Part shown: positions 1 through 64,000 of the stretch, one piece after another
How the letters are laid out: each line of letters begins with the position of its first letter
How positions within the stretch are numbered: the stretch's first letter is position 1
NCBI RefSeq assembly: GCF_058153355.1
Contig: NZ_CM177019.1
Strand: one strand, 5' to 3'
DNA: 64,000 nt
Notes under the pieces: generated by a model
Seen by the model: the letters and a program-made list of their open reading frames with translations, nothing else
Told to the model about the DNA's origin: nothing
The model's database searches: none
Position numbers and translations under genes: made by a program

Positions 1-1040
1 ATGCGCGACAAGGTCAGCAGGAAGTTGCCCGTCCAGCGGTAATCAATTTTCACGCCCTTCAGCTGCGGAAAGGTTTTCAGCAGTTTCGGCACAACAAGAC
101 GCTCAACGTCATCCGGGTCGCGCGCGCCGTAGACCACGCCGCCGCCGTACAGCAGGCGGTTATCGGCAGTCAGGCGGTAGTAATCAAGAAGATAGTTACA
201 GTCTTCCACACAGTAGTTTTTCGGGATCAGCGAACGGGCTAAATCTTCCGACAGCCGCTCGGTGGTGATCACCTGCGTGCCGCACGGCATGCTGCGTTTC
301 GCCAGTTCCGGCTCTACTTTATCGCCCAGATACGCGTTGCCTGCGACAATCACATACTTCGCCGTCACCTGACCATTGGCCGTGCGCACAACGGCGGGCG
401 TGGTGTGCTGGATCTGCGTCACCGCAGAAAGTTCATACACGCGCCCGCCGTTCAGGCGGATGGCATCGGCTTCACCAATGGCGAGGTTTAGCGGATGAAT
501 ATGCCCACCGCTGTGATCCAGCAGCGCACCAGTGTAGCGATCGCTGGCGACCTCGCGGCGAATAGCGTTGGCGTCCAGCAGCTCCAGCTGTTTATTGCCG
601 TAGCGTTCCCAGTTCTCTTTCTGCTCTTCGAGTGTGGCGAGTTGTTTATCATTCATCGCCACAAACAGGCCGCCGGGGCGATAGTCGCAGTCAATCTGAT
701 AACGTTTGATACGTTCGCGGATGATCTCGCCACCCTCGAACATCATGCTGCCGAGCATACGGGCGGTATCCATGCCGTAGCTTTTTTCGATAACGTCGAT
801 GTCGCGGCTGTAGGAGTTCACAAGCTGCCCGCCGTTGCGTCCGCTTGCGCCGAAGCCGATGCGTGAGGCTTCAAGAACCACCACGTCAAAGCCCGCTTCC
901 GCCAGATGCAGCGCGGAGGAAAGCCCGGTATAGCCGCCGCCGACCACGCAAACGTCGCAGGAAATCGACTCATTCAGCGTGTCGAATGGCGCGTATTTAT
1001 TCGCACTGGCGGCGTAATAACTGCTAGTATGTTCGGTCAT
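1..1040 (-). CDS. puuB: gamma-glutamylputrescine oxidase, N-terminal ~346 codons (C-terminus lies beyond window start)
   Basis: Reverse complement of 1038..1040 is ATG; N-terminus reads MTEHTSSYYAASA; abuts puuC stop; position in puu cluster. Confidence 0.85.
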   Translation of the reverse strand, partial: MTEHTSSYYAASANKYAPFDTLNESISCDVCVVGGGYTGLSSALHLAEAGFDVVVLEASRIGFGASGRNGGQLVNSYSRDIDVIEKSYGMDTARMLGSMMFEGGEIIRERIKRYQIDCDYRPGGLFVAMNDKQLATLEEQKENWERYGNKQLELLDANAIRREVASDRYTGALLDHSGGHIHPLNLAIGEADAIRLNGGRVYELSAVTQIQHTTPAVVRTANGQVTAKYVIVAGNAYLGDKVEPELAKRSMPCGTQVITTERLSEDLARSLIPKNYCVEDCNYLLDYYRLTADNRLLYGGGVVYGARDPDDVERLVVPKLLKTFPQLKGVKIDYRWTGNFLLTLSR

Positions 1041-1041
1041 T

Positions 1042-2529
1042 TCAGGCCTCCAGGCTTATCCAGATGGTTTTCAGTTCGGTGAATTTTTCAAGGGCGTGCA
1101 GGGATTTGTCGCGACCGTTGCCGCTCTGCTTATAGCCGCCAAACGGCACGGTCATATCACCGTCGTTGTAGTTATTGACGAAGACGGAACCGGCTTTCAG
1201 GCGGCGACTCATGCGGTGCGCGCGGGAGAGGTCGCGTGTCCATACCGCCGCGCCAAGTCCGTACTGGCTGTCGTTGGCAAGCTGTAGCGCCTGCTCTTCT
1301 GCTGTGAAACGCGTGACCACCAGCACCGGGCCGAAAATCTCTTCGCGGCTTAAGGACGCATTCGGGTCTACATCCACAAAGATGGTCGGGCCGATGGCGG
1401 CAGCCAGCTCGGCATTACGACCATCCAGCAGCAGTTGCCCTGTGCTTTCGCCTTCCCGAATAAAGCTATGCACCGAGTCAGCGTGGGCGCAGTCGATTAA
1501 GGTGCCCATGGTGGTCGCGGGATCAAGCGGATGCCCCGGCTGCCAGTTTTGCGCCTGCTGTTTTAACAGGGCTAAGAACTCATCGGCGATGCTCTCTTCC
1601 AGCAACAAACGCGTTCCGGCGATGCACACCTGGCCCTGGTTGTAGAAGATACCTGCGGCTGTCGCGCTCGCGGCTTTTTGCAGATCCGGGCAGTCAGCGA
1701 AAACGATGTTGGCGCTTTTGCCGCCCGCTTCCAGCCAGACGCGTTTCATGTTGCTGTCGCCTGCATCTTTCAGCAGTTGTTTCCCGGTGCGGGTCGAGCC
1801 GGTAAAGGCGATAACGTCGATATCGTTATGACGCGACAGCGCCTGGCCCGCTTCATGACCAAAACCCGTCACCACGTTCAGCACACCATCCGGCAGACCG
1901 GCCTCTTTCGCCAGCCCGGCAAGACGAATCGCACTAAGCGGTGATTTTTCCGACGGCTTCAGGACGACGCTGTTCCCTGACGCCAGCGCCGGGCCGAGTT
2001 TCCAGCAAGTCAGCAGCAGCGGGAAGTTCCACGGCACGATGGCGGCAATCACGCCGACCGGTTCACGCACGATCATCGCCAGCTCATGGCTACTGGTGGT
2101 CGCCACTTCGCCATACACTTTGTCGATCGCTTCGGCGTACCAGCGAATGGCGCGCGCCGCGCCGGGAATATCATCACGCAGACTGTGACGAATCGGTTTG
2201 CCGGTGTCGAGAGTTTCCAGCAGTGCCAGCTCTTCGGCGTTGGCTTCCATTAAATCGGCGAGTTTATTCAGTACCGCTTTACGTTTTGCCGGAGAAGAGT
2301 GTGACCAGTCGCCGCGTTCAAATACGCCGCGTGCTGCGCTCACCGCACGGTCGATATCGACGCTCTTGCCGCGGGCAATTTTCGCCAGCGGTGCCTGGGT
2401 GGCCGGATCAACGGTTTCAAAAGTTTCATTTTCCGCCGCAGCAGTATATTCACCGTTAATAAATAAGCGGGTTTCAATGGCGAGACTTAACGCTTTATCC
2501 TGCCAGTAAGCCAGATGATGAAAATTCAT
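1042..2529 (-). CDS. puuC: gamma-glutamyl-gamma-aminobutyraldehyde dehydrogenase (aldehyde dehydrogenase family)
   Basis: ORF track 1042..2625; start moved to internal Met (MNFHHLAYWQDK) matching known N-terminus; 495 aa. Confidence 0.9.
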   Translation of the reverse strand: MNFHHLAYWQDKALSLAIETRLFINGEYTAAAENETFETVDPATQAPLAKIARGKSVDIDRAVSAARGVFERGDWSHSSPAKRKAVLNKLADLMEANAEELALLETLDTGKPIRHSLRDDIPGAARAIRWYAEAIDKVYGEVATTSSHELAMIVREPVGVIAAIVPWNFPLLLTCWKLGPALASGNSVVLKPSEKSPLSAIRLAGLAKEAGLPDGVLNVVTGFGHEAGQALSRHNDIDVIAFTGSTRTGKQLLKDAGDSNMKRVWLEAGGKSANIVFADCPDLQKAASATAAGIFYNQGQVCIAGTRLLLEESIADEFLALLKQQAQNWQPGHPLDPATTMGTLIDCAHADSVHSFIREGESTGQLLLDGRNAELAAAIGPTIFVDVDPNASLSREEIFGPVLVVTRFTAEEQALQLANDSQYGLGAAVWTRDLSRAHRMSRRLKAGSVFVNNYNDGDMTVPFGGYKQSGNGRDKSLHALEKFTELKTIWISLEA

Positions 2530-2678
2530 TATGACTCCTGTTTCACGTGTATCAGATATATGCAGTTTGTGAACGTCAGGGCGCAGAGATCCCCGGGCCG
2601 TATGCCCGTTTATTTCTGGCGACATTCTTTATGGATTGCCGGGCGCATTGCGCTTACCCGGCTTACAGAACAAAAAGA

Positions 2679-3236
2679 TTAAAACGTGGTGGGCGTATGG
2701 GCGCTGATAATTCGGCAAATACCTGCCGACGTATTACTGAAACTGTGCGGGATGCCGGTATTAATGGCATAACTTTGCCCCGCGACGAGGTGGTAATCCT
2801 GACCATTAATCGTCAGAACAATTTCACCTTCCAGTACAGTGCCTATTTCCTCACCCTGATGCTTAATTCTTTCCCCAGTGGTTGTGCCCGGCTGGTAAGT
2901 TTCAAAGATCATCGCCAGCGTGCGATTCGGGTTACCGTTATGAACCAGCTTCATTGACACACCCTGACTGCCCATCTCAATTAAGTCGTCCTGATTAATG
3001 ACGACCTGTGGCTCATCAGGTTTTTCCGGCTCGGAAAAGAATTCCGAGAGTGACAGACCATACACCTTCAGCAGCTTTTGCAGCGTACTGATGGCAGGGC
3101 TGACTTTATCTTGTTCTATCGTACTGATAGCACTGTGAGTCAGCCCGGAGAGTTCGGCGGCACGACGTTGTGAAAGCCCCTGCTGCTGGCGGATTTCCGA
3201 CAAGCGTTTTCCTGGCGCCAGTCCCTCATCACTCAT
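2679..3236 (-). CDS. puuR: HTH/cupin transcriptional repressor of the putrescine utilisation genes
   Basis: 185 aa ORF; N-terminal HTH (RLSEIRQQQGLSQRRAAELSGL) plus C-terminal cupin; synteny. Confidence 0.9.
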   Translation of the reverse strand: MSDEGLAPGKRLSEIRQQQGLSQRRAAELSGLTHSAISTIEQDKVSPAISTLQKLLKVYGLSLSEFFSEPEKPDEPQVVINQDDLIEMGSQGVSMKLVHNGNPNRTLAMIFETYQPGTTTGERIKHQGEEIGTVLEGEIVLTINGQDYHLVAGQSYAINTGIPHSFSNTSAGICRIISAHTPTTF

Positions 3237-3262
3237 ATTTGCATTTCCTTAAACTGTAGTGG

Positions 3263-4027
3263 TCAGAGTCGCTGTTTTTCAGCGATATGGTGCTGACAAG
3301 CGGTGATAAAGCCCTCGAACAATATACGCGAAAGCGCGTATTCGCTACTGTTCCATTCCGGGTGCCACTGTACGCCCAGCGCAAAAGGATGATTGATGAC
3401 GCTAACCGCCTCAACTAAGCCATCCGGCGAGCGGGCTTCAACACGCAACCGTGAGCTAACGACCTTCGCCCCTTGTCCATGCAGAGAGTTTACCCAAAAG
3501 TTGCTACATTCAGGTAACAGTGCAGACAGCAATCCCCCCTCTTCAACCTGAACTTCATGCGACGGTGCATATTGCTGTTCCACCGGCAGTTCGGGATCTT
3601 CCCGATGTTCCAGCAATTCAGGCTGTTCGCACAGCTTGCGATGCAACGAACCACCGGTTGCCACCACCAGTTCCTGTAAACCCCGGCAGATGGCGAAAAT
3701 GGGGATGCGCCTTTCGAGTGCGGCATTAATTAACGCCATGCTCAGAAGATCACGCCCGGGATCGGCGTCAGGCTCATCGCCGTTTTCACCATATAGGTGC
3801 GGCTGCACATTGCTGGGACTACCAGGAAGATAAATACCATCGAGTTTCGGCAAAAGTTGTTCAAGTAATGACGGTTCCGCCAGCGCATGTGGCAGCGCAA
3901 TTGGCAAGCCGCCTGCGTGGATGATGGCATTCAGGTACTTTTCTTGCAGAGTCTGGGTCGCATGACCCTTAAGCCTGTTCCTGCACATTACGACACCGAT
4001 AACCGGATTGTTCATTATATTTTCCAT
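3263..4027 (-). CDS. puuD: gamma-glutamyl-GABA hydrolase (class I glutamine amidotransferase-like)
   Basis: ORF 3263..4039; start taken at MENIMNNPVIGVVM; synteny. Confidence 0.88.
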   Translation of the reverse strand: MENIMNNPVIGVVMCRNRLKGHATQTLQEKYLNAIIHAGGLPIALPHALAEPSLLEQLLPKLDGIYLPGSPSNVQPHLYGENGDEPDADPGRDLLSMALINAALERRIPIFAICRGLQELVVATGGSLHRKLCEQPELLEHREDPELPVEQQYAPSHEVQVEEGGLLSALLPECSNFWVNSLHGQGAKVVSSRLRVEARSPDGLVEAVSVINHPFALGVQWHPEWNSSEYALSRILFEGFITACQHHIAEKQRL

Positions 4028-4039
4028 GCTCAATCTCAC

Positions 4040-4238
4040 AAAGTGGACTAAATTATCGCCATTACTGCGCTTTAAATGACCTTTATGTTCAATATTTTTT
4101 CAATCTAGCAGCGGGTTTTCATTTTTGCAAACTTAATTTAACATTTGACAAACATTTAGTTTGCATACGGATTCGAATGGTGGTCATTATATTTTACGCT
4201 TTGATAACGAGCGGAAAACAAACCAAAGGCGAAGAATC
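4040..4238. promoter_or_regulatory. divergent puuA/puuD promoter region with PuuR-box-like AT-rich element (tggtcattatatttt, about 4178..4192)
   Basis: AT-rich divergent intergenic; element resembles the PuuR recognition motif from memory; not scored. Confidence 0.4.
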
Positions 4239-5657
4239 ATGGAAACCAATATCGTTGAAGTAGAGAACTTTGTTCAGCAGTCAGAAGAGAGGCGGGGTAG
4301 CGCCTTTACGCAGGAAGTGAAACGCTACCTGGAGCGCTACCCGAATACGCAATATGTTGATGTTTTACTTACCGATTTGAATGGTTGTTTTCGTGGAAAA
4401 CGTATTCCTGTTTCAAGCCTGAAGAAGCTCGAGAAAGGGTGTTATTTCCCGGCCTCGGTGTTTGCAATGGATATTCTGGGCAACGTAGTAGAAGAAGCGG
4501 GTCTGGGTCAGGAAATGGGCGAGCCGGATCGTACCTGTGTTCCTGTTCTCGGTTCCTTAACCCCATCTGCCGCCGATCCAGAGTTTATCGGTCAGATGCT
4601 CCTGACCATGGTCGATGAAGATGGCGCTCCCTTTGACGTTGAGCCGCGGAACGTTCTTAACCGCCTGTGGCAGCAGCTGCGCCAGCGCGGATTGTTCCCG
4701 GTTGTAGCGGTAGAGCTGGAGTTCTATTTACTGGATCGCCAGCGCGACGCTGAAGGGTATCTGCAACCGCCCTGCGCGCCCGGCACCGATGACCGCAATA
4801 CACAAAGTCAGGTTTACTCCGTTGATAACCTCAACCACTTCGCCGACGTGCTCAATGATATTGATGAGCTGGCGCAGTTACAGCTGATTCCGGCAGATGG
4901 CGCGGTCGCCGAGGCCTCGCCAGGTCAGTTTGAAATCAATCTTTACCATACCGATAACGTGCTGGAAGCTTGCGATGATGCGCTGGCACTAAAACGCCTG
5001 GTGCGTCTGATGGCAGAAAAGCATAAGATGCACGCCACTTTTATGGCGAAGCCGTATGAAGAGCACGCGGGCAGCGGGATGCATATCCATATCAGTATGC
5101 AAAATAATCGTGGCGAGAACGTGCTTTCTGACGCGGAAGGCGAAGATTCGCCGCTGCTGAAAAAGATGCTCGCCGGGATGATTGACCTGATGCCGTCATC
5201 AATGGCGTTGCTGGCACCAAACGTGAACTCGTATCGCCGCTTCCAGCCGGGGATGTATGTACCGACGCAGGCGTCGTGGGGCCATAACAACCGCACCGTC
5301 GCCCTGCGTATTCCCTGCGGCGATCGCCATAATCACCGCGTGGAATATCGCGTGGCGGGTGCCGATGCCAACCCGTATTTGGTGATGGCAGCGATTTTTG
5401 CTGGTATTTTGCATGGCCTTGATAACGAACTGCCATTACAGGAAGAAGTCGAAGGCAACGGGCTGGAACAGGAAGGCTTACCCTTCCCGATTCGCCAGAG
5501 CGATGCCCTGGGTGAGTTTATCGAGAATGATCACCTGCGCCGCTATTTAGGCGAACGCTTCTGCCATGTCTATCACGCCTGTAAAAATGATGAGCTGTTG
5601 CAGTTTGAGCGCCTCATCACAGAAACAGAAATTGAGTGGATGTTGAAAAACGCGTAA
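4239..5657 (+). CDS. puuA: glutamate-putrescine ligase (glutamine synthetase family)
   Basis: ORF 4161..5657; start at ATG 4239 (METNIVEVENF); 472 aa. Confidence 0.9.
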   Translation: METNIVEVENFVQQSEERRGSAFTQEVKRYLERYPNTQYVDVLLTDLNGCFRGKRIPVSSLKKLEKGCYFPASVFAMDILGNVVEEAGLGQEMGEPDRTCVPVLGSLTPSAADPEFIGQMLLTMVDEDGAPFDVEPRNVLNRLWQQLRQRGLFPVVAVELEFYLLDRQRDAEGYLQPPCAPGTDDRNTQSQVYSVDNLNHFADVLNDIDELAQLQLIPADGAVAEASPGQFEINLYHTDNVLEACDDALALKRLVRLMAEKHKMHATFMAKPYEEHAGSGMHIHISMQNNRGENVLSDAEGEDSPLLKKMLAGMIDLMPSSMALLAPNVNSYRRFQPGMYVPTQASWGHNNRTVALRIPCGDRHNHRVEYRVAGADANPYLVMAAIFAGILHGLDNELPLQEEVEGNGLEQEGLPFPIRQSDALGEFIENDHLRRYLGERFCHVYHACKNDELLQFERLITETEIEWMLKNA

Positions 5658-5959
5658 TACCCCTTGCGGGGTTGTTTCAGCGGCCTGAGCGGAGCCAGGC
5701 CTGACATTTGCTGGTAATCCAGACATTTCCCGGATGTCGCGTTATGGAGCGCAGGCGGCAACGGGCTTCCGTTAACGATTAAGACTGTGACGAGGAAATG
5801 AGATGATGCCGATGATTAAATCCCCGCATGGCGAGGGAGGCTGCGTATGCGCCCCTCCTGCGACTGACTGGACTCCGCCCCCTTTGCTTCCCTTGCTAAA
5901 CAGGTTTGATTTCAGGTCGATACGACCGCAAACCTTATTACGCAGGGGAGGCAGCAATT

Positions 5960-7345
5960 ATGGCTATTAATTCACCACTGAATATTGCTGCGCAACCCGG
6001 CAAAACCCGTCTGCGAAAATCACTGAAATTGTGGCAGGTCGTCATGATGGGCCTCGCCTATCTCACGCCGATGACTGTGTTCGATACCTTTGGCATCGTT
6101 TCCGGCATCAGCGACGGCCACGTTCCGGCATCCTATTTGCTGGCGCTGGCGGGCGTGTTGTTTACCGCGATCAGCTACGGCAAACTGGTTCGCCAGTTTC
6201 CGGAGGCCGGTTCGGCCTATACCTACGCGCAAAAGTCGATTAACCCGCACGTCGGATTTATGGTCGGCTGGTCATCGCTGCTGGATTATCTCTTTTTGCC
6301 GATGATCAACGTTTTGTTGGCGAAAATCTATCTCTCCGCCCTCTTCCCGGAAGTGCCGCCGTGGGTGTGGGTGGTAACCTTCGTCGCCATTTTAACCGCC
6401 GCGAATCTGAAGAGCGTCAACCTGGTCGCTAACTTCAATACCTTGTTTGTACTGGTGCAAATCTCCATCATGGTGGTGTTTATCTTCCTAGTGGTTCAGG
6501 GACTACATAAAGGAGAAGGCGTTGGCACCGTCTGGTCACTTCAGCCGTTTATCAGCGAGAACGCGCACCTGATCCCGATTATTACCGGGGCGACGATTGT
6601 CTGTTTCTCGTTCCTCGGTTTCGATGCGGTGACCACGCTTTCGGAAGAGACGCCGGACGCCGCACGCGTGATCCCGAAAGCCATCTTCCTGACGGCGGTA
6701 TACGGCGGCATTATCTTTATCGCGGCGTCGTTCTTTATGCAGCTGTTCTTCCCGGATATCAGCCGCTTTAAAGATCCGGACGCCGCACTGCCGGAAATCG
6801 CACTGTACGTTGGCGGCAAGTTGTTCCAGTCGATTTTCCTCTGCACGACGTTTGTGAACACGTTAGCGTCTGGCCTGGCGTCACATGCCAGCGTGTCGCG
6901 TCTGCTGTATGTGATGGGGCGCGACAATGTGTTTCCGGAACGCGTGTTTGGCTATGTGCATCCGAAATGGCGGACTCCGGCACTGAATGTCATTATGGTC
7001 GGGGTTGTCGCGTTGTCAGCGCTGTTCTTTGATTTAGTCACCGCGACAGCATTGATTAACTTCGGTGCTCTGGTGGCGTTTACCTTCGTTAACCTGTCGG
7101 TGTTTAATCATTTCTGGCGGCGTAAAGGAATGAATAAAAGCTGGAAGGATCACTTCCACTATTTGCTGATGCCGCTGGTTGGCGCGCTGACGGTGGGTGT
7201 GCTGTGGGTTAACCTCGAGTCAACGTCACTGACACTCGGTCTGGTATGGGCTTCATTAGGCGGCGCATATTTGTGGTATCTGATCCGCCGCTATCGCAAA
7301 GTGCCGTTGTATGAGGGTGACAGAACGCCGGTGAGCGAAACGTAA
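5960..7345 (+). CDS. puuP: putrescine importer (APC superfamily permease)
   Basis: ORF 5906..7345; start at ATG 5960 ([12 protein letters not shown]); multi-TM permease. Confidence 0.9.
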
Positions 7346-7354
7346 TAGTCGGAT

Positions 7355-7393
7355 GCGCGGCGCATTATCCTGCCTGAGGGTAATGCGCCGCGC
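7355..7393. terminator. hairpin with 13 bp perfect stem (gcgcggcgcatta / taatgcgccgcgc) just downstream of puuP
   Basis: Inverted repeat read directly, 10 bp after the puuP stop. Confidence 0.5.
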
Positions 7394-7478
7394 CATTAAC
7401 TATAAAAAGATGTATGACCCGGATCACGAGTGCTATCATCCGCCCTTATGCTTAGCACATTAACCCCAGGGGCAAATA

Positions 7479-7724
7479 ATGAACCACGATATCCCGCTTA
7501 AATATTTTGATATTGCCGATGAGTACGCGACCGAATGCGAAGAGCCTGTCGCAGACGTTGAACGCACACCGCTGGCCCACTACTTCCAGTTACTGCTCAC
7601 CCGTTTGATGAACAATGAAGAGATCAGCGAAGAAGCCCAACATGAAATGGCTGCTGAAGCGGGGATTAATCCCGTACGCATTGATGAGATCGCAGAGTTT
7701 TTGAATCAATGGGGTAATGAGTAA
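7479..7724 (+). CDS. ymjA: small conserved protein of unknown function
   Basis: 81 aa ORF in conserved position between puuP and sapA. Confidence 0.75.
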
Positions 7725-7757
7725 TTATTTCATTGCAGACGCTCGGTCAGTATCGTT

Positions 7758-7788
7758 GCCCGGATAAAGCGTTCACGCCGCATCCGGC
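7758..7788. repeat. REP (repetitive extragenic palindromic) element
   Basis: gcccggataaagcgttcacgccgcatccggc is the reverse complement of the canonical REP consensus. Confidence 0.7.
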
Positions 7789-8036
7789 TAAAAATGACAC
7801 GCACTGCAGCGTGCTTTAATGGGTTTCTCACGATCGTACCGCTCTGCTCCTCGCTAAGTTGTTCTGTGAGTTATAGTTATAGAGAAATCACGGGTACGAA
7901 TGTTGAACAGATGGCGACGTCACCTGTTCAACGACCAACCACACGGCCCTCATTACGACCCCTGAACACAAACGGTAATGGCAAATGTCATTAAATATTA
8001 GTAAGATAGCCTCTTTACATAAAATCCCTTAATATT

Positions 8037-9680
8037 ATGCGCCAGGTATTATCGTCTCTTTTGGTGATTGCTGGACTTGTGAGTGGTCAGGCAATCGCCG
8101 CGCCTGAATCCCCCCCGCATGCTGATATCCGCGACAGCGGTTTTGTCTATTGCGTCAGCGGGCAAGTCAACACCTTTAACCCATCCAAAGCGAGCAGTGG
8201 GTTAATTGTCGATACCCTTGCCGCCCAGTTTTATGATCGACTCCTGGATGTCGATCCCTATACCTATCGCCTGATGCCGGAACTTGCCGAAAGCTGGGAA
8301 GTGCTCGACAACGGCGCGACCTATCGCTTCCACCTGCGTCGCGATGTTCCGTTTCAAAAAACCGACTGGTTTACTCCCACTCGTAAAATGAATGCCGACG
8401 ATGTGGTGTTTACCTTCCAGCGAATTTTTGACCGTAACAACCCGTGGCATAACGTCAACGGCAGCAACTTTCCCTACTTCGACAGCCTGCAATTTGCCGA
8501 TAACGTGAAAAGCGTCCGCAAACTGGATAATCATACCGTTGAGTTCCGACTCGCCCAGCCAGATGCTTCTTTTTTGTGGCACCTGGCGACCCATTATGCA
8601 TCGGTCATGTCGGCAGAATATGCCCAGAAGTTAGAGAAAGAAGATCGCCAGGAACAACTCGACCGTCAGCCGGTCGGCACTGGACCGTATCAGTTATCGG
8701 AATACCGCGCCGGGCAATTTATTCGCCTACAACGTCATGATGACTTCTGGCGCGGCAAACCGTTAATGCCGCAGGTGGTGGTGGATTTAGGCTCCGGCGG
8801 CACCGGACGTCTTTCGAAACTTCTGACAGGTGAATGCGACGTTCTGGCCTGGCCTGCTGCCAGCCAGCTATCTATTTTGCGTGACGATCCGCGCTTGCGT
8901 TTAACGCTGCGTCCGGGGATGAATGTCGCCTATCTGGCATTTAACACCGCCAAACCGCCGCTTAATAATGCCGCCGTGCGCCATGCGCTGGCTCTGGCGA
9001 TCAATAACCAACGCCTGATGCAATCCATCTATTATGGTACGGCTGAAACGGCGGCCTCTATTTTACCGCGCGCCTCGTGGGCCTATGACAACGAGGCTAA
9101 AATTACTGAATACAATCCGGCGAAATCGCGCGAACAGTTGAAGGCGTTAGGGCTGGAAAACTTAACGCTGAAACTTTGGGTGCCCACACGTTCGCAGGCG
9201 TGGAACCCCAGTCCACTGAAAACCGCCGAACTGATTCAGGCGGATATGGCGCAGGTTGGCGTAAAAGTGGTGATTGTGCCGGTAGAAGGTCGTTTTCAGG
9301 AGGCGCGGTTGATGGATATGAGCCATGATCTGACGTTATCCGGTTGGGCGACAGACAGTAACGATCCGGACAGTTTCTTTCGTCCGCTACTGAGCTGCGC
9401 AGCAATACATTCCCAGACCAACCTCGCCCACTGGTGCGATCCGAAATTCGACAGCGTGTTGCGTAAGGCGCTCTCCTCGCAGCAGCTAGCGGCGCGTATT
9501 GAAGCCTATGACGAAGCGCAAAGTATTCTGGCGCAGGAATTGCCCATTTTGCCGCTGGCGTCGTCATTGCGCTTGCAAGCCTACCGTTACGATATCAAAG
9601 GGCTGGTTCTTAGCCCGTTTGGTAACGCCTCCTTTGCTGGTGTGTATCGCGAGAAACAGGATGAGGTGAAAAAACCATGA
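8037..9680 (+). CDS. sapA: periplasmic substrate-binding protein of the Sap ABC transporter
   Basis: 547 aa; signal peptide [21 protein letters not shown]; family 5 SBP; heads sapABCDF. Confidence 0.92.
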
Positions 9681-10642
9681 TTATCTTCACCTTACGCCGC
9701 ATTTTGTTATTGATTGTCACCTTGTTCCTGCTGACGTTCGTTGGCTTTAGCTTGAGCTATTTCACCCCACATGCGCCGTTACAAGGCGCTTCACTGTGGA
9801 ATGCCTGGGTGTTCTGGTTTAACGGCCTGATCCATTGGGATTTTGGTGTTTCCAGCATTAACGGTCAGCCGATTGCCGAACAGTTAAAAGAGGTCTTCCC
9901 GGCGACGATGGAACTGTGCATCCTCGCCTTCGGTTTTGCGCTGATTGTTGGCATCCCCGTAGGAATGATTGCCGGGATTACGCGCCATAAGTGGCAGGAT
10001 AACTTGATCAACGCCATCGCCTTACTGGGCTTTTCAATCCCGGTGTTCTGGCTGGCGCTTCTGTTGACGCTGTTTTGTTCACTCACGCTAGGTTGGTTGC
10101 CCGTTTCAGGGCGTTTCGATCTGCTCTACGAAGTGAAACCGATTACCGGTTTTGCGTTGATTGATGCCTGGCTTTCGGACTCACCGTGGCGGGATGAAAT
10201 GATCATTAGCGCAATCCGTCATATGGTATTGCCCGTGATCACCCTGTCGGTTGCGCCAACAACTGAAGTGATCCGACTAATGCGTATCAGCACTATCGAA
10301 GTGTATGACCAGAATTATGTAAAAGCGGCGGCGACCCGCGGTTTGTCACGCTTTACTATTTTGCGTCGCCACGTTCTGCATAACGCGTTACCTCCGGTTA
10401 TTCCTCGCCTGGGCTTACAATTTTCCACCATGCTGACGCTGGCAATGATCACCGAAATGGTCTTTAGCTGGCCGGGTTTAGGGCGCTGGTTAATTAACGC
10501 CATCCGCCAGCAAGATTACGCGGCCATTTCCGCCGGAGTGATGGTGTGTGGCTCACTGGTCATTATTGTTAACGTGATTTCTGATATTTTGGGTGCCATG
10601 GCTAACCCTCTGAAACATAAGGAATGGTATGCCTTACGATAG
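9677..10642 (+). CDS. sapB: Sap ABC transporter permease
   Basis: 321 aa membrane protein; start overlaps sapA stop. Confidence 0.92.
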
Positions 10643-11519
10643 CGTATACAGCGAAAAGCGCCCGCCGGGCACGCTGCGTACCGCCTGGCGCAAATTTTAT
10701 AGTGATGCCTCTGCGATGGTCGGTCTGTACGGCTGCGCGGGACTGGCTGTACTGTGTATTTTTGGCGGCTGGTTTGCGCCTTACGGAATCGATCAGCAAT
10801 TTCTCGGCTATCAATTATTGCCGCCTTCATGGTCACGCTATGGCGAAGTTTCTTTCTTCCTGGGGACTGACGACCTCGGACGCGATGTTTTAAGTCGTTT
10901 ACTGAGTGGAGCTGCACCAACCGTGGGGGGGGCATTTGTGGTGACGCTTGCAGCGACGATCTGTGGCCTGGTACTTGGCACCTTTGCCGGGTCGACGCAC
11001 GGTCTACGCTCAGCGGTGCTTAACCATATTCTGGATACCTTACTGGCGATCCCTTCCCTACTGCTGGCAATTATCGTTGTAGCGTTTGCCGGACCGAGTT
11101 TGTCGCACGCCATGTTTGCCGTCTGGCTGGCGCTGCTGCCTCGTATGGTACGTTCGATTTACAGCATGGTGCATGACGAACTGGAAAAAGAGTACGTTAT
11201 CGCCGCCCGTCTGGATGGCGCATCAACGCTGAATATTCTCTGGTTTGCTGTGATGCCAAACATCACCGCCGGGCTGGTCACCGAGATCACCCGCGCACTG
11301 TCGATGGCAATTCTCGATATCGCCGCGCTGGGCTTTCTCGATCTCGGCGCACAACTCCCCTCGCCTGAATGGGGAGCGATGCTCGGTGATGCGCTGGAAC
11401 TGATTTATGTCGCCCCGTGGACTGTCATGCTGCCAGGTGCGGCAATTATGATTAGCGTGCTGTTGGTTAACCTCCTTGGCGACGGTGTTCGTCGTGCAAT
11501 TATTGCGGGGGAGGAATAA
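10629..11519 (+). CDS. sapC: Sap ABC transporter permease
   Basis: 296 aa membrane protein; overlaps sapB by 14 nt. Confidence 0.92.
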
Positions 11520-12511
11520 TGCCATTACTCGATATTCGTAACCTGACCATTGAATTTAAAACCGGTGATGAGTGGGTTAAAGCCGTCGACCGCGTAAGTA
11601 TGACCTTAACCGAAGGTGAAATCCGCGGTCTTGTTGGCGAATCCGGTTCCGGCAAAAGTTTGATTGCAAAAGCAATTTGTGGGGTGAATAAAGATAACTG
11701 GCGTGTTACTGCTGACCGTATGCGTTTTGATGATATCGATTTGCTGCGTCTCTCCGCACGCGAACGGCGCAAGCTGGTTGGTCACAACGTGTCGATGATT
11801 TTCCAGGAACCGCAGTCGTGTCTTGACCCTTCAGAACGTGTGGGTCGCCAGTTGATGCAAAACATCCCAGCCTGGACCTATAAAGGCCGTTGGTGGCAGC
11901 GTTTTGGCTGGCGCAAACGCCGTGCCATTGAACTACTGCACCGTGTGGGGATTAAAGATCACAAAGATGCGATGCGCAGTTTTCCCTATGAGTTGACCGA
12001 AGGTGAATGTCAGAAAGTGATGATAGCCATTGCACTGGCGAATCAACCGCGTCTGCTGATTGCTGACGAACCGACAAACTCAATGGAGCCAACAACCCAG
12101 GCGCAAATTTTTCGCCTGTTGACGCGTCTCAACCAAAACAGCAATACCACTATTTTGCTTATCAGCCATGACTTACAAATGCTTAGCCAATGGGCGGATA
12201 AAATTAACGTGCTTTACTGCGGTCAAACGGTGGAAACCGCGCCAAGCAAGGAGTTGGTGACAATGCCACATCATCCTTATACCCAGGCGCTGATCCGCGC
12301 GATACCAGACTTCGGCAGCGCGATGCCGCATAAAAGTCGCCTCAATACGCTGCCCGGCGCTATCCCACTGCTGGAACAGTTACCGATTGGGTGTCGTCTG
12401 GGGCCGCGTTGCCCGTATGCACAACGAGAATGCATTGTGACGCCACGTTTGACGGGGGCGAAAAATCATCTCTATGCCTGTCATTTCCCGCTGAACATGG
12501 AGAAAGAGTGA
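11519..12511 (+). CDS. sapD: Sap ABC transporter ATP-binding protein
   Basis: 330 aa; Walker A GESGSGKS; start overlaps sapC stop. Confidence 0.92.
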
Positions 12512-12512
12512 G

Positions 12513-13319
12513 ATGATCGAAACGCTGCTTGAAGTGCGTAATTTAAGTAAAACGTTCCGCTACCGGACCGGCTGGTTTCGTCGTCAGACCGTAGAAGCGG
12601 TAAAACCCTTGAGCTTTACGCTACGTGAAGGCCAGACACTGGCGATCATTGGCGAGAATGGTTCTGGTAAATCCACGCTGGCAAAAATGCTGGCGGGAAT
12701 GATAGAACCTACCAGCGGCGAGTTATTGATTGACGATCATCCGCTGCATTTTGGCGATTATTCCTTCCGCAGTCAGCGTATTCGCATGATTTTTCAGGAT
12801 CCTTCGACCTCGTTAAATCCCCGTCAACGTATCTCGCAAATTCTGGATTTTCCACTGCGTCTGAACACCGATCTGGAACCTGAACAGCGTCGCAAACAGA
12901 TTATTGAAACGATGCGTATGGTTGGGCTGCTACCGGATCACGTCAGTTACTATCCGCATATGTTGGCACCCGGGCAAAAACAGCGTCTGGGGCTGGCGCG
13001 CGCGCTGATATTGCGCCCAAAAGTCATTATTGCCGATGAAGCCCTCGCCTCACTGGATATGTCGATGCGTTCGCAGTTGATTAATCTGATGCTGGAATTA
13101 CAGGAAAAACAGGGCATTTCGTATATTTATGTTACCCAGCATATCGGAATGATGAAGCACATTAGCGACCAGGTGCTGGTGATGCATCAGGGAGAGGTTG
13201 TCGAGCGAGGTAGTACTGCGGATGTGCTCGCCTCTCCGCTGCACGACCTCACTAAACGACTGATTGCCGGTCATTTTGGCGAGGCATTGACGGCGGATGC
13301 GTGGCGTAAGGACCGTTAG
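12513..13319 (+). CDS. sapF: Sap ABC transporter ATP-binding protein
   Basis: 268 aa; Walker A GENGSGKST. Confidence 0.92.
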   Translation: MIETLLEVRNLSKTFRYRTGWFRRQTVEAVKPLSFTLREGQTLAIIGENGSGKSTLAKMLAGMIEPTSGELLIDDHPLHFGDYSFRSQRIRMIFQDPSTSLNPRQRISQILDFPLRLNTDLEPEQRRKQIIETMRMVGLLPDHVSYYPHMLAPGQKQRLGLARALILRPKVIIADEALASLDMSMRSQLINLMLELQEKQGISYIYVTQHIGMMKHISDQVLVMHQGEVVERGSTADVLASPLHDLTKRLIAGHFGEALTADAWRKDR

Positions 13320-13326
13320 TGTTTTG

Positions 13327-13365
13327 CACCTCATCCTGACAGGCCCCCCCCCTCAGGATGAGGTG
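13327..13365. terminator. bidirectional intrinsic terminator hairpin between sapF and the convergent MFS gene
   Basis: 13 bp arms cacctcatcctga / tcaggatgaggtg around a C-run loop. Confidence 0.7.
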
Positions 13366-13369
13366 TTCA

Positions 13370-14533
13370 TTACTTTTGATTGTCGATTCTGGTGAGAGCA
13401 ACCAGCAATGCCAGCGTATAACACACCGTAATTGCCAGACTCATTTTTAACAGTGTTTCTCCGCCAATTCCCGACAATGGCGCGGCTATACCGCCGAAGA
13501 CAAACATGCTCATCCCCATCAACGCAGACGCCGTTCCAGATTCCTGCGTCCCTACTGCACTCATAGCCTCTGCCCCGCCAACAGTGCCGATGCCGCTACA
13601 AAATGCGATGGTGAAAAATAATGCCACCAGTGCCGGAATGGGCAATTGTACCCATGCGCATAAGACCGTGAGCAATGCACACAAAATTGCCGCTATCAGG
13701 CCACCTCGCAACAATGTCATCGCGTTAATCCGTCGCGCCAGGCGCGAGAAGATCCATGAAGCAATGATAAGTCCGATGCCGTTAAGGCCAAACACCAGGC
13801 TAAATTGCATTGGACTAAAGCCAAATTCCTTCTGCAACACGAACGACGAAGAGCCGATATACGCAAACAAACCGGCCAGCATAAAACTTTGAATCAGGCA
13901 AAAGCGCATAAAAAGGCGGTTCTGCACCACGCTTCGTCCGGTTAATAGCAATGATGAGCCCCTTTTATTTTCTGGCAAGGTCTCATTAATAAATAACAGG
14001 CAGCCCAGCAACAGTACGGTGCTAATTTCAGCCATTACCCAGAATAAAGTGCGCCAGTCAAAAGTGCTAACAATGTACCCGCCCAGCACTGGCGACAACA
14101 CCGGTGCCAGGCCATTCACCGTCATTAACAGCGCAAAAAACTGGGTCAACGTTACTCCCTGATATTTGTCACGAGCAATAGAACGAGAGAGCACCGAACC
14201 ACCCGCCCCCGCGATCCCTTGAATAAAACGCCAGACCACCAGCCAGTAAATATTGTTCGTTGTCGCGCACAAAATGGAAGAAACAATAAACAATAGCAAC
14301 GACAAGATTAACGGACGTTTACGCCCTATTTTGTCGCTCAGAGGGCCAAATAACAGTTGTCCGACGCCAAGACCGATCAGTGATGCAGTCAGGGTTAATT
14401 GCGTTATGGTCGTGGTTGCCGCCAGTTGCTCAGACATCTCCGGCAAAGCCGGCAAATAAAGATCGGTACACATCGGGCCGATACCGGCTAAAAGACCAAG
14501 AATCAATGCCCATGAAAGAGAGACTCTAGCCAT
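13370..14533 (-). CDS. MFS drug:H+ antiporter, DHA1 (Bcr/CflA-like) family
   Basis: 387 aa, about 12 hydrophobic segments; MFS signature GPLSDKIGRKRP; starts 9 bp after the OMF stop. Confidence 0.8.
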   Translation of the reverse strand: MARVSLSWALILGLLAGIGPMCTDLYLPALPEMSEQLAATTTITQLTLTASLIGLGVGQLLFGPLSDKIGRKRPLILSLLLFIVSSILCATTNNIYWLVVWRFIQGIAGAGGSVLSRSIARDKYQGVTLTQFFALLMTVNGLAPVLSPVLGGYIVSTFDWRTLFWVMAEISTVLLLGCLLFINETLPENKRGSSLLLTGRSVVQNRLFMRFCLIQSFMLAGLFAYIGSSSFVLQKEFGFSPMQFSLVFGLNGIGLIIASWIFSRLARRINAMTLLRGGLIAAILCALLTVLCAWVQLPIPALVALFFTIAFCSGIGTVGGAEAMSAVGTQESGTASALMGMSMFVFGGIAAPLSGIGGETLLKMSLAITVCYTLALLVALTRIDNQK

Positions 14534-14541
14534 ATTATTCC

Positions 14542-15915
14542 TTACTTGAGTGATGACATGCCGCCGCCCAGCGACTGCCAGAGCGTGATTCGGTTTGTAA
14601 AATCAGTCAGTTGCAGTGCCAGCAGCTCCTGCTGTGCGCTCCACAAGCTGCGCTGCGCCGTCAACACGGTCAGGTAATCACCAACACCCGCCTGATAGCG
14701 ACGCAAGCCAACATCGACCGTTTGTTGCTCAGCTTTAACATACTGGCGCTGTGCATCCAGTTGCTCTTCAAGCGTGGTCCGCCGCGCCAGTGCGTTAGCG
14801 ACATCTTTAAATGCGCTCTGAACGGTTTTTTCATAGGTGGCAATGAGCCCACGCTTTTGTGCTTCTGCGTAACGAAGCTGCGCCAGATTACTTCCGCCAG
14901 TGAACAGCGGTAATGTGACCGATGGTGCAAATGACCAGATCTGCATTCCGTGGCTGAACAACGACGACAATGCGTCACTGCCCACACCGGCACTGGCAGT
15001 CAGCGAAATCGTCGGGAAAAAGTTAGCCCGCGCCGCGCCAATATCTGCATTGGCGCTCTTCAAATTATGTTCCGCTTCCTGGATATCCGGGCGACGCAGC
15101 AGAACATCAGATGATACTCCCGCAGGAACCAGACTTATCATTTGTTCCGGCAGGCTTTCCAGTGTTCCCGGTAGCAGATTTTCCGCAAGCGTTGTACCTG
15201 CCAGTAAGTTCAGCGCATTTTTATCCTGCATCACTTGTGTCTGATAGCTGGCAACGCTGGCGCGCGCTTGCTGATAAACACTCATCGCCTCACTGACATC
15301 TGTCGCTGCCGCCGTGCCAACCTGTTGCTGGCGCTGGATAATTTTCAATGAGTTTTCTGCACTGGCCATCGTTTCTTTTGCCAGGGCCAGGTTGCTGTTA
15401 TCGGCCGCCAGTGTCAGCCAGGCGGTGCTGATTTCAGCAATCAGCGTTAAACGAGTGTTCTGGGCTGTAAATTCACTGGCAAGCCAGGTTTCCCGCGCCG
15501 CCCGAGATAAACTCTGATTACGACCAAACAGATCTAACGTATAACTGGACACCGTGCCGTCAGCCTCGGCAGTTGTTCCCGTACCATTCGCCAGCGAACG
15601 ACTGCGAGTCGAACTTAAGGCCGCATTCACCGTCGGAAATAACGACGCATTAGTTTGCCCATAGAGCGCCCGTGCTGAGTCAATATCAGCAATCGCTTTT
15701 TGCACATCGCGGTTACTGTTCAGTGCAATGGTTACTACCTGCTGCAATCGGGGATCGTGAATCACCTGCTGCCAGTCATGGCTGATTGCCTTCCCCTGGC
15801 CCTGTGCTCCCGGCAAGGTCGCCGGGATTGGGGATTCAGGCGTACTGTAGTGAGGATCGAGCGAGACACATCCCGCACTCAACAACACCAGAAAAATAAG
15901 AGAACGACGCAACAT
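14542..15915 (-). CDS. outer-membrane efflux lipoprotein, NodT/OprM family
   Basis: 457 aa; lipoprotein signal MLRRSLIFLVLLSAGC; OMF-like repeats; 4 bp after the RND stop. Confidence 0.85.
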   Translation of the reverse strand: MLRRSLIFLVLLSAGCVSLDPHYSTPESPIPATLPGAQGQGKAISHDWQQVIHDPRLQQVVTIALNSNRDVQKAIADIDSARALYGQTNASLFPTVNAALSSTRSRSLANGTGTTAEADGTVSSYTLDLFGRNQSLSRAARETWLASEFTAQNTRLTLIAEISTAWLTLAADNSNLALAKETMASAENSLKIIQRQQQVGTAAATDVSEAMSVYQQARASVASYQTQVMQDKNALNLLAGTTLAENLLPGTLESLPEQMISLVPAGVSSDVLLRRPDIQEAEHNLKSANADIGAARANFFPTISLTASAGVGSDALSSLFSHGMQIWSFAPSVTLPLFTGGSNLAQLRYAEAQKRGLIATYEKTVQSAFKDVANALARRTTLEEQLDAQRQYVKAEQQTVDVGLRRYQAGVGDYLTVLTAQRSLWSAQQELLALQLTDFTNRITLWQSLGGGMSSLK

Positions 15916-15918
15916 AAC

Positions 15919-18900
15919 TTACTCCTGACGGCGCGGTTTACCGGCAAACAAACGTTTCACCAGTACAAAAAACAGAGGAACGAAGAAAATGGCCAGTAAT
16001 GTAGCGGTCAGCGTGCCGCCAATAATGCCCGTACCAATGGCGATGCGGCTGTTCGCCCCTGCACCGGTTGCTATCGCCAGCGGCATTACCCCCGCAATAA
16101 ACGCCAGCGAGGTCATGATGATTGGGCGTAAACGAGTCTGCGCCGCGCGTAATGCCGCACGACTCAAGGAATAACCCTCTGCAACCGCCGCTTCAGCAAA
16201 TTCCACAATCAGAATGGCGTTTTTCGACGACAAGCCGATAGTAGTTAATAGCGCTACCTGGAAGTAAACGTCGTTGTTTAAATCACGCATCCAGGCCGCC
16301 AGCGCCGCGCCAAGAAGCCCCAGAGGGATCACCAGAATGACCGAGAACGGGACTGACCAGCTTTCGTACAGTGCTGCAAGGCAGAGGAAAACCACCAGAA
16401 TAGAAACTGCATACAGACTTAATGCCTGACCGCTCGCCAGTTTCTCCTGCAATGACAAACCACTCCAGGCCCAGGTTGTTCCCGCAGGAAGACTGTTTGC
16501 CAGTTCCTCCATTTTTGTCATTGCATCGCCGGAACTAAAGCCAGTCGCGTTTTCGCCCTGAATTTCATAGGCTGCCGAGCCGTTGTAGCGCACCAGTCTT
16601 TCCGGTCCATACTGCCAGCGGGTGGTCGCAAAAGCAGAGAATGGTGTCATGGCGTTATCGCTACCGCGCACAAACCATTTACCTAAGTCTGACGGCGCAG
16701 AACGAAATTCGCTGTCGCCCTGAATGTAGACTTTTTTCACACGACCACGGTCAATAAAGTCATTCACATAAGTACCGCCCCACGCACTGGACAGGGTGTC
16801 GGTGACATCATTCAAACTCAACCCTAATGACACCGCTTTATTGCTATCAATATCTACCTGCAATTGCGGCATTTGTGGCAAATCATTGGCGCGTACAGAA
16901 TGTAACTCCGGACTTTGATTCGCTTTTTCTATCAACTGATTACGCATTTGCAGCAGTGTTTCACGATCGGTTCCACCGTTAGCTAACAATTCAAACGTAA
17001 AACCATTGCTTTGGCCCAGCCCATCAACGGCTGGCGGCGTCATCGCAAATACCGTCGCATCACGAATTGTGCCCAGCTCTTTGGTAGCCCGTAGGGCGAT
17101 AGCCTGGGCGGTGTTTTCTGCCCCTTTACGTTGAGACCAGTTTTTCAACGAAACAAACGCCATCCCGGTGTTCTGTCCGCTGCCGCTAAAACTGAAACCA
17201 TCAACGGTAAAAATGACATCGGTATTTGCTTTCTCGTTAATCAGGAACCAGTCAACAATCTGGCGATTCACTTCTGCTGTACGGGCAGCGGTCGCCCCGG
17301 CCGGCAGCGTGTACTGCACCATGATTTCGCCCTGGTCTTCAGTGGGTAAGAAACTGCCCGGCAGTTTCCACATCATCAGGGCCATTCCACCACCCAGCAC
17401 GACATAAAGCCCCATCGTTCGGGCTGCACGGCGCAGGACATAAATTACGCCTCGCTGATATTTATCTTCAGTACGGCGGTAAAAGCGGTTAAATGCGCCG
17501 AAAAAGCCTTTTTTATGTGGCGGAACATGCTGGAGGACGGAACCGCACAGGGCGGGAGTCAAGGTCAATGCCACCACCACGGAAAGCAGCATTGCGGAGA
17601 TGATGGTGATGGAGAACTGACGATAAATTACGCCCGTAGATCCCCCAAAGAAGGCCATCGGCAGGAATACGGCTGACAACACCAGCGCAATGGCAACCAG
17701 TGCGCCAGAAATCTCGCCCATTGATTTTTCCGTGGCTTCACGCGCGGGCAACCCTTCGTCACGCATAATGCGTTCGACGTTCTCCACCACCACAATGGCA
17801 TCGTCCACCAGCAAGCCGATCGCCAGCACCATTGCAAACAACGTCAGGGTATTAATCGAATAGCCAAACAACGCAAGAACGCCGAATGTGCCCAGCCAAA
17901 CGACGGGGACAGCTAACGCCGGAATCAGTGTGGCACGCAGGTTTTGCAGGAATAAATACATCACGCAAACCACCAATACGATGGCTTCAAACAGCGTCTG
18001 AATTACGTCCTCTACGGAGATTTTAATAAATTCAGTGCTGTCTTTCGGGTATGCGATGTCGTATCCCTGCGGCATGTTCCGCTGGAATTCGGCAATCTTA
18101 TCCTTGACCAGCGTCGCCGTATTCAGCGCATTCGCACCGGGCGAAAGCATTACAGCAACCCCGGCAGACGGGTGACCGTTAAGTTTGCCGATAGCGGTAT
18201 AATCTTCACTGCCCATCTCAACGCGAGCCACATCTTTTATACGAACAACTGCGCCGTCTGACTGGCTTTTCACGATAATATTTTTGAACTGATCCACCGT
18301 CTGCAAGCGAGACTGCGCACGTACCGTTGCGGTCAGTTGCTGAGTATCCGGTGAAGGCAATGCCCCTATTTTCCCGGCAGTAACCTGCACGTTTTGCGCT
18401 TCAATAGCACTTTGCACGTCTGAAGGCATCAGCGAGTAAGACGCCAGTTTGGCCGGGTCGAGCCAGATGCGCATAGCGTATTCCGCGCCAAAGACTTGCA
18501 GACTCCCCACACCTTCAACACGCGCCAGGGGGTCCTGAACGTTACTGACCAGCCAGTCGGCGATATCCGAACTGGAGGCTTTGTCAGTGGTGTCATACAC
18601 GGCAGCAATCAGCAAAAAGTTGCTTTGTGATTTCTCCACCGTAACACCCGTTTGCTGCACTTCGCTGGGTAGGCGCGACTCCGCCTGCTGAATTTTATTC
18701 TGCACCTGAACCTGTGCAGTATCTGGATCGGTACCTTGTTCAAAGGTCACATTAATACTGACCGAACCATCAGAGCTACTGGTTGAGCTGAAATAGAGTA
18801 AATTATCAAGCCCAGTGAGTTGTTGCTCGATAACCTGAGTCACGCTGTTCTCCAGCGTTTCGGCAGAAGCACCAGTATAAGTGGCTGAAATTTTAATGGT

Positions 18901-19026
18901 CGGCGGTGCAACGTCAGGATATTGCGCGACGGGTAATGTGCGAATAGCCAGAATCCCCGCCAACATAATCAAAATGGCGATAACCCAGGCAAAGACCGGG
19001 CGGCGAACAAAAAAGCGCGAAAACAT
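15919..19026 (-). CDS. RND multidrug efflux permease, HAE1 (AcrB/MexB-like) family
   Basis: 1035 aa; N-terminus MFSRFFVRRPVFAWVIAILIML typical of AcrB-type pumps; 12-TM with two large periplasmic loops. Confidence 0.9.
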   Translation of the reverse strand: MFSRFFVRRPVFAWVIAILIMLAGILAIRTLPVAQYPDVAPPTIKISATYTGASAETLENSVTQVIEQQLTGLDNLLYFSSTSSSDGSVSINVTFEQGTDPDTAQVQVQNKIQQAESRLPSEVQQTGVTVEKSQSNFLLIAAVYDTTDKASSSDIADWLVSNVQDPLARVEGVGSLQVFGAEYAMRIWLDPAKLASYSLMPSDVQSAIEAQNVQVTAGKIGALPSPDTQQLTATVRAQSRLQTVDQFKNIIVKSQSDGAVVRIKDVARVEMGSEDYTAIGKLNGHPSAGVAVMLSPGANALNTATLVKDKIAEFQRNMPQGYDIAYPKDSTEFIKISVEDVIQTLFEAIVLVVCVMYLFLQNLRATLIPALAVPVVWLGTFGVLALFGYSINTLTLFAMVLAIGLLVDDAIVVVENVERIMRDEGLPAREATEKSMGEISGALVAIALVLSAVFLPMAFFGGSTGVIYRQFSITIISAMLLSVVVALTLTPALCGSVLQHVPPHKKGFFGAFNRFYRRTEDKYQRGVIYVLRRAARTMGLYVVLGGGMALMMWKLPGSFLPTEDQGEIMVQYTLPAGATAARTAEVNRQIVDWFLINEKANTDVIFTVDGFSFSGSGQNTGMAFVSLKNWSQRKGAENTAQAIALRATKELGTIRDATVFAMTPPAVDGLGQSNGFTFELLANGGTDRETLLQMRNQLIEKANQSPELHSVRANDLPQMPQLQVDIDSNKAVSLGLSLNDVTDTLSSAWGGTYVNDFIDRGRVKKVYIQGDSEFRSAPSDLGKWFVRGSDNAMTPFSAFATTRWQYGPERLVRYNGSAAYEIQGENATGFSSGDAMTKMEELANSLPAGTTWAWSGLSLQEKLASGQALSLYAVSILVVFLCLAALYESWSVPFSVILVIPLGLLGAALAAWMRDLNNDVYFQVALLTTIGLSSKNAILIVEFAEAAVAEGYSLSRAALRAAQTRLRPIIMTSLAFIAGVMPLAIATGAGANSRIAIGTGIIGGTLTATLLAIFFVPLFFVLVKRLFAGKPRRQE

Positions 19027-20147
19027 CAGGCATTGCCTCCATTAGCCTGAACTTCAACAGCCTTGACGGTCTGCCCTGAAGTGACTTTGGCAGAACCTTC
19101 AACAATCAGTCGGTCGCCGTTGTGCAGGCCGTTCAGCACCAGCCATTTATCACCATACGTTTCTCCCGTTTCGAGCGTTCGCTGCTCTACTTTATTGTCT
19201 TTATTCACCACCAGCGCAGTTGCATTGCCTTTAGCATCGCGCGTAACGCCCTGTTGAGGCGCGAGAATAGCGTTTTCCATCACGCCTTCATCGACACGAG
19301 CGCGAACAAACATTCCCGGTAATAACTGCTGTTGTGGATTGGGGAAAATTGCCCGTAATGTCACCGAACCGGTAGACTCATCCACCGCGACTTCGGTGAG
19401 TTCCAGACGCCCTTTTTCGCTGTAGGTTGTGCCATCTTCCAGAATAAGTGAGACGCTCATGGTGTCACTGTTGGTCGCCAGTGACTGTTTACGCAGACGT
19501 AATAAATCGACACTGGAGCGAGTGAGGTCGACATACATTGTATCCAGACCACGAATAGTCGTTAACGCTGTATCCTGCGACGCGGTCACCAGTGCGCCAG
19601 GGGTTACCGACGAAATACCAATACGCCCCGAAATCGGTGCGGTTACCGTGGTCCAGTCAAGATTAATGCGCGCAGTTTCCAGTGCGGCTTTTTTCGCCTC
19701 TACACTGGCTTTATCTTGTGCACAGGTAGACTGAGCATCATCAGCATCCTGTTGTGAAACACCATTCTCTTTCACCAGTCGGGCATAACGCTGCGCTTTC
19801 TGGCAATCGGCTTTTACCAGTGCCTGTGCTTGTTGTAATGCTGCCCGGGCTTCATTCCATGCAGCCTGATAACTGGCCGCATCAATCTGGTAGAGAGGCT
19901 GTCCAGCCTTGACCAGATCACCTTCCTTAAATAAGCGTTTCTGGATAATTCCCCCAACTTGCGGACGTACTTCAGCACTGAGCGCAGCACTGGTGCGTCC
20001 GGTTAATTCACTGACTACCGAAACCGGTTGAGATTTGAGCGTAACAACGCCGACTTCTGTTTCTGACGGGGATGAATTGTTACTTTGCGTATTATCACAA
20101 CCCGATAAGAGCAGCATTGCCACTACAGATGTTGCTATATACTTCAT
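19026..20147 (-). CDS. RND periplasmic adaptor (membrane fusion protein) lipoprotein
   Basis: ORF 19026..20180; start at MKYIATSVVAMLLLSGC (lipobox); stop overlaps the RND start. Confidence 0.85.
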   Translation of the reverse strand: MKYIATSVVAMLLLSGCDNTQSNNSSPSETEVGVVTLKSQPVSVVSELTGRTSAALSAEVRPQVGGIIQKRLFKEGDLVKAGQPLYQIDAASYQAAWNEARAALQQAQALVKADCQKAQRYARLVKENGVSQQDADDAQSTCAQDKASVEAKKAALETARINLDWTTVTAPISGRIGISSVTPGALVTASQDTALTTIRGLDTMYVDLTRSSVDLLRLRKQSLATNSDTMSVSLILEDGTTYSEKGRLELTEVAVDESTGSVTLRAIFPNPQQQLLPGMFVRARVDEGVMENAILAPQQGVTRDAKGNATALVVNKDNKVEQRTLETGETYGDKWLVLNGLHNGDRLIVEGSAKVTSGQTVKAVEVQANGGNA

Positions 20148-20231
20148 TATTTTCTCCAGGGTGAGAAATACCCTCCTCATTGAAATTAATGAGGATATGT
20201 CAGGGATATTCAGTTATAACGAACCCGCATC

Positions 20232-20247
20232 GCGAAATGAATTTCGC
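20232..20247. promoter_or_regulatory. 7-2-7 inverted repeat gcgaaat-ga-atttcgc upstream of the adaptor gene; candidate TetR operator
   Basis: Read directly; lies between the tetR terminator hairpin and the adaptor start. Confidence 0.45.
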
Positions 20248-20257
20248 AATGAAATAA

Positions 20258-20275
20258 GGGGGATTAATATCCCCC
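20258..20275. terminator. hairpin gggggat-taat-atccccc, T-rich on the minus strand; candidate tetR terminator
   Basis: Perfect 7 bp stem about 20 bp after the tetR stop (minus strand). Confidence 0.5.
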
Positions 20276-20295
20276 GCTATTGGTTAATTCTGTTC

Positions 20296-20862
20296 TTATT
20301 TATTTATCAACATACTAACAATATCCTGATATATTTCCTGCAGATGTTGTGGATCGCTTTTTTGCGGTGTTAAACGACGATAAACCGTACCTTCCATCAT
20401 GGTAGCAAACACTTCAACGCAGCAATGAATGTGATCGTCGCTAAGATGGGGATGCATTCTTTTCATATGTGCACAACCGTTAGCGAACATTCTGGCGTCA
20501 GCTTCTTCAAGCATTGCCATAACCCGCGGGTTGCGTGTGGCTTCTGCAGCCACTTCCAGCATCAGCGCGTCGTCGTCCTCATTTAAGGATTTACGCAAGG
20601 CAAGGACTTCCGGGAAGTGATCGGTACGCGCGTCAATGTCCATTTGGGCAATACGAAAGTCGATGATACGGCGAACCATCTCTTCAATAATGGCGTCTTT
20701 GTTGGCGAAGTAACGATATATCTGACCCACGCTAAGCTGAGCTTCGCTGGCAATTTGCGACATACTGGCGGCATGAAATCCGCAGCGACGAAAACACCGA
20801 CGGGCGGCGTTAATGATTTCATCCTGACGCTGTTTGTGGCGTATCTCCAGCTTGCTGGTCAT
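20296..20862 (-). CDS. TetR/AcrR-family transcriptional regulator
   Basis: ORF 20296..20961; start at MTSKLEI with AGGAG 7 nt upstream; HTH region AARRCFRRCGFHAASMSQIASEAQLSVGQIYRYF. Confidence 0.8.
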   Translation of the reverse strand: MTSKLEIRHKQRQDEIINAARRCFRRCGFHAASMSQIASEAQLSVGQIYRYFANKDAIIEEMVRRIIDFRIAQMDIDARTDHFPEVLALRKSLNEDDDALMLEVAAEATRNPRVMAMLEEADARMFANGCAHMKRMHPHLSDDHIHCCVEVFATMMEGTVYRRLTPQKSDPQHLQEIYQDIVSMLINK

Positions 20863-20887
20863 TTCTGTCTCCTGGCCTATCACTTGG

Positions 20888-20905
20888 TGAGAATGATCAT
20901 TCTCA
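20888..20905. promoter_or_regulatory. 18 bp perfect palindrome tgagaatgatcattctca, 26 bp upstream of the tetR start; candidate autoregulatory operator
   Basis: Read directly on the sequence. Confidence 0.4.
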
Positions 20906-21339
20906 TTTTTGCTAATTATACGTTTCTCCAAAGTAATGGAAAGTATTTTTATCTTATTCATGGTGCATATTCTGATAATGAAGAGATTGTGGAGATTCTG
21001 TGAAGATAGTTGACAATATTAAGTTGGGGTCAATTCATCAGAAAGGCAGCGACTTGTTGTCGCCAGTTCTGTTTTCATCATCAAACTTATCGGAGCTAAT
21101 ACGAATAGTTTCATAGTCAGATTCTATAAGATATTTCCCCAACCTACCCCTTGCAGGCGTCAAGAGTAGATAACGCAAAATGCTCTGTACCGCAGCTTCT
21201 CTCCGGTACAGAAAGCGCAACTATAGCCACCCACAGCCAGGTTGATTATAATAACCGTTTATCTGTTCGTACTGTTTACTAAAACGACGAATCGCCTGAT
21301 TTTCAGGCACAACAAGCATCAACAATAAGGATTAAAGCT

Positions 21340-22128
21340 ATGGGTTTTCTTTCCGGTAAGCGCATTCTGGTAACCGGTGTTGCCAGCAAACTGTCCATCG
21401 CCTACGGTATCGCTCAGGCGATGCACCGCGAAGGAGCTGAACTGGCATTCACCTACCAGAACGACAAACTGAAAGGCCGCGTAGAAGAATTTGCCGCTCA
21501 ATTGGGTTCTGACATCGTTCTGCAGTGCGATGTTGCAGAAGATGCCAGCATCGACACCATGTTCGCTGAACTGGGTAAAGTTTGGCCGAAATTTGACGGC
21601 TTTGTACATTCCATTGGTTTTGCACCGGGCGATCAGCTGGATGGTGACTATGTTAACGCCGTTACTCGTGAAGGCTTCAAAATTGCCCACGACATCAGCT
21701 CCTACAGCTTCGTTGCAATGGCAAAAGCTTGCCGCTCCATGCTGAATCCGGGCTCTGCCCTGCTGACCCTTTCCTACCTTGGCGCTGAGCGCGCTATCCC
21801 GAACTACAACGTTATGGGTCTGGCAAAAGCGTCTCTGGAAGCGAACGTGCGCTATATGGCGAACGCGATGGGTCCGGAAGGTGTGCGTGTTAACGCCATC
21901 TCTGCTGGTCCGATCCGTACTCTGGCGGCTTCCGGTATCAAAGACTTCCGCAAAATGCTGGCTCATTGCGAAGCCGTTACCCCGATTCGCCGTACCGTTA
22001 CTATTGAAGATGTGGGTAACTCTGCGGCATTCCTGTGCTCCGATCTCTCTGCCGGTATCTCCGGTGAAGTGGTCCACGTTGACGGCGGTTTCAGCATCGC
22101 TGCAATGAACGAACTCGAACTGAAATAA
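21340..22128 (+). CDS. fabI: enoyl-ACP reductase (NADH), SDR family
   Basis: 262 aa; [29 protein letters not shown]-terminus; ends AAMNELELK. Confidence 0.95.
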
Positions 22129-22180
22129 TTTGACGGCGGTTTCAGCATCGCTGCAATGAACGAACTCGAACTGAAATAAT
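22079..22180. repeat. perfect tandem direct repeat, 2 x 51 bp, duplicating the last 16 codons plus stop of fabI
   Basis: 22079..22129 and 22130..22180 are identical base for base. Confidence 0.9.
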
Positions 22181-22195
22181 CGTTCTGTTGGTCAA

Positions 22196-22222
22196 GATGG
22201 GCGGCGTTCTGCCGCCCATCAT
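22196..22222 (+). terminator. hairpin gatgggcggc-gttct-gccgcccatc downstream of fabI
   Basis: 10 bp perfect stem; trailing T-run is weak. Confidence 0.5.
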
Positions 22223-22322
22223 CTCTGTTATACCTTTCTGATATTTGTTATCGCCGATCCGTCTTTCTCCCCTTCCCGCCTTGCGTCAGGATAACGATTT
22301 CCTTTACGACCAAGGAGCGCCC

Positions 22323-23450
22323 ATGGAACAACGCCACATCACCGGCAAAAGCCACTGGTATCATGAAACACAATCCAGTACTGCGGAGAATGACGTTCTG
22401 CCTCTGGTCCCGGAAGCCGCAAAGGTTCGCGATCCCTTTCTGCTCGACGTGATCCTTGATGAAGAAACGCTGGCCCCCTTCCTTTCATGGATGGTCCCGG
22501 CGCGCATTCTTGCAGCGGAGTTGTTCCCTGACCAGCTTACTGTGACCCGTTCACAGACCTTCACCGCTTATGAACGCTTGTCGACGGCCCTGACGGTTGC
22601 TCAGGTTTGCGGCGTCCAGCGGTTATGTAACTACTATTCGGCGCGACTTACGCCGCTCCCCGGGCCTGATTCCTCCAGGGAAAGTAATCATCGGTTGGCA
22701 CAAATCACGCAATATGCCCGCCAACTGGCCAGCTCGCCTTCTATTATCGACAACCGATCGCGCCAACATCTGAATGACGTCGGTCTTACTGCCTGGGACT
22801 GTGTGATAATCAACCAAATAATTGGTTTTATTGGCTTTCAGGCGCGGACAATTGCCACATTTCAGGCTTATCTCGGGCATTCGGTACGCTGGTTACCCGG
22901 TCTGGAGATACAAAACTACGCCGACGCGTCACTGTTTGCTGATGAATCAATACGCTGGCGAAGCAGCTATGAGGTGGAAAAACTACCTGAAGAGCACACA
23001 AAAAGTTCTAATGCAGAACTTTGCCAACTGACCGAAACACTCTCTCTCCACCCTATTTCACTTTCCCTTCTCGAAAAGTTGTTAAACAGCACACGGGTCA
23101 ATACACAGCCGGATAATAAGCTTGCGGCGTTGTTATGCGCGCGTATTAATGGCAGTCCTGCTTGTTTTGCCGCCTGTATGAATTCATCAAATGAATATAA
23201 AAAAATCAGCCCCCTTCTGCGCAAGGGCGAAAATGAAATTAACCAATGGGCTGACCGTGATTCTGTTGAGCGCGCTACCGTTCAGGCGATACAATGGCTG
23301 ACCCGAGCACCCGATCGCTTTAGCGCCGCCCAGTTCAGCCCATTACTCGAACACGAAAAATCATCAACGCAGATTATTAATCTGCTGGTATGGAGCGGGC
23401 TGTGTGGCTGGATAAATCGCTTAAAAATCGCGTTGGGTGAGACATATTAA
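22323..23450 (+). CDS. yciW: conserved protein of unknown function (putative oxidoreductase)
   Basis: ORF 22245..23450; start at [12 protein letters not shown] gives 375 aa; synteny between fabI and rnb. Confidence 0.8.
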
Positions 23451-23517
23451 CCTTGCTGCGTCAGACAGATTCGCGTAAAACTGTCAGCCGCTCTAATGGC
23501 CACCAAAATAGACAATT

Positions 23518-25452
23518 ATGTTTCAGGACAACCCGCTGCTAGCGCAGCTTAAACAGCAACTGCATTCCCAGACGCCACGCGCTGAAGGGGTGGTAAAAGC
23601 CACAGAAAAAGGCTTTGGCTTCCTGGAAGTCGACGCGCAAAAAAGTTATTTCATTCCGCCGCCGCAGATGAAAAAAGTCATGCATGGCGACCGAATTATC
23701 GCAGTGATCCACAGTGAAAAAGATCGTGAATCCGCAGAGCCAGAAGAACTGGTTGAACCGTTTCTGACTCGTTTCGTGGGTAAAGTTCAGGGCAAAAATG
23801 ACCGTCTGGCCATCGTTCCTGATCATCCACTCTTAAAAGACGCCATTCCTTGCCGCGCAGCCCGTGGCCTGAACCACGAGTTTAAAGAAGGCGACTGGGC
23901 GGTTGCCGAAATGCGCCGTCATCCGCTGAAAGGCGATCGTTCTTTCTATGCTGAACTAACACAATACATCACTTTTGGTGACGACCACTTTGTACCGTGG
24001 TGGGTTACCCTGGCGCGCCATAACCTGGAAAAAGAAGCACCAGACGGCGTCGCTACCGAAATGCTCGATGAAGGTCTGGTTCGTGAAGATCTGACAGCGC
24101 TGGATTTTGTCACCATCGACAGTGCCAGCACAGAAGATATGGATGACGCCCTTTTCGCTAAGGCGTTGCCGGATGACAAACTTCAGCTGATTGTGGCGAT
24201 TGCCGATCCAACCGCGTGGATTGCTGAAGGCAGCAAGCTGGACAAAGCCGCGAAAATTCGCGCATTCACCAACTATCTGCCTGGCTTCAACATCCCTATG
24301 CTGCCTCGCGAGCTTTCTGACGATCTCTGCTCACTGCGCGCCAATGAAGTCCGCCCGGTACTGGCATGCCGCATGACGCTCTCCGCTGATGGCACCATTG
24401 AAGATAATATCGAATTCTTTGCCGCCACCATCGAATCCAAAGCGAAGCTGGTGTATGACCAGGTCTCTGACTGGCTGGAAAATACCGGTGACTGGCAGCC
24501 TGAAAGTGAAGCAATTGCCGAACAAGTCCGTTTGTTAGCGCAAATTTGCCAACGCCGTGGCGAGTGGCGTAATAACCACGCACTGGTATTTAAAGATCGC
24601 CCGGATTACCGCTTTATTCTCGGTGAAAAAGGTGAAGTGCTGGATATCGTCGCCGAGCCTCGTCGCATTGCCAATCGTATCGTCGAAGAAGCGATGATTG
24701 CCGCGAACATTTGTGCGGCCCGCGTACTGCGCGATAAGCTCGGTTTTGGCATCTATAACGTGCATATGGGCTTTGATCCGGCGAATGCCGACGCGCTGGC
24801 GGCGTTGCTGAAAACCCACGGTCTGCATGTCGATGCCGAAGAAGTGCTCACGCTTGACGGTTTCTGCAAACTGCGTCGTGAACTGGATGCGCAACCAACT
24901 GGTTTCCTCGACAGCCGCATTCGTCGCTTCCAGTCATTTGCTGAAATTAGCACTGAACCCGGTCCTCACTTTGGCCTCGGTCTGGAAGCATACGCCACCT
25001 GGACTTCGCCAATCCGTAAATATGGCGACATGATCAACCACCGTCTGCTGAAAGCGGTTATCAAAGGCGAAACTGCGACGCGTCCGCAGGATGAAATCAC
25101 TGTCCAAATGGCCGAGCGTCGCCGTCTCAACCGAATGGCAGAACGTGATGTTGGCGACTGGTTATACGCACGCTTCCTGAAAGACAAAGCCGGGACCGAC
25201 ACCCGTTTCGCGGCGGAAATTGTCGATATCAGCCGTGGCGGCATGCGTGTGCGTTTGGTTGATAACGGCGCTATCGCCTTTATTCCAGCACCTTTCTTAC
25301 ACGCTGTGCGCGATGAACTGGTTTGCAGCCAGGAAAACGGCACTGTACAAATTAAAGGTGAAACGGCTTACAAAGTGACCGACGTTATTGACGTCACCAT
25401 TGCCGAAGTCCGCATGGAAACCCGCAGCATTATTGCACGCCCGGTCGCGTAA
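23518..25452 (+). CDS. rnb: exoribonuclease II (RNase II), RNB family
   Basis: 644 aa; [16 protein letters not shown]-terminus; synteny. Confidence 0.93.
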
Positions 25453-25462
25453 TCTCCTTTCA

Positions 25463-25493
25463 CGGCCCATTCCTCATGAATGGGCCGTTTATT
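25463..25493 (+). terminator. intrinsic terminator after rnb
   Basis: cggcccatt-loop-aatgggccg followed by tttattt. Confidence 0.7.
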
Positions 25494-25686
25494 TCCCCGC
25501 TCCACCTTCGCCATATCCCGGCAGATTTTTAACTGACTTTCGTTTGAAAACTGGCGTTTTTCCAAAACTGGATTACAAATAAATAGATAAAAAAAACAAT
25601 GCGTTTAGCCGCCGTTAATTTCATGTAAGTCATGTTGTTCCTTTTATTTAACCGCGGACTCCGCTGTTAACCGGAGGATATGCATC

Positions 25687-27672
25687 ATGAAAACCGTTAG
25701 GGAGTCCACAACGTTGTACAACTTTCTCGGATCGCACAATCCATACTGGCGGTTGACGGAAAGCAGCGATGTTTTGCGCTTTTCTACCACCGAAACCACA
25801 GAACCTGAACGTACGTTGCAGTTATCTGCCGAACAGGCTGCTCGCATCAGGGAAATGACGGTCATCACTTCCAGCCTGATGATGAGTCTGACCGTCGATG
25901 AAAGCGATCTTTCTGTGCATCTGGTAGGACGAAAAATCAATAAACGGGAATGGGCTGGCAACGCGTCGGCATGGCATGACACACCGGCGGTTGCTCGTGA
26001 TTTATCACACGGGCTTTCCTTTGCTGAGCAGGTAGTTTCTGAAGCACATTCCGCAATAGTGATTCTCGACAGTCGGGGGAATATCCAACGCTTCAATCGG
26101 TTATGTGAAGATTACACAGGGTTGAAAGAACACGACGTCATTGGGCAAAGCGTGTTTAAACTGTTTATGAGCCGTCGTGAAGCTGCGGCATCCAGGCGCA
26201 ATAACCGTGTATTTTTTCGAAGCGGCAATGCATATGAAGTCGAACTGTGGATACCAACACGTAAAGGCCAGCGGCTGTTTCTGTTTCGCAATAAATTTGT
26301 CCACAGCGGCAGTGGCAAGAACGAGATTTTTTTAATCTGTTCCGGCACCGACATTACCGAAGAGCGCCGCGCTCAGGAGCGACTGCGTATTCTGGCAAAT
26401 ACCGACAGTATCACCGGACTGCCGAATCGTAACGCAATGCAGGAGTTAATCGATCACGCCATTAATCAGGCAGATAACAATAAAGTTGGGGTTGTGTATC
26501 TTGATTTGGATAATTTTAAAAAGGTCAACGACGCTTATGGGCATTTGTTTGGTGACCAGCTATTACGCGAAGTGTCATTGGCCATTTTAAGCTGTCTCGA
26601 ACATGATCAGGTGTTGGCGCGTCCAGGTGGCGATGAGTTTCTGGTACTGGCATCCAATACCTCACAAAGCGCGCTGGAAGCAATGGCATCACGAATTTTG
26701 ACCCGCTTACGACTCCCCTTCCGCATTGGTTTAATTGAAGTTTATACCAGCTGTTCAGTGGGTATTTCACTCTCTCCCGAACATGGTTCGGACAGCGCGG
26801 CTATTATTCGTCACGCCGACACAGCAATGTACACAGCGAAGGAAGGCGGACGAGGACAATTTTGCGTTTTTACCCCAGAAATGAATCAGCGGGTATTTGA
26901 ATATCTCTGGCTGGATACCAACTTGCGTAAAGCACTGGAAAACGATCAGTTGGTTATTCACTATCAACCGAAAATCACCTGGCGTGGCGAAGTACGCAGT
27001 CTGGAAGCTTTAGTACGTTGGCAGTCACCTGAACGTGGGTTGATTCCACCGTTGGACTTTATTTCCTACGCCGAAGAGTCAGGGCTAATTGTGCCTTTAG
27101 GCCGTTGGGTGATTCTCGATGTCGTACGCCAGGTGGCGAAGTGGCGGGATAAAGGCATTAACCTGCGAGTGGCGGTAAACATTTCTGCACGTCAGCTCGC
27201 CGATCAAACCATTTTCACCGCCCTGAAACAGGTTCTCCAGGAACTCAATTTTGAATACTGCCCTATTGATGTTGAACTGACGGAGAGCTGCCTGATTGAG
27301 AATGATGAACTGGCACTGTCTGTTATTCAACAATTTAGCCAACTAGGTGCGCAAGTGCATCTGGACGATTTTGGTACCGGCTACTCTTCACTTTCGCAAC
27401 TGGCGCGCTTTCCGATCGATGCGATTAAACTTGACCAAGTTTTTGTTCGAGATATTCACAAACAACCTGTATCGCAGTCGCTGGTCCGGGCGATCGTCGC
27501 TGTGGCCCAGGCATTGAATCTTCAGGTGATCGCTGAAGGAGTGGAGAGTAAAAAGGAAGATGCTTTTTTAACCAAGAACGGGATCAATGAGCGGCAAGGA
27601 TTTTTGTTTGCCAAACCGATGCCCGCCGTCGCCTTCGAACGTTGGTATAAACGCTATCTGAAGCGCGCATAA
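25687..27672 (+). CDS. pdeR: cyclic-di-GMP phosphodiesterase with PAS, GGDEF and EAL domains
   Basis: 661 aa; GGDEF-type (RPGGDEF) and EAL (EALVRW) motifs present. Confidence 0.9.
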   Translation: MKTVRESTTLYNFLGSHNPYWRLTESSDVLRFSTTETTEPERTLQLSAEQAARIREMTVITSSLMMSLTVDESDLSVHLVGRKINKREWAGNASAWHDTPAVARDLSHGLSFAEQVVSEAHSAIVILDSRGNIQRFNRLCEDYTGLKEHDVIGQSVFKLFMSRREAAASRRNNRVFFRSGNAYEVELWIPTRKGQRLFLFRNKFVHSGSGKNEIFLICSGTDITEERRAQERLRILANTDSITGLPNRNAMQELIDHAINQADNNKVGVVYLDLDNFKKVNDAYGHLFGDQLLREVSLAILSCLEHDQVLARPGGDEFLVLASNTSQSALEAMASRILTRLRLPFRIGLIEVYTSCSVGISLSPEHGSDSAAIIRHADTAMYTAKEGGRGQFCVFTPEMNQRVFEYLWLDTNLRKALENDQLVIHYQPKITWRGEVRSLEALVRWQSPERGLIPPLDFISYAEESGLIVPLGRWVILDVVRQVAKWRDKGINLRVAVNISARQLADQTIFTALKQVLQELNFEYCPIDVELTESCLIENDELALSVIQQFSQLGAQVHLDDFGTGYSSLSQLARFPIDAIKLDQVFVRDIHKQPVSQSLVRAIVAVAQALNLQVIAEGVESKKEDAFLTKNGINERQGFLFAKPMPAVAFERWYKRYLKRA

Positions 27673-27819
27673 GTAGATGAATATATATACTTAGCGATAT
27701 ATTCTGTAATTATATATCGTATTCCCGGATGATAATTAACCGTTGCTGTTAAACACTTCTCTTTTAGCGGCAATTTTTGCATTATTCATTTTCTCCCTTT
27801 TGCTATAAGGATGTCCTTG

Positions 27820-27993
27820 ATGTCTGAATTTGATGCCCAGCGCGTTGCCGAACGTATTGATATTGTGTTAGATATCCTTGTGGCAGGCGATTACCACTCT
27901 GCGATCCATAATCTCGAGATACTTAAAGCAGAACTCTTGCGCCAGGTTGCTGAATCTACGCCAGACATCCCGAAGGCACCGTGGGAGATTTAA
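27820..27993 (+). CDS. yciZ: small UPF0509-family protein
   Basis: ORF 27811..27993; start at second ATG ([18 protein letters not shown]), 57 aa. Confidence 0.75.
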
Positions 27994-28082
27994 CAATCGT
28001 GCCTTCAGGTTTTCCTATTTGAGGATGCCCGGCGCGTCAGTATTTTTTTATTAAGTATTATAACGTTATAAGAATTACAGCG

Positions 28083-28832
28083 ATGAATTCCCGACAACAA
28101 ACTATTCTACAGATGGTCATTGACCAGGGTCAGGTTAGCGTAACCGATCTGGCAAAAGCCACTGGAGTTTCTGAAGTTACCATTCGCCAGGATCTCAACA
28201 CCCTCGAAAAACTGAGTTACCTCCGCCGTGCACATGGCTTTGCAGTTTCGCTTGATAGTGATGACGTCGAAACCCGTATGATGAGCAACTATACACTGAA
28301 GCGTGAACTCGCCGAGTTTGCCGCGTCACTGGTTCAACCGGGCGAAACTATCTTTATCGAAAATGGCAGCAGCAATGCCCTGCTCGCCCGGACTCTGGGC
28401 GAGCAGAAGAAAAATGTCACTATCATCACGGTCAGCAGCTATATTGCACATTTGCTGAAAGACGCGCCTTGTGAAGTCATTTTACTCGGTGGCGTGTACC
28501 AGAAAAAAAGCGAAAGTATGGTTGGCCCTTTGACACGTCATTGCATCCAACAGGTGCATTTCAGCAAGGCATTTATTGGTATTGATGGCTGGCAGCCTGA
28601 AACTGGGTTTACCGGTCGCGATATGATGCGTACCGATGTGGTCAATGCCGTGCTGGAAAAAGAGTGCGAAGCGATAGTCCTGACTGACAGTTCGAAATTT
28701 GGTGCTGTACATTCATACTCCATCGGCCCCGTTGAGCGATTCAATCGCGTGATTACCGATTCGAAAATACGCGCCAGCGATCTGATGCATCTTGAGCACA
28801 GTAAACTCACCGTTCACGTCGTTGACATTTAA
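28083..28832 (+). CDS. yciT: DeoR-family transcriptional regulator
   Basis: 249 aa; N-terminal HTH ([22 protein letters not shown]) plus sugar-phosphate-binding C-terminus. Confidence 0.88.
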
Positions 28833-29100
28833 CCATTTCCCTTCTCTACGGATGATTTGCTGTTTTGCAAATCATCCGCTCTAAGATGATTCCTGGTTGA
28901 TAATTAAGACTATTTACCTGTTATTAACACTCTCAAGATATAAAATTATTATCAGCGATATAACAGGAAGTCATTATCACCTGCGTGATATAACCCTGCG
29001 CGCGAGCGGATTTCACGGAATAATTTCACCAGGCTTATTCTTAGCTATTATAGTTATAGAGAGCTTACTTCCGTGAATCATAAATTCAGGAGAGAGTATT

Positions 29101-29319
29101 ATGTTTGTAACGAGCAAAAAAATGACCGCGGCTGTTCTGGCAATTACCCTAGCAATGTCTCTGAGTGCCTGTTCTAACTGGTCTAAACGAGACCGTAACA
29201 CCGCAATTGGCGCGGGCGCAGGTGCATTAGGGGGTGCAGTACTGACCGATGGCAGTACGCTGGGTACATTAGGTGGTGCAGCCGTCGGTGGTGTTATTGG
29301 TCACCAGGTCGGTAAATAA
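29101..29319 (+). CDS. osmB: osmotically inducible lipoprotein B
   Basis: 72 aa; lipobox LSAC; Gly-rich C-terminus. Confidence 0.9.
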   Translation: MFVTSKKMTAAVLAITLAMSLSACSNWSKRDRNTAIGAGAGALGGAVLTDGSTLGTLGGAAVGGVIGHQVGK

Positions 29320-29416
29320 TCGTAAATAAATGTCGATTATCGACTCGCAATTATAATACGCTTGATTCTGTTCAGTACGAAATAACTGAATAATACACAC
29401 AGTAAAATATTCTGAA

Positions 29417-29441
29417 GCCACGGATATATCCGTGGCTTTTT
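29417..29441. terminator. bidirectional terminator between osmB and yciH
   Basis: gccacggatatatccgtggc followed by ttttt. Confidence 0.75.
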
Positions 29442-29444
29442 ATG

Positions 29445-29774
29445 TTAACCGCCGGCGAGTTTTACCTTCATCCCTTTCGCTTCAAGCAGTGATTTTAATA
29501 AATCGCGCTTATCCCCCTGGATTTCAATAATTCCATCTTTAACTGCCCCGCCGCAGCCGCATTTTTTCTTCAGTTCCGCTGCCAGTTTTGTCAGTTCGGC
29601 ATCATCGAGATCGACACCGGTAATCAAGCAAACGCCCTTACCTTTACGTCCACTGGTCTGACGCTGAATACGCACCACACCGTCGCCTTTAGGGCGTACA
29701 GGGGCCGCTTTTGGCTCATCAATACGTCCGGTTTCCGTTGAGTAGACCAGACGGCTGTTGGAATCACTCATCAT
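29445..29774 (-). CDS. yciH: SUI1/eIF1-like translation factor homologue
   Basis: 109 aa; overlaps the pyrF stop; synteny. Confidence 0.85.
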
Positions 29775-30508
29775 GCACTCCGCTGTAAAGAGGCGTTGAT
29801 CGCTTTCAGCGTTTGCGCTGGATCTACCGATTGCGTTACCGGGCGACCAATCACCATATAATCAACACCAGCCGCCAACGCCTGTTCTGGCGTCATAATG
29901 CGGCGCTGGTCACCAGCTTCACTCCCCTGCGGACGAATGCCCGGCGTAACCAGTTTGAACTCCTGACCGAATACCTGTTTAAAGCGCACAGCTTCCTGAG
30001 CAGAACACACCACACCATCAAGGCCACATTTTTGCGTCAGTGCCGCCAGACGTTCTGCATAATCTGCAGGTGACAGCGTCACGCCAAGATCGGCCAGGTC
30101 GCTGGCTTCCATGCTGGTCAACACCGTCACAGCAATCAAAAGCGGTGCATCTTTGCCAAACGGGACGAGTGCCTCACGCGCTGCGGTCATCATACGCGCC
30201 CCACCGGAGGCGTGAACATTCACCATCCACACGCCTAAGTCAGCTGCAGCAGCGACAGCGTGCGCTGCAGTGTTGGGAATATCGTGAAATTTCAGGTCGA
30301 GGAAGATATCAAAACCACGCTGTTGAAGTTCGCGTACAAATTGAGGTCCAAACAGCGTAAACATCTCTTTGCCGACTTTCAGACGACAATCGCGTGGGTC
30401 GATCTTGTCGACAAAGGCCAGCGCGGCATCACGATTATGATAATCAAGGGCAACAACCACAGGAGAATTCGTAACAGCGCGGGAAGAAGATGAAGCAGTT
30501 AACGTCAT
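29771..30508 (-). CDS. pyrF: orotidine-5'-phosphate decarboxylase
   Basis: ORF 29771..30568; start at [23 protein letters not shown] gives 245 aa. Confidence 0.92.
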
Positions 30509-30699
30509 GACCAGACCTTCTTGATGATGGGCACCGGAAGTGGCGCGAAACAGGTAAACGGCGAGCATTCTACCCGTGGAAATAAAAAATTAACAGTTGC
30601 GATTTCCCCCCTGGCAGGCTTTTCTGCGCCCGAGTTACCGAAGCACAATGGAACATCAATAATTAGTATGTTGTAACTAAAGTCGGATTTTTTTAAAAA

Positions 30700-31869
30700 T
30701 TACAGGCCATCAAGACCGCGAATCGGTTTAATGGTTGACCAGGCCCGACAAGATGGACAATGCCAGTAGAGGGTGTATGCGGTAAAACCACATTTCTGGC
30801 AGCGATAACGAGGCTTACTACGCACCTTCTCGCCAACCATGTCACGCAGCACCATCAGACTCTCTTTGGCACGCCCTTCTTCCGCTTCATTTAAGTGGTA
30901 ATCCATTAGCTTATGGAACACACGCATGGTCGGATGACGCTGAAGCTGACGGGTAATATAGACCTGTGCGGCCTCACTACCGTCGCGCGCTTCGATGATG
31001 TCCGCAAGCATTAGTTCAGCATCGGCACCGGTGTTCTCTTCCACCGCGCGCTGCAGGAACTCTGCCCATTCGGCAGTTTTACCCAACTGCTGGTAGCAGG
31101 TTTGCAGCATTTCCAGCGTTTCGCTGACCAGTTCTCTGTCCTGGGATATCACGCGTTGCAAACTTTCGACGGCTTTGGCGTATTCTCCTTTCGCCATAAA
31201 TACGCGTCCCATCATGATGGATATGCGGGCGCTGTTTTTATCTGCCGCCGCACCTTTTTTTAACAAGGCCATGGCACGATCGAGATCGTCGCTGGCCATA
31301 TGCTGTAGGGCTAACTCGCAGTAGAAATGAGCAATTTCGACGCGCTGCTTATCTTTACCCAGCTTCACCAGGCGTTCGGCAACATCAATTGCTTTCTGCC
31401 ACTCGCTGGTAGCCTGGTAGATTTGTAGCAACTGTTGCAGCGCGCCAATGCGGAAGTCAGTTTCATCGGTCAGTTGATTGAACATGTCTTCCGCGCGGTC
31501 GTATAACCCGGCGGCCATGTAATCACGCCCTAGTTGTTGAATCGCCAACAGACGCTGTTCATAGGTCAGCGAGGCGCTTTCCATTAGGGTCTGATGGATG
31601 CGAATAGCGCGATCAACTTCGCCACGCGAACGGAACAGGTTTCCGAGCGTAAGGTGGGCTTCAACGGTACCCGTATCCTCTTTAAGCATATCGAGAAACA
31701 GGTCTACCGCTTTATCCTGTTGATTACTAAGCAGAAAGTTAACCCCCGCTACGTAATCACGCGACAAGCGGTTGGCTTCATCTTGCTTGTTTTGTTGCGC
31801 ACTTCTGCGGCCCATATACCAGCCATAGGCAGCGGCTACAGGCAAAAGCAGAAACAACAACTCCAGCAT
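30700..31869 (-). CDS. lapB: LPS assembly protein B (TPR repeats plus C-terminal rubredoxin-like Cys cluster)
   Basis: 389 aa; C-terminal CQKCGF...CPSC motif; synteny with lapA. Confidence 0.92.
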   Translation of the reverse strand: MLELLFLLLPVAAAYGWYMGRRSAQQNKQDEANRLSRDYVAGVNFLLSNQQDKAVDLFLDMLKEDTGTVEAHLTLGNLFRSRGEVDRAIRIHQTLMESASLTYEQRLLAIQQLGRDYMAAGLYDRAEDMFNQLTDETDFRIGALQQLLQIYQATSEWQKAIDVAERLVKLGKDKQRVEIAHFYCELALQHMASDDLDRAMALLKKGAAADKNSARISIMMGRVFMAKGEYAKAVESLQRVISQDRELVSETLEMLQTCYQQLGKTAEWAEFLQRAVEENTGADAELMLADIIEARDGSEAAQVYITRQLQRHPTMRVFHKLMDYHLNEAEEGRAKESLMVLRDMVGEKVRSKPRYRCQKCGFTAYTLYWHCPSCRAWSTIKPIRGLDGL

Positions 31870-31875
31870 AGAAAG

Positions 31876-32184
31876 TTATTCCTTCGCCGCTGACGAATGC
31901 GGCGCTACAGCCACGTCAGTCGCGGGTGAAAGCTGGTTTTCCAGTCGCTTTATTTTACGTTCAGCGCGCGCCAGGGAAACACGAACTCGCAGCCAGAACA
32001 GGCCGCAAATCAGCCAACCGATAGCAAACCCCGCAGCAAACAATACCGCCAGCAATGTGGAAATACGGTACTCCCCTTGCGCTAACAGATAATTAAACGT
32101 CACCTGTTGATCGTTCTGCGCACCCAACGTGACCGAAATCACGAAGATCGCTAACACCAGTAAGAAAATGAGTAAATATTTCAC
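31876..32184 (-). CDS. lapA: LPS assembly protein A (small inner-membrane protein)
   Basis: 102 aa, two TM segments; immediately upstream of lapB. Confidence 0.88.
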   Translation of the reverse strand: MKYLLIFLLVLAIFVISVTLGAQNDQQVTFNYLLAQGEYRISTLLAVLFAAGFAIGWLICGLFWLRVRVSLARAERKIKRLENQLSPATDVAVAPHSSAAKE

Positions 32185-32332
32185 ATTACTTCCCGTTATG
32201 TGGTTAGAGCGAATAAATTATGGTCAACTTACCGCAATAGCCCTTTAAAGTACCATTTTCGCGCCGTCTGCGAAATGGCATCCACGCGCATTGTTGATGA
32301 TTTAAGGGCTAAATTCGGAAAATCAACCAGCG

Positions 32333-33097
32333 TTAACTTTCTTGTTCTCGTTGCGCAATTTCGCGATTTTCTTCCGCAGGTGGTGTTAATGGCCCACAAA
32401 TTCGTTGTGCAAGCCACGTTGCTACCGCCACCAGCGCCCACGAAATCAACGTAGCAACCACCAGATCGCGCGGCCAATGCATCCCGAGTAGCAGGCGGCT
32501 TCCCATGACTCCTGTTGCCCAGACCAGCAAGATAGCAATGGTTAACGTTCGCCGACGCGGCCACAGCAACCCAACGGCCAACAGCGCCCAACTGGCAGCA
32601 AACATCGTGTGACCGGACGGAAAGGCAAACCCCGTCTCTTTCTGCCAGTGTGAACGCAAATATTGCGGGATATTTTTCTCTTCAGCCAACTGTTCTTTCA
32701 CTATATTTCCGCGTTCTGCTCGCTTTAAAGTGTAGAACTCATCAACCGGAATATGATGTGTTTTTTCCAGCCAGATAACAAAAGGTCGTGGTTCCTGAAC
32801 TTTGTCTTTGATCCAGGATTTAACACCTTGTCCCACAAGGATCGCCGCCGCCAGAATGGCAAATAACATAATGGCGGCCTTAATGCGAAAACGCAGACAC
32901 CAGAGAAACCAGCCGAATAAAATCAGATGCGTGATGATACCCCAGGGTTGGGTAACGGTTTCAGTAACCCAAAAAGCCGCTTTTAACAGCCAACTTTGTT
33001 CTCCTGGTTGCCAACGCCAGCCAGAAATCCATACAGCTACTGGCATAACAAGCAATAGTGCAGCTCCCACTGCGGTACGTCTGGCAATCGAACGCAT
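32333..33097 (-). CDS. pgpB: phosphatidylglycerophosphatase B (PAP2 family)
   Basis: 254 aa membrane protein; synteny. Confidence 0.88.
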   Translation of the reverse strand: MRSIARRTAVGAALLLVMPVAVWISGWRWQPGEQSWLLKAAFWVTETVTQPWGIITHLILFGWFLWCLRFRIKAAIMLFAILAAAILVGQGVKSWIKDKVQEPRPFVIWLEKTHHIPVDEFYTLKRAERGNIVKEQLAEEKNIPQYLRSHWQKETGFAFPSGHTMFAASWALLAVGLLWPRRRTLTIAILLVWATGVMGSRLLLGMHWPRDLVVATLISWALVAVATWLAQRICGPLTPPAEENREIAQREQES

Positions 33098-33266
33098 GGC
33101 ATCTCCTTTTTGATAAGTCCCACAATCATAACTGAAAATGCCAGTTCCAGGAAAAATTGACAGATTTGTGCCATTCCGTGAACGATCGACGCGTCGTGAT
33201 TAGGTGAACCCCTTCTCGTTATGGCAAAATAAGCCAATACAGAACCAGCATTATCTGGAGAATTTC

Positions 33267-33857
33267 ATGCAGCTTAAACGTGTGGCAGAAGCCAAACTGC
33301 CAACCCCATGGGGCGATTTCCTGATGGTGGGATTTGAAGAACTGGCAACCGGACACGATCATGTCGCGCTAGTCTATGGCGATATTTCCGGGCATACCCC
33401 GGTACTTGCGCGCGTCCATTCCGAATGTCTGACCGGTGACGCCCTGTTCAGCTTGCGCTGCGATTGTGGCTTCCAGCTCGAAGCGGCACTGACGCAAATT
33501 GCCGAAGAAGGCCGTGGTATTTTGCTGTATCACCGTCAGGAAGGTCGTAACATTGGTCTACTGAATAAAATCCGCGCTTATGCACTGCAGGATCAAGGTT
33601 ACGATACTGTAGAGGCTAACCACCAGTTAGGCTTCGCCGCTGATGAGCGCGACTTCACTCTTTGCGCTGATATGTTCAAACTCCTTGGCGTCAATGAAGT
33701 CCGCTTGTTAACCAACAACCCGAAAAAAGTCGAAATTCTGACCGAAGCAGGGATTAATATTGTTGAACGCGTACCGTTGATTGTAGGTCGTAACCCCAAT
33801 AACGAACATTATCTCGATACCAAAGCCGAGAAAATGGGTCATTTGCTGAACAAATAA
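33267..33857 (+). CDS. ribA: GTP cyclohydrolase II
   Basis: ORF 33204..33857; start at ATG 33267 ([16 protein letters not shown]), 196 aa; Cys motif CLTGD...CDCG. Confidence 0.93.
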
Positions 33858-33880
33858 CCCTCTTGCATTGTGTAATTCAT

Positions 33881-33913
33881 TTGCTTGCCGGAAGCAAAAT
33901 AACCGGCAAGCAA
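33881..33913. terminator. bidirectional terminator between convergent ribA and acnA
   Basis: ttgcttgccgg-loop-ccggcaagcaa. Confidence 0.65.
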
Positions 33914-33920
33914 ATACTCG

Positions 33921-36596
33921 TTACTTCAACATATTACGAATGACATAATGCAAAATGCCGTCGTTCTGGTAGTAGGTCAACTCCGTCGCGGTGTCGATAC
34001 GACAACGGCAGGGTACGACTTCCTGGCTACCATCCGCGCGCGTAAACGTCACCGGAACCGTCGCACCGGGTTGTAGACTTTGCAGATCGACAATATCAAT
34101 CTTCTCTTCCCCGATTAGCCCTAACGTTTTACGCGTCACGCCTTGCGGAAATTCCAGCGGCAGGATGCCCATGCCAATTAAATTCGAACGGTGAATTCGT
34201 TCAAACGATTCGGCAATCACAACACGAATACCAAGCAGACGCGGACCTTTTGCTGCCCAGTCACGGCTGGAGCCTGATCCATACTCTTTCCCGGCAATCA
34301 CCGCCAGCGGCGTTTGCTCCTGCTTATAGCGCATCGCGGCATCATAAATAGAGACGACATCACTGTCAGGTAGATGCCGCGTCATCCCCCCTTCAACGCC
34401 AGGCACCATTTCATTACGGATGCGAATATTGGCGAAGGTGCCGCGCATCATCACTTCATGGTTACCACGCCGCGAACCGTAGGAGTTAAAGTCTTTTCGC
34501 TCAACACCCCGACCTTGTAGATATCGCCCCGCCGGGCTATCGGGCTTAATGCTGCCCGCCGGAGAAATGTGGTCAGTGGTAACCGAATCCCCCAGCATTG
34601 CGAGGATCCGCGCACCGTGAATATCTTCCACAGGTGCTGGTGTTGCCTGCATTTCATCAAAGAAAGGCGATAAGCGAATATAGGTTGAATCTTCCTGCCA
34701 ACCGTAGGTATCGGATCGTGTGACGTTAATTTCCTTCCACTCTGCTGTGCCTTCAAAAACTTCTGCGTACTCTTTGCGGAACATTTCTGTGGAGACTTGT
34801 TCTACCGCACGGGCAATTTCTTGTGCCGATGGCCAGATATCTTTCAGATATACCGGATCGCCTTTACGATCGTGACCAATAGGCTCAGAAGCGAGGTTAA
34901 TATTCATATTTCCCGCCAGCGCATAGGCAACCACCAGCGGCGGCGAGGCCAGCCAGTTAGTTTTAACCAGCGGATGGATACGGCCTTCAAAGTTACGGTT
35001 GCCGGACAGCACCGCACCGACGGTTAAATCGCCTTTTTTGATTGCCGTTTCGATAGGATCGGGCAGCGGCCCAGAGTTACCAATACAGGTGGTACAACCG
35101 TATCCCACAAGGTTAAATCCCAGTTCATCCAGATACGGTGTCAGTTTCGCTTTTGCCAGATAATCAGAAACGACTTTCGAGCCTGGTGCCAGCGACGCTT
35201 TGACCCACGGTTGCCGCTTGAGGCCCAGAGTTACAGCTTTTTTCGCCAGCAAACCAGCGGCCATCAGCACACTTGGGTTAGAGGTGTTGGTGCACGACGT
35301 TATCGCAGCAATGACCACCGCGCCATCAGGTAACTGATACTGATGTCCGTTCATAACATAATCGACCGGCTGGCGATCTTTATGCGTGGCATTTACTTCC
35401 AGTTCGTTACTGGCGGCAAATGCTTTTGGTACATCGGGCAGTGCAACGCGATCCTGTGGGCGTTTTGGCCCTGCCAGGCTCGCTTCAACGTCATTCATAT
35501 CCAGTTCTAACGTACTGGTAAAAATCGGTTCATCGCCCGGGTTACGCCACATGCCCTGCGCTTTGGCATATTTTTCGACCAACTCGACCTGATCTTCGCT
35601 GCGCCCGCTTAAACGCATGTAATCGAGGGTGACAGCATCGATTGGGAAGAAGCCACAGGTGGCACCATATTCTGGCGACATATTGGCAATGGTGGCGCGA
35701 TCCGCCAGCGGTAGTGAATCCAGCCCATCACCATAAAATTCGACGAATTTCCCCACCACGCCATGTTTGCGCAGCATTTGGGTAACGGTGAGAACCAGGT
35801 CTGTGGCGGTAATACCTTCACGTAATTTTCCGGTGAGTTTAAAGCCCACTACGTCCGGGATAAGCATGGAAACCGGCTGGCCTAACATTGCGGCTTCGGC
35901 TTCGATCCCACCAACGCCCCACCCCAGCACGCCAAGGCCGTTGATCATGGTGGTGTGCGAGTCAGTACCAACGAGTGTATCCGGATAAGCAATCCATTCA
36001 CCGTCCTGCAATTCGCTCCACACTGCTTTGCCGAGATATTCGAGGTTAACCTGATGGCAAATGCCTGTGCCTGGCGGCACGACGCTAAAACGACTGAACG
36101 CCTGCTTTCCCCATTTCAGGAACACATAACGTTCGTGGTTGCGCTCCATTTCCAGGCGCACGTTTTCTTCAAATGCCTCATCATCACCAAAACGATCGAC
36201 GGTCACCGAGTGGTCAATGACCAGGTCGACCGGTGAGAGCGGGTTAACCTTTGCAGTATCGCCGCCGAGGCGTTTAACCGCTTCGCGCATTGCCGCCAGA
36301 TCAACAACGGCAGGTACGCCGGTAAAGTCCTGCATCAGCACCCTTGCCGGGCGGTAGGCAATTTCACGGTCAGCATGGGCATTTTTCAGCCATCCCACCA
36401 GCGCGTAGATATCCTCTTCGGTAACCGAGTTACCATCCTGCCAGCGCAGCAGGTTTTCGAGCAAAACTTTGAGTGACTTAGGCAGACGGGTGATATCGCC
36501 CAGTGATTTGGCAGCAAGCGGCAGGCTGTAGTAGTGGTAAGTTTTATCTTTGGCCTGCAACGTGTCCTTACTGGCTTCTCGTAGGGTTGACGACAT
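33921..36596 (-). CDS. acnA: aconitate hydratase A
   Basis: 891 aa; aconitase family; synteny. Confidence 0.95.
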
Positions 36597-36736
36597 AGCT
36601 CCTCCTTAATGACAGGGTTGCGAAGCCCTGATTCTCTTCAGGGTGAATATTAAAGATAACACAAACATTGCGTAACGATTTGATAACAACCCAAATTGAT
36701 AAAAGAGGAGAAACCTTGTGGCAAAGCAAATGAAAA

Positions 36737-36752
36737 CCCCGCCGCAGCGGGG
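36737..36752 (-). terminator. hairpin ccccgc-cgca-gcgggg followed by T-run on the minus strand
   Basis: Sits 8 bp downstream of the 26-codon minus-strand ORF. Confidence 0.5.
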
Positions 36753-36759
36753 TCAGGGA

Positions 36760-36840
36760 TCAGTGAGTAATGATCCAGAGGAGTTCGGCCCAGAAGAGCA
36801 TCGACAGAGAAAATGCGCCCATCCAGGACCAATATTTCAT
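36760..36840 (-). CDS. candidate 26 aa hydrophobic small protein (MKYWSWMGAFSLSMLFWAELLWIITH)
   Basis: ATG to TGA, single TM-like peptide, followed by a terminator hairpin; too short for the ORF track. Confidence 0.3.
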   Translation of the reverse strand: MKYWSWMGAFSLSMLFWAELLWIITH

Positions 36841-36968
36841 ATTTGTGTTGATCATAGGCTACACCCTTAACGGTTATTACTTTGTGTTGAGATAACTCAA
36901 CCTGTTATTGCTGCGGTGTATTAAAAGCCCTTTAATTCATTAAAAATGGGTAATAAGAATGATGATAA

Positions 36969-37157
36969 TTATTGTTTCGGCTGATCATCTTCAGCAAACA
37001 GTTCTATAAAGGCTTGCTGCTGCGTTGTTAGTTGCCAGTCGTCTGGAATAACGACGGAACATTCCCGTTTCGTTACTGGTTCATTGTCACTATGCTGACA
37101 TAATGGTGACGACTCCAGTTGCTCCTGACCGACCATAGTTATCCCCACACTTTCCAA
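36969..37157 (-). CDS. yciX: small protein of unknown function
   Basis: 62 aa ORF in the cysB-acnA intergenic region, where K-12 carries ymiA-yciX (from memory). Confidence 0.5.
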   Translation of the reverse strand: MESVGITMVGQEQLESSPLCQHSDNEPVTKRECSVVIPDDWQLTTQQQAFIELFAEDDQPKQ

Positions 37158-37267
37158 ATCAGCAGTGCGACAACCACCCAGAAAAGTGCAGAACCAAGAA
37201 ATACCGCTAGCCAGGCTTTGCGTTTTAATTCAGGGTCCCGGCGGGGTTCCTGATTTCCAGAAGGCAT
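37139..37267 (-). CDS. ymiA: small membrane protein
   Basis: 42 aa MPSGNQEPRRDPELKRKAWLAVFLGSALFWVVVALLIWKVWG (alternative start 37279); overlaps yciX by 19 nt. Confidence 0.5.
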   Translation of the reverse strand: MPSGNQEPRRDPELKRKAWLAVFLGSALFWVVVALLIWKVWG

Positions 37268-37597
37268 TGCTAACCTCATATAATCGCCATCACTTATCAG
37301 CAAGACGTTGAACGATTGGTGTAATTAATCATAAGATGAGACAAATCCTAAAGAAACTTTAGTCAAAAATCCAGCGAATTTACGAATCGTCTCCAGTGAA
37401 TAATTCAATCTTTTGACCTGAAATAGATATTTGAAAACTGGAGTTTGCGAGGCGGGTAATTAGACACTACTTTACAGGTAATTTACCCTATAAATATGAG
37501 GGATAAAAATATTGTGCACGGTATACAAATAAGCAACAAAAGAGAATATATTCCGGCACCTTCGCTACATAAAAGGTGCCGAAAATAACGCAAGAAA

Positions 37598-38596
<999 letters not shown>

Positions 38597-38781
38597 TCAG
38601 AACATCGTTTTTTCGTCACACCTGGCGGGTGATTAATACGATTTAATAATAAAAAAGGTGCTAACTATAACCACTATATCATTTATAGCCTTAGTGTATA
38701 GGTGTGAAGAAAAAATAATATGCAATAAAAAAGGGCCGCTTTCGCGACCCTTTGTTTATAATAACCTGACAGAATTAAAGG

Positions 38782-41379
38782 TTATTTTTTCCCTTCAACC
38801 CATTTGCCATCAACATAAAATGCTGACCAGCCAGTCGCCTTTCCGTCTTTTTCCGAAGAGACATATTGCTGTTTGGTTTTACGGCTAAAGCGAACCATGG
38901 TCTTATTACCTTCCGGATCCTGCTGTGGCGCATCGGCCAGATAACGCAGTTTTTCCGGCAGACGGTCGCGGAAGCGATAAAGCTCTTCCACCAGTGGCGC
39001 ACGTGTTTCACGCGATTTCGGGAAGGTATTGGCCGCCAGGAACACACCGGCAGCACCGTCACGCAGCACGAAATAAGCATCTGATTTTTCGCACGGCAGC
39101 TCCGGTAATGGCACCGGATCTTCCTTCGGTGGTGCCACTTCGCCGTTACGTAAAATCTTACGTGTGTTTTTACACTCTTCGTTAGTGCAGGCCATGTATT
39201 TACCGAAACGCCCCATTTTCAGGTGCATTTCAGATCCACATTTTTCACACTCAACGATCGGGCCGTCATAACCTTTAATGCGGAATTCGCCCTCTTCGAT
39301 CTCGTAACCGTCGCAGGTTGGGTTATTACCACAGACATGCAACTTACGTTTCGGATCGATGAGATAGCTGTCCATCGCCGTGCCGCATTTCGGGCAACGA
39401 CGTTTTGCGCGCAGCGCGTTGGTTTCAGCGTCTTCACCTTCCAGCACGTTCAGCACTTCGTTTTCCGGCACCAGGTTGATGGTGGTTTTGCAACGCTCTT
39501 TCGGTGGCAGAGCGTAGCCGGAACAGCCAAGGAATACCCCGGTGCTCGCTGTGCGAATCCCCATTTTGCGACCACAGGTCGGGCAGTCAATGCTGGTCAG
39601 AACCATCTGGTTCGGGCGCATACCACCCTCTTCGGGATCTTTTTCAGCTTTATCTAACTGCTGGGTGAAATCCGAGAAGAAGTGATCCAGTACAGCTTTC
39701 CACTCTGCTTCGTGATTTGCCACCTGGTCGAGGCTGTTTTCCATCTGCGCGGTGAAGTCGTAGTTCATTAACTCGCGGAAATTCTCTTCCAGGCGATCGG
39801 TGACGATTTCGCCCATTTTTTCCGCATAGAAACGACGATTTTCTACTCGCACATAGCCACGATCCTGAATGGTCGAAATGATCGACGCATAGGTAGAAGG
39901 ACGACCGATACCGCGTTTTTCCAGCTCTTTGACCAGCGATGCTTCACTGAAACGGGCTGGCGGCTTGGTAAAGTGCTGGGCTGGTGTCAGTTCAACGAGC
40001 GTCAGAGCATCGCCTTTATCGACTGCCGGTAAGATACGATCTTCATCGCCTTTACGCAGCGCAGGCATCACTTTCGTCCAGCCATCAAAGCGCAAAATAC
40101 GACCGCGTGCTTTCAGGCGGAAATCGCCCGCACCAACGGTCAGCGTCGTGGAGTCATATTTCGCTGGGGTCATCTGGCAGGCAACGAACTGACGCCAGAT
40201 TAACTGGTACAGTTTCTGCGCATCTGCTTCCATATCCTTCAGCGATTCCGCCATCACATTGACGTCAGAAGGACGAATCGCTTCGTGCGCTTCCTGTGAG
40301 TTTTCTTTGCTGGCGTACTGATTCGGACTTTCCGGCAGATATTTCTTACCAAAATTATCGCTGATATAACCGCGAACCATATTTACTGCGTCCTGACTCA
40401 GGTTGGTGGAGTCGGTACGCATGTAAGTGATATAGCCTGCTTCATACAAACGCTGCGCCATCATCATGGTTTTTTTCACGCCAAAACCAAGACGGGTGCT
40501 GGCAGCTTGTTGCAGCGTAGAGGTAATAAAAGGAGCGCCAGGTTTACTGGTTGTCGGTTTGTCTTCACGTTCCAGCACGCTGTAGCGCGCTTTTTCCAGC
40601 AGACTTACCGCAGCCTGAGTTTGTTCTTTGTTGACCGGGCGGAACGGTTTGTCGTTCTGATGAGTCACCTGCAACGCCAACGCATCACCAGATGGCGTGG
40701 TCGTGCTGGCATCGACTTCCCAGAACTCTTCCGGTACGAACGCTTTAATTTCACGCTCACGCTCGACCACCAGGCGGACCGCCACCGACTGCACACGACC
40801 TGCAGACAGACCACGAGCGATCTTTTTCCACAGCAGCGGCGAAACCATATATCCCACCACGCGGTCCATAAAGCGACGCGCCTGCTGGGCATTAACACGA
40901 TCAATATTCAGCTCACCTGGTTTGTTAAATGCCTGGCGGATCGCGTTTTTAGTAATTTCGTTAAACACCACTCGGCTATAGCGCGCATCATCACCACCAA
41001 TCACTTCCCGCAGGTGCCATGCAATGGCTTCCCCTTCGCGGTCAAGGTCGGTTGCGAGATAGATGTGGTCTGCTTTTTCAGCCAGTTGTTTCAGTTCAGA
41101 GACGACCTTCTCTTTACCAGGCAGCACTTCATAGTGCGCCTCCCAATTGTGCCACGGGTCAACCCCCATACGGTTGACGAGAGCGCCACGTTCATCCTTT
41201 TTAGGCTTTTTAGCCGTCTTGGTGGAGGTAGAGTCGGCACTCTTTTTGGCAGCTGAGCCACTGGTCGGCAAATCGCGGATGTGACCGACGCTGGATTTCA
41301 CCACGTAGTCACTACCCAGATACTTGTTGATCGTTTTGGCTTTTGCCGGGGACTCAACGATGACAAGAGCTTTACCCAT
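38782..41379 (-). CDS. topA: DNA topoisomerase I
   Basis: ORF 38782..41421; start at [17 protein letters not shown] gives 865 aa; C-terminal Zn-ribbon Cys clusters. Confidence 0.95.
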
Positions 41380-41758
41380 ATTCACCTTACCTAATTTGAT
41401 TCTTCCAGGAATGCGTCGCACGTTGATAAACCTTCCACTGGCAACGAGTTACCGATATGGACTCGTTCTCTGCGGATATCAACCCCTTGTCGTGACTCTG
41501 TTCACGAAAATTCAGGTGACTGAGTTAACAGGTCTTGGCCTACAGGCGCTATAGCACGACGGAATTTTGGTCGAATGTCAAGCAAATCTATTGCCAGATT
41601 GACGAAAGCGTCACACTGTACCTGATAAAATCCGATACGCAACTTTATTAGCATGCAAAATCCAAAGTTGCCAGTAAGGCGCTCTTGCCACCAGCGTGGT
41701 ATATTTGTCTGCAAGCCATGCCTGGCGTAGACTAATGTCCTTGTTTAAGGAGTAAATA

Positions 41759-42010
41759 ATGAACAAAGAGACACAACCCATCGACCGCGAAACGCTGTTG
41801 AAAGAGGCCAATAAAATCATTCGTGAGCATGAGGATACGCTCGCAGGGATTGAAGCCACCGGCGTCTCGCAGCGTAATGGCGTGCTGGTCTTTACCGGCG
41901 ACTACTTTTTAGATGAACAAGGATTGCCAACAGCCAAAAGCACCGCGGTGTTTAATATGTTCAAACACCTGGCCCATGTGCTTTCAGAAAAATATCACCT
42001 GGTTGATTAA
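41759..42010 (+). CDS. yciN: small conserved protein (DUF2498)
   Basis: 83 aa; conserved position between topA and sohB. Confidence 0.8.
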
Positions 42011-42014
42011 AGCA

Positions 42015-42047
42015 AAACGCGAGGTCTTACCCTCGCGTTTGTCTTTT
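42015..42047. terminator. bidirectional terminator between yciN and sohB
   Basis: aaacgcgagg-tcttac-cctcgcgttt followed by gtctttt. Confidence 0.7.
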
Positions 42048-43095
42048 ACATCAATGGCTTTTGCCCCCGCTGCCACCAGCGTAGCAACAATCGATCGGCG
42101 CTCTCTGCCGCGCTGCCGGTGAATCGGTCAATGAGTCTTTTACGCTGCATATAGCGTACATTGACCACTTCACGGCCTTCCATCAGGCTAAGAATAACTT
42201 CATCACTGGTGTTGATTTCATCAACCAGGCCTTTCTCTACCGCCTGTTGTCCGTACCAGTGTTCACCCGTTGCCACCTGTTCAATATCCAGAGACGGACG
42301 CATACGCTTCACAAAATCTTTAAATAACTGATGCGTTTCGTTCAGCTCTTCGCGGAATTTCTCCCGCCCTTCTTCGGTGTTTTCACCCAGCAAGGTCAGC
42401 GTGCGCTTATACTGCCCGGCGGTGTGCAGTTCGATATCAATATCTTTGCTTTTCAGGAAGCGGTTAAAGTTGGGCATTTGCGCCACCACCCCAATGGAAC
42501 CCACAATAGCAAACGGTGCGGAAACAATTTTGTCCGCCACACAGGCCATCATGTAACCGCCGCTGGCAGCAACTTTGTCTACCGTAACAGTTAAAGGAAT
42601 GTTTTTATCACGCAGACGCTGCAGCTGCGAAGCCGCCAGCCCGTAACCATGCACCATGCCACCAGGGCTTTCCAGACGTAGCACAACCTGATCCTGCGGT
42701 TTAAATGCTGCGAGTACCGCCGTTATCTCTTCACGTAGCGAGTTCACTTCATGGGCGTCCATGCTGCCTTTAAAATCCAGCACCCAGACGCGAGGTTTAC
42801 TGTCAGTTGCCACCTCGCCCAGTTTGGCTTTCGCTTTTGCGGCTTTCGCTTCTTGCTTGTGCTTTTTCTTCTGCGCTTTATGCCACTGTTTTTGCTGATG
42901 AGTGTCCATCAGCGCCGCGGCCAGTTCTTCTTTCATCTCCTTATACTGTTCGCTGAGATTGTTGACCCGTAACTCGCCACGCTGGCGTTTATTACGTTGA
43001 GCAACATTGACAATAATGGCGGCAATCGCCGCAATCGCTAGCACAACGGTAACGATTTTCGCCAAAAACAAACCATATTCAGACAACAATTCCAC
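42046..43095 (-). CDS. sohB: S49-family inner-membrane peptidase
   Basis: 349 aa; N-terminal TM then Lys-rich linker and S49 peptidase domain. Confidence 0.9.
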   Translation of the reverse strand: MELLSEYGLFLAKIVTVVLAIAAIAAIIVNVAQRNKRQRGELRVNNLSEQYKEMKEELAAALMDTHQQKQWHKAQKKKHKQEAKAAKAKAKLGEVATDSKPRVWVLDFKGSMDAHEVNSLREEITAVLAAFKPQDQVVLRLESPGGMVHGYGLAASQLQRLRDKNIPLTVTVDKVAASGGYMMACVADKIVSAPFAIVGSIGVVAQMPNFNRFLKSKDIDIELHTAGQYKRTLTLLGENTEEGREKFREELNETHQLFKDFVKRMRPSLDIEQVATGEHWYGQQAVEKGLVDEINTSDEVILSLMEGREVVNVRYMQRKRLIDRFTGSAAESADRLLLRWWQRGQKPLM

Positions 43096-43314
43096 GAGTC
43101 CCCACCTTGGTTAAACAACGCTTTGGCTCACAGTTTACAACAGGCATGTTAAGCCGTCTCGCAGAGATGTTATTGCAGCGAAAGTATGACAAAGTATCCA
43201 TTTTGCGGTGTTATCGCCCCAGGCTGATTGAAATGCCCTTCTGTTTCAGGCATAAAGCCCCAAAGTCTTAAAGTACACTGGCAGCGCGACAGACAACGTC
43301 GTTGAGGAGTAGCC

Positions 43315-44073
43315 ATGCATTACCAGCCAAAACAAGATTTACTCAATGATCGCATTATCCTGGTGACGGGAGCCAGCAATGGTATTGGTCGTGAAGCCGC
43401 GATGACGTATGCACGCTATGGTGCGACAGTGATTCTGTTGGGCCGTAATGAAGAAAAATTACGTCAGGTAGCCAGCCACATAAACGAAGAAACTGGGCGT
43501 CAGCCACAGTGGTTTATTCTCGATTTGCTGACCTGCACGTCCGAAGATTGCCAACAACTGGCACAGCGCATTGCCGTTAATTATCCGCGTCTGGATGGTG
43601 TTTTGCATAATGCCGGATTGCTCGGCGATGTTTGCCCAATGAGCGAACAAAATCCGCAGGTCTGGCAGGACGTCATGCAGGTCAACGTTAATGCCACCTT
43701 TATGCTCACCCAGGCACTGCTTCCTTTATTACTCAAATCGGACGCCGGTTCACTGGTCTTTACTTCATCAAGCGTTGGACGTCAGGGGCGTGCAAACTGG
43801 GGCGCTTATGCAGCGTCGAAATTTGCCACCGAAGGGATGATGCAGGTACTGGCCGATGAATATCAGCAGCGCCTGCGCGTCAACTGCATTAACCCAGGTG
43901 GTACGCGCACCGCAATGCGCGCAAGCGCCTTCCCGACCGAAGATCCACAGAAACTTAAAACACCCGCTGATATCATGCCGCTCTACCTCTGGCTGATGGG
44001 CGATGACAGCCGCCGTAAAACCGGCATGACCTTTGACGCCCAACCGGGCCGTAAACCAGGAATATCCCAATGA
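43315..44073 (+). CDS. yciK: short-chain dehydrogenase/reductase
   Basis: 252 aa; Rossmann motif VTGASNGIGREAA. Confidence 0.9.
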   Translation: MHYQPKQDLLNDRIILVTGASNGIGREAAMTYARYGATVILLGRNEEKLRQVASHINEETGRQPQWFILDLLTCTSEDCQQLAQRIAVNYPRLDGVLHNAGLLGDVCPMSEQNPQVWQDVMQVNVNATFMLTQALLPLLLKSDAGSLVFTSSSVGRQGRANWGAYAASKFATEGMMQVLADEYQQRLRVNCINPGGTRTAMRASAFPTEDPQKLKTPADIMPLYLWLMGDDSRRKTGMTFDAQPGRKPGISQ

Positions 44074-44660
44074 GTGATGAACGCTACCAACAGCGTCAGC
44101 AGCGTGTAAAAGATAAAGTGGATGCCCGTGTGGCCCAGGCCCAGGATGAACGCGGTATTATCATCGTCTTTACCGGCAATGGAAAAGGCAAAACCACCGC
44201 AGCATTTGGTACGGCAACACGCGCAGTTGGTCACGGAAAAAAAGTGGGCGTCGTGCAGTTTATTAAAGGCACCTGGCCTAATGGCGAACGAAATCTGCTG
44301 GAACCACACGGCGTTGAATTTCAGGTGATGGCAACGGGCTTTACCTGGGATACGCAAAACCGCGAATCTGATACCGCGGCCTGCCGTGAAGTCTGGCAAC
44401 ATGCCAAACGAATGCTGGCCGATCCTTCACTGGATATGGTTTTGCTCGATGAGCTGACTTGTATGGTGGCGTATGACTATTTGCCACTGGAAGAAGTGGT
44501 GCAGGCGTTAAATGAACGTCCACATCAACAGACGGTGATTATCACGGGGCGTGGTTGTCATCGGGATATTCTTGAACTGGCGGATACGGTAAGTGAATTA
44601 CGCCCCGTCAAACATGCGTTTGATGCTGGTGTTAAGGCGCAAATCGGGATTGATTATTAA
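44070..44660 (+). CDS. btuR: cob(I)alamin adenosyltransferase
   Basis: 196 aa; P-loop GNGKGKTTAAFG; overlaps the yciK stop. Confidence 0.92.
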   Translation: MSDERYQQRQQRVKDKVDARVAQAQDERGIIIVFTGNGKGKTTAAFGTATRAVGHGKKVGVVQFIKGTWPNGERNLLEPHGVEFQVMATGFTWDTQNRESDTAACREVWQHAKRMLADPSLDMVLLDELTCMVAYDYLPLEEVVQALNERPHQQTVIITGRGCHRDILELADTVSELRPVKHAFDAGVKAQIGIDY

Positions 44661-44666
44661 GTGAAA

Positions 44667-44700
44667 GCACCTCAAAAGTTCGCCTCTTGAGGTGCTAATT
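44667..44700 (+). terminator. intrinsic terminator after btuR
   Basis: gcacctcaa-loop-ttgaggtgc then taatttta. Confidence 0.7.
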
Positions 44701-44716
44701 TTAGATACTGAATGGC

Positions 44717-45025
44717 TTAATTAGCCACGGCAAAATTAAGAAGAGCTTGAATTTTATTCAAGTGTGCGGGATATTCCATGTCATTATCCGCATTGACGTC
44801 TTCAATAAACAGTATTAATTCAGTGATCAAATCATTAGCATCTTCATAACTAATACCAGTCAGTTCTGGTGACGTTTGCGAGCCATAATTAATTGTCAGA
44901 TTATTCATTACCGACAAAACCAGAATAAAATATTTGTGACATATATCGCAAGTTGTTCGGTTTCCTAAGGCATAGTACAGCATATTGAGCAATGCCAGTA
45001 TTCGTCGATTTTGCACATCGTTCAT
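44717..45025 (-). CDS. hypothetical 102 aa protein, no signal peptide, no recognisable domain; partner of the upstream lipoprotein
   Basis: ORF with AGGAGG RBS (ttataggaggtcatt-ATG) that overlaps the lipoprotein TAG stop; AT-rich. Confidence 0.7.
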   Translation of the reverse strand: MNDVQNRRILALLNMLYYALGNRTTCDICHKYFILVLSVMNNLTINYGSQTSPELTGISYEDANDLITELILFIEDVNADNDMEYPAHLNKIQALLNFAVAN

Positions 45026-45034
45026 AATGACCTC

Positions 45035-46057
45035 CTATAACATAACTCCGCTGGCAATAAGAAGTTTTGCCAGCTCCTCTGACGCCTGTAGACCACTAAT
45101 AACTTGAGAACGCAGGATCTCATTCCTACGCTCTAAATCCGCTTTAGAAAGAGATTTATTAGCGTATAAATCTTGTAGATGATTTCCTTTATCCATGAAG
45201 GCATTAATAGCTTGTATTGCTGGAGCCGCCGGATCAGATGAACGCAATCTGCTTTCATTAAGATTAATTACTGCACTCAAAAATTCCTGTCTACTCTTTA
45301 ATGTTTTAAATTCTATGTTTTTAGTATTTGCTCGGGCCTTATTATAGTAATAAAAATTATTGCTGATGTTCGCAAAATTATTCCAATCCATTTGCTGCTG
45401 TTTCGTTGCTATATCATCGAGTAAATCTTGTAAATTTCTTTGAAGTCGTGGCCAGTCACTACCTACCGTTTTACCAACATTTTCTGATTTAATCTTCTCT
45501 TTATATAATCCATTGAAATATTGAACTAAATCTTTAACAGCTACAGCTGACTTAGTCAGTTCTTCACCTTCTGAAAGGCCAAGTAGTTTTTGGGCGTTGT
45601 TTGCATGATCGAGCGCCTGATTAAGTAATATAATTTGTTTACTATCGTCAACATCCATATCCACCGTCAACAACTCCACATAGGAGCTCATACTGTTAAC
45701 GACCTCAAGTGAAGCCAGTAGCTTTTGTTTTTCTGTGGTTGCCAATTGAACTTTAGTAACGTCTTTATACGATGTTTTGTCCCCTTTCTCTGATTGCATA
45801 CATAAGGACTCTTTATTAGTATTATTTTCCATAATCGTTTCATAATCAGGTCGCAATGCACAATCCGGATTAGTCGCATAAAAATTAACAAGGAAGTTTT
45901 CACGAGAAGCATAGTATTGTTTAAAGAAACTTGCATTCGCCGCAACCGCCTTGTTACCCGCAGTAATAACAGTTTCAGCTTGTTCATTCTTCAATGCTTC
46001 GGTTGCACAACCTGAAAGCATTAACAGCGATAGAAATAATCCACTATATCTAATCAT
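45035..46057 (-). CDS. hypothetical 340 aa lipoprotein, Asn/Lys/Gln/Leu-rich, unknown function
   Basis: Signal peptide with lipobox MIRYSGLFLSLLMLSGC; GAGGTG RBS; strongly AT-rich. Confidence 0.75.
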   Translation of the reverse strand: MIRYSGLFLSLLMLSGCATEALKNEQAETVITAGNKAVAANASFFKQYYASRENFLVNFYATNPDCALRPDYETIMENNTNKESLCMQSEKGDKTSYKDVTKVQLATTEKQKLLASLEVVNSMSSYVELLTVDMDVDDSKQIILLNQALDHANNAQKLLGLSEGEELTKSAVAVKDLVQYFNGLYKEKIKSENVGKTVGSDWPRLQRNLQDLLDDIATKQQQMDWNNFANISNNFYYYNKARANTKNIEFKTLKSRQEFLSAVINLNESRLRSSDPAAPAIQAINAFMDKGNHLQDLYANKSLSKADLERRNEILRSQVISGLQASEELAKLLIASGVML

Positions 46058-46197
46058 AACCCACCTCTTGACGTTGAGTTTATCTCAGATAATTAAATAG
46101 TAATGTGGCTATTCCCTGGCATTATTCATAAGCAAGTATGAAATTAAATTAAAATACTGCGACTATTTATCATGCTTCAAATGAAGAAAAGGCCCCG

Positions 46198-46217
46198 CAG
46201 GGCCTTTATTTAATACT
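46198..46217 (-). terminator. rluB intrinsic terminator
   Basis: aaaggccc-cgca-gggccttt; on the minus strand followed by ttttcttcattt; 10 bp after the rluB stop. Confidence 0.7.
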
Positions 46218-46226
46218 TAACTTAAA

Positions 46227-47102
46227 TTAACCGTTATTATTACGTCCACCAGAACGACGACCGCCGCTGACCTGGCTGTGACGTTTCACCGCACGACGAA
46301 TTTGATTCGCCTTCATACGACGACGGTCTTTTTCTACAGCAACTTTAGAGCTGGTTTCTGGCGGTAGTTCCACCAGCTCACGCAGATAGTTAGTCTGGGC
46401 AAGATCCAACTCAGTCCAGCCACCGCGTGGCAGACCTTTCGGCAGTGGGATATCACCGTAACGAACGCGGATCAGACGGCTCACCTGCACACCAACCGCT
46501 TCCCAAAGACGACGTACTTCACGGTTACGGCCTTCGGTCAAAGTAACGTTGTACCACTGGTTGATCCCTTCGCCGCCGCTGAACTTAATGGTTTTAAAGG
46601 CTGCCGGACCATCTTCCAGCTGCACGCCACGACTCAAATCACGCAGTTTCGCGTCGTCAACCTGACCAAATACACGCACCGCATATTCACGTTCAACTTC
46701 ACGGCTTGGATGCATTAAACGGTTTGCCAGTTCACCGTCGGTGGTGAACAGCAGCAGACCACAGGTGTTAACGTCCAGACGACCTACGGCAATCCAGCGT
46801 GCGCCACGCAGCTTTGGCAGACGGTCAAATACCGTTGGACGCCCTTCCGGATCGTTACGGGTACACAACTCACCTTCCGGTTTGTAATAGGCCAGAACGC
46901 GACAAATTTGTTCAGCGGACTCACGTACCGAAATCAGGTGACCATCGATACGGATTTTCAATCCAGGGGTAATTTCAACACGATCGCCGAGTTTAGCAAT
47001 TTTGCCATCAACACTCACACGTCCGGCTTCAATAATAGATTCGATTTCACGGCGAGAACCGTGGCCGGCACGCGCCAGCACTTTCTGTAGCTTTTCGCTC
47101 AT
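46227..47102 (-). CDS. rluB: 23S rRNA pseudouridine synthase B
   Basis: 291 aa; N-terminal S4 domain ([21 protein letters not shown]), RsuA-type catalytic core, basic C-tail. Confidence 0.93.
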
Positions 47103-47202
47103 AGAGCTTCCTTTTGGTGTCGCCTTCCCAGGCGTCGAACAGGAGAATCAATGGCGCAGTAGAGCGCCATTTTAAGGCCGCGTAGTATACAGAGTTAAGC
47201 AC

Positions 47203-47823
47203 TTATAAAAAAGGCTTCACATCACCTACGCCTTCACGCAATACGACTGGCGTATCATCGGTGAGATCAATAACCGTTGTCGGTTTCTGCCCGAGATAGC
47301 CGCCGTGAATAATCAAATCCACCTGTTTTTCCAGACGGTCTTTAATTTCTTCCGGATCAGACTCGGTAAATTCGCTGCCTGGTAGCATCAGTGATGTGGA
47401 AAGCATCGGTTCGCCCAATGCTTCAAGCAACGCCTGCGCAATCGGGTTAGAAGGCACACGCATACCGATGGTTTTGCGTTTTTCCTGCAACAGACGGCGT
47501 GGCACTTCCTTCGTCCCCTTCAGGATGAAAGTGTAGTTACCCGGCGTATTGTTTTTCATCAAACGAAACGCAACGTTATCGACAAATGAATAGGTCGAGA
47601 GTTCAGAAAGATCGCGACACATCAGGGTAAAGTTGTGACCGTCCGGCAGCTGGCGAATACGACAAATACGCTCCATGGCGTTTTTATCTTCAATTTTACA
47701 GCCGAGCGCATAGCCGGAATCAGTTGGATAAACAATCACCCCGCCTTTACGCACGATCTCCACCGCCTGGTTGATCAGACGTTGCTGCGGGTTATCAGGA
47801 TGAATATAAAAAAACTGGCTCAT
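47203..47823 (-). CDS. yciO: Sua5/YciO/YrdC-family protein
   Basis: ORF 47203..47859; start at MSQFFYIHPDNPQ gives 206 aa. Confidence 0.88.
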   Translation of the reverse strand: MSQFFYIHPDNPQQRLINQAVEIVRKGGVIVYPTDSGYALGCKIEDKNAMERICRIRQLPDGHNFTLMCRDLSELSTYSFVDNVAFRLMKNNTPGNYTFILKGTKEVPRRLLQEKRKTIGMRVPSNPIAQALLEALGEPMLSTSLMLPGSEFTESDPEEIKDRLEKQVDLIIHGGYLGQKPTTVIDLTDDTPVVLREGVGDVKPFL

Positions 47824-48701
47824 AATTCCCTCTCTGTGGTGTTCTGCGGCTGTTCCCATAGCTGCCAGACGCCTTCAACGCCTGCGGGCAGCCAGAGTTT
47901 ACGACCCAGTTCGATCCACGGACATGGCTGATGAAAATCAGATCCTTGTGATGCCCATAAATGATGCTGACGCGCAAGCGTCGCCAGCTGGGTGCGTTCA
48001 TTGGGCGATTGCTGGCATTGCGCGACTTCCATCGCGTCGCCGTGGTGTTCGGCAAAATGCGCAACCAATCTTTTCAGCCATTTAGCACTAAGATTGTACC
48101 GCCCAGGATGAGCAAGCACCGCCTTACCGCCAGAATGATGAATGACATCAATAGCTTGTTCTATTGTACACCACTGTGGCGGAACGTATCCGGTTTTCCC
48201 GCGCGCCAGATATTTTTTAAAGATATCCGCCATTGAACTGGCTTTGCCACATTCAACCAAGAAACGAGCAAAATGACCGCGCGTCACCGCACCGCCCTGC
48301 GCCAGTCGTTGCGCGCCTTCCAGCGCCCCAAGTATTTGTGCTTTTTCAAGTCTTTCGGCAATTAACTTCGCCCGCTGATTGCGCCGTTCTGTCTGCTGCG
48401 CGAGGAACTCACACATTAGCGGATGAGTAATATCAATATTCAGCCCGACAATATGAATTTCATGATTTTCCCAGACGGTGGATATTTCCACGCCAGGAAT
48501 AAGATTCAGTGCCAGTCCTGAACGTGAAATTTCTTCTCTTGCTGGCGCGATTGCCGCTGTGGTGTCATGGTCGGTGATCGCCAGGGTGCCGACGCGCATC
48601 TCGACTGCACGGTGCACCAATGCTTCTGGCGTCAGGCAGCCATCGGAAGCTGTGGTATGGCTGTGCAGGTCATAAATCACTGCGTAATTCGTGTCGCTCA
48701 A
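47820..48701 (-). CDS. trpH: PHP-domain phosphoesterase (RNase AM)
   Basis: ORF 47820..48782; likely TTG start at 48701 giving 293 aa (MSDTNYAVIYDLHSHTTASDG); start codon uncertain. Confidence 0.8.
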   Translation of the reverse strand: MSDTNYAVIYDLHSHTTASDGCLTPEALVHRAVEMRVGTLAITDHDTTAAIAPAREEISRSGLALNLIPGVEISTVWENHEIHIVGLNIDITHPLMCEFLAQQTERRNQRAKLIAERLEKAQILGALEGAQRLAQGGAVTRGHFARFLVECGKASSMADIFKKYLARGKTGYVPPQWCTIEQAIDVIHHSGGKAVLAHPGRYNLSAKWLKRLVAHFAEHHGDAMEVAQCQQSPNERTQLATLARQHHLWASQGSDFHQPCPWIELGRKLWLPAGVEGVWQLWEQPQNTTEREL

Positions 48702-48775
48702 GGCGCACTCCCGTTTTGGATAATGTTTTTGCGCCGACATCATAACGGTTCTGGCAAATATTCTGAAATGAGCTG

Positions 48776-48810
48776 TTGACAATTAATCATCGAACTAGTT
48801 AACTAGTACG
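48776..48810 (+). promoter_or_regulatory. trp promoter (-35 TTGACA at 48776..48781) with the TrpR operator palindrome cgaactagttaactagtacg (48791..48810)
   Basis: Sequence matches the textbook trp promoter/operator. Confidence 0.9.
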
Positions 48811-48837
48811 CAAGTTCACGTAAAAAGGGTATCGACA

Positions 48838-48882
48838 ATGAAAGCGATTTTCGTACTGAAAGGTTGGTGGCGCACTTCCTGA
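48838..48882 (+). CDS. trpL: trp operon leader peptide with tandem Trp codons
   Basis: Encodes [14 protein letters not shown] then stop. Confidence 0.95.
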
Positions 48883-48924
48883 AACGGGCAGTGTATTCAC
48901 CATGCGTAAAGCAACCAGATACCC

Positions 48925-48952
48925 AGCCCGCCTAATGAGCGGGCTTTTTTTT
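48925..48952 (+). terminator. trp attenuator (3:4 terminator hairpin plus U-tract)
   Basis: agcccgc-ctaatga-gcgggct followed by tttttttt. Confidence 0.92.
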
Positions 48953-48973
48953 GAACAAAATTAGAGAATAACA

Positions 48974-50536
48974 ATGCAAACACAAAAACCGACTCTCGAA
49001 CTGTTAACCTGCGAAGGTGCTTATCGCGATAATCCGACCGCGCTTTTTCATCAGTTGTGTGGGGATCGTCCGGCGACGCTGCTGCTGGAATCCGCAGATA
49101 TCGACAGCAAGGATGATTTAAAAAGCCTGCTGCTGGTGGACAGTGCGCTGCGCATTACAGCATTAGGTGACACTGTCACAATTAAGGCGCTCTCCGGCAA
49201 TGGCGAAGCCCTGCTGACACTACTGGATAACGCCCTGCCCGCTGGGGTCGATAATGAGCAATCGCCACAATGCCGCGTACTGCGCTTCCCCCCGGTCAGT
49301 CCACTGTTGGATGAAGACGCCCGTTTATGCTCCCTTTCGGTTTTTGACGCTTTCCGCATATTGCAGAATCTGTTGAATGTACCGAAGGAAGAACGAGAAG
49401 CAATGTTCTTCGGCGGCCTGTTCTCTTATGACCTTGTGGCGGGGTTTGAAGATTTACCGCAATTGTCAGCGGAAAATAACTGCCCTGATTTCTGTTTTTA
49501 TCTCGCTGAAACGCTGATGGTTATCGATCATCAGAAAAAAAGTACCCGTATTCAGGCCAGCCTGTTTGGTCAAAATGAAGAAGAAAAACAACGTCTCACT
49601 GCTCGCCTGAACGAACTTCGCCAGCAACTGACCGAAACCGCGCCACCGCTGCCGGTAGTTTCCGTGCCGCATATGCATTGTGAATGTAATCAGAGCGATG
49701 AAGAGTTCGGTGGCGTAGTGCGTTCGTTGCAAAAAGCGATTCGCGCCGGAGAAATTTTCCAGGTCGTGCCATCTCGCCGTTTCTCACTGCCCTGCCCGTC
49801 ATCGCTGGCGGCCTATTACGTGCTGAAAAAGAGTAATCCCAGCCCGTACATGTTTTTTATGCAGGATAATGATTTCACCCTGTTCGGCGCGTCGCCGGAA
49901 AGTTCGCTCAAGTATGACGCCTCCAGCCGCCAGATTGAGATCTACCCGATTGCCGGAACACGCCCACGAGGACGTCGCGCCGATGGTTCACTGGACAGAG
50001 ACCTGGACAGCCGCATTGAACTGGAGATGCGTACCGACCATAAAGAGCTTTCTGAACATCTGATGCTGGTGGATCTCGCCCGTAATGATCTGGCACGCAT
50101 TTGCACTCCTGGCAGCCGCTACGTAGCCGATCTCACCAAAGTTGACCGTTACTCTTACGTGATGCATCTCGTCTCCCGCGTGGTCGGTGAGCTGCGCCAC
50201 GATCTTGACGCCCTGCACGCTTACCGCGCCTGTATGAATATGGGCACGTTAAGCGGTGCCCCGAAAGTGCGCGCCATGCAGTTAATTGCCGAAGCGGAAG
50301 GTCGTCGACGCGGCAGCTACGGCGGCGCGGTAGGTTATTTCACCGCACATGGCGATCTCGACACCTGCATTGTCATCCGTTCGGCGCTGGTGGAAAACGG
50401 TATCGCCACCGTGCAAGCCGGTGCTGGCGTAGTCCTTGATTCTGTTCCGCAGTCGGAAGCCGACGAAACCCGTAATAAAGCCCGCGCTGTACTGCGCGCT
50501 ATCGCCACCGCGCATCATGCACAGGAGACTTTCTGA
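48974..50536 (+). CDS. trpE: anthranilate synthase component I
   Basis: 520 aa; stop overlaps the trpD start (tgATGg). Confidence 0.95.
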
Positions 50537-52131
50537 TGGCTGACATTCTGCTGCTCGATAATATCGACTCTTTTACTTATAACCTGGCAGATCAGTTGCG
50601 CAGCAATGGGCATAACGTGGTGATTTACCGCAACCATATTCCGGCGCAAACCTTAATTGAACGTCTTGCGACCATGAGGAATCCGGTGCTGATGCTTTCT
50701 CCTGGCCCCGGAGTGCCGAGTGAAGCAGGTTGTATGCCGGAACTCCTCACCCGTTTGCGTGGCAAGCTGCCAATTATTGGCATTTGCCTCGGACATCAGG
50801 CGATTGTCGAAGCTTACGGGGGCTATGTCGGTCAGGCGGGCGAAATTCTTCACGGTAAAGCGTCGAGCATTGAACATGACGGTCAGGCGATGTTTGCCGG
50901 ATTAACAAACCCATTGCCGGTGGCGCGTTATCACTCGCTGGTTGGCAGTAATATTCCGGCAGGTTTAACCATCAACGCCCATTTTAATGGCATGGTGATG
51001 GCGGTGCGTCATGATGCGGATCGCGTTTGTGGATTCCAGTTCCATCCGGAATCCATTCTCACCACCCAGGGCGCTCGCCTGCTGGAACAAACGCTGGCCT
51101 GGGCGCAACAGAAGCTGGAGCCGACCAACACACTGCAACCAATTCTGGAAAAACTGTATCAGGCGCAGACGCTTAGCCAGCAGGAAAGCCACCAGCTTTT
51201 TTCTGCGGTGGTGCGTGGTGAACTGAAGCCGGAACAACTGGCGGCAGCACTGGTCAGCATGAAAATTCGCGGCGAGCACCCGAACGAAATCGCCGGAGCA
51301 GCAACGGCGCTACTGGAAAACGCCGCGCCGTTCCCGCGCCCGGATTATCTGTTTGCTGATATCGTCGGCACAGGTGGTGACGGCAGCAACAGCATCAACA
51401 TTTCTACTGCCAGTGCTTTTGTCGCTGCGGCCTGTGGACTGAAAGTGGCGAAACACGGTAACCGCAGCGTCTCCAGTAAATCTGGCTCGTCAGATCTGCT
51501 GGCTGCGTTCGGTATCAACCTGGATATGAATGCCGATAAATCGCGCCAGGCGCTCGACGAGTTAGGCGTCTGCTTTCTCTTTGCACCGAAATACCACACC
51601 GGATTTCGCCACGCGATGCCCGTTCGCCAGCAACTGAAAACCCGCACCCTGTTCAACGTGCTGGGGCCACTGATTAACCCGGCGCATCCGCCGCTGGCGC
51701 TAATTGGTGTCTACAGCCCGGAACTGGTGCTGCCAATTGCCGAAACCTTGCGTGTGCTGGGGTATCAACGCGCAGCGGTGGTGCACAGCGGGGGGATGGA
51801 TGAAGTTTCATTACACGCGCCGACAATCGTTGCCGAACTGCATGACGGCGAAATTAAGAGCTATCAGTTGACCGCTGAAGATTTTGGCCTGACACCCTAC
51901 CATCAGGAGCAACTGGCAGGCGGAACACCGGAAGAAAACCGTGACATTTTAACACGCTTGTTACAAGGTAAAGGCGACGCCGCCCATGAAGCAGCTGTCG
52001 CGGCGAATGTCGCCATGTTAATGCGCCTGCATGGCCATGAAGATCTGCAAGCCAATGCGCAAACCGTTCTTGAGGTACTGCGCAGTGGTTCCGCTTACGA
52101 CAGAGTCACCGCACTGGCGGCACGAGGGTAA
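50536..52131 (+). CDS. trpD: bifunctional anthranilate synthase glutamine amidotransferase / anthranilate phosphoribosyltransferase
   Basis: 531 aa fused TrpG-TrpD. Confidence 0.95.
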
Positions 52132-53493
52132 ATGATGCAAACCGTTTTAGCGAAAATCGTCGCAGACAAGGCGATTTGGGTAGAAGCCCGCAAACAGCAG
52201 CAACCGCTGGCCAGTTTTCAGAATAAGGTTCAGCCGAGCACGCGACATTTTTATGATGCGCTACAGGGTGCACGCACGGCGTTTATTCTGGAGTGCAAGA
52301 AAGCGTCGCCGTCAAAAGGCGTGATACGTGATGATTTCGATCCGGCACGCATTGCCGCCATTTATAAGCATTACGCTTCGGCAATTTCTGTACTGACTGA
52401 TGAGAAATATTTCCAGGGGAGCTTTGATTTCCTCCCCATCGTCAGCCAAATCGCCCCGCAACCGATTTTATGTAAAGACTTTATTATCGACCCTTACCAG
52501 ATCTATCTGGCGCGCTATTACCAGGCCGATGCCTGTTTATTAATGCTGTCGGTGCTGGACGACGATCAGTATCGCCAGCTCGCTGCTGTAGCCCACAGTC
52601 TGGAGATGGGCGTGCTGACCGAAGTCAGTAATGAAGAGGAGCTGGAGCGCGCCATTGCATTGGGAGCAAAAGTCGTTGGCATCAACAACCGCGATCTGCG
52701 TGATTTGTCGATTGATCTTAACCGTACCCGCGAGCTTACGCCGAAACTGGGGCACAACGTGACGGTAATCAGCGAATCCGGCATCAATACTTACGCCCAG
52801 GTGCGTGAGTTAAGCCACTTCGCTAACGGCTTTCTGATTGGTTCGGCGCTAATGGCCCATGATGATTTGAACGCCGCCGTGCGCCGGGTGTTGCTGGGTG
52901 AGAATAAAGTGTGTGGTCTGACGCGTGGGCAAGATGCTAAAGCAGCTCATGACGCGGGCGCGATTTACGGTGGATTGATATTTGTTACAACGTCACCCCG
53001 TTGCGTCAGCGTTGAACAGGCGCAGGAAGTGATGGCTGCGGCACCGTTGCAATACGTTGGCGTGTTCCGCAATCACGATATTGCCGATGTGGTGGACAAA
53101 GCTAAGGTGTTATCGCTGGCGGCAGTGCAACTGCATGGTAATGAAGATCAGCTGTATATCGACACTCTGCGTGAGGCTCTGCCAGCAAACGTCGCCATCT
53201 GGAAGGCTTTAAGTGTCGGTGAAACTCTTCCCGCGCGCGATTTTCAGCACATCGATAAATATGTATTCGACAACGGTCAGGGCGGGAGCGGACAACGTTT
53301 CGACTGGTCACTGTTAAACGGTCAATCGCTTGGCAACGTTCTGCTGGCGGGTGGCTTAGGCGCAGATAACTGCGTGGAAGCGGCACAAACCGGCTGCGCC
53401 GGGCTTGATTTTAATTCTGCTGTAGAGTCGCAACCGGGCATCAAAGACGCACGTCTTTTGGCCTCGGTTTTCCAGACGCTGCGCGCATATTAA
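52132..53493 (+). CDS. trpC: bifunctional indole-3-glycerol-phosphate synthase / phosphoribosylanthranilate isomerase
   Basis: 453 aa. Confidence 0.95.
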
Positions 53494-53504
53494 GGAAAGG
53501 AACA

Positions 53505-54698
53505 ATGACAACATTACTTAACCCGTATTTTGGTGAGTTTGGCGGCATGTACGTGCCACAAATCCTGATGCCTGCTCTGCGCCAGCTGGAAGAAGCTTTT
53601 GTCAGCGCGCAAAAAGATCCTGAATTTCAGGCCCAGTTCAACGACCTGCTGAAAAACTATGCCGGGCGCCCAACCGCGCTGACCAAATGTCAGAACATTA
53701 CAGCCGGGACGAACACCACGCTGTATCTGAAGCGTGAAGATTTGCTGCACGGCGGCGCGCATAAAACTAACCAGGTTCTGGGCCAGGCTTTGCTGGCGAA
53801 GCGGATGGGTAAAACCGAAATCATCGCCGAAACCGGTGCAGGTCAGCATGGCGTGGCTTCTGCGCTTGCCAGCGCCCTGCTCGGCCTGAAATGCCGTATT
53901 TATATGGGTGCCAAAGACGTTGAACGCCAGTCGCCTAACGTTTTTCGTATGCGCTTAATGGGTGCGGAAGTGATCCCGGTGCATAGCGGTTCCGCGACGC
54001 TGAAAGATGCCTGTAATGAGGCGCTACGCGACTGGTCCGGCAGTTATGAAACCGCGCACTATATGCTGGGCACTGCAGCTGGCCCGCATCCTTACCCGAC
54101 CATTGTGCGTGAGTTTCAGCGGATGATTGGCGAAGAAACGAAAGCGCAAATTCTGGAAAGAGAAGGTCGTCTGCCGGATGCCGTCATCGCTTGTGTTGGC
54201 GGCGGTTCGAATGCCATCGGCATGTTTGCAGATTTCATCAACGAAACCGACGTCGGCCTGATTGGTGTAGAGCCAGGCGGTCATGGTATCGAAACTGGCG
54301 AGCACGGCGCACCGTTAAAACATGGTCGCGTGGGCATCTATTTCGGTATGAAAGCGCCAATGATGCAAACCGAAGACGGGCAGATTGAAGAGTCTTACTC
54401 GATTTCTGCCGGACTGGATTTCCCGTCAGTCGGCCCGCAACACGCTTATCTCAACAGCATTGGACGCGCTGATTATGTGTCAATCACCGATGATGAAGCT
54501 CTGGAAGCCTTCAAAACGCTGTGCCTGCACGAAGGGATTATCCCGGCGCTGGAATCCTCCCACGCGCTGGCCCACGCACTGAAAATGATGCGCGAAAACC
54601 CGGAAAAAGAGCAGCTACTGGTGGTTAACCTTTCCGGTCGCGGCGATAAAGACATCTTCACCGTTCACGATATTTTGAAAGCACGAGGGGAAATCTGA
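53505..54698 (+). CDS. trpB: tryptophan synthase beta subunit
   Basis: 397 aa; PLP-dependent fold; stop overlaps the trpA start. Confidence 0.95.
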
Positions 54699-55504
54699 TG
54701 GAACGCTATGAATCTCTGTTTGCCCAACTGAAGGAGCGCAAAGAAGGCGCATTCGTTCCTTTCGTCACCCTCGGTGATCCGGGCATTGAGCAGTCGCTGA
54801 AAATTATCGATACGCTAATTGAAGCCGGTGCTGACGCGCTGGAGTTAGGTATCCCCTTCTCCGACCCACTGGCAGATGGCCCGACGATTCAAAACGCCAC
54901 ACTGCGTGCCTTTGCGGCAGGTGTGACCCCGGCGCAGTGCTTTGAGATGCTGGCACTCATTCGCCAGAAGTACCCGACCATTCCGATCGGCCTTTTGATG
55001 TATGCCAACCAGGTGTTTAACAAAGGCATTGATGAGTTTTATGCCCAGTGCGAAAAAGTCGGCGTCGATTCGGTGCTGGTTGCCGATGTGCCCGTGGAAG
55101 AGTCTGCGCCCTTCCGCCAGGCCGCGTTGCGCCATAATGTCGCACCTATCTTTATTTGCCCGCCGAATGCCGACGAGGATTTGCTGCGCCAGATTGCCTC
55201 TTATGGCCGTGGTTACACCTATTTATTGTCGCGTGCGGGCGTGACCGGAGCTGAAAACCGCGCCGCGTTACCTCTCAATCATCTGGTTGCGAAGCTGAAA
55301 GAGTACAACGCTGCGCCTCCATTGCAAGGATTTGGTATTTCCGCCCCGGATCAGGTAAAAGCAGCGATTGATGCAGGAGCTGCGGGCGCGATTTCTGGTT
55401 CGGCAATTGTTAAAATCATCGAGCAACATATTAATGAGCCAGAGAAAATGCTGGCGGTACTGAAAGCTTTTGTACAACCGATGAAAGCAGCGACGCGCAG
55501 TTAA
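54698..55504 (+). CDS. trpA: tryptophan synthase alpha subunit
   Basis: 268 aa; [28 protein letters not shown]. Confidence 0.95.
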
Positions 55505-55511
55505 TCCCACA

Positions 55512-55537
55512 GCCGCCAGTTCCGCTGGCGGCATTTT
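55512..55537 (+). terminator. trp operon terminator (trp t)
   Basis: gccgccag-ttccg-ctggcggc followed by attttaa. Confidence 0.85.
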
Positions 55538-55885
55538 AACTATCTTTAATGAAGCAGGAAAAATCCTAAATTCATTTATTATTTATCTTTTTACCGTTTC
55601 GCTTACCCCTGACGTACGTCAACTTACGTCATTTTTCCGCCCAACTGTAATATAATCGAACAAATTAATTCCGCAACATGACACCAGTAAAATCAATAAT
55701 TTTCCCTAATTCACTTATTCCTCAGGCAATTGTTAATATATCCAGAACGCTCATCAAAATATATTTCCCCTCTTCGCCTCTCGTTACGCTTAATTTGACT
55801 AATTCTCATTAGCGACTAATTTTAATGAGTGTCGACACACAACACTCACATTAATGAAACAATGCAACGCAACGGGAGAAATAAC

Positions 55886-56065
55886 ATGACCGAACATCGT
55901 GGTGGTTCAGGAAATTTCGCCGAAGACCGTGAGAAGGCATCCGACGCTGGCCGTAAAGGCGGTCAGCATAGCGGCGGTAATTTTAAAAATGATCCGCAAC
56001 GCGCATCCGAAGCGGGTAAAAAAGGCGGTCAACAAAGCGGTGGTAATAAATCAGGAAAATCCTGA
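55886..56065 (+). CDS. yciG: small stress protein with KGG repeats
   Basis: ORF 55829..56065; start at ATG 55886 (MTEHRGGSGNFAED), 59 aa. Confidence 0.8.
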   Translation: MTEHRGGSGNFAEDREKASDAGRKGGQHSGGNFKNDPQRASEAGKKGGQQSGGNKSGKS

Positions 56066-56150
56066 TTCACCGTTAATTATTAATATCAGCTGAGAAAGAT
56101 AATTGCATCTGCGGGCCGTATGGCTCGCAGTGATTTCACTGGAGAAAAAT

Positions 56151-56651
56151 ATGAATACGAAGTCCATTGAAGATGTATTTATTCACCTGCTTTCAGACAC
56201 CTACAGTGCAGAAAAACAATTAACACGGGCACTAGCAAAACTCGCAAGAGCAACATCAAACGAAAAATTAAGTCAGGCTTTTCATGCACACCTCGAGGAA
56301 ACTCATGGACAGATTGAACGTATTGATCAAGTTGTGGAATCTGAACCGAACCTGAAAATTAAGCGCATGAAATGTGTGGCAATGGAAGGTCTCATTGAAG
56401 AAGCTAATGAGGTCATCGAAAGTACCGAGAAAAACGAAGTACGTGATGCCGCACTAATTGCCGCTGCACAGAAAGTTGAGCACTATGAGATCGCCAGTTA
56501 TGGGACATTAGCGACACTGGCTGAGCAATTAGGTTATCGTAAAGCAGCGAAGCTTCTGAAAGAAACTCTGGAAGAAGAAAAGGCCACCGACATGAAACTA
56601 ACTGATCTGGCCCTTAATAACGTAAATAAGAAAGCAGAAAATAAAGCCTGA
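56151..56651 (+). CDS. yciF: ferritin-like DUF892 stress protein
   Basis: ORF 56103..56651; start at ATG 56151 (MNTKSIEDVF), 166 aa. Confidence 0.85.
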   Translation: MNTKSIEDVFIHLLSDTYSAEKQLTRALAKLARATSNEKLSQAFHAHLEETHGQIERIDQVVESEPNLKIKRMKCVAMEGLIEEANEVIESTEKNEVRDAALIAAAQKVEHYEIASYGTLATLAEQLGYRKAAKLLKETLEEEKATDMKLTDLALNNVNKKAENKA

Positions 56652-56696
56652 AATATGAACTTTAACTTTTAGTCATTTTATAAAGAGGACATTTTC

Positions 56697-57203
56697 ATGA
56701 ATCGTATTGAACATTATCACGACTGGTTACGTGACGCCCACGCAATGGAAAAGCAAGCAGAATCTATGCTTGAATCCATGGCCAGCCGCATAGATAATTA
56801 TCCTGAGCTACGCGCTCGTATTGAACAACATCTTAGTGAAACCAAAAACCAGATTGTACAACTGGAAACTATTCTTGATCGCAATGACATTTCACGTTCA
56901 GTCATTAAAGATTCTATGAGTAAAATGGCTGCACTTGGGCAGTCAATCGGTGGTATATTCCCTTCTGATGAAATAGTCAAAGGCTCTATTAGCGGATATG
57001 TCTTCGAGCAATTTGAAATCGCCTGTTACACCTCACTATTAGCAGCAGCAAAAAATGCCGGTGATACAGCTTCAATTCCAACCATCGAAGCGATTTTAAA
57101 TGAGGAAAAAGAAATGGCCGAGTGGCTGCTTCAGCATATTCCGCAAACAACTGAGAAATTTTTAATACGCTCTGAAACTGATGGCGTAGAAGCGAAGAAA
57201 TAA
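56697..57203 (+). CDS. yciE: ferritin-like DUF892 stress protein
   Basis: 168 aa; paralogous to yciF. Confidence 0.85.
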   Translation: MNRIEHYHDWLRDAHAMEKQAESMLESMASRIDNYPELRARIEQHLSETKNQIVQLETILDRNDISRSVIKDSMSKMAALGQSIGGIFPSDEIVKGSISGYVFEQFEIACYTSLLAAAKNAGDTASIPTIEAILNEEKEMAEWLLQHIPQTTEKFLIRSETDGVEAKK

Positions 57204-57261
57204 TACCCTTTATGCCATGTCCTTATTGACCCCGTAATTACGGGGTCATTTTTGTGCGGAA

Positions 57262-57900
57262 TTAAAAACGATATCCTGCTGAGAACATAAACACCCACGG
57301 ATCGAGGCGTACGCTATCGTGTTGCTGTGCACCGCCCAGTTTATAATTGGCGGTGGTATCGATATCCATGTACCACACTGACATGTTAACCAACCAGTCA
57401 CGGTTAATCAGATAATCAACCCCCACCTGCCCGGCAGCTCCCCAGGAATCTTTCAGACTGAGATCGGAAAGCCCCGCCTCTTTGCCATGATCGTTAAATC
57501 CATTATCAAAGAAGGTGGTGTAGTTAATACCTGCCCCAACGTAAGGACGGAATTTGCTGCTGGCATCACCAAAATACCACTGCGCCATCAGTGTTGGCGG
57601 CAGATGATGAACGGTTGCAATATCGCCGGTCGCCCGGGTGCCGATTTTATGGCGGAACGGCGTCGCTGCCAGCAATTCCACACCAATGTTATCGGTCGCC
57701 ATATAAGTAAACGTCAGGCCCAGTTGCGTGTTATTGGTCACGCTGAATCCACCCAGACTTCCTAACGTACCACCAGCACCTTCTGTTGGACGTACGGTTG
57801 CAGAACCTGCACGCATAAAAAATTCGCCTGCTTCATGCGCAAAGGCACTGCCAGAGAGAAGAGTTGTTACTGCCAAAGCCGCCACTGTTAACTTTTTCAT
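57262..57900 (-). CDS. ompW: outer membrane protein W (8-strand beta-barrel)
   Basis: ORF 57262..57978; start at MKKLTVAALAVTTLLSGSAFA signal peptide; ends in aromatic-X-F (YRF). Confidence 0.92.
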   Translation of the reverse strand: MKKLTVAALAVTTLLSGSAFAHEAGEFFMRAGSATVRPTEGAGGTLGSLGGFSVTNNTQLGLTFTYMATDNIGVELLAATPFRHKIGTRATGDIATVHHLPPTLMAQWYFGDASSKFRPYVGAGINYTTFFDNGFNDHGKEAGLSDLSLKDSWGAAGQVGVDYLINRDWLVNMSVWYMDIDTTANYKLGGAQQHDSVRLDPWVFMFSAGYRF

Positions 57901-58256
57901 ATCCGCTCCGTCGTTATGGTTATAAAAACGTGACGAATATACCCACATTGGAGTAACAAATGATCCTACATAGATCACATTACATATGATAATTCACCCT
58001 TTATTGATCTGGATTAATTTAGAAGTTGCACTGGAAATCCTGGTTAATGTGATTTAAATCAATTTTTAAATATTTTCGCTACGCAAATATTAACTCGCTC
58101 GCCACTTGCAGCGGTTTGCCCACGCCTGAAGGCCAGCAATTACCTCCGCTTTACAAAGATATGCTTTTCCATACAAGACCTGATGCTGCCACCCGAGGCT
58201 TAACCAGGGTACAATTGCCCGCTAATTAACACCTGCATAAAACTCAAGGAGAGTGC

Positions 58257-59000
58257 ATGTCTATCACGGCGCAGTCCGTATACCGTGACACCGGAAATTT
58301 CTTCCGTAATCAATTTATGACCATTCTGTTGGTATCGTTGCTATGTGCGTTTATCACAGTGGTGTTAGGGCATGTTTTCTCACCCAGTGATGCACAGCTT
58401 GCACAGCTCAATGACGGCGTGCCCGTTAGCGGCAGTAGTGGGTTGTTCGACCTGGTGCAGAATATGTCACCGGAACAGCAACAAATTTTGCTGCAGGCTT
58501 CAGCGGCGTCCACTTTTTCAGGATTAATCGGTAACGCCATTCTCGCCGGAGGCGTAATATTAATTATCCAGCTGGTGTCTGCGGGTCAGAGAGTCAGTGC
58601 GCTTCGAGCTATTGGTGCCAGTGCGCCGATATTGCCAAAGTTATTTATTCTGATTTTTCTGACTACCCTTTTAGTACAGATTGGCATCATGCTGGTGGTC
58701 GTTCCGGGAATTATCATGGCCATTTTACTGGCTCTGGCACCGGTGATGTTGGTACAGGACAAAATGGGCATTTTTGCCTCGATGCGCAGCAGTATGCGGC
58801 TGACATGGGCGAATATGCGTCTGGTGGCACCCGCGGTACTGAGCTGGTTGCTGGCAAAAACACTATTGCTACTTTTTGCCTCTTCTTTTGCCGCATTAAC
58901 CCCGGAAATTGGTGCCGTACTGGCGAACACCTTGAGCAATCTGATTTCAGCCGTACTGCTCATCTATCTGTTCCGCCTGTATATGTTGATTCGCCAATAA
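58257..59000 (+). CDS. yciC: UPF0259 inner-membrane protein
   Basis: 247 aa, multi-TM; synteny. Confidence 0.85.
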
Positions 59001-59029
59001 CCTTAAGCATTTGATTACGGAATCGTAAA

Positions 59030-59569
59030 ATGAAGCAGTTTCTTGATTTTTTACCGCTGGTTGTCTTTTTCGCGTTTTACAAGATTTATGACATCTATGC
59101 GGCTACTGCGGCGCTGATCGTCGCCACGGCGATTGTGCTTATATATAGCTGGGTTCGCTTTCGTAAGGTTGAGAAGATGGCCCTGATCACTTTTGTTCTG
59201 GTGGTCGTCTTCGGTGGCTTGACGCTGTTCTTCCACAATGATGAGTTTATTAAATGGAAGGTTACTGTCATTTATGCCCTGTTTGCAGGTGCCCTGTTAG
59301 TCAGCCAATGGGTGATGAAAAAGCCGCTAATTCAGCGGATGCTGGGTAAAGAACTCACGCTGCCGCAACCGGTATGGTCGAAGCTGAATCTGGCCTGGGC
59401 TGTTTTCTTTATCCTTTGCGGTCTGGCAAACATCTACATCGCATTCTGGCTGCCGCAAAATATTTGGGTCAACTTTAAAGTGTTTGGCCTGACCGCTCTT
59501 ACCTTAATCTTCACATTGTTAAGCGGTATCTATATCTACCGCCACATGCCGCAGGAAGATAAATCCTAA
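59030..59569 (+). CDS. yciB: inner-membrane septation-associated protein
   Basis: 179 aa, 5 TM; synteny. Confidence 0.85.
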
Positions 59570-59673
59570 CCAGACTGCCAGTCCTTCGGGGCTGGCACTG
59601 TATCTCCTCTGTTCTCCTCAGGAAAATCATAGTAGCATCGCGCCTGTGATTTTCCTTTTAAGTCGGTTTTACC

Positions 59674-60072
59674 ATGTCTACAACACATAACGTCCCTCAG
59701 GGCGATCTTGTTTTACGTACTTTAGCCATGCCCGCCGATACCAATGCCAATGGTGACATCTTTGGTGGTTGGTTAATGTCACAAATGGATATTGGCGGCG
59801 CTATTCTGGCGAAAGAAATTGCGCACGGTCGCGTAGTGACCGTGCGGGTTGAAGGAATGACTTTCTTACGACCGGTTGCGGTCGGCGATGTGGTGTGCTG
59901 CTATGCACGCTGTGTCCAGAAAGGGACGACATCGGTCAGCATTAATATTGAAGTGTGGGTGAAAAAAGTCGCGTCTGAACCCATCGGGCAACGCTATAAA
60001 GCGACAGAAGCATTATTTAAGTATGTCGCGGTTGATCCTGAAGGAAAACCTCGCGCCTTACCTGTTGAGTAA
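59674..60072 (+). CDS. yciA: acyl-CoA thioesterase (hotdog fold)
   Basis: 132 aa; synteny. Confidence 0.88.
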   Translation: MSTTHNVPQGDLVLRTLAMPADTNANGDIFGGWLMSQMDIGGAILAKEIAHGRVVTVRVEGMTFLRPVAVGDVVCCYARCVQKGTTSVSINIEVWVKKVASEPIGQRYKATEALFKYVAVDPEGKPRALPVE

Positions 60073-60111
60073 TAGTCAAAAGCCTCCGGTCGGAGGCTTT
60101 TGACTTTCTGC

Positions 60112-60831
60112 TTACTGAATTTCGGTGGTGCCGTTAATTTTAAACAGGATATTCACCACAATCCCACTGCCTGGCTTACCCGGCTCATAACGCCATCTGC
60201 GCATCGCATTTTTCACCTCACGCTCAAACATGTTCGCAGGCTTGGCTGAGAGGATTTGCACGTTATCCACGCGACCATCCGGCGTGACATCAAATTTAAC
60301 TTTAACCTGCCCTTCAATGCGCAATGCCTGTGCTCGTGCCGGATACTGCGGCTGATTGCGACTTAATGCGCGTGGTCCTGAAGCCACACTTGTAACCGGC
60401 TTGCTGGTTGCAGCCGTCGCCGTACTTGATGTCGGGCGCGCGGGTGCCGTATTTTCAAACGGTGATGCCGGACGCGATTCTACGGGTTTGACATCGCGTT
60501 TTGGCTGCTCCTGTACCTTTTTCACCGGCTTCGGTTTTGGCTTAGGTTTCGGCTTAGGCTTTTCAATGACCACCGGTGCTTCTTTTGGCGGTTCAGGGAT
60601 CGGCTCAGGTTCCGGTTCTGGCTCTACCACCGGCTCCGGTGGCGGCTGAACGGCTTGTGGCGGTTCGAGATCCGCAGGCGCAACCATCGTGACAGAAATT
60701 GGCTGCGCAGGCGCAGGTAGTTCAATAACCTGATGTACCGAGGTATAGAGCAGACCCGCCACAACAGCACCATGAATGCAGACCGAAAGTAACGTCGGCC
60801 AGGGGAAGCGGCGAGGTAAATCAAGGGTCAT
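60112..60831 (-). CDS. tonB: TonB energy transducer
   Basis: ORF 60112..60882; start at [15 protein letters not shown] gives 239 aa; (EP)n/(KP)n proline-rich spacer. Confidence 0.95.
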
Positions 60832-60875
60832 TGAAGTCATAATCATTTCAGTAGAAAAACTAGGCCTCGATTTTA

Positions 60876-60900
60876 AATGCAAATAGCAATCATATTCAAT
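60876..60900 (-). promoter_or_regulatory. Fur box in the tonB promoter
   Basis: Minus-strand atgaatatgattgctatttgcatt resembles the Fur consensus; 45 bp upstream of the tonB start. Confidence 0.55.
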
Positions 60901-61054
60901 AAGGCAAGACGATCAGGATCAGTGAAAATGTCATTTTTGGCGTAATTGACCTTACTTTATGCATGGTCTTAACAAAGACATCATCTTTCCGTTGCAGATC
61001 TTCGCCCTTTCAAATAACGTACTTTACAACTTTCCCGAACAAGGAGTTGTGCCC

Positions 61055-61351
61055 GTGTTGTATGTTATTTACGCTCAAGACAAAGCTGATAGCCTCGAAA
61101 AACGCCTTTCCGTTCGTCCGGCACATTTAGCACGTTTACAGTTACTGCATGATGAAGGTCGATTGTTGACCGCCGGTCCAATGCCAGCAGTAGACAGTAA
61201 CGATCCAGGGGCTGCGGGATTTACTGGCTCAACCGTTATTGCTGAATTTGAATCGCTGGAAGCAGCTCAGGCCTGGGCCGATGCTGACCCGTACGTAGCG
61301 GCAGGAGTCTATGAACACGTTTCAGTGAAACCATTTAAGAAAGTGTTCTGA
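61055..61351 (+). CDS. yciI: YciI-like protein
   Basis: ORF 60959..61351; GTG start at 61055 preceded by AAGGAG; 98 aa ([10 protein letters not shown]). Confidence 0.8.
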
Positions 61352-61651
61352 ATAGAGATTCAATATTTAAGGGCACGGTTTTAGCAACCGTGTTCTAGTT
61401 TGGCCTTTCCTTATAGGTCGGTCAGTGCATTCCCCCCCACAAGCAGATAATAACTTTATCTGTATTTCTTTATATGATGTGAGCATATTCAGGAAAAATG
61501 CCCTTTCCTGACGCAGAGTTGCTCACTCAAAACCTTTGATTACTTCAGATAAAGTCATCTACTATTGTTTAACACATTCACGCGCTGCATGTATGTTCAG
61601 AAAATGTGCACGTTGAGATAATTAAACAAAATTGTGGTTACAGAGGTATCA

Positions 61652-62905
61652 GTGAGTCACTGGACTACATTCAAACAAACAGCAACAAATTTATGGGTGA
61701 CCCTACGGCACGACATTCTCGCGCTGGCCGTCTTTTTAAATGGATTGCTTATTTTTAAAACAATCTATGGTATGTCGGTCAATTTGCTTGATATTTTCCA
61801 TATCAAAGCCTTTTCAGAGTTAGATCTCTCCTTGCTGGCAAATGCCCCACTCTTTATGCTCGGCGTCTTTCTTGTCCTGAACTCCATTGGCTTACTGTTC
61901 CGGGCAAAGCTCGCATGGGCAATCAGTATCATTTTGTTGTTGATAGCGCTAATTTACACCCTGCATTTTTATCCCTGGCTGAAATTTAGTATTGGATTTT
62001 GCATTTTTACGCTGGTGTTTTTGCTGATACTGCGCAAAGACTTCTCCCACAGTAGCGCCGCAGCCGGGACAATTTTCGCATTTATTAGTTTCACGACGTT
62101 ACTGTTTTACTCCACCTACGGTGCGCTTTATTTAAGCGAAGGTTTTAATCCGCGAATAGAAAGTTTGATGACCGCGTTCTATTTTTCGATAGAAACCATG
62201 TCAACCGTCGGCTATGGCGATATTGTCCCTGTTTCTGAATCAGCACGATTGTTCACTATTTCGGTCATTATTTCCGGCATTACCGTTTTTGCCACCTCCA
62301 TGACTTCAATTTTTGGTCCGCTTATCCGCGGGGGATTCAACAAACTTGTAAAAGGAAACAATCATACAATGCATCGTAAAGATCATTTTATTGTTTGCGG
62401 GCATTCGATTCTCGCCATCAATACGATTCTGCAACTGAATCAACGCGGACAAAATGTAACGGTTATCAGCAACTTGCCTGAAGATGATATTAAGCAACTT
62501 GAGCAACGCTTAGGTGATAACGCTGATGTTATCCCCGGTGACAGTAATGACAGTTCAGTATTAAAGAAAGCAGGAATCGATCGATGCCGGGCCATTCTGG
62601 CGCTGAGTGATAACGACGCAGATAACGCGTTTGTTGTACTCTCGGCAAAAGATATGAGCAGTGATGTCAAAACAGTTCTCGCCGTCAGTGATAGCAAAAA
62701 CCTTAATAAGATTAAGATGGTACATCCGGATATTATTCTCTCGCCGCAACTGTTTGGCAGCGAAATTCTGGCGCGGGTCTTAAATGGTGAAGAGATTAAT
62801 AATGATATGCTCGTTTCAATGTTGTTGAACTCCGGTCATGGCATTTTCAGCGATAACGATGAACAAGAAACGAAAACTGACAGCAAAGAATCGGCGCAAA
62901 AATAG
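61652..62905 (+). CDS. kch: voltage-gated potassium channel
   Basis: ORF 61634..62905; GTG start at 61652 (MSHWTTFKQT), 417 aa; selectivity filter TVGYGD; C-terminal RCK domain. Confidence 0.9.
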   Translation: MSHWTTFKQTATNLWVTLRHDILALAVFLNGLLIFKTIYGMSVNLLDIFHIKAFSELDLSLLANAPLFMLGVFLVLNSIGLLFRAKLAWAISIILLLIALIYTLHFYPWLKFSIGFCIFTLVFLLILRKDFSHSSAAAGTIFAFISFTTLLFYSTYGALYLSEGFNPRIESLMTAFYFSIETMSTVGYGDIVPVSESARLFTISVIISGITVFATSMTSIFGPLIRGGFNKLVKGNNHTMHRKDHFIVCGHSILAINTILQLNQRGQNVTVISNLPEDDIKQLEQRLGDNADVIPGDSNDSSVLKKAGIDRCRAILALSDNDADNAFVVLSAKDMSSDVKTVLAVSDSKNLNKIKMVHPDIILSPQLFGSEILARVLNGEEINNDMLVSMLLNSGHGIFSDNDEQETKTDSKESAQK

Positions 62906-63273
62906 AGTTTGAAGACGAAAGGGCAAACTTATTGGGCACCGCAATGGTGCCCAGAACATTTAGATATTGTAGATCGCAAACAATAACGAGTTACGCTGTT
63001 TGTTTAGAATGCACTTCCTGATGCTGTGGATACGCATATTTCGGCGCGACTGCCCCTCAAGCCAACGCGATTTACGTCGGCTAGCCTGACGCTGCATGCG
63101 CCAGCGCCCCACTTCCGTTCTACTCCGCTTCATGTTAACTACTCTATGCAATAACAGAATGGTCATTATACCCCCGACCCCGACGCTGACCAGTGCTTTT
63201 CCCGCGTTTTTATTTGCCAGATGAATCCATATGCGTAAACTCATAACAATGCGCTTTCAAAAGGATTTCTAAT

Positions 63274-64000
63274 CTATGACAACCGTTTATACGTTGGTGA
63301 GTTGGTTGGCCATTCTGGGATACTGGTTGCTCATTGCAGGCGTAACTTTACGCATTCTAATGAAACGACGCGCAGTTCCCTCCTCGATGGCCTGGCTGTT
63401 GATCATTTACATTCTGCCCTTAGTCGGAATTATTGCCTATCTTGCCGTTGGCGAGCTCCATTTAGGCAAACGCCGCGCTGAGCGCGCCAGAGCGATGTGG
63501 CCTTCCACCGCAAAATGGCTTAACGACCTTAAAGCCTGTAAGCATATCTTCGCCGAAGAAAACAGCAGTGTCGCAGCGCCATTATTCAAGCTTTGTGAGC
63601 GTCGTCAGGGGATCGCTGGGGTCAAAGGGAATCAGCTGCAACTGATGACCGAATCAGATGATGTGATGCAGGCGTTAATCCGCGACATCCAGCTCGCTCG
63701 CCATAATATTGAGATGGTGTTTTATATCTGGCAACCCGGCGACATGGCGGACCAGGTGGCAGAATCTTTAATGGCCGCTGCACGTCGTGGTATTCATTGC
63801 CGACTAATGCTCGACTCCGCCGGAAGTGTGGCTTTTTTCCGCAGCCCGTGGCCAGAGCTAATGCGTAATGCTGGCATTGAAGTGGTCGAAGCATTAAAGG
63901 TCAATCTGATGCGTGTGTTTTTACGCCGTATGGATCTGCGCCAACATCGCAAGATGATCATGATTGATAATTACATCGCTTACACCGGCAGCATGAATAT
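63274..64000 (+). CDS. clsA: cardiolipin synthase A, N-terminal ~242 codons (continues beyond window end)
   Basis: ATG at 63274; [24 protein letters not shown] segments and first PLD-type region; no stop within the window. Confidence 0.88.

Follow-up and report, generated by a model that had tools for sequence, protein, structure and literature searches.

The sapF-fabI interval of an Escherichia coli chromosome holds the published eefRABCD efflux operon, a probably ancestral locus with conserved hairpins in its eefR-eefA spacer

The eefRABCD cluster of E. coli has been described as a "seventh" RND efflux pump, normally kept silent by a repressor, with a companion MFS pump; K-12 lacks the cluster (Colclough 2019, PMC6790063; Pugh 2024/2026, PMC12817139; Shen 2025, PMC12482432). 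Its published position is the gap between sapF and fabI, where eef-negative strains carry ycjD. The orthologous tripartite RND pump EefABC of Klebsiella (Enterobacter) aerogenes appears in the work of Masi (2003-2006), as cited in PMC12817139, as a pump that is cryptic in the laboratory, is encoded by a three-gene operon silenced by H-NS, and is reported to give erythromycin and ticarcillin resistance. Comparison with a K. aerogenes contig gives identities of 75% for EefA and 88% for the N-terminal 424 aa of EefB. Upstream of the pump genes and co-oriented with them, that contig has a TetR gene whose product is only 58% identical to EefR, and the cluster occupies a different genomic site. AcrAB-TolC of E. 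coli and MexAB-OprM of Pseudomonas aeruginosa share architecture and family with Eef, and EefB is about 57% identical to both AcrB and MexB according to published comparisons, which also record that EefC lacks the aspartate gate of TolC. In contrast to AcrAB-TolC, the Eef operon encodes its own OprM-type channel and does not use TolC. It differs from both systems in that its regulator gene is not divergent but points the same way as the pump genes and shares their transcript, and in that it includes an MFS gene. The mdtABCD operon of E. coli offers a parallel for the latter, since its MFS gene, mdtD, is the 3'-terminal member of an RND transcript, like eefD. However, the RND pump MdtBC is heteromeric, works with TolC, and is regulated through BaeSR, a two-component system, and MdtD is not of the Bcr/CflA type to which EefD belongs.

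We analyzed a stretch of 64,000 nucleotides (NCBI RefSeq assembly GCF_058153355.1, contig NZ_CM177019.1), referred to here as the window. Its positions 13327 to 21189 are the eefRABCD locus of the E. coli chromosome, which is real and previously published rather than a new or unrecognized island. Family assignments, published residues, operator, sequence identity to an ST73 strain, and location between sapF and fabI all agree on this identity. All 20 of the numbered residues published for E. coli EefA, EefB, EefC, and EefR are identical in the window proteins, and the eef genes share 99.3 to 99.5% nucleotide identity with ST73 strain clone D i14 (99.3% for eefD); ST73 eef is in turn about 100% identical to that of reference strain ATCC 25922 (Pugh Table 1, PMC12817139). 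The gene order eefR-A-B-C-D, on the strand opposite to sapF and fabI, matches the published description. Locus, gene order, protein lengths, operator half-sites, and the 148-bp eefR-eefA spacer are common to the window and the published loci of ATCC 25922, SMS-3-5, and ATCC 35218, and the differences are allelic only. Taken as a whole, we have high confidence in a reading in which this known, EefR-silenced pump operon would be an old, vertically inherited Escherichia locus that the K-12 lineage replaced, with a spacer that may modulate its expression.

Table 1. Features of the eefRABCD locus and its borders, in window coordinates.
Feature	Position	Strand	Description
sapF	12513-13319	+	Flanking gene
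Left border hairpin	13327..13365		13-nt arms 13327-13339 and 13353-13365, 100% complementary
eefD	13370..14533	-	387-aa MFS efflux transporter, Bcr/CflA subfamily; intact
eefC	14542..15915	-	457-aa outer-membrane factor lipoprotein, NodT/OprM type; lipobox LSAGC
eefB	15919..19026	-	1035-aa RND (HAE1) permease
eefA	19026..20147	-	373-aa periplasmic adaptor lipoprotein; lipobox LLSGC; RefSeq start
eefR-eefA spacer	20148..20295	-	148 nt, three conserved hairpins
HP3	20195-20174	-	Conserved hairpin
HP2	20251-20228	-	Stem is the palindrome GCGAAAT-N-ATTTCGC
HP1	20275-20258	-	GGGGGAT/ATCCCCC then TTATTTCATT; terminator-like
eefR	20296..20862	-	188-aa TetR-family autorepressor; RefSeq start
EefR operator	20888..20905		Perfect 18-bp palindrome TGAGAATGATCATTCTCA; motif match
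Candidate eefR(ABCD) promoter	20915..20942	-	-35 TTTCCA, 16-nt spacer, -10 TATAAT; immediately upstream of operator
Island-specific non-coding region	20943..21189		AT-rich, G+C 0.41-0.47; reaches right border
Conserved hairpin	21047-21065		Within island-specific non-coding region
fabI	21340-22128	+	Flanking gene

The five co-oriented minus-strand genes fill positions 13370 to 20862 from their RefSeq starts (Table 1), with junctions of -1, 3, and 8 nt, the first being a 1-nt overlap of the eefA stop and eefB start. None of the five ORFs contains a frameshift or an internal stop. The longest-ORF listing gives the same limits for eefD, eefC, and eefB, but extends the adaptor to 19026-20180 (384 aa) and the regulator to 20296-20961 (221 aa). 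The first-pass annotation had adopted these longer forms; the RefSeq starts at 20147 and 20862 replace them, and the operator lies inside the extended regulator ORF.

Families were assigned with NCBIfam models at their curated cut-offs, which four of the five proteins exceed, and came out as first proposed. EefB matches the HAE1 model TIGR00915 over its full length (1552 versus 940.35 bits) as well as NF000282 (1500 versus 1250). It stays under the equivalog cut-offs for AcrB (1379 versus 2150) and AcrD (1410 versus 1854); judged from these scores, it is a paralogue distinct from both. The proton-relay residues D408, D409, K935, and T972 are kept, and among solved structures AcrB and MexB lie closest. 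EefA scores 274 against 94.9 for the RND periplasmic adaptor (MFP) model TIGR01730 and carries the lipoprotein signal MKYIATSVVAMLLLSGC. Its best model score is for MexA, yet it remains under both the MexA and AcrA equivalog cut-offs of NCBIfam; residues R120, L124, S131, D136, R123, V125, D134, and Q221 agree with those published. EefC (TIGR01845, 373.8 versus 210) has an N-terminal lipobox with its Cys, MLRRSLIFLVLLSAGC, and the published residues D206, G412, L415, T416, L418, and T419. OprM is its nearest solved structure, no TolC entry occurs among its structure matches at an E value of ≤1e-20, and it falls below the TolC equivalog cut-off (NF007002, 56 versus 495). EefD, named as such in PMC12817139 and PMC12482432, scores 279 against 200.9 for TIGR00710 and lies under the TcaB and Bcr equivalog cut-offs. 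For EefR, V45 and R50 are present, Pfam PF00440 is carried by its 98%-identical protein cluster, and all solved-structure matches are TetR-family proteins, with UidR/GusR nearest.

The motif TGAGAA-N6-TTCTCA has a single match within the window, the EefR operator, which is conserved in four other Escherichia species. Its spacer holds a T where ATCC 35218 and ST73 have a C, and this T makes the palindrome perfect. Binding of EefR to the operator by EMSA with point mutants, and its autorepressor function, have been demonstrated (PMC12482432). The candidate promoter is the best minus-strand site, with 10 of 12 positions matching the consensus, a consensus match only; its -10 element is invariant across the Escherichia species. 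The locus had been read initially as a TetR regulator gene plus a separate four-gene operon. That division does not hold, because RT-PCR across the junctions and qRT-PCR place all five genes on one transcript from the EefR-repressed promoter (Shen, PMC12482432) and our scan of the spacer between eefR and eefA detected nothing promoter-like. The tight gene junctions and promoterless spacer are consistent with the published co-transcription.

The literature, which comprises EMSA, gfp reporter, RT-PCR across all junctions, MIC, and ethidium data, shows that an EefR dimer of the TetR family binds TGAGAA-N6-TTCTCA just downstream of its own -10 element and thereby keeps the whole five-gene transcript nearly silent. 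Loss of EefR is reported to raise transcription 27- to 83-fold. By homology, EefA, EefB, and EefC are predicted to form a tripartite pump, with EefB as the proton-driven RND permease and EefC as an OprM-like channel, that would expel amphiphilic compounds across the outer membrane. EefD may move substrates over the inner membrane, and the RND pump could then take them up from the periplasm. The structured spacer after eefR, in turn, probably modulates the transcription and translation that reach the pump genes.

This spacer has a folding z of -3.7 and contains three hairpins that covary across nine genera, with 93.1% of cells paired. Changes on both sides occur in 20 of the 25 hairpin pairs, as counted on an alignment that was itself fitted to the covariance model. 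The model missed the spacers of Phytobacter and Kosakonia; when sequences are folded singly, Kosakonia shows hairpins like these at about the same places, and Phytobacter shows two of the three. Indels put HP1 and HP3 out of register in a MAFFT alignment, so RNAalifold retrieved from it no more than HP2 and a small helix ahead of the eefA ribosome-binding site. The hairpins keep their position and pairing in at least nine enterobacterial genera while their stem sequences change, and we tentatively raise the possibility, well short of an even chance, that the spacer is a cis-acting RNA element. No description of these hairpins was found in the text of Shen (PMC12482432) or in Rfam; a scan of the region at an E value of ≤1 returned only a sub-threshold chance match inside eefA and no family for the spacer. 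Two other identities were discarded. A dispersed REP/ERIC-type repeat is ruled out by the single copy of the spacer and its presence only in eef-positive genomes. The HP2 palindrome was rejected as a second EefR operator since it does not match the operator motif and since Shen used the 148-bp spacer fragment as a non-binding EMSA control probe (PMC12482432).

Homology to K-12 stops at window position 13326 and resumes at 21190. Between these points, the window holds 7,863 bp and K-12 holds 633 bp, with ycjD as its only gene; a tblastn search of the whole window with YcjD gave no match. Both observations bear out what the first-pass annotation stated of K-12 and its failure to see a ycjD-like ORF here, and the clean boundaries it described are also present. 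On the left, a hairpin lies between the convergent sapF and eefD and is followed by a T-rich run on the plus strand, so it is probably the sapF terminator. It is common to the eef and ycjD alleles, and the K-12 stem shows a compensatory T/A to C/G change. The right border lies 34 nt upstream of the promoter-like -35 element of fabI. Among the flanking genes themselves, the sapF of the window strain is unusually divergent, and the 3' end of fabI contains a 51-bp tandem duplication unique to this strain.

Conserved fragments of the operon have been described for K-12 by Pugh (PMC12817139). With blastn at word size 7, the best match of the 633-bp K-12 segment to the island scored 23.8 bits, compared to 23.4 ± 1.9 over 100 shuffles, and the sapF hairpin arm is the sole element the two have in common. 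Nothing in this comparison supports the presence of operon remnants in K-12.

The eef genes are present in 2,037 of 5,426 complete E. coli genomes, about a third of the species, and ycjD in 3,378; together they account for 5,415 of the 5,426. The block is thus strain variable, as first supposed, and eef and ycjD look like two alternative alleles. One explanation is that some E. coli lineages acquired the pump cluster by horizontal insertion between sapF and fabI, and lateral transfer of eef has also been suggested by Pugh (PMC12817139). The patchy presence across E. coli would fit this, as would the closer relation of EefC and EefA to Pseudomonas OprM and MexA than to TolC and AcrA, the reported absence of eef from Salmonella and E. 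fergusonii, and the clusters of Kluyvera and Dryocola, where the flanks examined hold neither sapF nor fabI. However, four other members of the genus (E. albertii, E. whittamii, Escherichia sp. MOD1-EC7003, and SCPM-O-B-8794) share the sapF-eef-fabI arrangement, with site and orientation unchanged, and have eef nucleotide identities of 88 to 95% compared to 88 to 96% for sapF and fabI. The island G+C content is about 52%, like that of the flanks, in line with the first impression of an undistinguished composition. A check for target-site duplications and terminal direct or inverted repeats at both borders yielded nothing beyond chance-level short repeats. No integrase, transposase, tRNA/att site, or atypical composition was found at the locus, which does not classify as a mobile genomic island. 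In addition, the absent state is a different 633-bp cassette, not an empty site, and any transfer would predate the radiation of the genus. Recent acquisition is therefore unlikely.

Given these four species with eef at the same site, the flank-like divergence, the lack of mobility marks, and the normal G+C content, the eef block is probably ancestral to the genus rather than a recent import. Of the two origins initially left open, old or acquired, the first is favored and the second is the weaker. If eef is ancestral, the K-12-type ycjD allele is probably the derived state, a replacement. Eef would accordingly be an old, vertically inherited feature of Escherichia that was replaced by the 633-bp ycjD segment in the ancestry of phylogroups A, B1, and C, which include K-12. 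This direction, loss and not gain, rests on the four other species and the literature absences in E. fergusonii and Salmonella; eef could also have been gained long ago, at the root of the genus.

The abstract of Shen presents eef as a mobile, plasmid-spread multidrug-resistance determinant. Five E. coli strains are listed there with the cluster "on plasmids" (PMC12482432), and in PLSDB the full cluster is present in three E. coli entries labeled "plasmid". Two of these (385 kb and 252 kb), however, contain the whole neighborhood ymjA-sapABCDF-eef-fabI-yciW-rnb, including the essential fabI, and pdeR is also annotated in the 385-kb record. The third, at 4.9 Mb, is as large as a chromosome, and all three are typed as non-mobilizable. 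The ycjD allele is likewise found on "plasmid" records, in five places, which suggests that pieces of chromosome carrying either allele have been labeled as plasmids. Our check covered PLSDB records, and for those inspected a plasmid location is rejected in favor of a chromosomal context, and the "plasmid-borne" copies look like mislabeled chromosome pieces. Plasmid spread hence seems scarcely tenable as an account of eef, and the published warning of rapid plasmid spread is weakened.

On substrates, the two experimental studies conflict. Pugh observed no antibiotic MIC change and an effect only on ethidium and rhodamine 6G (PMC12817139), whereas Shen reported 8- to 32-fold MIC increases (PMC12482432). 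Deletion of eefABC in ATCC 25922 gave no phenotype (Pugh, PMC12817139). Together with silence under laboratory conditions, published loss from A/B1/C, ST69, and ST182, an IS element that disrupts eef in S. dysenteriae according to the literature, and a 1-nt frameshift in eefB of clone D i14, this could indicate a functionless, decaying remnant heading for loss. Such decay is very unlikely. The five ORFs of the window are intact, with proton-relay residues and lipoboxes kept, and published conservation of the genes across 19,247 assemblies is comparable to that of acrAB-tolC. The operator, -10 element, and spacer hairpins are conserved across species, and in the literature the pump exports ethidium and, after derepression, raises MICs.

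What this analysis adds to the published description is small but practical: the lack of K-12 remnants, the chromosomal context of "plasmid" copies, the structured spacer, and the 51-bp duplication. The significance of eef, a seventh RND pump restricted to those E. coli phylogroups with the strongest ties to extraintestinal and enterohemorrhagic disease, has already been set out in print. The analysis also speaks to polarity: eef is probably the ancestral allele, and what K-12 carries would be a replacement, not an empty site. If the spacer does act as an RNA element, it could gate read-through or translation from eefR into the pump genes, forming a second layer of control beyond EefR that would explain the cryptic pump, and it might respond to the natural signal of the pump. 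The conserved, structured spacer thus offers a concrete target for studying how this pump is kept silent.

The sapF-fabI interval contains five co-oriented minus-strand genes, as the first-pass annotation had described, and no internal stop was found in any of the five ORFs. Their products could be assigned to transporter and regulator families, with EefB scoring below the NCBIfam equivalog cut-offs for AcrB and AcrD. The gene coordinates proposed at first hold for eefB, eefC, and eefD, but those of eefA and eefR were the longest ORFs. The RefSeq annotation of clone D i14 (ST73) carries the same five genes, with an adaptor of 373 amino acids (aa) and a regulator of 188 aa, which places the true starts at the internal positions listed in the table. 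The junctions between genes measure -1, 3, and 8 nt, and the regulator gene is separated from eefA by a gap of 148 nt.

Features of the eefRABCD region and other elements of the window
Feature	Position	Strand	Remarks
sapF	12513-13319	+	Flank of block
eefD, MFS transporter, Bcr/CflA type	13370-14533	-	NCBIfam, above curated cut-off
eefC, outer-membrane factor, NodT type	14542-15915	-	NCBIfam, above curated cut-off
eefB, RND permease, HAE1	15919-19026	-	NCBIfam, above curated cut-off
eefA, RND adaptor	19026-20180 (longest ORF)	-	Start 20147, 373 aa; NCBIfam, above curated cut-off
eefR-eefA spacer	20148-20295	-	Conserved hairpins
HP3	20195-20174	-	Spacer hairpin
HP2	20251-20228	-	Spacer hairpin
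HP1	20275-20258	-	Followed by TTATTTCATT; terminator-like
eefR, TetR-family regulator	20296-20961 (longest ORF)	-	Start 20862, 188 aa
EefR operator	20888-20905		TGAGAA-N6-TTCTCA
Promoter-like site	20942-20915	-	-35 TTTCCA, 16-nt spacer, -10 TATAAT; best minus-strand match
fabI	21340-22128	+	Flank of block
Tandem duplication	22079-22180		51 bp, 2.0 copies, 100% match
sRNA STnc180	36726-36928	-	Rfam gathering-threshold match
Tryptophan operon leader	48859-48952	+	Rfam gathering-threshold match

This locus is the already known and named eefRABCD operon. Colclough 2019 described eefR, eefA, and eefB in some E. coli strains and in E. albertii (PMC6790063). The five-gene operon was named eefRABCD and placed between sapF and fabI by Pugh (bioRxiv 2024; Microbial Genomics 2026), who reported its presence in phylogroups B2, D, E, F, and G, with ycjD instead in A, B1, and C (PMC12817139). 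All residues numbered in the papers are matched by the window proteins at the stated positions: D408, D409, K935, and T972 in EefB; D206, G412, L415, T416, L418, and T419 in EefC; R120, R123, L124, V125, S131, D134, D136, and Q221 in EefA; and V45 and R50 in EefR. In addition, the five genes are 99.3 to 99.5% identical to those of clone D i14, and ST73 is essentially identical to the reference strain of Pugh (Table 1 of PMC12817139). In clone D i14 itself, eefB is annotated as a pseudogene owing to a 1-nt deletion at the equivalent of window position 18817, which may reflect either true inactivation or a sequencing error.

The gene order of K-12 at this site is sapF, ycjD, fabI, in agreement with the first-pass annotation. 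Homology between the window and K-12 ends at 13326 and restarts at 21190, so that 7,863 bp stand in place of 633 bp, marking a replacement rather than the filling of an empty site. The borders are as clean as first described. The hairpin after sapF is kept in both alleles with one compensatory stem change, and 34 nt separate the right border from a downstream fabI promoter-like -35 element common to both. The full block is present in 2,037 of 5,426 complete E. coli genomes, bearing out its strain-variable character, and ycjD in 3,378. Together these account for 5,415 genomes, so eef and ycjD look like two mutually exclusive alleles. Conserved operon fragments have been reported in the sapF-fabI interval of eef-negative strains (PMC12817139). 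However, local alignment of the K-12 interval found nothing above shuffled controls except the shared hairpin, and this check thus lends that report no support. In the K-12 allele (L002, 2690-2850), the last ~50 bp of ycjD recur in diverged form ~90 bp downstream, amid GC-rich repeat-like sequences, so the ycjD cassette itself looks like a rearranged remnant.

Species-representative genomes were scanned with EefB. Four other Escherichia species, namely E. albertii, E. whittamii, Escherichia sp. MOD1-EC7003, and SCPM-O-B-8794 (a record titled "E. coli"), share the arrangement rnb-yciW-fabI, eefRABCD, sapF-sapD. Their eef genes are 88 to 95% identical to the window at the nucleotide level, similar to sapF and fabI (88 to 96%). 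The reading of the block as acquired is therefore probably wrong. Its G+C content is ordinary, with only the regulatory region AT rich, consistent with the initial impression of an undistinguished composition. The marks of mobility sought at its borders were not found, as neither the window ORFs nor a border repeat search revealed terminal repeats, an integrase, or a tRNA. On the simplest reading, the common ancestor of these Escherichia species already carried eef, and the ycjD cassette replaced it in the A/B1/C lineage. An ancient arrival is the other reading to weigh. The cluster occurs as eefRABCD in Kluyvera intermedia and as eefRABC in Dryocola, in both cases with no sapF or fabI in the flanks examined. 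Moreover, CP191473.1 (L058), labelled Salmonella enterica, contains a complete eefRABCD-like cluster (9001-16531) whose neighbors encode an AraC-family protein and a TonB-dependent receptor, an arrangement shared with Phytobacter and Kosakonia. As eef is reported absent from Salmonella in published surveys, this cluster is either a rare acquisition or the product of a mislabelled genome. Given these flanks and this record, eef may have arrived at the sapF-fabI site in ancient times.

Shen et al. (2025) reported the cluster on plasmids and warned of its spread (PMC12482432). In PLSDB, three E. coli "plasmid" records of 385 kb, 252 kb, and 4.9 Mb carry eefRABCD (NZ_CP141085.1, CP054253.1, and, at 4.9 Mb, NZ_CP134663.1), all typed as non-mobilizable. 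The first two, which were inspected, show the full chromosomal neighborhood ymjA-sapABCDF-eef-fabI-yciW-rnb, including the essential fabI, and pdeR is additionally annotated in the 385-kb record. "Plasmid" records with the ycjD allele also exist. The eef records look like mislabelled chromosome pieces. The plasmid report, for which that study lists five records of its own, is thus not supported by the PLSDB records checked.

Two further observations concern the flanking genes. sapF, compared over 12513-13326, is unusually divergent, at 96.6% identity to both K-12 and ST73, and is matched at 99% or more in only 1 of 5,422 genomes. Lying beside eef genes so close to those of ST73, it suggests mosaicism through recombination, with a breakpoint close to the sapF hairpin. 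At the other flank, the final ~49 bp of fabI, stop codon included, lie within a perfect tandem duplication, which leaves the FabI protein unchanged and places a second copy of the fabI 3' end behind the gene. When this end was compared with 5,421 complete E. coli genomes, the best matches spanned 170 bp in every case, not 221 bp, so the duplication is apparently in none of them; it represents a private polymorphism or else an error of assembly. STnc180 and the tryptophan leader are ordinary features of the chromosomal region.

EefR homologues of 58 to 71% identity are widespread in Enterobacterales. In Pluralibacter gergoviae (L051, 2501-4526), an EefD orthologue (68% identical) is encoded directly after the eefR homologue, without intervening RND genes. 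Similarly, in Erwinia toletana (L052) and Pantoea sp. (L053), both at 2501-4272, the eefR homologue overlaps an MFS gene by 4 nt, again without RND genes in between, and the MFS product is 48 to 49% identical to EefD. In Enterobacter cloacae and Dryocola, eefRABC is present but eefD is lacking. Two histories would fit: a TetR-MFS pair may be the older module, with eefABC inserted into it, or the five-gene operon may have repeatedly lost parts.

EefR (188 aa) binds TGAGAA-N6-TTCTCA and represses its own promoter; loss of eefR raises expression 27- to 83-fold (PMC12482432). This operator occurs once in the window, immediately 3' of a promoter-like site, so bound EefR would cover the start region. 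Neither the -10 element nor the operator half-sites vary in the four other Escherichia species. A TetR regulator next to a four-gene operon had been proposed initially, but all five genes are cotranscribed by RT-PCR (PMC12482432), and a promoter-match scan found no promoter-like site in the eefR-eefA spacer. The published work thus shows EefR bound at its operator and a single promoter for all five genes. Based on family membership, EefA, EefB, and EefC would make up a tripartite pump that is driven by protons and has an OprM-type channel of its own, and EefD would act at the inner membrane. Pugh and Shen conflict on drug export: ethidium and rhodamine 6G were exported with unchanged MICs for every antibiotic tested (PMC12817139), and overexpression in acrB-null cells raised several MICs 8- to 32-fold (PMC12482432). 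Among solved structures, the one closest to EefR is that of the glucuronide sensor UidR/GusR (E = 1e-12), a relationship that offers only a lead to its inducer.

The spacer folds at -46.5 kcal/mol, compared to -32.2 ± 3.9 kcal/mol for shuffled sequences (z = -3.7), and forms three hairpins (HP1 to HP3). In MOD1-EC7003 (L003, ~5610-5735), a ~125-bp insertion, which may be an enterobacterial repetitive intergenic consensus (ERIC) element, separates the eefR stop from HP1, and a similar end sequence also lies upstream of eefR. Spacers of Kluyvera, Dryocola, Enterobacter, Cronobacter, Klebsiella, and Kosakonia have equally placed hairpins with different stem sequences, and those of Phytobacter and K. 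aerogenes show part of them in single-sequence folds; z-scores of the fetched spacers range from -1.8 to -4.4. A covariance model built from three Escherichia sequences only finds the element directly 3' of eefR in Enterobacter, Cronobacter, Kluyvera, Raoultella, Dryocola, Klebsiella, K. aerogenes, and Pluralibacter. The conserved hairpins are found in loci L006, L042, L046, L048, L049, L051, L054, L055, and L056 and in the window. The element is present in single copy, in eef-positive genomes only; Rfam contains no family for it, and the words terminator, hairpin, and stem-loop are absent from the text of Shen (PMC12482432). In a 14-sequence alignment fitted to the model, 93.1% of cells are paired versus 76.4% in shuffles (0 of 500 as high), pairing is 49 to 58% when partners are slid, and both partners have changed in 20 of 25 pairs. 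Such freely covarying stems argue for a structure acting at the RNA level rather than a protein operator, and this element may serve in partial termination, in processing or stability, or in translational control of eefA.

Follow-up and report, generated by a model that had tools for sequence, protein, structure and literature searches.

Gene content and chromosomal position of the eef locus

The window analyzed here, a 64,000-nucleotide stretch of contig NZ_CM177019.1, includes five genes that code, in this order and all on the minus strand, for a TetR-family regulator, a periplasmic adaptor, an RND permease, an outer-membrane factor (OMF) and an MFS transporter (Table 1). They are the chromosomal eefRABCD operon of E. 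coli, which specifies a tripartite RND drug pump, an MFS transporter and a TetR repressor. The operon is not new; earlier work has named, mapped and experimentally tested it (PMC12817139 and PMC12482432). It was first noted in 2008 in E. coli SMS-3-5, according to PMC12817139, which uses this name and reports the locus from phylogroups B2, D, E, F and G, sited between sapF and fabI. The same two genes flank it in the window (sapF, 12513-13319; fabI, 21340-22128). Between sapF and fabI the DNA shares 99.4-99.5% identity over 8 kb with E. coli chromosomes in which these five genes are annotated, the Eef proteins are 98.9-100% identical to those of annotated E. coli loci, and an intact cluster was found in 2037 of 5426 complete E. 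coli genomes. The region is also 99.2% identical over 8 kb to that of strain Nissle 1917, which we take to be ST73. The ST73 eef genes share 99.97-100% identity with those of ATCC 25922 (PMC12817139, its Table 1). The identities found here thus lie within the 97% or more used as threshold in the published survey, a comparison that rests on Nissle 1917 and the annotated loci rather than on direct alignment with ATCC 25922, ATCC 35218 or SMS-3-5.

Table 1. Features of the eef locus, with positions in the window
Feature	Position	Strand	Remarks
eef island, relative to eef-negative E. coli	13327..21189	.	7.86 kb; about 630 bp with ycjD in its place
Hairpin between convergent eefD and sapF	13327..13365	.	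13-bp stem, G9/C9 run in loop; predicted -31.3 kcal/mol (minus), -29.5 (plus)
eefD, DHA1 Bcr/CflA-type MFS transporter	13370..14533	-	387 aa; TIGR00710 279 bits (cut-off 200.9)
eefC, outer-membrane factor lipoprotein (NodT/OprM type)	14542..15915	-	457 aa; TIGR01845 374 bits (cut-off 210); lipobox LLSAGC
eefB, RND permease (HAE1 type)	15919..19026	-	1035 aa; TIGR00915 1552 bits (cut-off 940); NF000282 1500 bits, above cut-off
eefA, periplasmic adaptor lipoprotein	19026..20147	-	373 aa; TIGR01730 274 bits (cut-off 95); lipobox LLLSGC; PGAP start agrees
Terminator-like hairpin, about 20 nt past the eefR stop	20258..20275	-	GGGGGAT-ATTA-ATCCCCC, then TTATTTCATT
eefR, TetR-family repressor	20296..20862	-	188 aa, 567 bp; start 20862 agrees with PGAP
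EefR operator	20888..20905	.	perfect palindrome TGAGAATGATCATTCTCA, 9 nt downstream of the -10 box
Predicted operon promoter	20915..20942	-	-35 TTTCCA (20942-20937), 16-nt spacer, -10 TATAAT (20920-20915)

The earlier note on this DNA had delimited a unit of four genes, 13370-20147. The four genes lie where it had put them, on the minus strand, and their family assignments exceed the NCBIfam curated cut-offs. The right end of that unit must be moved, however: 20147 is the start of eefA, and eefR, the promoter and the operator (20888-20942) were left out. The best named match of EefA is MexA (404 bits). EefB is an HAE1-type RND multidrug permease, whose full-length match exceeds the curated cut-off and which has the proton-relay residues D408, D409, K935 and T972, in agreement with PMC12817139; it scores under the equivalog cut-offs of AcrB, AcrD and OqxB and is none of the three. 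The TIGR01845 match and the N-terminal lipobox identify EefC as an OMF lipoprotein of the NodT/OprM type. EefD, 100% identical to WP_032302935.1, has the MFS motif A (GPLSDKIGRK at residue 63) and belongs to the Bcr/CflA subfamily, and a high-confidence homology model of it was reported in PMC12817139. Its scores are under the equivalog cut-offs (in brackets) for TcaB, 313 bits (475), Bcr PRK11102, 226 (303), EmrD, 160 (479), and MdfA, 58 (439), and among the named MFS equivalogs considered (Bcr, TcaB, EmrD, MdfA, CmlA/FloR) none accommodates it. As judged by these profiles, EefD is a separate lineage inside the Bcr/CflA subfamily. EefR is 98.9% identical to the WP_000202113-type EefR, its profile matches are weak, TetR-type and limited to BetI models, and its repressor function was described in PMC12482432. 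The mechanical open reading frame of eefR extends to 20961.

The left boundary of the island coincides with the outer edge of the hairpin at 13327-13365. Remnants of eef genes have been proposed in eef-negative E. coli (PMC12817139, its Figure 3); the 630-bp ycjD segment showed no similarity to the island by blastn (word size 7, E up to 0.01).

Promoter, operator and gene junctions

The transcription unit begins with eefR, upstream of the four genes first delimited. The promoter in Table 1 is the best-scoring sigma-70-like site of the region (10 of 12 matches), and the block CTTTyCA...ACGTATAAT is kept 5′ of the operator in Kluyvera, Raoultella, Enterobacter, Pseudocitrobacter and one further locus, L014. 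Consensus match and conservation together point to this site as the operon promoter. The operator is an exact match to the published EefR motif, TGAGAAN6TTCTCA, and the palindrome was also used in an EMSA (PMC12482432). With up to one mismatch allowed, 0.17 matches to this motif are expected by chance per window. Among the 13 loci compared, 10 carry the exact operator in the same relative place, and so do L014 and L016. A candidate second site with one mismatch, at the eefA ribosome-binding site (20162-20179, TGAGAAATACCCTCCTCA), was taken as a chance match because its halves are not conserved (the left one is missing in every other genus, the right one is kept in L014 only) and because the genome-wide MAST search reported in PMC12482432 gave no second EefR site.

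A hairpin followed by a T-rich run occupies the same place past eefR in E. albertii, Pseudocitrobacter, E. cloacae, L014 and Raoultella; the stems differ in sequence. Its consensus features and conservation suggest that it is probably a terminator or attenuator, and a leaky one, since the published RT-PCR shows read-through. Past this point the genes are tightly packed. The eefA TGA and the eefB ATG overlap by one nucleotide (CTGATG), eefB and eefC are separated by 3 nt (TAAGTTATG) and eefC and eefD by 8 nt (TAAGGAATAATATG), with the eefD Shine-Dalgarno sequence, TAAGGA, overlapping the eefC stop codon. The overlap and the tight packing had been recognized before; the gaps given then, 4 bp and 9 bp, were each off by one. 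The earlier note had also stated that an independent promoter and terminator separating the OMF and MFS genes would refute a common unit. A consensus scan of the eefC/eefD junction detected neither a promoter-like nor a terminator-like site, and an independent element at that position was rejected because 8 nt leave no room for it. At the other end of eefD, the hairpin at 13327-13365 is probably a two-way transcript end, a role suggested by its predicted fold and its place between convergent genes; it has no U-tract on the eefD side.

Published experiments agree with this layout. In strain ATCC 35218, RT-PCR products were obtained across every junction, indicating cotranscription; deletion of eefR raised eefA-D expression 27- to 83-fold (eefD, 27-fold), and eefA-D were the most upregulated genes in RNA-seq of the deletion mutant (PMC12482432). 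Sequence identity suggests that cotranscription and EefR repression also apply in this window. The proposal that the RND pump and the MFS transporter form one TetR-controlled unit is upheld by the predicted promoter and exact EefR operator present in the window and by the published RT-PCR and qRT-PCR.

The eef modules in other genera and in export experiments

The comparative loci were collected through EefD and are not a census of D-less eefABC clusters. A scan of genome contigs for EefD yielded 5 loci, using exact peptide patterns that miss relatives of about 67% identity, and the set was then extended by protein search and contig look-ups. The R-A-B-C-D order was found in four Escherichia species, a Pseudocitrobacter MAG and L014, which represent three different genomic contexts, and D follows C in loci of at least five genera. 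Identities drop together in L014 (B 90-94%, C 88%, A 85%, D 82%, R 73%) and L008 (B 88%, A 82%, C 77%, D 66%, R 67%), a pattern suggesting that D was co-inherited with ABC. The MFS gene and the RND cluster do not always travel together. E. cloacae has RABC without D, and in Kluyvera ABC is missing and the promoter, the operator, eefR and eefD are retained. Klebsiella and Raoultella have ABCD without eefR and retain the promoter and an exact, orphan operator (one to three loci per genus in these last three genera). This comparison shows the MFS gene to be an old member of the operon, yet one separable from it.

A pump without its cognate repressor in Klebsiella and Raoultella would fit the reported dependence on H-NS silencing, and the Kluyvera pattern would mean that regulator and MFS gene suffice as a unit by themselves. 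We did not find the loss of eefR in the former or of eefABC in the latter described in the available parts of PMC12817139 and PMC12482432. Both patterns concern the regulation of the operon, not sequential transport. Such natural "deletion mutants" could guide the study of MFS/RND cooperation, of the natural substrate and of the inducer.

Taken together, we are confident that the chromosomal eefRABCD operon is an EefR-repressed single transcript in which EefABC and EefD are parallel, separable modules rather than the steps of an obligate relay. EefR bound to the palindromic operator just past the -10 box would block the single promoter located 5′ of eefR. When EefR is lost or released, one transcript would proceed through the leaky hairpin after eefR into eefA, eefB, eefC and eefD. 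EefABC would then assemble into an AcrAB-TolC-like tripartite RND pump with its own outer-membrane channel, and EefD, in the inner membrane, would export independently as a single-component MFS transporter driven by protons. Because the exporters share one regulator, both probably respond to the same signal or substrate class, and a natural substrate may be common to them.

RND pumps are loaded from the periplasm or from the outer leaflet of the inner membrane, and cooperation of single-component pumps with AcrAB-TolC is known. The earlier note had proposed a relay of this kind, which in its obligate form would have EefD move the substrate from the cytoplasm to the periplasm and EefABC capture it there and expel it, so that the operon would encode one pathway and not two pumps. 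Co-regulation, tight gene packing and the persistence of D downstream of C across several genera are compatible with it, and a mutant lacking only eefD extruded ethidium more slowly although AcrB was present (PMC12817139), which may leave room for some interplay between EefD and EefABC. Nevertheless, when overexpressed, each module exported without the other. MICs increased 2- to 4-fold with pBReefD and 8- to 32-fold with pBReefABC, those with pBReefABCD were exactly the same as with pBReefABC for six compounds, and in heterologous hosts EefABC was active without EefD and EefD without EefABC (PMC12482432). Co-expression did not significantly lower ethidium accumulation further (PMC12817139). 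The Kluyvera loci with R and D but no ABC, and the E. cloacae RABC cluster without D, also argue against an obligate partnership. An obligate relay is therefore unlikely and finds no support in these MIC and ethidium results. The published tests relevant to it covered drugs and dyes only; we consider it doubtful that EefD and EefABC act in sequence on a host-derived natural substrate, the missing synergy being then a matter of the wrong test compounds. The two published studies conflict on drug phenotypes: in PMC12817139 antimicrobial MICs were unchanged by eefABC or eefD, and the effects were on dyes only.

It is very improbable that the MFS gene is an unrelated neighbor of the RND cluster with expression of its own. 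A lone EefD homologue (76% identical, locus L015) lies beside a Tn3-family transposase, and the C-D spacer measures 157 nt and contains hairpin repeats in Pseudocitrobacter, or about 48 nt with a GC-rich hairpin in Klebsiella and Raoultella, all of which would suit an independent gene; but the E. coli gap is devoid of promoter-like and terminator-like sites, RT-PCR spans the junction and eefD responds to the eefR deletion (PMC12482432), D comes after C in several genera, and in Kluyvera it is still paired with eefR and the operator. Just as hard to credit is the suggestion of PMC12482432 that the operon is a mobile resistance island, carried by plasmids and acquired recently, since the phylogroup-dependent presence or absence of the cluster and its occurrence in three places in the E. 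coli genome set and in three PLSDB records labelled plasmid are set against a constant site, shared by the islands of E. albertii and E. whittamii, host-like GC and GC3, and borders without transposase or integrase. Plasmid carriage was rejected as evidence of mobility: the E. coli "plasmid" matches are 252 kb to 4.9 Mb in size and non-mobilizable, and the one examined (385 kb) has sapBCDF and fabI-yciW-rnb as flanks, which is the chromosomal context. These records, the 4.9-Mb one included, look like mislabelled or mis-assembled chromosome.

Relation to known systems

As an EefR-controlled pair of parallel exporters, the locus in the window does not differ substantively from the eefRABCD operons of SMS-3-5, ATCC 25922 and ATCC 35218 (PMC12817139, PMC12482432). 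Genes, order, site and operator are the same, and with about 99% DNA identity to carrier E. coli chromosomes it is another allele. As already published, eef is the seventh RND system of E. coli, is missing from K-12 and is confined to the phylogroups most linked to infection. The eefABC genes of Klebsiella aerogenes and K. pneumoniae encode an orthologous pump, and there too an MFS gene follows eefC; the counterparts in K. pneumoniae, Raoultella and a related metagenome contig share about 87% identity for EefB, 76-83% for EefA and 67-75% for EefC. Klebsiella eefABC is silenced by H-NS and has been linked to gut colonization and acid tolerance (cited in PMC12817139). The Klebsiella-type loci differ from the E. 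coli operon in lacking eefR and in their surroundings, a GNAT gene upstream and a murQ-like gene, a PTS gene, eamA and yicS downstream.

Systems of the mexAB-oprM and ttgABC type likewise encode regulator, adaptor, RND permease and OMF lipoprotein together, but they lack an MFS gene and transcribe the regulator divergently, whereas eefR is the first gene of the eef transcript. The classical hard-wired two-step arrangement is that of czcCBA with czcD and of similar Cupriavidus metal-resistance clusters, where an inner-membrane exporter feeds the periplasm from which a tripartite RND pump draws. It differs from eef in its metal-cation substrates, in having a CDF protein as the partner in place of an MFS transporter, and in its HME-type RND pump. 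A parallel in E. coli and Salmonella is mdtABCD-baeSR, also an RND operon with an MFS gene (mdtD/iceT) as its last transporter gene. It differs in its heteromultimeric RND component, MdtBC, in the use of TolC, and in activation by the BaeSR two-component system instead of repression by a TetR-family protein, and to our knowledge MdtD is not of the Bcr/CflA type. The rarity formerly ascribed to an RND operon with an MFS gene does not stand beside the named eefRABCD operon and mdtABCD of E. coli K-12, in which the resistance conferred by the RND pump does not need the MFS protein MdtD/IceT encoded with it (PMC4462101).

The eef operon and its control

The six-frame ORF list of the window included five successive minus-strand genes flanked by two plus-strand genes (Table). 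This list, the NCBIfam matches and reading of the junctions confirmed a tightly packed set of RND adaptor, permease, outer-membrane factor (OMF) and MFS exporter genes. eefA and eefB overlap by 1 nt (CTGATG), while the gaps between eefB and eefC and between eefC and eefD are 3 and 8 nt; the tight junctions described in the earlier note stand, with its figures of 4 and 9 bp each wrong by one. The eefD ribosome-binding site, TAAGGA, overlaps the eefC stop codon, and a consensus scan of this junction found none of the promoter-like or terminator-like sites that would make the MFS gene a separate unit. EefB has all of the proton-relay residues D408, D409, K935 and T972, EefA and EefC have lipoboxes, and EefD has MFS motif A.

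Rather than a related system, the cluster is the already described eef operon. According to Pugh et al. 2026 (bioRxiv 2024; PMC12817139), the locus is named eefRABCD, EefD belongs to TCDB group 2.A.1.2, and the cluster was first noticed in strain SMS-3-5 in 2008. In Shen et al. 2025 (PMC12482432), EefR bound the palindrome TGAGAAN6TTCTCA upstream of eefR, every intergenic junction was amplified from cDNA by RT-PCR, deletion of eefR increased expression of eefA 83-, eefB 28-, eefC 43- and eefD 27-fold, and eefA-D were the most upregulated genes in RNA-seq. An exact operator was found in the window, where 0.17 chance matches are expected at one mismatch or fewer. The published RT-PCR and induction, together with this operator, bear out the proposal of cotranscription under TetR control.

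The operator lies 9 nt downstream of the predicted promoter, and a further 25 nt separate it from the start of eefR, which places the beginning of the transcription unit about 800 nt past the right boundary proposed before. A hairpin with a T-rich run follows eefR, and equivalents, each with its own T-rich run, occur at comparison loci L003 (E. cloacae), L007 (E. albertii), L008, L012 and L014; the position is conserved across genera, but the stems differ in sequence. The hairpin probably acts as a leaky terminator that sets the regulator-to-pump ratio. In the model with the best support, a single promoter is repressed by EefR and, upon derepression, one transcript reads through the hairpin and encodes both the full tripartite RND pump and an inner-membrane MFS exporter distinct from it. 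An operator-like sequence at the eefA ribosome-binding site was not conserved in other genera and is probably a chance match.

Table. Features of the window (first twelve rows) and of comparison loci
Feature	Position	Strand	Remarks
eefD, Bcr/CflA-type MFS exporter	13370-14533	-	TIGR00710, 279 bits, above curated cut-off (NCBIfam)
eefC, NodT/OprM-type OMF	14542-15915	-	TIGR01845, 374 bits, above curated cut-off (NCBIfam)
eefB, HAE1-type RND permease	15919-19026	-	TIGR00915, 1552 bits, above curated cut-off (NCBIfam)
eefA, RND adaptor	19026-20147	-	TIGR01730, 274 bits, above curated cut-off (NCBIfam)
eefR, TetR-family regulator	start 20862	-	fifth gene, upstream of adaptor; start agrees with PGAP
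EefR operator, TGAGAATGATCATTCTCA	20888-20905		sole zero-mismatch occurrence in window
Predicted promoter, TTTCCA-16-TATAAT	20942-20915		best promoter match of the region
Hairpin after eefR	20258-20275		~20 nt past eefR stop
Operator-like TGAGAAATACCCTCCTCA	20162-20179		one mismatch
Hairpin between convergent eefD and sapF	13327-13365		13 bp, perfect; nine-G run (minus strand) in loop
STnc180, enterobacterial sRNA (window)	36726-36928	-	Rfam, 203 bits
Tryptophan operon leader (window)	48859-48952	+	Rfam, 93 bits
Orphan operator, K. pneumoniae L011	2132-2149		exact; ~200 nt upstream of eefA
Orphan operator, Raoultella terrigena L012	2133-2150		exact; ~200 nt upstream of eefA
Orphan operator, metagenome contig L016	2116-2133		exact; ~200 nt upstream of eefA
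Operator-eefR-eefD, Kluyvera L009	7251-9164		eefR and eefD directly adjacent
Operator-eefR-eefD, Kluyvera L010	7252-9164		eefR and eefD directly adjacent
eefC-eefD spacer, Pseudocitrobacter L008	6843-7000		157 nt; two copies of hairpin-forming repeat CCCTCTCCCTGAGGGAGAGGG
Transposase-eefD region, L015	1-4528		EefD homologue (404 aa) ~1 kb downstream of Tn3-family transposase gene

The sapF-fabI island in E. coli

The locus was 99.4-99.5% identical over 8 kb to complete E. coli genomes (megablast) and present whole in 2037 of 5426; a further 1759 genomes gave some match, and in every row listed for them the alignment was confined to the final ~110-119 nt of sapF. One matching chromosome is annotated in RefSeq as puuP-ymjA-sapABCDF, MFS-OMF-RND-adaptor-TetR, fabI-yciW-rnb, and the five eef genes resemble sapF and fabI in GC and GC3. 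An eef-negative strain carries ~630 bp with ycjD in place of window 13327-21189, and no remnant of the island was detected in this segment by blastn. At this site, PMC12817139 assigns eefRABCD to phylogroups B2, D, E, F and G and ycjD to A, B1 and C.

Among the listed K-12-like genomes, the sapF 3' end (window 13200-13319) aligned at 88-91% identity (megablast), a low value for a core gene of E. coli; sapF is 96.4% identical over its whole length, and its differences may cluster next to the island. The edge of the hairpin between eefD and sapF is the left boundary of the island, and the length of its G homopolymer could differ among strains. Both Rfam matches are expected in this chromosomal region.

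Three E. coli records labelled as plasmids include eefRABCD: NZ_CP141085.1 (385 kb), CP054253.1 (252 kb) and NZ_CP134663.1, which at 4.9 Mb is chromosome-sized. The copy in NZ_CP141085.1, the sole such record examined for its borders, is flanked by chromosomal sapBCDF and fabI-yciW-rnb. These records look like mislabelled or mis-assembled chromosome, so the spread by plasmids inferred in the literature seems doubtful.

Association of eefD with the pump genes

Loci were gathered through EefD and through DNA similarity, and seven window proteins were placed on them by tblastn; the sampling is anchored on EefD and its counts give no share of eefABC clusters without eefD. The order eefRABCD was found in E. 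coli, E. albertii, E. whittamii and Escherichia sp. MOD1-EC7003, with SapF after eefD in all four and the fabI start before eefR in the three that reach that far (L004 ends short). It was also found in a Pseudocitrobacter MAG (identities: EefB 88%, EefA 82%, EefC 77%, EefR 67%, EefD 66%), where the spacer repeat looks like a REP-type element inserted within the operon, and in contig L014, a third genomic context (EefB 90-94%, EefC 88%, EefA 85%, EefD 82%, EefR 73%). K. pneumoniae, R. terrigena and the metagenome contig have eefABCD without eefR, keeping the promoter and exact operator upstream; the orphan operator suggests that eefR was deleted in these lineages.

Other loci hold one module. 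E. cloacae has eefRABC, with yicS after the OMF gene, and both Kluyvera loci have the operator, eefR (66% identity) and eefD (67%) with no pump genes between, the 141-nt spacer including a terminator-like hairpin and T-run. On contig L015 (11 kb, assigned to E. coli), an MFS gene (76% identical) stands alone beside the transposase gene and may represent eefD that has been mobilised.

The RND and MFS modules can each persist without the other. An MFS gene that is an unrelated neighbour does not agree with eefD following eefC in several genera, nor with identities of EefD that track those of EefA, EefB and EefC, which fits co-inheritance. On these comparisons, eefD is judged an old operon member.

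The relay proposal and related systems

RND pumps capture substrates from the periplasm, which makes plausible in general the relay proposed in the earlier note, in which EefD feeds the periplasm and the RND pump expels the substrate. PMC12817139 describes unchanged antimicrobial MICs on deletion or expression of eefABC or eefD, less ethidium accumulation with eefABC in an acrB mutant with no significant further drop when eefD was added, and slower ethidium efflux on eefD deletion. PMC12482432 gives MIC gains of 2- to 4-fold with pBReefD and 8- to 32-fold with pBReefABC, and pBReefABCD equalled pBReefABC. The junction RT-PCR, MFS-versus-RND MIC panels and distribution analysis proposed in the earlier note are therefore already in these papers. 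No synergy appears in either, and the modules occur apart in nature (Kluyvera, E. cloacae). The relay is unsupported; it could still hold only for the physiological substrate.

The classical hard-wired two-step arrangement is that of czcCBA with czcD in metal-resistance clusters. Like eef, the mdtABCD operon of E. coli K-12 is an RND operon encoding an MFS protein, MdtD/IceT, which is dispensable for the mdtABCD drug phenotype (PMC4462101). With these two precedents, the premise that hybrids of this kind are nearly unseen was too strong.

Follow-up and report, generated by a model that had tools for sequence, protein, structure and literature searches.

An 18-bp palindrome upstream of eefR as the probable single operator of the eefRABCD efflux operon in Escherichia coli

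Which protein acts at the perfect 18-bp palindrome that lies just upstream of a TetR-family regulator gene, and which genes are controlled from it? A first-pass annotation of this DNA read the palindrome as the operator of a dimeric regulator that controls the tetR gene, and offered two branches: either the adjacent regulator recognises two different operators, the palindrome and an unrelated repeat upstream of the pump operon, or a second dimeric regulator acts on tetR. The general reading stands, whereas both branches fall. The palindrome is already known, as the EefR operator that was characterised experimentally in 2025 (PMC12482432). We conclude, with a probability of about 0.93, that it is the single operator of eefRABCD, at which EefR represses its own gene and the four pump genes. 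The either/or dissolves once the five genes are seen to be co-directional and to form one operon with one operator. The published work established that EefR binds, that binding depends on the palindrome, that EefR represses its own gene, and that the five genes are co-transcribed, with derepression in a delta-eefR strain (PMC12482432); the present analysis contributes the identity of locus and probe, the promoter-proximal position of the site, its deep conservation and the absence of a second site.

The palindrome and its locus

The window, by which we mean the whole 64-kb length of DNA that was analysed, is from E. coli, and its sapF–fabI interval contains the accessory eefRABCD operon, the locus treated here. 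Many E. coli chromosomes are 99.6% identical to the window over positions 20180–21340, a stretch found at full length in 2034 of 5426 complete genomes. The annotation reads, in order, sapF, an MFS transporter, an outer-membrane factor, an RND permease, an adaptor, a TetR/AcrR regulator and, on the other strand, fabI. The name eefRABCD is used for this locus by two papers (PMC12817139, PMC12482432), and wherever the operon occurs, in phylogroups B2, D, E, F and G, it lies between these two genes, sapF and fabI (PMC12817139). Its genes are placed as follows in the window.

13370..14533, minus strand: eefD, Bcr/CflA-type MFS transporter, last gene of the operon (NCBIfam TIGR00710 and annotation; name from PMC12482432)
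14542..15915, minus strand: eefC, outer-membrane factor (NCBIfam TIGR01845 and annotation)
15919..19026, minus strand: eefB, RND permease (NCBIfam TIGR00915, 1552 bits, and annotation)
19026..20147, minus strand: eefA, periplasmic adaptor (NCBIfam RND adaptor subfamily; PGAP length 1122 nt)
20296..20862, minus strand: eefR, TetR-family repressor, 188 aa (Pfam TetR_N; PGAP start)
20868..20873, minus strand: Shine-Dalgarno-like AGGAGA, 5 nt before the eefR ATG (read from the sequence)

The EefR protein of the window carries the Pfam domain TetR_N (PF00440) at residues 16–62, with a score of 57.5 bits against a cut-off of 24. It is identical to WP_000202113.1, the common E. coli EefR, at 186 of 188 residues, and residues 1–142, including the helix-turn-helix, are identical throughout. 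The start codon is the ATG at 20862..20860 on the minus strand, a choice that rests on the PGAP start in near-identical genomes, the N-termini of 15 orthologues, the AGGAGA sequence and the published description of EefR as a protein of 188 aa (PMC12482432). A 221-aa frame from the ATG at 20961, given in the mechanical ORF list, was rejected as overextended; it would put the promoter and operator within coding sequence.

Some eefR-carrying records are filed as plasmids. In five plasmid-collection hits and one further record (CP054253.1), eefR lies inside the chromosomal neighbourhood sapCD-eef-fabI-rnb-osmB-yciH-pyrF; all such records are typed as non-mobilizable, and three of them are 4.8–4.9 Mb in size. 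Plasmid carriage of the eef locus was rejected, since these records look like chromosome pieces filed as plasmids, and this resemblance weakens the published claim of a plasmid-borne cluster.

The palindrome itself is the following feature.

20888..20905: EefR operator, TGAGAATGATCATTCTCA, the perfect-palindrome allele of the published TGAGAACGATCATTCTCA

Read directly on the plus strand, positions 20888–20905 give tgagaatgatcattctca, a perfect 9+9 palindrome without a gap, as the first-pass annotation had described. The inverted-repeat listing omitted it, and it was confirmed by reading the sequence and by a script of our own. The distance of 26 bp to the regulator start given earlier is also correct with the ATG at 20862: it runs from the edge of the palindrome to the A of the eefR ATG, with 25 bases between. 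The motif TGAGAA-N6-TTCTCA is present in TGAGAATGATCATTCTCA, and a search of the 64-kb window for copies of TGAGAATGATCATTCTCA at up to 3 mismatches, of which 0.01 would be expected, returns 20888–20905 only.

Symmetry of this order is not rare. The window contains three perfect 18-bp palindromes, against 0.33 ± 0.52 in 200 dinucleotide shuffles, and at least one is present in 30% of the shuffles. The significance of the palindrome therefore comes from its position and its conservation, not from its symmetry. Only two other perfect gapless palindromes of at least 18 bp are found in the window, at 29417–29436 (GCCACGGATATATCCGTGGC) and 57227–57248 (TGACCCCGTAATTACGGGGTCA); with TTTTT after each, both are predicted to be ordinary intrinsic-terminator hairpins.

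EefR, the eefR promoter and conservation of the site

EefR has been characterised in E. coli ATCC 35218 (PMC12482432, Virulence 2025), and its identity to the nearest characterised TetR-family protein, UidR, is 21%. The purified protein shifts a 129-bp probe from the fabI–eefR spacer containing TGAGAACGATCATTCTCA, and unlabelled probe competes; a probe without the palindrome is unbound, and point mutants in one arm lose the shift. A 148-bp fragment "downstream of eefR", used as a nonspecific competitor, does not compete for EefR (PMC12482432). A PeefR-gfp reporter in DH5alpha is repressed by wild-type EefR, RT-PCR places eefR-eefA-eefB-eefC-eefD on one transcript, and expression in a delta-eefR strain rises 83-fold for eefA, 28-fold for eefB, 43-fold for eefC and 27-fold for eefD (PMC12482432). 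In the same work sanguinarine selected loss-of-function mutants of eefR, an effect of mutation rather than of induction.

Two checks proposed in the first-pass annotation have already been made. An EMSA with the TetR protein is published, in which EefR shifts a palindrome probe that carries the C7 allele (PMC12482432). As for further copies of the motif in the genome, a MAST scan of the ATCC 35218 genome with TGAGAANNNNNNTTCTCA gave no further site (PMC12482432), and our own count is one copy per genome over 2039 E. coli genomes with the site. Together with the published RNA-seq, these results answer the question of extra copies.

The published experiments can be placed on the window through the probe primers, which were taken from the supplement of PMC12482432 and mapped. 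The primers eefR-gel-F and eefR-gel-R match with 0 mismatches at 20863–20881 and 20972–20991.

20863..20991: equivalent of the 129-bp EMSA probe P1, bound by EefR (primer match)
20148..20293: 146-bp equivalent of the nonspecific competitor (eefA-gel-F/eefA-gel-R, 0 mismatches), the whole eefR–eefA spacer including the pump-side repeat

The bound probe is almost exactly the interval that the first-pass annotation had singled out. The deletion probe P2 corresponds to 20906–20991; besides the palindrome it lacks the 25 bp between the palindrome and the ATG, a gap that is covered by the point mutants.

The operator of the window shares locus, position, flanks and the TGAGAA-N6-TTCTCA motif with that of ATCC 35218 (PMC12482432), and the EefR proteins are 99% identical. 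The two operators differ by one base: position 7 is T in the window (plus-strand A at 20899), so that the palindrome is perfect, and C in the published allele. The C allele is found in four other strains checked, and the exact 40-mer of the window in 687 of the 2039 E. coli genomes with the site. Both T/C at position 7 and A/G at position 12 vary freely among orthologues, and EefR is for this reason expected to bind the T7 allele of the window. A single-base mutant loses the shift (PMC12482432) and natural single-base variants are common, so that the positions must differ in importance.

The predicted promoter of eefR lies immediately upstream of the operator.

20915..20920, minus strand: −10-like hexamer TATAAT of the eefR promoter (promoter scan); the operator begins 9 nt downstream
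20937..20942, minus strand: −35-like hexamer TTTCCA (promoter scan), with a 16-nt spacer to the −10

With its start 9 nt past the −10, the operator lies over the predicted transcription start and the first part of the transcribed region; the eefR transcription start given in PMC12482432 is likewise a prediction. The palindrome thus overlaps or abuts the core promoter of the unit that it regulates, the promoter being a predicted one. On the plus strand a second promoter-like pair, TAGCCA and TATAAT separated by 17 nt, is seen at 21224–21252 upstream of fabI; this would give the AT-rich spacer of 477 bp (about 40% GC) two promoters that face away from each other, one for eefR and one for fabI.

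Comparison with other genera indicates that the operator is old. An EefR alignment scanned against one genome per species gave 80 loci with 48–97% protein identity, from Escherichia, Raoultella, Kluyvera, Enterobacter, Lelliottia, Kosakonia, Phytobacter, Cedecea, Erwinia, Pantoea, Mixta, Brenneria, Lonsdalea and Serratia. The site TGAGAAyGAnCryTCkCA lies upstream of the regulator in all 80, with 0–6 mismatches, and a matrix derived from the sites finds a match of at least 10 bits within 200 nt upstream in every one; elsewhere in 507 kb it finds only four weak matches, of 10.5–14 bits. In the site-anchored alignment, positions 2–6, 11, 14 and 15 approach 2 bits and the flanks carry almost no information. 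Anchoring inflates the information of the site somewhat, and the recovery in 80/80 loci is the stronger argument. The helix-turn-helix region of EefR is nearly invariant in the orthologue alignment. We conclude from these comparisons that the site is ancient and follows eefR across Enterobacterales.

The promoter elements recur among the orthologues as well. TATAAT, TACAAT or TATACT is found 0–10 nt upstream of the operator in every genus among the 80 loci, and TTTCCA or TTTTCA at the matching distance in Escherichia, Raoultella, Kluyvera, Enterobacter and Lelliottia; in many orthologues the TTTCCA-like −35 sits 16–17 nt further upstream.

Downstream of the regulator the loci differ. Regulator and operator are followed by eefA-eefB in Enterobacteriaceae, or directly by an eefD-like MFS gene in Erwinia, Pantoea and most Serratia. 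Operator-eefR-eefD appears to form the conserved core, within which Enterobacteriaceae have eefABC and a structured spacer between eefR and eefD. In eight loci, from Erwinia, Pantoea and Mixta, the stop codon of the regulator overlaps the MFS start in an ATGA sequence (near 3552–3573 in the coordinates of these loci); such a tight bicistron is controllable only from the upstream site.

Several variants of the arrangement occur in the more distant genera. Two loci, from Serratia marcescens and Brenneria, have RND genes divergent from eefR, with the operator in the shared spacer. Like the arrangements with eefA-eefB or the MFS gene downstream, this fits one operator per locus. Seven loci, from some Serratia, Brenneria, Lonsdalea and Erwinia, have a 22-bp palindrome, TGAGAATGAACGTTCATTCTCA, about 85–145 nt upstream of the regulator, in which two overlapping 18-bp sites are offset by 4 bp and score about 19 bits each; this form may represent a two-dimer arrangement. 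In nine other Serratia loci a complementary sequence downstream pairs with the right operator arm, and arm and complement change in concert (GTTCGCAcccaaaacGCGAAC versus GTTCACAcccaaaaTGTGAAC), which suggests a 5'-UTR hairpin that overlaps the operator.

The eefR–eefA spacer and other readings of the palindrome

The spacer between eefR and eefA contains three hairpins.

20258..20275, minus strand: HP1, GC-rich hairpin with a T-run, just past the eefR stop (terminator scan)
20228..20251, minus strand: HP2, CATTGCGAAAT-TC-ATTTCGCGATG, 11+11 inverted repeat (inverted-repeat listing)
20174..20195, minus strand: HP3, TCCTCATTAATTTCAATGAGGA, upstream of the eefA ribosome-binding region (inverted-repeat and terminator scans)

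HP2 is almost certainly the repeat upstream of the pump operon to which the palindrome had been called unrelated in the first-pass annotation. That judgement was sound: with the family matrix the repeat scores −10.6 bits in its best register and the palindrome +30.8 bits.

The idea that EefR has two operators, the palindrome and the inverted repeat at 20228–20251 before eefA, draws on the location of this 11+11 repeat between eefR and eefA, on a loose fit of its outer bases to TGnGAA-N6-TTCnCn, and on the finding that sequences upstream of eefA matter for the phenotypes of cloned eefAB, eefABC and eefABCD (PMC12482432). We consider it very improbable. The fragment equivalent to 20148–20293, which carries the repeat, fails to compete for EefR, and eefR and eefABCD share a transcript from the eefR promoter and are derepressed together (PMC12482432). 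The repeat scores negatively with the operator matrix, and in none of the 80 loci does the stretch from the regulator to the following gene contain an EefR box that reaches 10 bits. The promoter scan found no minus-strand promoter-like site in the spacer. A half-site shared with the operator, in the form TGCGAA-N6-TTCGCG of the pump repeat, was also considered and rejected, given the score of −10.6 bits, the non-competition and the covariation of the hairpin.

This covariation indicates what the repeat is. All 30 distinct orthologous spacers fold individually into HP1, HP2 and HP3. When the 30 are analysed together with RNAalifold, the HP2 helix shows compensatory changes in six of its nine pairs; 97% of its cells are paired, compared with 37–54% when the partners are slid, and cells with double changes number 36, against 7.8 ± 2.4 in shuffles. 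Many of its pairs are G·U (22 of 30 spacers have U·G at columns 60/77), and the length of the loop varies. A G·U pair is not palindromic in DNA and works only on the sense strand, which argues for a structure of the transcript. The sequence of HP2, moreover, drifts freely with its pairing kept, while the recognition region of EefR is nearly invariant, which argues against an EefR operator. HP2 thus looks like a transcript hairpin and not a second operator, in agreement with the published non-competition.

The other two hairpins are equally persistent. At the position of HP1 a hairpin with a U-run is seen in 30/30 orthologous spacers, with differing stem sequences, and HP3 is present in the minimum-energy fold of all 30, again with differing stems that, like those of HP2, covary across genera. 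HP1 resembles an intrinsic terminator by the usual pattern criteria; the five-gene RT-PCR transcript (PMC12482432) implies at least some read-through. A conserved block, TTCACCCTGGA(G/A)AAA, precedes the eefA ATG, and a small stem adjoins the eefA ribosome-binding site. The eefA ATG at 20147 is conserved and in frame in 29 orthologues; a 384-aa eefA frame from 20180, which begins inside HP3, was set aside in favour of this conserved start.

Other candidate elements in the spacer were rejected. A sigma-70 promoter has no match in the scan, and the alignment contains no conserved −35/−10 pair. A leader peptide from the ATG at the end of HP2 (GATGCGG) has neither conserved frames nor conserved lengths, and this ATG is missing in three of five Kluyvera spacers and in Dryocola, Cedecea, Phytobacter and UBA3516. 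A search of Rfam with 20000–21400 at E ≤ 1 gave no match.

Taken as a whole, the spacer of roughly 150 nt at 20148–20295 could be a conserved structured leader that provides a second, EefR-independent control of the pump genes, a proposal that we put forward tentatively and hold to be somewhat more doubtful than probable. If it is true, the spacer would act through partial termination that sets the ratio of regulator to pump, and/or through processing, stability or translational control, and such leader control would explain why sequences upstream of eefA are needed for the pump phenotypes (PMC12482432).

Returning to the palindrome, a role as a Fur box, alone or in addition, with the operon regulated by iron, is also very unlikely. 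The site matches the 19-bp Fur consensus GATAATGATAATCATTATC at 13 of 19 positions, in several overlapping registers and on both strands. Matches of this quality are common, however: the window has 29 positions with a score of 13 or more, among them six with 14. Relative to a 9-1-9 Fur box, the spacing of the half-sites is shorter by 3 bp. Only 12 of 19 positions match in the E. coli allele used in the published EMSA, 11 in Kluyvera and 10 in Serratia, while the EefR motif remains intact; since the one decays and the other stays, the conservation is not for Fur. Better clusters of Fur-consensus matches than that at the operator, with overlapping 13–14/19 matches, occur at 36949–36976 and 30427–30451; judged by offset from the SCU-125 annotation, the first lies in the yciX/ymiA region and the second where pyrF begins.

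A second dimeric regulator, distinct from EefR, that binds the palindrome and controls eefR has nothing specific in its favour, and we regard it as exceedingly improbable. Additional regulators are conceivable in general terms, given that H-NS silences eefABC in K. aerogenes and that the eefR–fabI spacer is AT-rich. The protein encoded next to the site is nevertheless the one that binds it, as seen by EMSA with deletion and point mutants (PMC12482432), and EefR alone represses PeefR-gfp in DH5alpha, a derivative of K-12, a lineage without eef (PMC12482432, PMC12817139). The site also accompanies the eefR orthologue in 80/80 loci, across differing contexts and downstream genes. This co-occurrence points to a cognate local operator and not to the site of a host-wide factor.

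The possibility that the palindrome acts as an RNA hairpin in the 5' UTR of eefR, affecting stability or translation, and not as a DNA site, has scarcely any probability left. Being downstream of the predicted −10, the palindrome is probably transcribed, and its RNA could fold into a stem of 7 bp that carries a GAUC loop. Against this, EMSA demonstrates DNA binding by EefR (PMC12482432). The orthologues speak in the same sense: palindromes are perfect in only 15 of the 80 loci (2 of 30 distinct sites), positions 1/18, 3/16, 6/13 and 9/10 are mismatched in at least a third of the distinct sites, and there is essentially no compensatory change in the operator, the opposite of what is seen in HP2. 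The sequence is kept and the symmetry is not, as for a DNA site that binds protein and not for an RNA hairpin. An ArgR box, suggested by a GAAT-N4-ATTC sequence in the palindrome that resembles half of an ARG box, was dropped, as there is a single box with GATC rather than A/T at its centre.

Proposed mechanism, related systems and meaning

With the palindrome taken as the single EefR operator, control of the operon can be envisaged as follows. An EefR molecule, probably a dimer, encoded 26 bp downstream would bind TGAGAA-N6-TTCTCA and, lying over the predicted start region, would block RNA polymerase sterically, by occlusion of open-complex formation or of promoter escape. One site would in this way serve both for negative autoregulation of eefR, with negative feedback on the level of EefR, and for keeping both pumps repressed, EefABC of the RND type and EefD of the MFS type. 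Repression would be relieved by a ligand acting on the C-terminal domain of EefR. More speculatively, HP1 may limit how often transcription continues into eefA, and HP2 and HP3 may act on the stability or the translation of the RNA.

The TetR protein of Tn10, with its N-terminal helix-turn-helix, binds a short palindrome at a promoter, represses its own gene and an efflux gene, and is released by ligand; tetR and tetA diverge, with two tetO sites of 15 bp common to both. EefR resembles this system as a TetR-family protein that acts at a promoter palindrome and represses its own gene together with efflux genes, and by analogy release by a ligand is to be expected. It differs in that its gene is the first of a co-directional operon of five genes and in that there is a single 18-bp site. 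AcrR, whose gene is divergent from acrAB, binds a 24-bp inverted repeat and autoregulates. The EefR system is similar in having a local TetR-family repressor of an RND operon, an inverted repeat at the promoter and autoregulation. The EefR protein of the window, however, scores 33 bits with the NCBIfam AcrR model, for which the cut-off is 271, and eefR is not divergent. The eefABC genes of Klebsiella (Enterobacter) aerogenes encode a homologous RND pump; in the account of Masi et al. (2005), as cited, they are described without eefR and eefD and are silenced by H-NS, whereas the E. coli operon differs in being controlled by EefR at the palindrome.

What the comparative results add to the characterised operator is modest: an ancient site, an apparent core of eefR and eefD, and the hairpins of the spacer as candidates for control after initiation. 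Of all this, only the structured eefR–eefA spacer may be new. The E. coli phylogroups most associated with infection carry EefABC as a seventh RND pump, and loss of EefR repression leads to higher resistance in acrB-deficient cells; the palindrome is the switch of this operon.

Follow-up and report, generated by a model that had tools for sequence, protein, structure and literature searches.

A 51-bp tandem duplication across the fabI stop codon in a rarely sampled clone of Escherichia coli

Why should an essential gene appear to end twice? In a 64,000-nucleotide stretch of contig NZ_CM177019.1 (assembly GCF_058153355.1), referred to here as the window, the final codons of fabI are followed at once by a second copy of themselves. 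The locus corresponds to the sapF-fabI-yciW-rnb region of E. coli. The initial annotation, made from the letters alone, had described the repeat and proposed that it was very recent, an assembly artefact or maintained by some process, and that it might affect the 3′ structure or stability of the fabI mRNA. We asked whether the second copy is real, how widely it occurs, how it may have arisen and whether it is likely to matter for the gene.

Tandem Repeats Finder returned a single, perfect array at 22079-22180 (period 51, 2.0 copies, 100% matches, 0 indels), in which 22079-22129 equals 22130-22180, so the exact and immediate 2 × 51 bp repeat reported earlier is borne out. The copies lie head to tail without a spacer, according to both Tandem Repeats Finder and an exhaustive scan of periods 6-3000, and copy number varies among strains, as expected of a tandem duplication. 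In the exhaustive scan, it was the sole perfect tandem duplication of any period in 64 kb, and the only 31-mers present twice in the window are the 21 contained within the 51-bp unit. The chance of adjacent 51-nt identity is approximately 4^-51 (~2e-31) per position; the repeat is therefore the product of a true copying event. It cannot be extended in either direction, as position 22078 is g and 22129 is t, while 22181 is c and 22130 is t.

Copy 1 (22079..22129, plus strand) opens with 2 nt of the codon for Val247 and continues through 15 codons and the TAA stop to 1 nt of the 3′ untranslated region (UTR). The unit had been described as the last 16 codons of fabI plus TAA; it does span the stop codon, but it is shifted by +1 nt and includes only 15 full codons. 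Copy 1 is the ancestral, translated copy. Copy 2 (22130..22180, plus strand) is untranslated. Because 51 equals 17 × 3, it lies in frame with fabI and features a second TAA at 22177-22179, and readthrough of the first stop codon into copy 2 would append 16 residues to FabI. Relative to other E. coli, the only new sequence is the junction between 22129 and 22130 (…GAAATAAT/TTGACGG…, 22104..22155, plus strand), which has no breakpoint microhomology. In an alignment with strain N96, a clean 51-bp gap in the relative lies opposite the duplicated segment.

The ORF list places an intact fabI, encoding a 262-aa enoyl-ACP reductase, at 21340..22128 on the plus strand, with the TAA stop at 22126-22128; all matching E. 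coli records give the same fabI annotation. The protein is identical to the WP_000506490.1-type FabI of relatives. FabI is thus unaltered by the duplication, and copy 1 terminates translation normally. A putative intrinsic terminator of fabI was identified by consensus scan at 22196..22230 on the plus strand. It features a hairpin at 22196-22220 with an 11-bp stem (8 G-C pairs) and a 3-nt loop, followed by a T-rich tail; this G+C-rich stem-loop and its tail, ATCTCTGTTA, located 3′ of the stop, are a consensus match only, with a weak T-tract. The ORF list and the consensus scan thus agree with the earlier description, in which the first copy ends fabI, the second is a noncoding ghost and a terminator hairpin lies just 3′. 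The hairpin sequence is unchanged by the duplication. What changes is its distance from the stop codon, as 67 nt separate the stop from the terminator stem with the duplication, compared with 16 nt in the single-copy arrangement. The downstream gene, yciW, maps at 22323..23450 on the plus strand. At 194 bp, the fabI-yciW spacer is exactly 51 bp longer than the 143 bp of K-12 and of all other strains examined.

Folding with ViennaRNA predicted two RNA hairpins on the plus strand, at ~22130-22156 and ~22157-22194. In the ancestral gene, the same two predicted hairpins lie inside the translated region or straddle its end; with the duplication, both are predicted to occur additionally as untranslated 3′ UTR. 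The suggested effect of the repeat on 3′ mRNA structure found no support at the terminator, where the mean pairing probability of the stem was 0.94 both with and without the extra copy and the minimum free energy structures keep the stem intact. Rfam 15 covariance models gave no gathering-level match near 22079-22180. At permissive E-values, only sub-threshold, chance-level Rfam 15 matches were found at the repeat. A known structured RNA or small RNA within the repeat was considered and rejected on this negative scan. The sole gathering-level matches in the window are the STnc180 small RNA (36726-36928, minus strand) and the trp operon leader (48859-48952, plus strand), both ordinary for the region.

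The duplication is private to a single, seldom sampled clone of E. coli. Among 5,426 complete E. coli genomes, a 51-nt query with the junction at its centre had 0 matches. A 141-nt query over the repeat served as the positive control and matched 5,421 records, and the matches listed all span 90 bp, 51 short of the query; longer queries across the repeat gave the same single-copy result among the matches listed. Comparison with other E. coli fabI 3′ ends therefore finds a single copy in the matches listed among 5,421. A 26-nt junction pattern was found in none of 100,044 species-representative (GTDB) genomes and in none of 241 M metagenome records. The idea that the repeat might be a known quirk of reference strains does not survive, since K-12 has the single-copy 143-bp spacer, and the suggestion that it is maintained by something receives no support, as no other genome examined carries it. 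The closest complete genomes are only ~99.4% identical to the window, so the strain itself is not among them. The 143-bp spacer is shared by all of the ~20 listed places in which YciW, RNase II or LapB matches that of the window exactly; in flanking DNA they diverge from the window by 0.4-0.7%. We found no literature on a fabI 3′ duplication or on the accession numbers.

Carriers were located by exact-protein look-ups with the RND permease and RNase II of the window; the LapB variant was too common (341 blocks). The exact RND permease occurs on only three public contigs. GCA_043012465.1 (a TPA assembly; contig DAXYJU010000008.1) carries the duplication and differs from the window over 23 kb by 0 mismatches and 2 homopolymer indels. 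These are located at 13344-13352, with C9 in the window and C8 in the assembly, and at 25589-25596, with A8 and A7, respectively; Logan contigs of run SRR31441161 match the window at both homopolymers. GCA_015332025.1 (contig AAXEGZ010000010.1), found via RNase II, also carries the duplication and agrees with the window at 100% identity over 21,935 bp. The carriers are thus GCA_015332025.1, GCA_043012465.1 and at least one Logan run (SRR31441161), possibly one isolate sequenced repeatedly. The permease variant of the window is itself private to the strain, with one TPA protein record (HFG3507994.1) in addition to Logan contigs. In GCA_015332025.1, the RND permease (locus 2399-5508) is absent from the gene table even though the DNA is 100% identical to the window, in which the ORF is intact; this looks like an indexing or annotation gap rather than a sequence difference. 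Elsewhere in the window, the rluB-yciO interval (47137-47202) measures 66 bp; in the close relative Z0117EC0005, it measures ~2.1 kb and holds a frameshifted yciQ (DUF2207), and yciQ is intact in K-12. On this comparison, yciQ appears to have been deleted in the clone.

Logan uses k = 31, and by construction its contigs hold every 31-mer once (PMC12424806). As each 31-mer can appear only once and the unit is present twice, a genome with the duplication forces Logan contigs to break k-1 = 30 nt inside the ends of the unit. The left contig of SRR31441161 corresponds to 7761-22108 of the window and ends in …CACG/TTGACGGCGGTTTCAGCATCGCTGCAATGA, 30 nt into the unit. From this left contig, we predicted a right contig that begins with the last 30 nt of the unit; the right contig was then found to start at 22151 (CTGCAATGAACGAACTCGAACTGAAATAAT/CGTTCTG…), which is nucleotide 22 of the unit and 30 nt before its end. 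Both contigs match the window at 100% identity. Logan contigs from four runs of single-copy strains pass unbroken through the fabI-yciW spacer. At its other end, the left contig (SRR31441161_202) stops at 7761 within a REP-like palindromic element (GCCCGGATAAAGCGTTCACGCCGCATCCGGC, 7745-7790) identified by eye, as expected for a repeat of the genome. From the Logan breaks it follows that the reads contain the 51-mer in two contexts, and the two NCBI assemblies supply the tandem order; taken together, they refute an artefact. The 51-bp duplication is real DNA, and the assembly-artefact option raised in the initial annotation can be set aside, given the two assemblies that carry the repeat and the Logan assembly that breaks at 30 nt.

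It is worth stating how closely the repeat resembles a product of assembly. The overlap of two contigs at k = 51 may be joined untrimmed, or a copy may be introduced by polishing or gap closing, leaving one copy in the true genome. An untrimmed de Bruijn overlap would yield a perfect tandem repeat of odd length with a blunt junction, as seen here: 51 is odd and falls among the usual k values of de Bruijn assemblers, the junction lacks microhomology, and the repeat is unique among thousands of genomes. Nevertheless, this origin is very improbable, because the repeat is present in two separately deposited assemblies whose contigs differ in size and orientation, and is visible in the reads through the k = 31 breaks at both of its ends, and because single-copy strains yield unbroken Logan contigs. 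Moreover, serial untrimmed joins would leave further scars, but no second 51-bp duplication occurs in 64 kb, and base quality is high, with only 1-5-bp indels relative to relatives. The same blunt junction would also suit illegitimate joining of imported DNA, such as the neighbouring efflux island together with fabI, and the repeat could in principle be a footprint of mobility, such as an att or target-site remnant at the fabI 3′ end. The 7.9-kb accessory RND/MFS efflux island directly upstream of fabI lends this some appeal. However, the copies abut with nothing, and hence no element DNA, in between, ~2,037 genomes have the same island without the duplication, and the density of mismatches to the left and right of the junction shows no discontinuity across ~30 relatives. 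Furthermore, no E. coli-type mobile fabI stops at the breakpoints. Transposon target-site duplications are far shorter than 51 bp. We therefore regard mobility or import as highly unlikely. A plasmid-borne source of fabI was also rejected, as the plasmid matches are mislabelled multi-Mb chromosomes or large chromosomal fragments without the duplication, and true plasmid-borne fabI genes, from Klebsiella and Salmonella plasmids, are only 83-86% identical. For instance, the PLSDB records NZ_CP134663.1, NZ_CP141089.1 and NZ_OL790696.1, of 4.8-4.9 Mb, are chromosomes filed as plasmids. The efflux island itself (13319-21217, 7.9 kb) encodes an MFS transporter, an outer-membrane factor, a 1035-aa RND permease, an adaptor and a TetR regulator. 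It sits between sapF and fabI, where it takes the place of the ycjD (DUF559) segment found in K-12 and N96, and is present in ~2,037 of 5,426 complete E. coli genomes.

A different view is that the duplication is a functional or adaptive change. By moving the terminator out of the ribosome shadow and adding two untranslated hairpins, it might raise terminator efficiency and/or fabI mRNA stability, with a changed FabI dosage (and triclosan tolerance) or insulation of yciW from read-through as the outcome. Li et al. (2016) found that the efficiency of the tR2 terminator is strongly repressed near a stop codon in a sequence-dependent manner (~0.12 at 17 bp and ~0.8 at 18 bp), and that terminator efficiency levels off beyond 30 bp from the stop (PMC4824070). 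Spacing is the very parameter changed by the fabI duplication, and the shift from 16 nt to 67 nt leads from the sensitive range to the plateau of these measurements; they were obtained, however, with tR2 on reporter plasmids (PMC4824070), while the fabI terminator is known by prediction only. The 3′ UTR also acquires the two predicted hairpins, and at least two deposited datasets of the clone include the variant. Against this, the thermodynamic fold of the terminator is unchanged, the terminator is a consensus-scan prediction with a weak T-tract, and the failure of the duplication to recur in other lineages among >5,400 genomes speaks against a change that is generally selectable. We thus consider an adaptive 3′-UTR change unlikely. 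The specific proposal of a natural spacer mutation, in which the inserted 51 nt would raise termination and/or fabI mRNA stability and alter FabI dosage or read-through into yciW, is likewise improbable, although by analogy with tR2 a modest gain in termination efficiency or mRNA stability is conceivable. Most likely, the duplication is selectively neutral.

The evidence as a whole makes it very probable that this is a real 51-bp tandem duplication left by a one-off, recent copying error in the ancestor of the clone, and most likely neutral. On this reading, the 51-bp segment was doubled by a single error of replication or repair copying that made no use of microhomology. In the resulting sequence, 51 extra untranslated nucleotides lie between the stop codon and an unchanged terminator hairpin, and the duplication would since have been inherited clonally, most likely under selective neutrality. 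A 51-bp direct repeat would be expected to be prone to RecA-independent loss of one copy, an expectation that fits both a young age and restriction to one clone. The proposal that the duplication is very recent holds in a relative sense, as it is private to a clone whose nearest single-copy relatives are 0.4-0.7% removed, but the identity of the copies is in itself no proof. After separation from the closest single-copy relative, the 102 bp of the array should have gathered only ~0.3 substitutions; perfect identity is therefore unremarkable and sets only a loose upper bound on age.

How the copying error occurred is less easily read from the breakpoints. At both of them (22078/22129 and 22181/22130), 0 bp of microhomology were found, which is atypical for simple replication slippage, and classic slipped mispairing offers no obvious explanation of the origin of the repeat. 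Microhomology-mediated slippage was considered and rejected, since slippage on the CGTT…CGTT pair close by would give a unit of 53 bp rather than 51 bp. Perfect tandem duplications with a period of at least 15 were absent from ~340 kb of other finished E. coli sequence, a small sample that shows rarity only.

Among the major recognised classes of diversity in E. coli are small variable segments, minisatellites included (PMC2884548). The fabI repeat resembles a bacterial minisatellite or VNTR in having no spacer, a unit of tens of bp, one or two copies depending on the strain, and a location at a gene end or in an intergenic region; it differs in being limited to two copies and one clone, and in being neither a known typing locus nor part of an observed copy-number series (PMC2884548). 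In E. coli, tandem direct repeats of ~100 bp are deleted by RecA-independent template switching (PMC7145654). The 101-bp tetA repeats of the pSTL plasmids used in that work are, like the fabI repeat, perfect direct repeats in the ~50-100 bp range expected to collapse, whereas the fabI repeat is natural and chromosomal and formed without flanking microhomology (PMC7145654).

The duplication is thus another case of a well-known kind of variation, a clone-private, two-copy repeat of minisatellite type in the fabI 3′ UTR. Its biological weight is small, as the triclosan target FabI is unaltered and only one rarely sampled clone has the variant. The analysis does show that an apparent k-mer-sized duplication can be checked without reads, by asking whether an independent fixed-k assembly (Logan, k = 31) breaks k-1 inside both ends. 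The junction sequence, found in none of >5,400 complete genomes, the GTDB representatives or 241 M metagenome records, can serve as an exact marker of the clone. The repeat is also a clean natural example of a tandem duplication arising without microhomology, and it provides a natural test case for the relation between stop-to-terminator spacing and the expression of an essential gene.

What the first reader, a model, noticed from the sequence alone, without database searches (positions are those of the whole stretch)
36737..37279. Stack of overlapping small ORFs between cysB and acnA, including a 26-codon hydrophobic ORF with its own terminator
The intergenic region holds a 42 aa single-TM ORF (ymiA-like), a 62 aa ORF overlapping it by 19 nt (yciX-like), and further downstream a 26-codon ORF (36760..36840, MKYWSWMGAFSLSMLFWAELLWIITH) followed within 8 bp by a GC-rich hairpin and T-run. 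The last one is too short to appear in the ORF track but has the look of a genuine small membrane protein.
Basis: partly seen in the sequence, partly recalled or inferred. Interest (0 to 1): 0.25.

Follow-up and report, generated by a model that had tools for sequence, protein, structure and literature searches.

The report
Known small membrane protein gene ymiC
The 26-codon hydrophobic ORF is the 3' part of ymiC, an already annotated and experimentally confirmed 31-residue E. coli membrane protein, the last gene of the magnesium-stress operon ymiA-yciX-ymiC, so the finding is correct but ordinary.

Summary
The window is E. coli topA-cysB-ymiA-yciX-ymiC-acnA, all on the minus strand. The three ORFs exist, but they lie in tandem and do not overlap.

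- **yciX:** its conserved, annotated start is an ATG 2 nt after the ymiA stop. The 19-nt overlap comes from picking an upstream TTG.
- **The 26-codon ORF (36760..36840):** it is the 3' part of ymiC (36760..36855, 31 aa; RefSeq WP_001310756.1, K-12 b4741; Pfam PF23694, NCBIfam NF041484). The upstream ATG, with a GGTG Shine-Dalgarno, is the conserved start.
- **Coding test:** pN/pS is 0.35 in frame with 0 stops. The other five frames give 0.50-1.78 with 10-53 stops.
- **Terminator:** the hairpin is real and its stem covaries between genera.
- **Published work:** epitope tagging, Ribo-RET signal, PhoQP-dependent low-Mg induction, membrane localisation, and no deletion or overexpression phenotype.
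- **Rfam STnc180:** this 'sRNA' (202.7 bits) is this mRNA segment.

Side observations:
- 21% of complete E. coli genomes carry a 14-nt deletion that destroys the ymiC terminator.
- A conserved box plus hairpin upstream of ymiC is unexplained.

Verdict: already known, low interest.

The parts
37139..37279 (-). ymiA, a small single-pass membrane protein. RefSeq aa from 37279. The universally conserved start is the ATG at 37267 (42 aa).
   Evidence: RefSeq and K-12 CDS. Pfam PF22868 scores 125.9 bits. NCBIfam NF000536 scores 96.8 bits, and its 42-position model matches residues 5-46. The 42-aa ATG is present in 15 of 15 orthologs with an invariant GAGG 5 nt upstream. The 46-aa ATG is absent in 6 of 15.
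36969..37136 (-). yciX, 55 aa. Its ATG lies 2 nt after the ymiA stop, which suggests translational coupling. The C-terminal motif W.L(T/S)..QQ.AFI..F.EDD..KQ is conserved.
   Evidence: RefSeq and K-12 CDS. An ATG 1-3 nt after the ymiA stop is present in 13 of 15 orthologs. No Pfam or NCBIfam model matches.
36907..36923 (-). Conserved box AATACACCGCAGCAAT (invariant TACA..CAGCAAT), 49-61 nt upstream of the ymiC start. Function unknown.
   Evidence: Invariant or nearly invariant columns in the 23-sequence alignment. The box is found in every ortholog. It is absent together with ymiC in Citrobacter.
36886..36901 (-). Hairpin GTTGAG/ttat/CTCAAC, which follows the box. The structure is conserved and the stem sequence is not.
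   Evidence: One search detects it. Each of the 23 sequences folds a hairpin here with a different stem. Four of 5 pairs change on both sides, and 74% of cells are paired on an alignment that is not structure-aware.
36862..36866 (-). Shine-Dalgarno-like GGGTG, 6 nt before the ymiC ATG.
   Evidence: A GGTG-type motif lies 5-9 nt before the upstream ATG in most of the 23 orthologs. No such motif precedes the internal ATG at 36840.
36760..36855 (-). ymiC, a 31-aa single-pass membrane protein (MINTNMKYWSWMGAFSLSMLFWAELLWIITH).
   Evidence: RefSeq WP_001310756.1 and K-12 b4741. Pfam and NCBIfam scores are above cut-off. pN/pS is 0.35 with 0 stops in frame. Tagging, Ribo-RET and membrane localisation are published.
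36727..36754 (-). Intrinsic terminator of the ymiA-yciX-ymiC transcript: stem 36754..36735, then the T-tract TTCATTTG.
   Evidence: -19.2 kcal/mol. It is the only consensus structure RNAalifold finds. 86% of cells are paired and 7 of 8 pairs show compensatory changes. Adams 2021 report an RNA 3' end less than 200 nt downstream of ymiC.
36726..36928 (-). Match to Rfam RF02079 STnc180. It covers the box, the hairpin, ymiC and the terminator. It is an mRNA segment, not a validated small RNA.
   Evidence: 202.7 bits against a gathering score of 50. Sittka 2008 saw no small RNA on Northern blots, only 500-2000-nt species, which they called 'likely processed mRNA'.
37310..37365 (-). Probable operon promoter upstream of ymiA. 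It contains an invariant TTTAGGATTT block with weak PhoP-box-like half-sites at 11-bp spacing, and a -10-like TATGAT.
   Evidence: Conserved block in the 15-ortholog alignment. Transcription is PhoQP-dependent according to reporters. The PhoP-box pattern match itself is not significant: 172 matches against 141 expected. This is inferred.
36646..36700 (-). acnA P2 promoter block (GTTGTTATCAAATCGTTAC ... TGTGTTATCTTTAAT), downstream of the ymiC terminator. It gives context and is not part of the operon.
   Evidence: The block is invariant across genera. P2 is mapped at -50/-51 with a -10 of GTTATCTT.

Best explanation
The region holds the three-gene operon ymiA-yciX-ymiC, which lies between cysB and acnA.

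Shown here:
- ymiC is a 31-codon gene (36760..36855, minus strand) whose reading frame, length (30-34 aa) and KYWSW...S.LFW.[QE]..W motif are under purifying selection in Enterobacteriaceae.
- It always sits between ymiA/yciX and acnA.
- It starts at the upstream ATG, which has a GGTG-type ribosome-binding site.
- It is followed 5 nt later by an intrinsic terminator whose stem covaries between genera.

Shown by others:
- The protein is made and is in the membrane.
- Its synthesis and the operon's transcription rise at low Mg2+ in a PhoQ-dependent way, from a promoter upstream of ymiA.
- Deleting or overproducing YmiC has no growth phenotype.

Inferred:
- YmiC is an N-in single-pass inner-membrane helix. 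Lys7 is on the cytoplasmic side, and a conserved Glu/Gln lies in the helix.
- Like other PhoP-induced small membrane proteins (MgrB, MgtS, PmrR), it most likely acts by binding and modulating a larger membrane protein under Mg2+ limitation. The partner is unknown.
- The terminator ends the operon and insulates the acnA P2 promoter from upstream transcription.
- The Rfam 'sRNA' STnc180 is simply this part of the mRNA.
For: - Identity: 5,421 of 5,426 complete E. coli genomes carry the locus, annotated ymiA, yciX, ymiC.
- Family membership: Pfam PF23694 87.5 bits and NCBIfam NF041484 66.3 bits.
- Coding selection: pN/pS is 0.38 in 6 genera and 0.35 in 23 sequences, with 0 in-frame stops. The other frames give 0.50-1.78 and 10-53 stops. 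Codon-position differences are 0.32, 0.20 and 0.48.
- Start codon: Met6 is kept in only 5 of 23 sequences, while an upstream ATG with GGTG 5-9 nt before it is conserved.
- Terminator.
- Synteny from YmiC-anchored look-ups: topA-cysB-ymiA-(yciX)-ymiC-acnA-ribA in all 5 places shown for 3 divergent members.
- Literature: SPA tag (PMC6001520). Ribo-RET increase of at least 3-fold, PhoQP-dependent operon reporter, GFP-YmiC at the cell periphery, and no phenotype (PMC11429745).
- STnc180 is not a discrete small RNA (PMC2515195).
Against: - No partner or phenotype is known for YmiC, so the trans-acting modulator role rests only on analogy.
- ymiC is dispensable in nature. It is absent from Citrobacter loci and from E. 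albertii.
- 21% of E. coli genomes lack the terminator, so insulation from acnA is not essential.
- The conserved box and hairpin upstream of ymiC are not explained by a simple 'last gene of an operon' model.
- The PhoP-box match upstream of ymiA is statistically weak.
Confidence: 0.85

Rival explanations
1. ymiC and its terminator act in cis on acnA. Transcripts coming from upstream either stop at the terminator or read through into acnA. A ribosome finishing ymiC only 5 nt before the stem would hinder hairpin formation, so ymiC translation would raise read-through. This would be a upstream-ORF or insulator role, in addition to or instead of a role for the peptide.
For: - The stop codon lies 2-9 nt before the terminator stem in 19 of 23 orthologs.
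- ymiC is always immediately upstream of acnA.
- Adams 2021 list ymiC-acnA among candidate upstream-ORF pairs with a 3' end less than 200 nt downstream.
- From my own recollection of Cunningham et al. 1997, a distal acnA promoter P1 starts 407 bp upstream of acnA, about window 37003 inside yciX. Its transcripts would carry ymiC as a leader. I could not verify this in the held library.
- A natural 14-nt deletion removes the terminator in 1,143 of 5,421 E. coli genomes.
Against: - The whole peptide, not a few codons, is under purifying selection and is membrane-localised. That pattern fits a functional protein.
- No conserved alternative (antiterminator) pairing exists. RNAalifold finds only the terminator.
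- One ortholog has its terminator 62 nt from the stop, and three lack a T-tract.
- acnA keeps its own invariant P2 promoter in species without ymiC.
- The operon reporter work did not examine acnA.
Confidence: 0.15
2. The element is a regulatory small RNA (STnc180), or a dual-function RNA, that base-pairs with targets through Hfq. The ORF would be secondary.
For: - Strong Rfam match, 202.7 bits.
- cDNAs were recovered in the Salmonella Hfq co-immunoprecipitation study.
- The invariant box and covarying hairpin upstream of the ORF are RNA-like features with no coding explanation.
Against: - Sittka 2008 could not detect a small RNA and saw only 500-2000-nt species.
- Conservation inside the match has a codon pattern.
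- The Rfam helices inside the CDS and the outer helix show little or no covariation: 50-78% of cells paired.
- A reporter for the region directly upstream of ymiC had negligible activity.
Confidence: 0.06
3. One reading: an independent 26-codon gene that starts at the ATG at 36840.
For: An in-frame ATG exists at 36840, and translation could start there at some level.
Against: - That Met is M in only 5 of 23 orthologs (V 6, A 4, I 3, L 3, H 1, T 1) and has no Shine-Dalgarno.
- The Pfam model spans residues 1-31.
- The published and annotated product is 31 aa.
Confidence: 0.04
4. A chance ORF in an intergenic spacer.
For: ORFs of 26-31 codons are common by chance. There are 96 ORFs of at least 20 aa in the 6 kb around the site.
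Against: Frame conservation, curated family models and direct protein detection.
Confidence: 0.01

Closest known systems
YmiC (E. coli K-12 b4741; Pfam PF23694; NCBIfam NF041484)
   Same: It is this gene. The 31-aa sequence is identical to the published one, the position between yciX and acnA is the same, and scores are above both curated cut-offs.
   Different: Nothing differs in the protein. This window's terminator has a full TTTT tract where K-12 has TTGT, and there are 15 substitutions against K-12 over 737 nt.
PhoP/PhoQ-induced small membrane proteins (MgrB, MgtS, PmrR)
   Same: They are short single-pass inner-membrane proteins induced at low Mg2+ in a PhoQ-dependent way. This is the presumed mode of action: binding a larger membrane protein.
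   Different: There is no sequence relationship. No partner and no deletion or overexpression phenotype is known for YmiC. The analogy is an inference.
Rfam RF02079 STnc180 (enterobacterial 'sRNA')
   Same: The covariance model matches 36726..36928 end to end.
   Different: The family was never validated as a small RNA. Most of its conservation is codon conservation of ymiC. Only the terminator and the 5' hairpin behave as conserved structure.
Upstream-ORF and leader-peptide controlled termination (for example mdtU-mdtJI in Adams 2021, or classical attenuators)
   Same: A short translated ORF is followed closely by a terminator upstream of a larger gene. The authors list it as a candidate.
   Different: There is no conserved antiterminator and there are no obvious regulatory codons. 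The peptide is conserved along its whole length and is membrane-inserted. The downstream gene has its own promoter after the terminator.
Type I toxins (small hydrophobic peptides such as DinQ, TisB, Ibs)
   Same: Small size and a single hydrophobic helix.
   Different: Overexpressing YmiC has a negligible effect on growth, unlike DinQ in the same study. No conserved antisense ORF or RNA signal was found: the reverse frames contain 10-32 stops.

Membership tests
YmiC family (Pfam PF23694 / NCBIfam NF041484 equivalog) | Profile score above the curated cut-off over the full length | tested here: met
   Pfam 87.5 bits (cut-off 27), residues 1-31 of 31. NCBIfam 66.3 bits (cut-off 42).
YmiC family (Pfam PF23694 / NCBIfam NF041484 equivalog) | ORF of about 30-34 aa with invariant K-Y-W-S-W, S18 and W22, kept in frame across genera | tested here: met
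   23 non-redundant sequences are 30-34 aa with 0 in-frame stops and pN/pS 0.35. Invariant columns are listed.
YmiC family (Pfam PF23694 / NCBIfam NF041484 equivalog) | Position between ymiA/yciX and acnA | tested here: met
   Samples anchored on acnA, on the acnA promoter and on YmiC all show it.
YmiC family (Pfam PF23694 / NCBIfam NF041484 equivalog) | The protein is made and is located in the membrane | not testable with these tools
   Published: SPA tag, Ribo-RET signal and GFP-YmiC at the cell periphery. The hydropathy of the best 19-aa window, 1.4-1.9, is consistent.
YmiA family (Pfam PF22868 / NCBIfam NF000536) | Profile score above the curated cut-off | tested here: met
   125.9 bits (cut-off 27) and 96.8 bits (cut-off 30).
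YciX (a RefSeq name only) | Match to a curated profile | tested here: not met
   No Pfam or NCBIfam hit. The identity rests on the RefSeq and K-12 annotation and on the conserved C-terminal motif in orthologs.
Rfam RF02079 STnc180 | Covariance-model score above the gathering threshold | tested here: met
   202.7 bits against 50, model positions 1-208.
Rfam RF02079 STnc180 | A discrete, stable small non-coding transcript | not testable with these tools
   The literature says no. It failed small-RNA Northern blots and gave 500-2000-nt species.
Rfam RF02079 STnc180 | The consensus secondary structure is supported by covariation | tested here: inconclusive
   Supported: terminator (86% paired, 7 of 8 pairs compensatory) and 5' hairpin (74%, 4 of 5). 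Not convincingly supported: outer helix (50-55%) and the three helices inside the CDS (67-78%, few compensations). RNAalifold keeps only the terminator.
Rho-independent (intrinsic) terminator | GC-rich stem-loop followed directly by a T-tract, conserved as a structure | tested here: met
   20 of 23 orthologs; compensatory changes. The in vivo 3' end is known only from the literature.
Leader peptide / transcription attenuator | A conserved alternative (antiterminator) structure that competes with the terminator | tested here: not met
   RNAalifold on 23 sequences predicts only the terminator. No upstream segment complementary to the 5' arm was seen in the alignment.
Leader peptide / transcription attenuator | The ORF's stop codon lies within ribosome reach of the terminator | tested here: met
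   The gap is 2-9 nt in 19 of 23 sequences. Any consequence for termination is untested.

The most novel reading that the evidence does not exclude
The ymiC ORF and its terminator are a translation-sensitive gate between the PhoPQ-driven ymiA operon (and any distal acnA promoter) and acnA. The natural 14-nt terminator deletion, carried by about 21% of complete E. coli genomes including Nissle 1917 and the type strain ATCC 11775, fuses acnA transcriptionally to that operon. Aconitase A expression at low Mg2+ would then differ between E. coli lineages. Separately, the invariant box and hairpin upstream of ymiC may be an undescribed RNA control element.
Probability: 0.12. Interest if true: 0.4.

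Novelty: already known. Interest (0 to 1): 0.1.

Why it matters
For the finding itself, very little.

The re-examination yields three small, practical points:
- Rfam STnc180 should be read as a protein-coding mRNA segment.
- The E. coli ymiA start in RefSeq (46 aa) is less well supported by conservation than the 42-aa start.
- The ymiC terminator is polymorphic in E. coli: intact, T-tract interrupted as in K-12, or deleted in about a fifth of genomes. This offers a natural experiment on whether the Mg2+-stress operon is insulated from acnA.

Tried and rejected
- **Protein word-index search with YmiC:** I replaced it with a profile search of 1.84 billion representatives, which found only 19 clusters.
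- **PhoP-box pattern search:** too degenerate to be evidence. It gave 172 matches against about 141 expected.
- **SD-sequestering helix:** the Rfam outer helix, ACACC pairing with GGUGU, is rejected. About 50% of cells are paired, there is no covariation, and the box stays constant where the SD changes.
- **Sigma-70 promoter directly upstream of ymiC:** no consensus hit on the minus strand, and the published reporter was negative.
- **BoxA-like resemblance:** ACTCTTTAATAA just 5' of the box resembles rrn boxA as I recall it. It is seen only in Enterobacter/Klebsiella-type sequences and not in E. coli, so I did not pursue it.
- **Trp-codon attenuation:** YmiC has four Trp. I rejected this because there is no antiterminator and the Trp residues are spread along the helix.
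- **Type I toxin:** rejected because overexpression has no effect.
- **Antisense ORFs on the plus strand** (36718..36870 and 36770..36895): rejected, since the reverse frames carry 10-32 stops across orthologs.
- **Supplements:** those of Adams 2021 and Vellappan 2025 held nothing usable on ymiC. Mendoza-Vargas 2009 only re-confirmed acnA P2.
- **acnA P1 at -407:** a search for P1acnA found no paper in the held library, so this rests on my memory of Cunningham et al. 1997.

Full report
**What is in the sequence.** The window around the finding is the enterobacterial topA-cysB-...-acnA region, all on the minus strand. The genes are acnA 33921..36596, cysB 37598..38572 and topA 38782..41421. The 1,011 bases between cysB and acnA match 5,421 of 5,426 complete E. 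coli genomes at 95% identity or more. The best match is 99.9% to strain 2013C-4282. RefSeq annotates three genes there: ymiA, yciX and ymiC. In window coordinates these are ymiA 37139..37279 (46 aa), yciX 36969..37136 (55 aa) and ymiC 36760..36855 (31 aa). K-12 MG1655 has the same three genes as b4522, b4523 and b4741.

**Check of the observation.**
- The 42-aa ORF, the 62-aa ORF and the 26-codon ORF are all present as described.
- The terminator-like hairpin GACCCCGC/tgcg/GCGGGGTT lies at 36754..36735 and starts 5 nt after the stop codon. It folds at -19.2 kcal/mol.
- The '19-nt overlap' depends on a TTG at 37157 that only the longest-ORF rule selects. The annotated yciX start is the ATG at 37136, 2 nt after the ymiA stop. 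An ATG 1-3 nt after the ymiA stop recurs in 13 of 15 orthologs.
- The three ORFs are therefore tandem and not stacked. ymiC lies 113 nt beyond yciX.

**Identity of the 26-codon ORF.** It is the 3' part of ymiC.
- The 31-aa product scores 87.5 bits against Pfam PF23694 (cut-off 27) and 66.3 bits against the NCBIfam equivalog NF041484 (cut-off 42).
- VanOrsdel et al. 2018 list exactly this sequence (MINTNMKYWSWMGAFSLSMLFWAELLWIITH, K-12 1335572-1335667, between yciX and acnA) among small proteins detected by chromosomal SPA tagging. They note it was also positive in a ribosome-profiling screen (PMC6001520).
- Vellappan et al. 2025 found at least a 3-fold more Ribo-RET start-site reads at low Mg2+. 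They also found PhoQ-dependent transcription from a region upstream of ymiA and negligible promoter activity directly upstream of ymiC, and they infer an operon ymiA-yciX-ymiC. GFP-YmiC sits at the cell periphery, and neither deletion nor overexpression has an effect (PMC11429745).

**Independent test of coding.** I fetched orthologous loci without selecting on ymiC.

The first sample was anchored on the AcnA N-terminus.
- A YmiC-like ORF is present upstream of acnA in 5 of 8 Enterobacteriaceae (Enterobacter spp. and Superficieibacter).
- It is absent from two Citrobacter loci, which keep ymiA and yciX.
- It is absent from E. albertii and from all 7 other Enterobacterales sampled.

The second sample was anchored on the invariant acnA P2 promoter block in metagenome contigs. 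It added about 20 distinct variants.

Results on 23 non-redundant sequences (the 6-genus result is the same):
- The ORF is 30-34 aa.
- Pooled pN/pS is 0.35 (pS 0.69, pN 0.24) with no in-frame stop. The other five frames give 0.50-1.78 and 10-53 stops.
- Pairwise differences at codon positions 1, 2 and 3 are 0.32, 0.20 and 0.48.
- K-Y-W-S-W, S18 and W22 are invariant.
An ATG 6-9 codons before the motif, preceded by a GGTG-type Shine-Dalgarno at 5-9 nt, is conserved.

The protein therefore starts at 36855.

**Breadth and position.** A profile search of 1.84 billion representative proteins found only 19 clusters at E of 0.001 or better. Several are frameshifted or stop-loss E. coli variants. Look-ups for three divergent members all returned topA-cysB-ymiA-(yciX)-ymiC-acnA-ribA. 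The family is narrow and its position is fixed.

**The terminator.**
- In the 23-sequence alignment the terminator is the only consensus structure RNAalifold predicts.
- 86% of cells are paired and 7 of 8 pairs show compensatory changes.
- Nineteen sequences have a canonical terminator starting 2-9 nt after the stop. One has it 62 nt away, and three have a GC hairpin without a T-tract.
- Adams et al. 2021 report an RNA 3' end less than 200 nt downstream of ymiC and list ymiC-acnA as a candidate upstream-ORF pair.
- acnA P2 is mapped at -50/-51 with a -10 of GTTATCTT. It lies in an invariant block about 80 nt beyond the terminator.

**STnc180.** The stretch 36726..36928 matches Rfam RF02079 at 202.7 bits. 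Sittka et al. 2008, who named it, could not detect a small RNA. They saw 500-2000-nt species and concluded it was probably a processed mRNA.

I projected the Rfam structure onto my alignment:
- The terminator and a 5' hairpin behave as conserved structure.
- The outer helix, which would pair ACACC with the ymiC Shine-Dalgarno, is paired in only about 50% of cells and does not covary.
- The helices inside the CDS are weakly supported.

The family's conservation is therefore mostly the ymiC codons plus a terminator.

**How it most likely works.**
- *Shown, here or in the literature:* a PhoQP-dependent promoter upstream of ymiA drives ymiA, yciX (start abutting the ymiA stop) and ymiC. The transcript ends at the intrinsic terminator. 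YmiC is a membrane protein.
- *Inferred:* YmiC is an N-in single-pass helix with a conserved Glu/Gln in the bilayer. By analogy with MgrB, MgtS and PmrR, it modulates a larger membrane protein at low Mg2+.
- *Main rival (about 0.15):* a cis role on acnA. The stop codon is within ribosome reach of the terminator, and, as I recall Cunningham et al. 1997, a distal acnA promoter starts inside yciX. Against this, there is no conserved antiterminator, and the whole peptide is under selection.

**Noticed on the way.**
1. A 14-nt deletion (window 36731..36744) removes the 3' arm and T-tract of the terminator in 5 of 33 E. coli-type metagenome contigs. Diagnostic 44-mers split the complete genomes into 1,143 with the deletion (including Nissle 1917 and ATCC 11775) and 4,278 with the hairpin. 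The sum, 5,421, equals the number of genomes that carry the locus. The deleted allele has no stable structure: -4.7 kcal/mol, z = 0.03. K-12 has the hairpin with a TTGT tract.
2. An invariant box, TACAC..CAGCAAT (36923..36907), and a covarying hairpin (36901..36886) lie 49-61 nt upstream of the ymiC start in every ortholog. They are missing together with ymiC in Citrobacter. Their function is unknown.
3. The 42-aa ymiA start is universal and has an invariant GAGG. The RefSeq 46-aa ATG is missing in 6 of 15 orthologs.
4. E. albertii has a clean deletion of all three ORFs that leaves a promoter remnant and the terminator.

**Verdict.** The object is a known, annotated and experimentally characterised gene, so the finding is of low interest.

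Noticed in passing
window 36731..36744 (minus-strand sequence CGGCGGGGTTTTCA): A natural 14-nt deletion removes the 3' arm and T-tract of the ymiC terminator. It is present in 1,143 of 5,421 complete E. coli genomes, including Nissle 1917 and the type strain ATCC 11775, and in 5 of 33 E. coli-type metagenome contigs. The deleted allele has no stable fold. K-12 keeps the hairpin, but its T-tract is interrupted (TTGT).
   Followed up: yes
window 36886..36923 (minus strand): An invariant box AATACAC..CAGCAAT is followed by a hairpin whose stem sequence differs between genera. It lies 49-61 nt upstream of the ymiC ATG in all 23 orthologs and is absent as a block with ymiC in Citrobacter. It is not a sigma-70 consensus and not an SD-sequestering helix. 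Its function is unknown.
   Followed up: partly
window 37267 and 37279 (ymiA start codons); 37291..37293 (CTG): The RefSeq ymiA start (46 aa, 37279) lies inside the Shine-Dalgarno of the 42-aa start and is absent in 6 of 15 orthologs. The 42-aa ATG (37267), with an invariant GAGG, is present in 15 of 15. A further upstream in-frame ATG (MISD..., 53 aa) is present in 13 of 15 other genera but is CTG in E. coli.
   Followed up: partly
L003 (Escherichia albertii) about 2240..2500: cysB is followed directly by a remnant of the ymiA promoter (GGGATTTGTCTCATCTT) and by the ymiC terminator (GACCTCGCTACGGCGAGGTTTTC). This is a clean deletion of ymiA, yciX and ymiC. Citrobacter loci L002, L006 and L085 keep ymiA and yciX but lack the box, the hairpin, ymiC and the terminator.
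   Followed up: partly
window 36597..36647 (minus strand, acnA P2 leader): A conserved CCCTG...CAGGG...CCCTG triple can form two mutually exclusive hairpins, -9.2 and -7.1 kcal/mol when folded alone. The 3' hairpin ends just before the acnA Shine-Dalgarno. It could be a leader switch or a 5' stabiliser.
   Followed up: no
window about 37370..37440 (minus strand, between the cysB terminator and the ymiA promoter): Further strongly conserved non-coding blocks (CAAATATCTATTTCAGGTCAAAAGATTGAATTATT and CGTAAATTCGCTGGATTTTT) lie upstream of the presumed PhoP-dependent promoter. No function is assigned.
   Followed up: no
P0003 (63 aa); L097; L147 / P0012: Rare disrupted ymiC alleles. One is a stop-loss variant on the terminator-deletion background, which runs into the acnA promoter block. 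The others are two frameshifted copies, one of them on a contig with 2.25x coverage and so possibly a sequencing error.
   Followed up: no
window 37551..37584 (minus strand): A strong terminator-like hairpin (13 pairs) lies directly after cysB, so the ymiA operon is transcriptionally separate from cysB.
   Followed up: no
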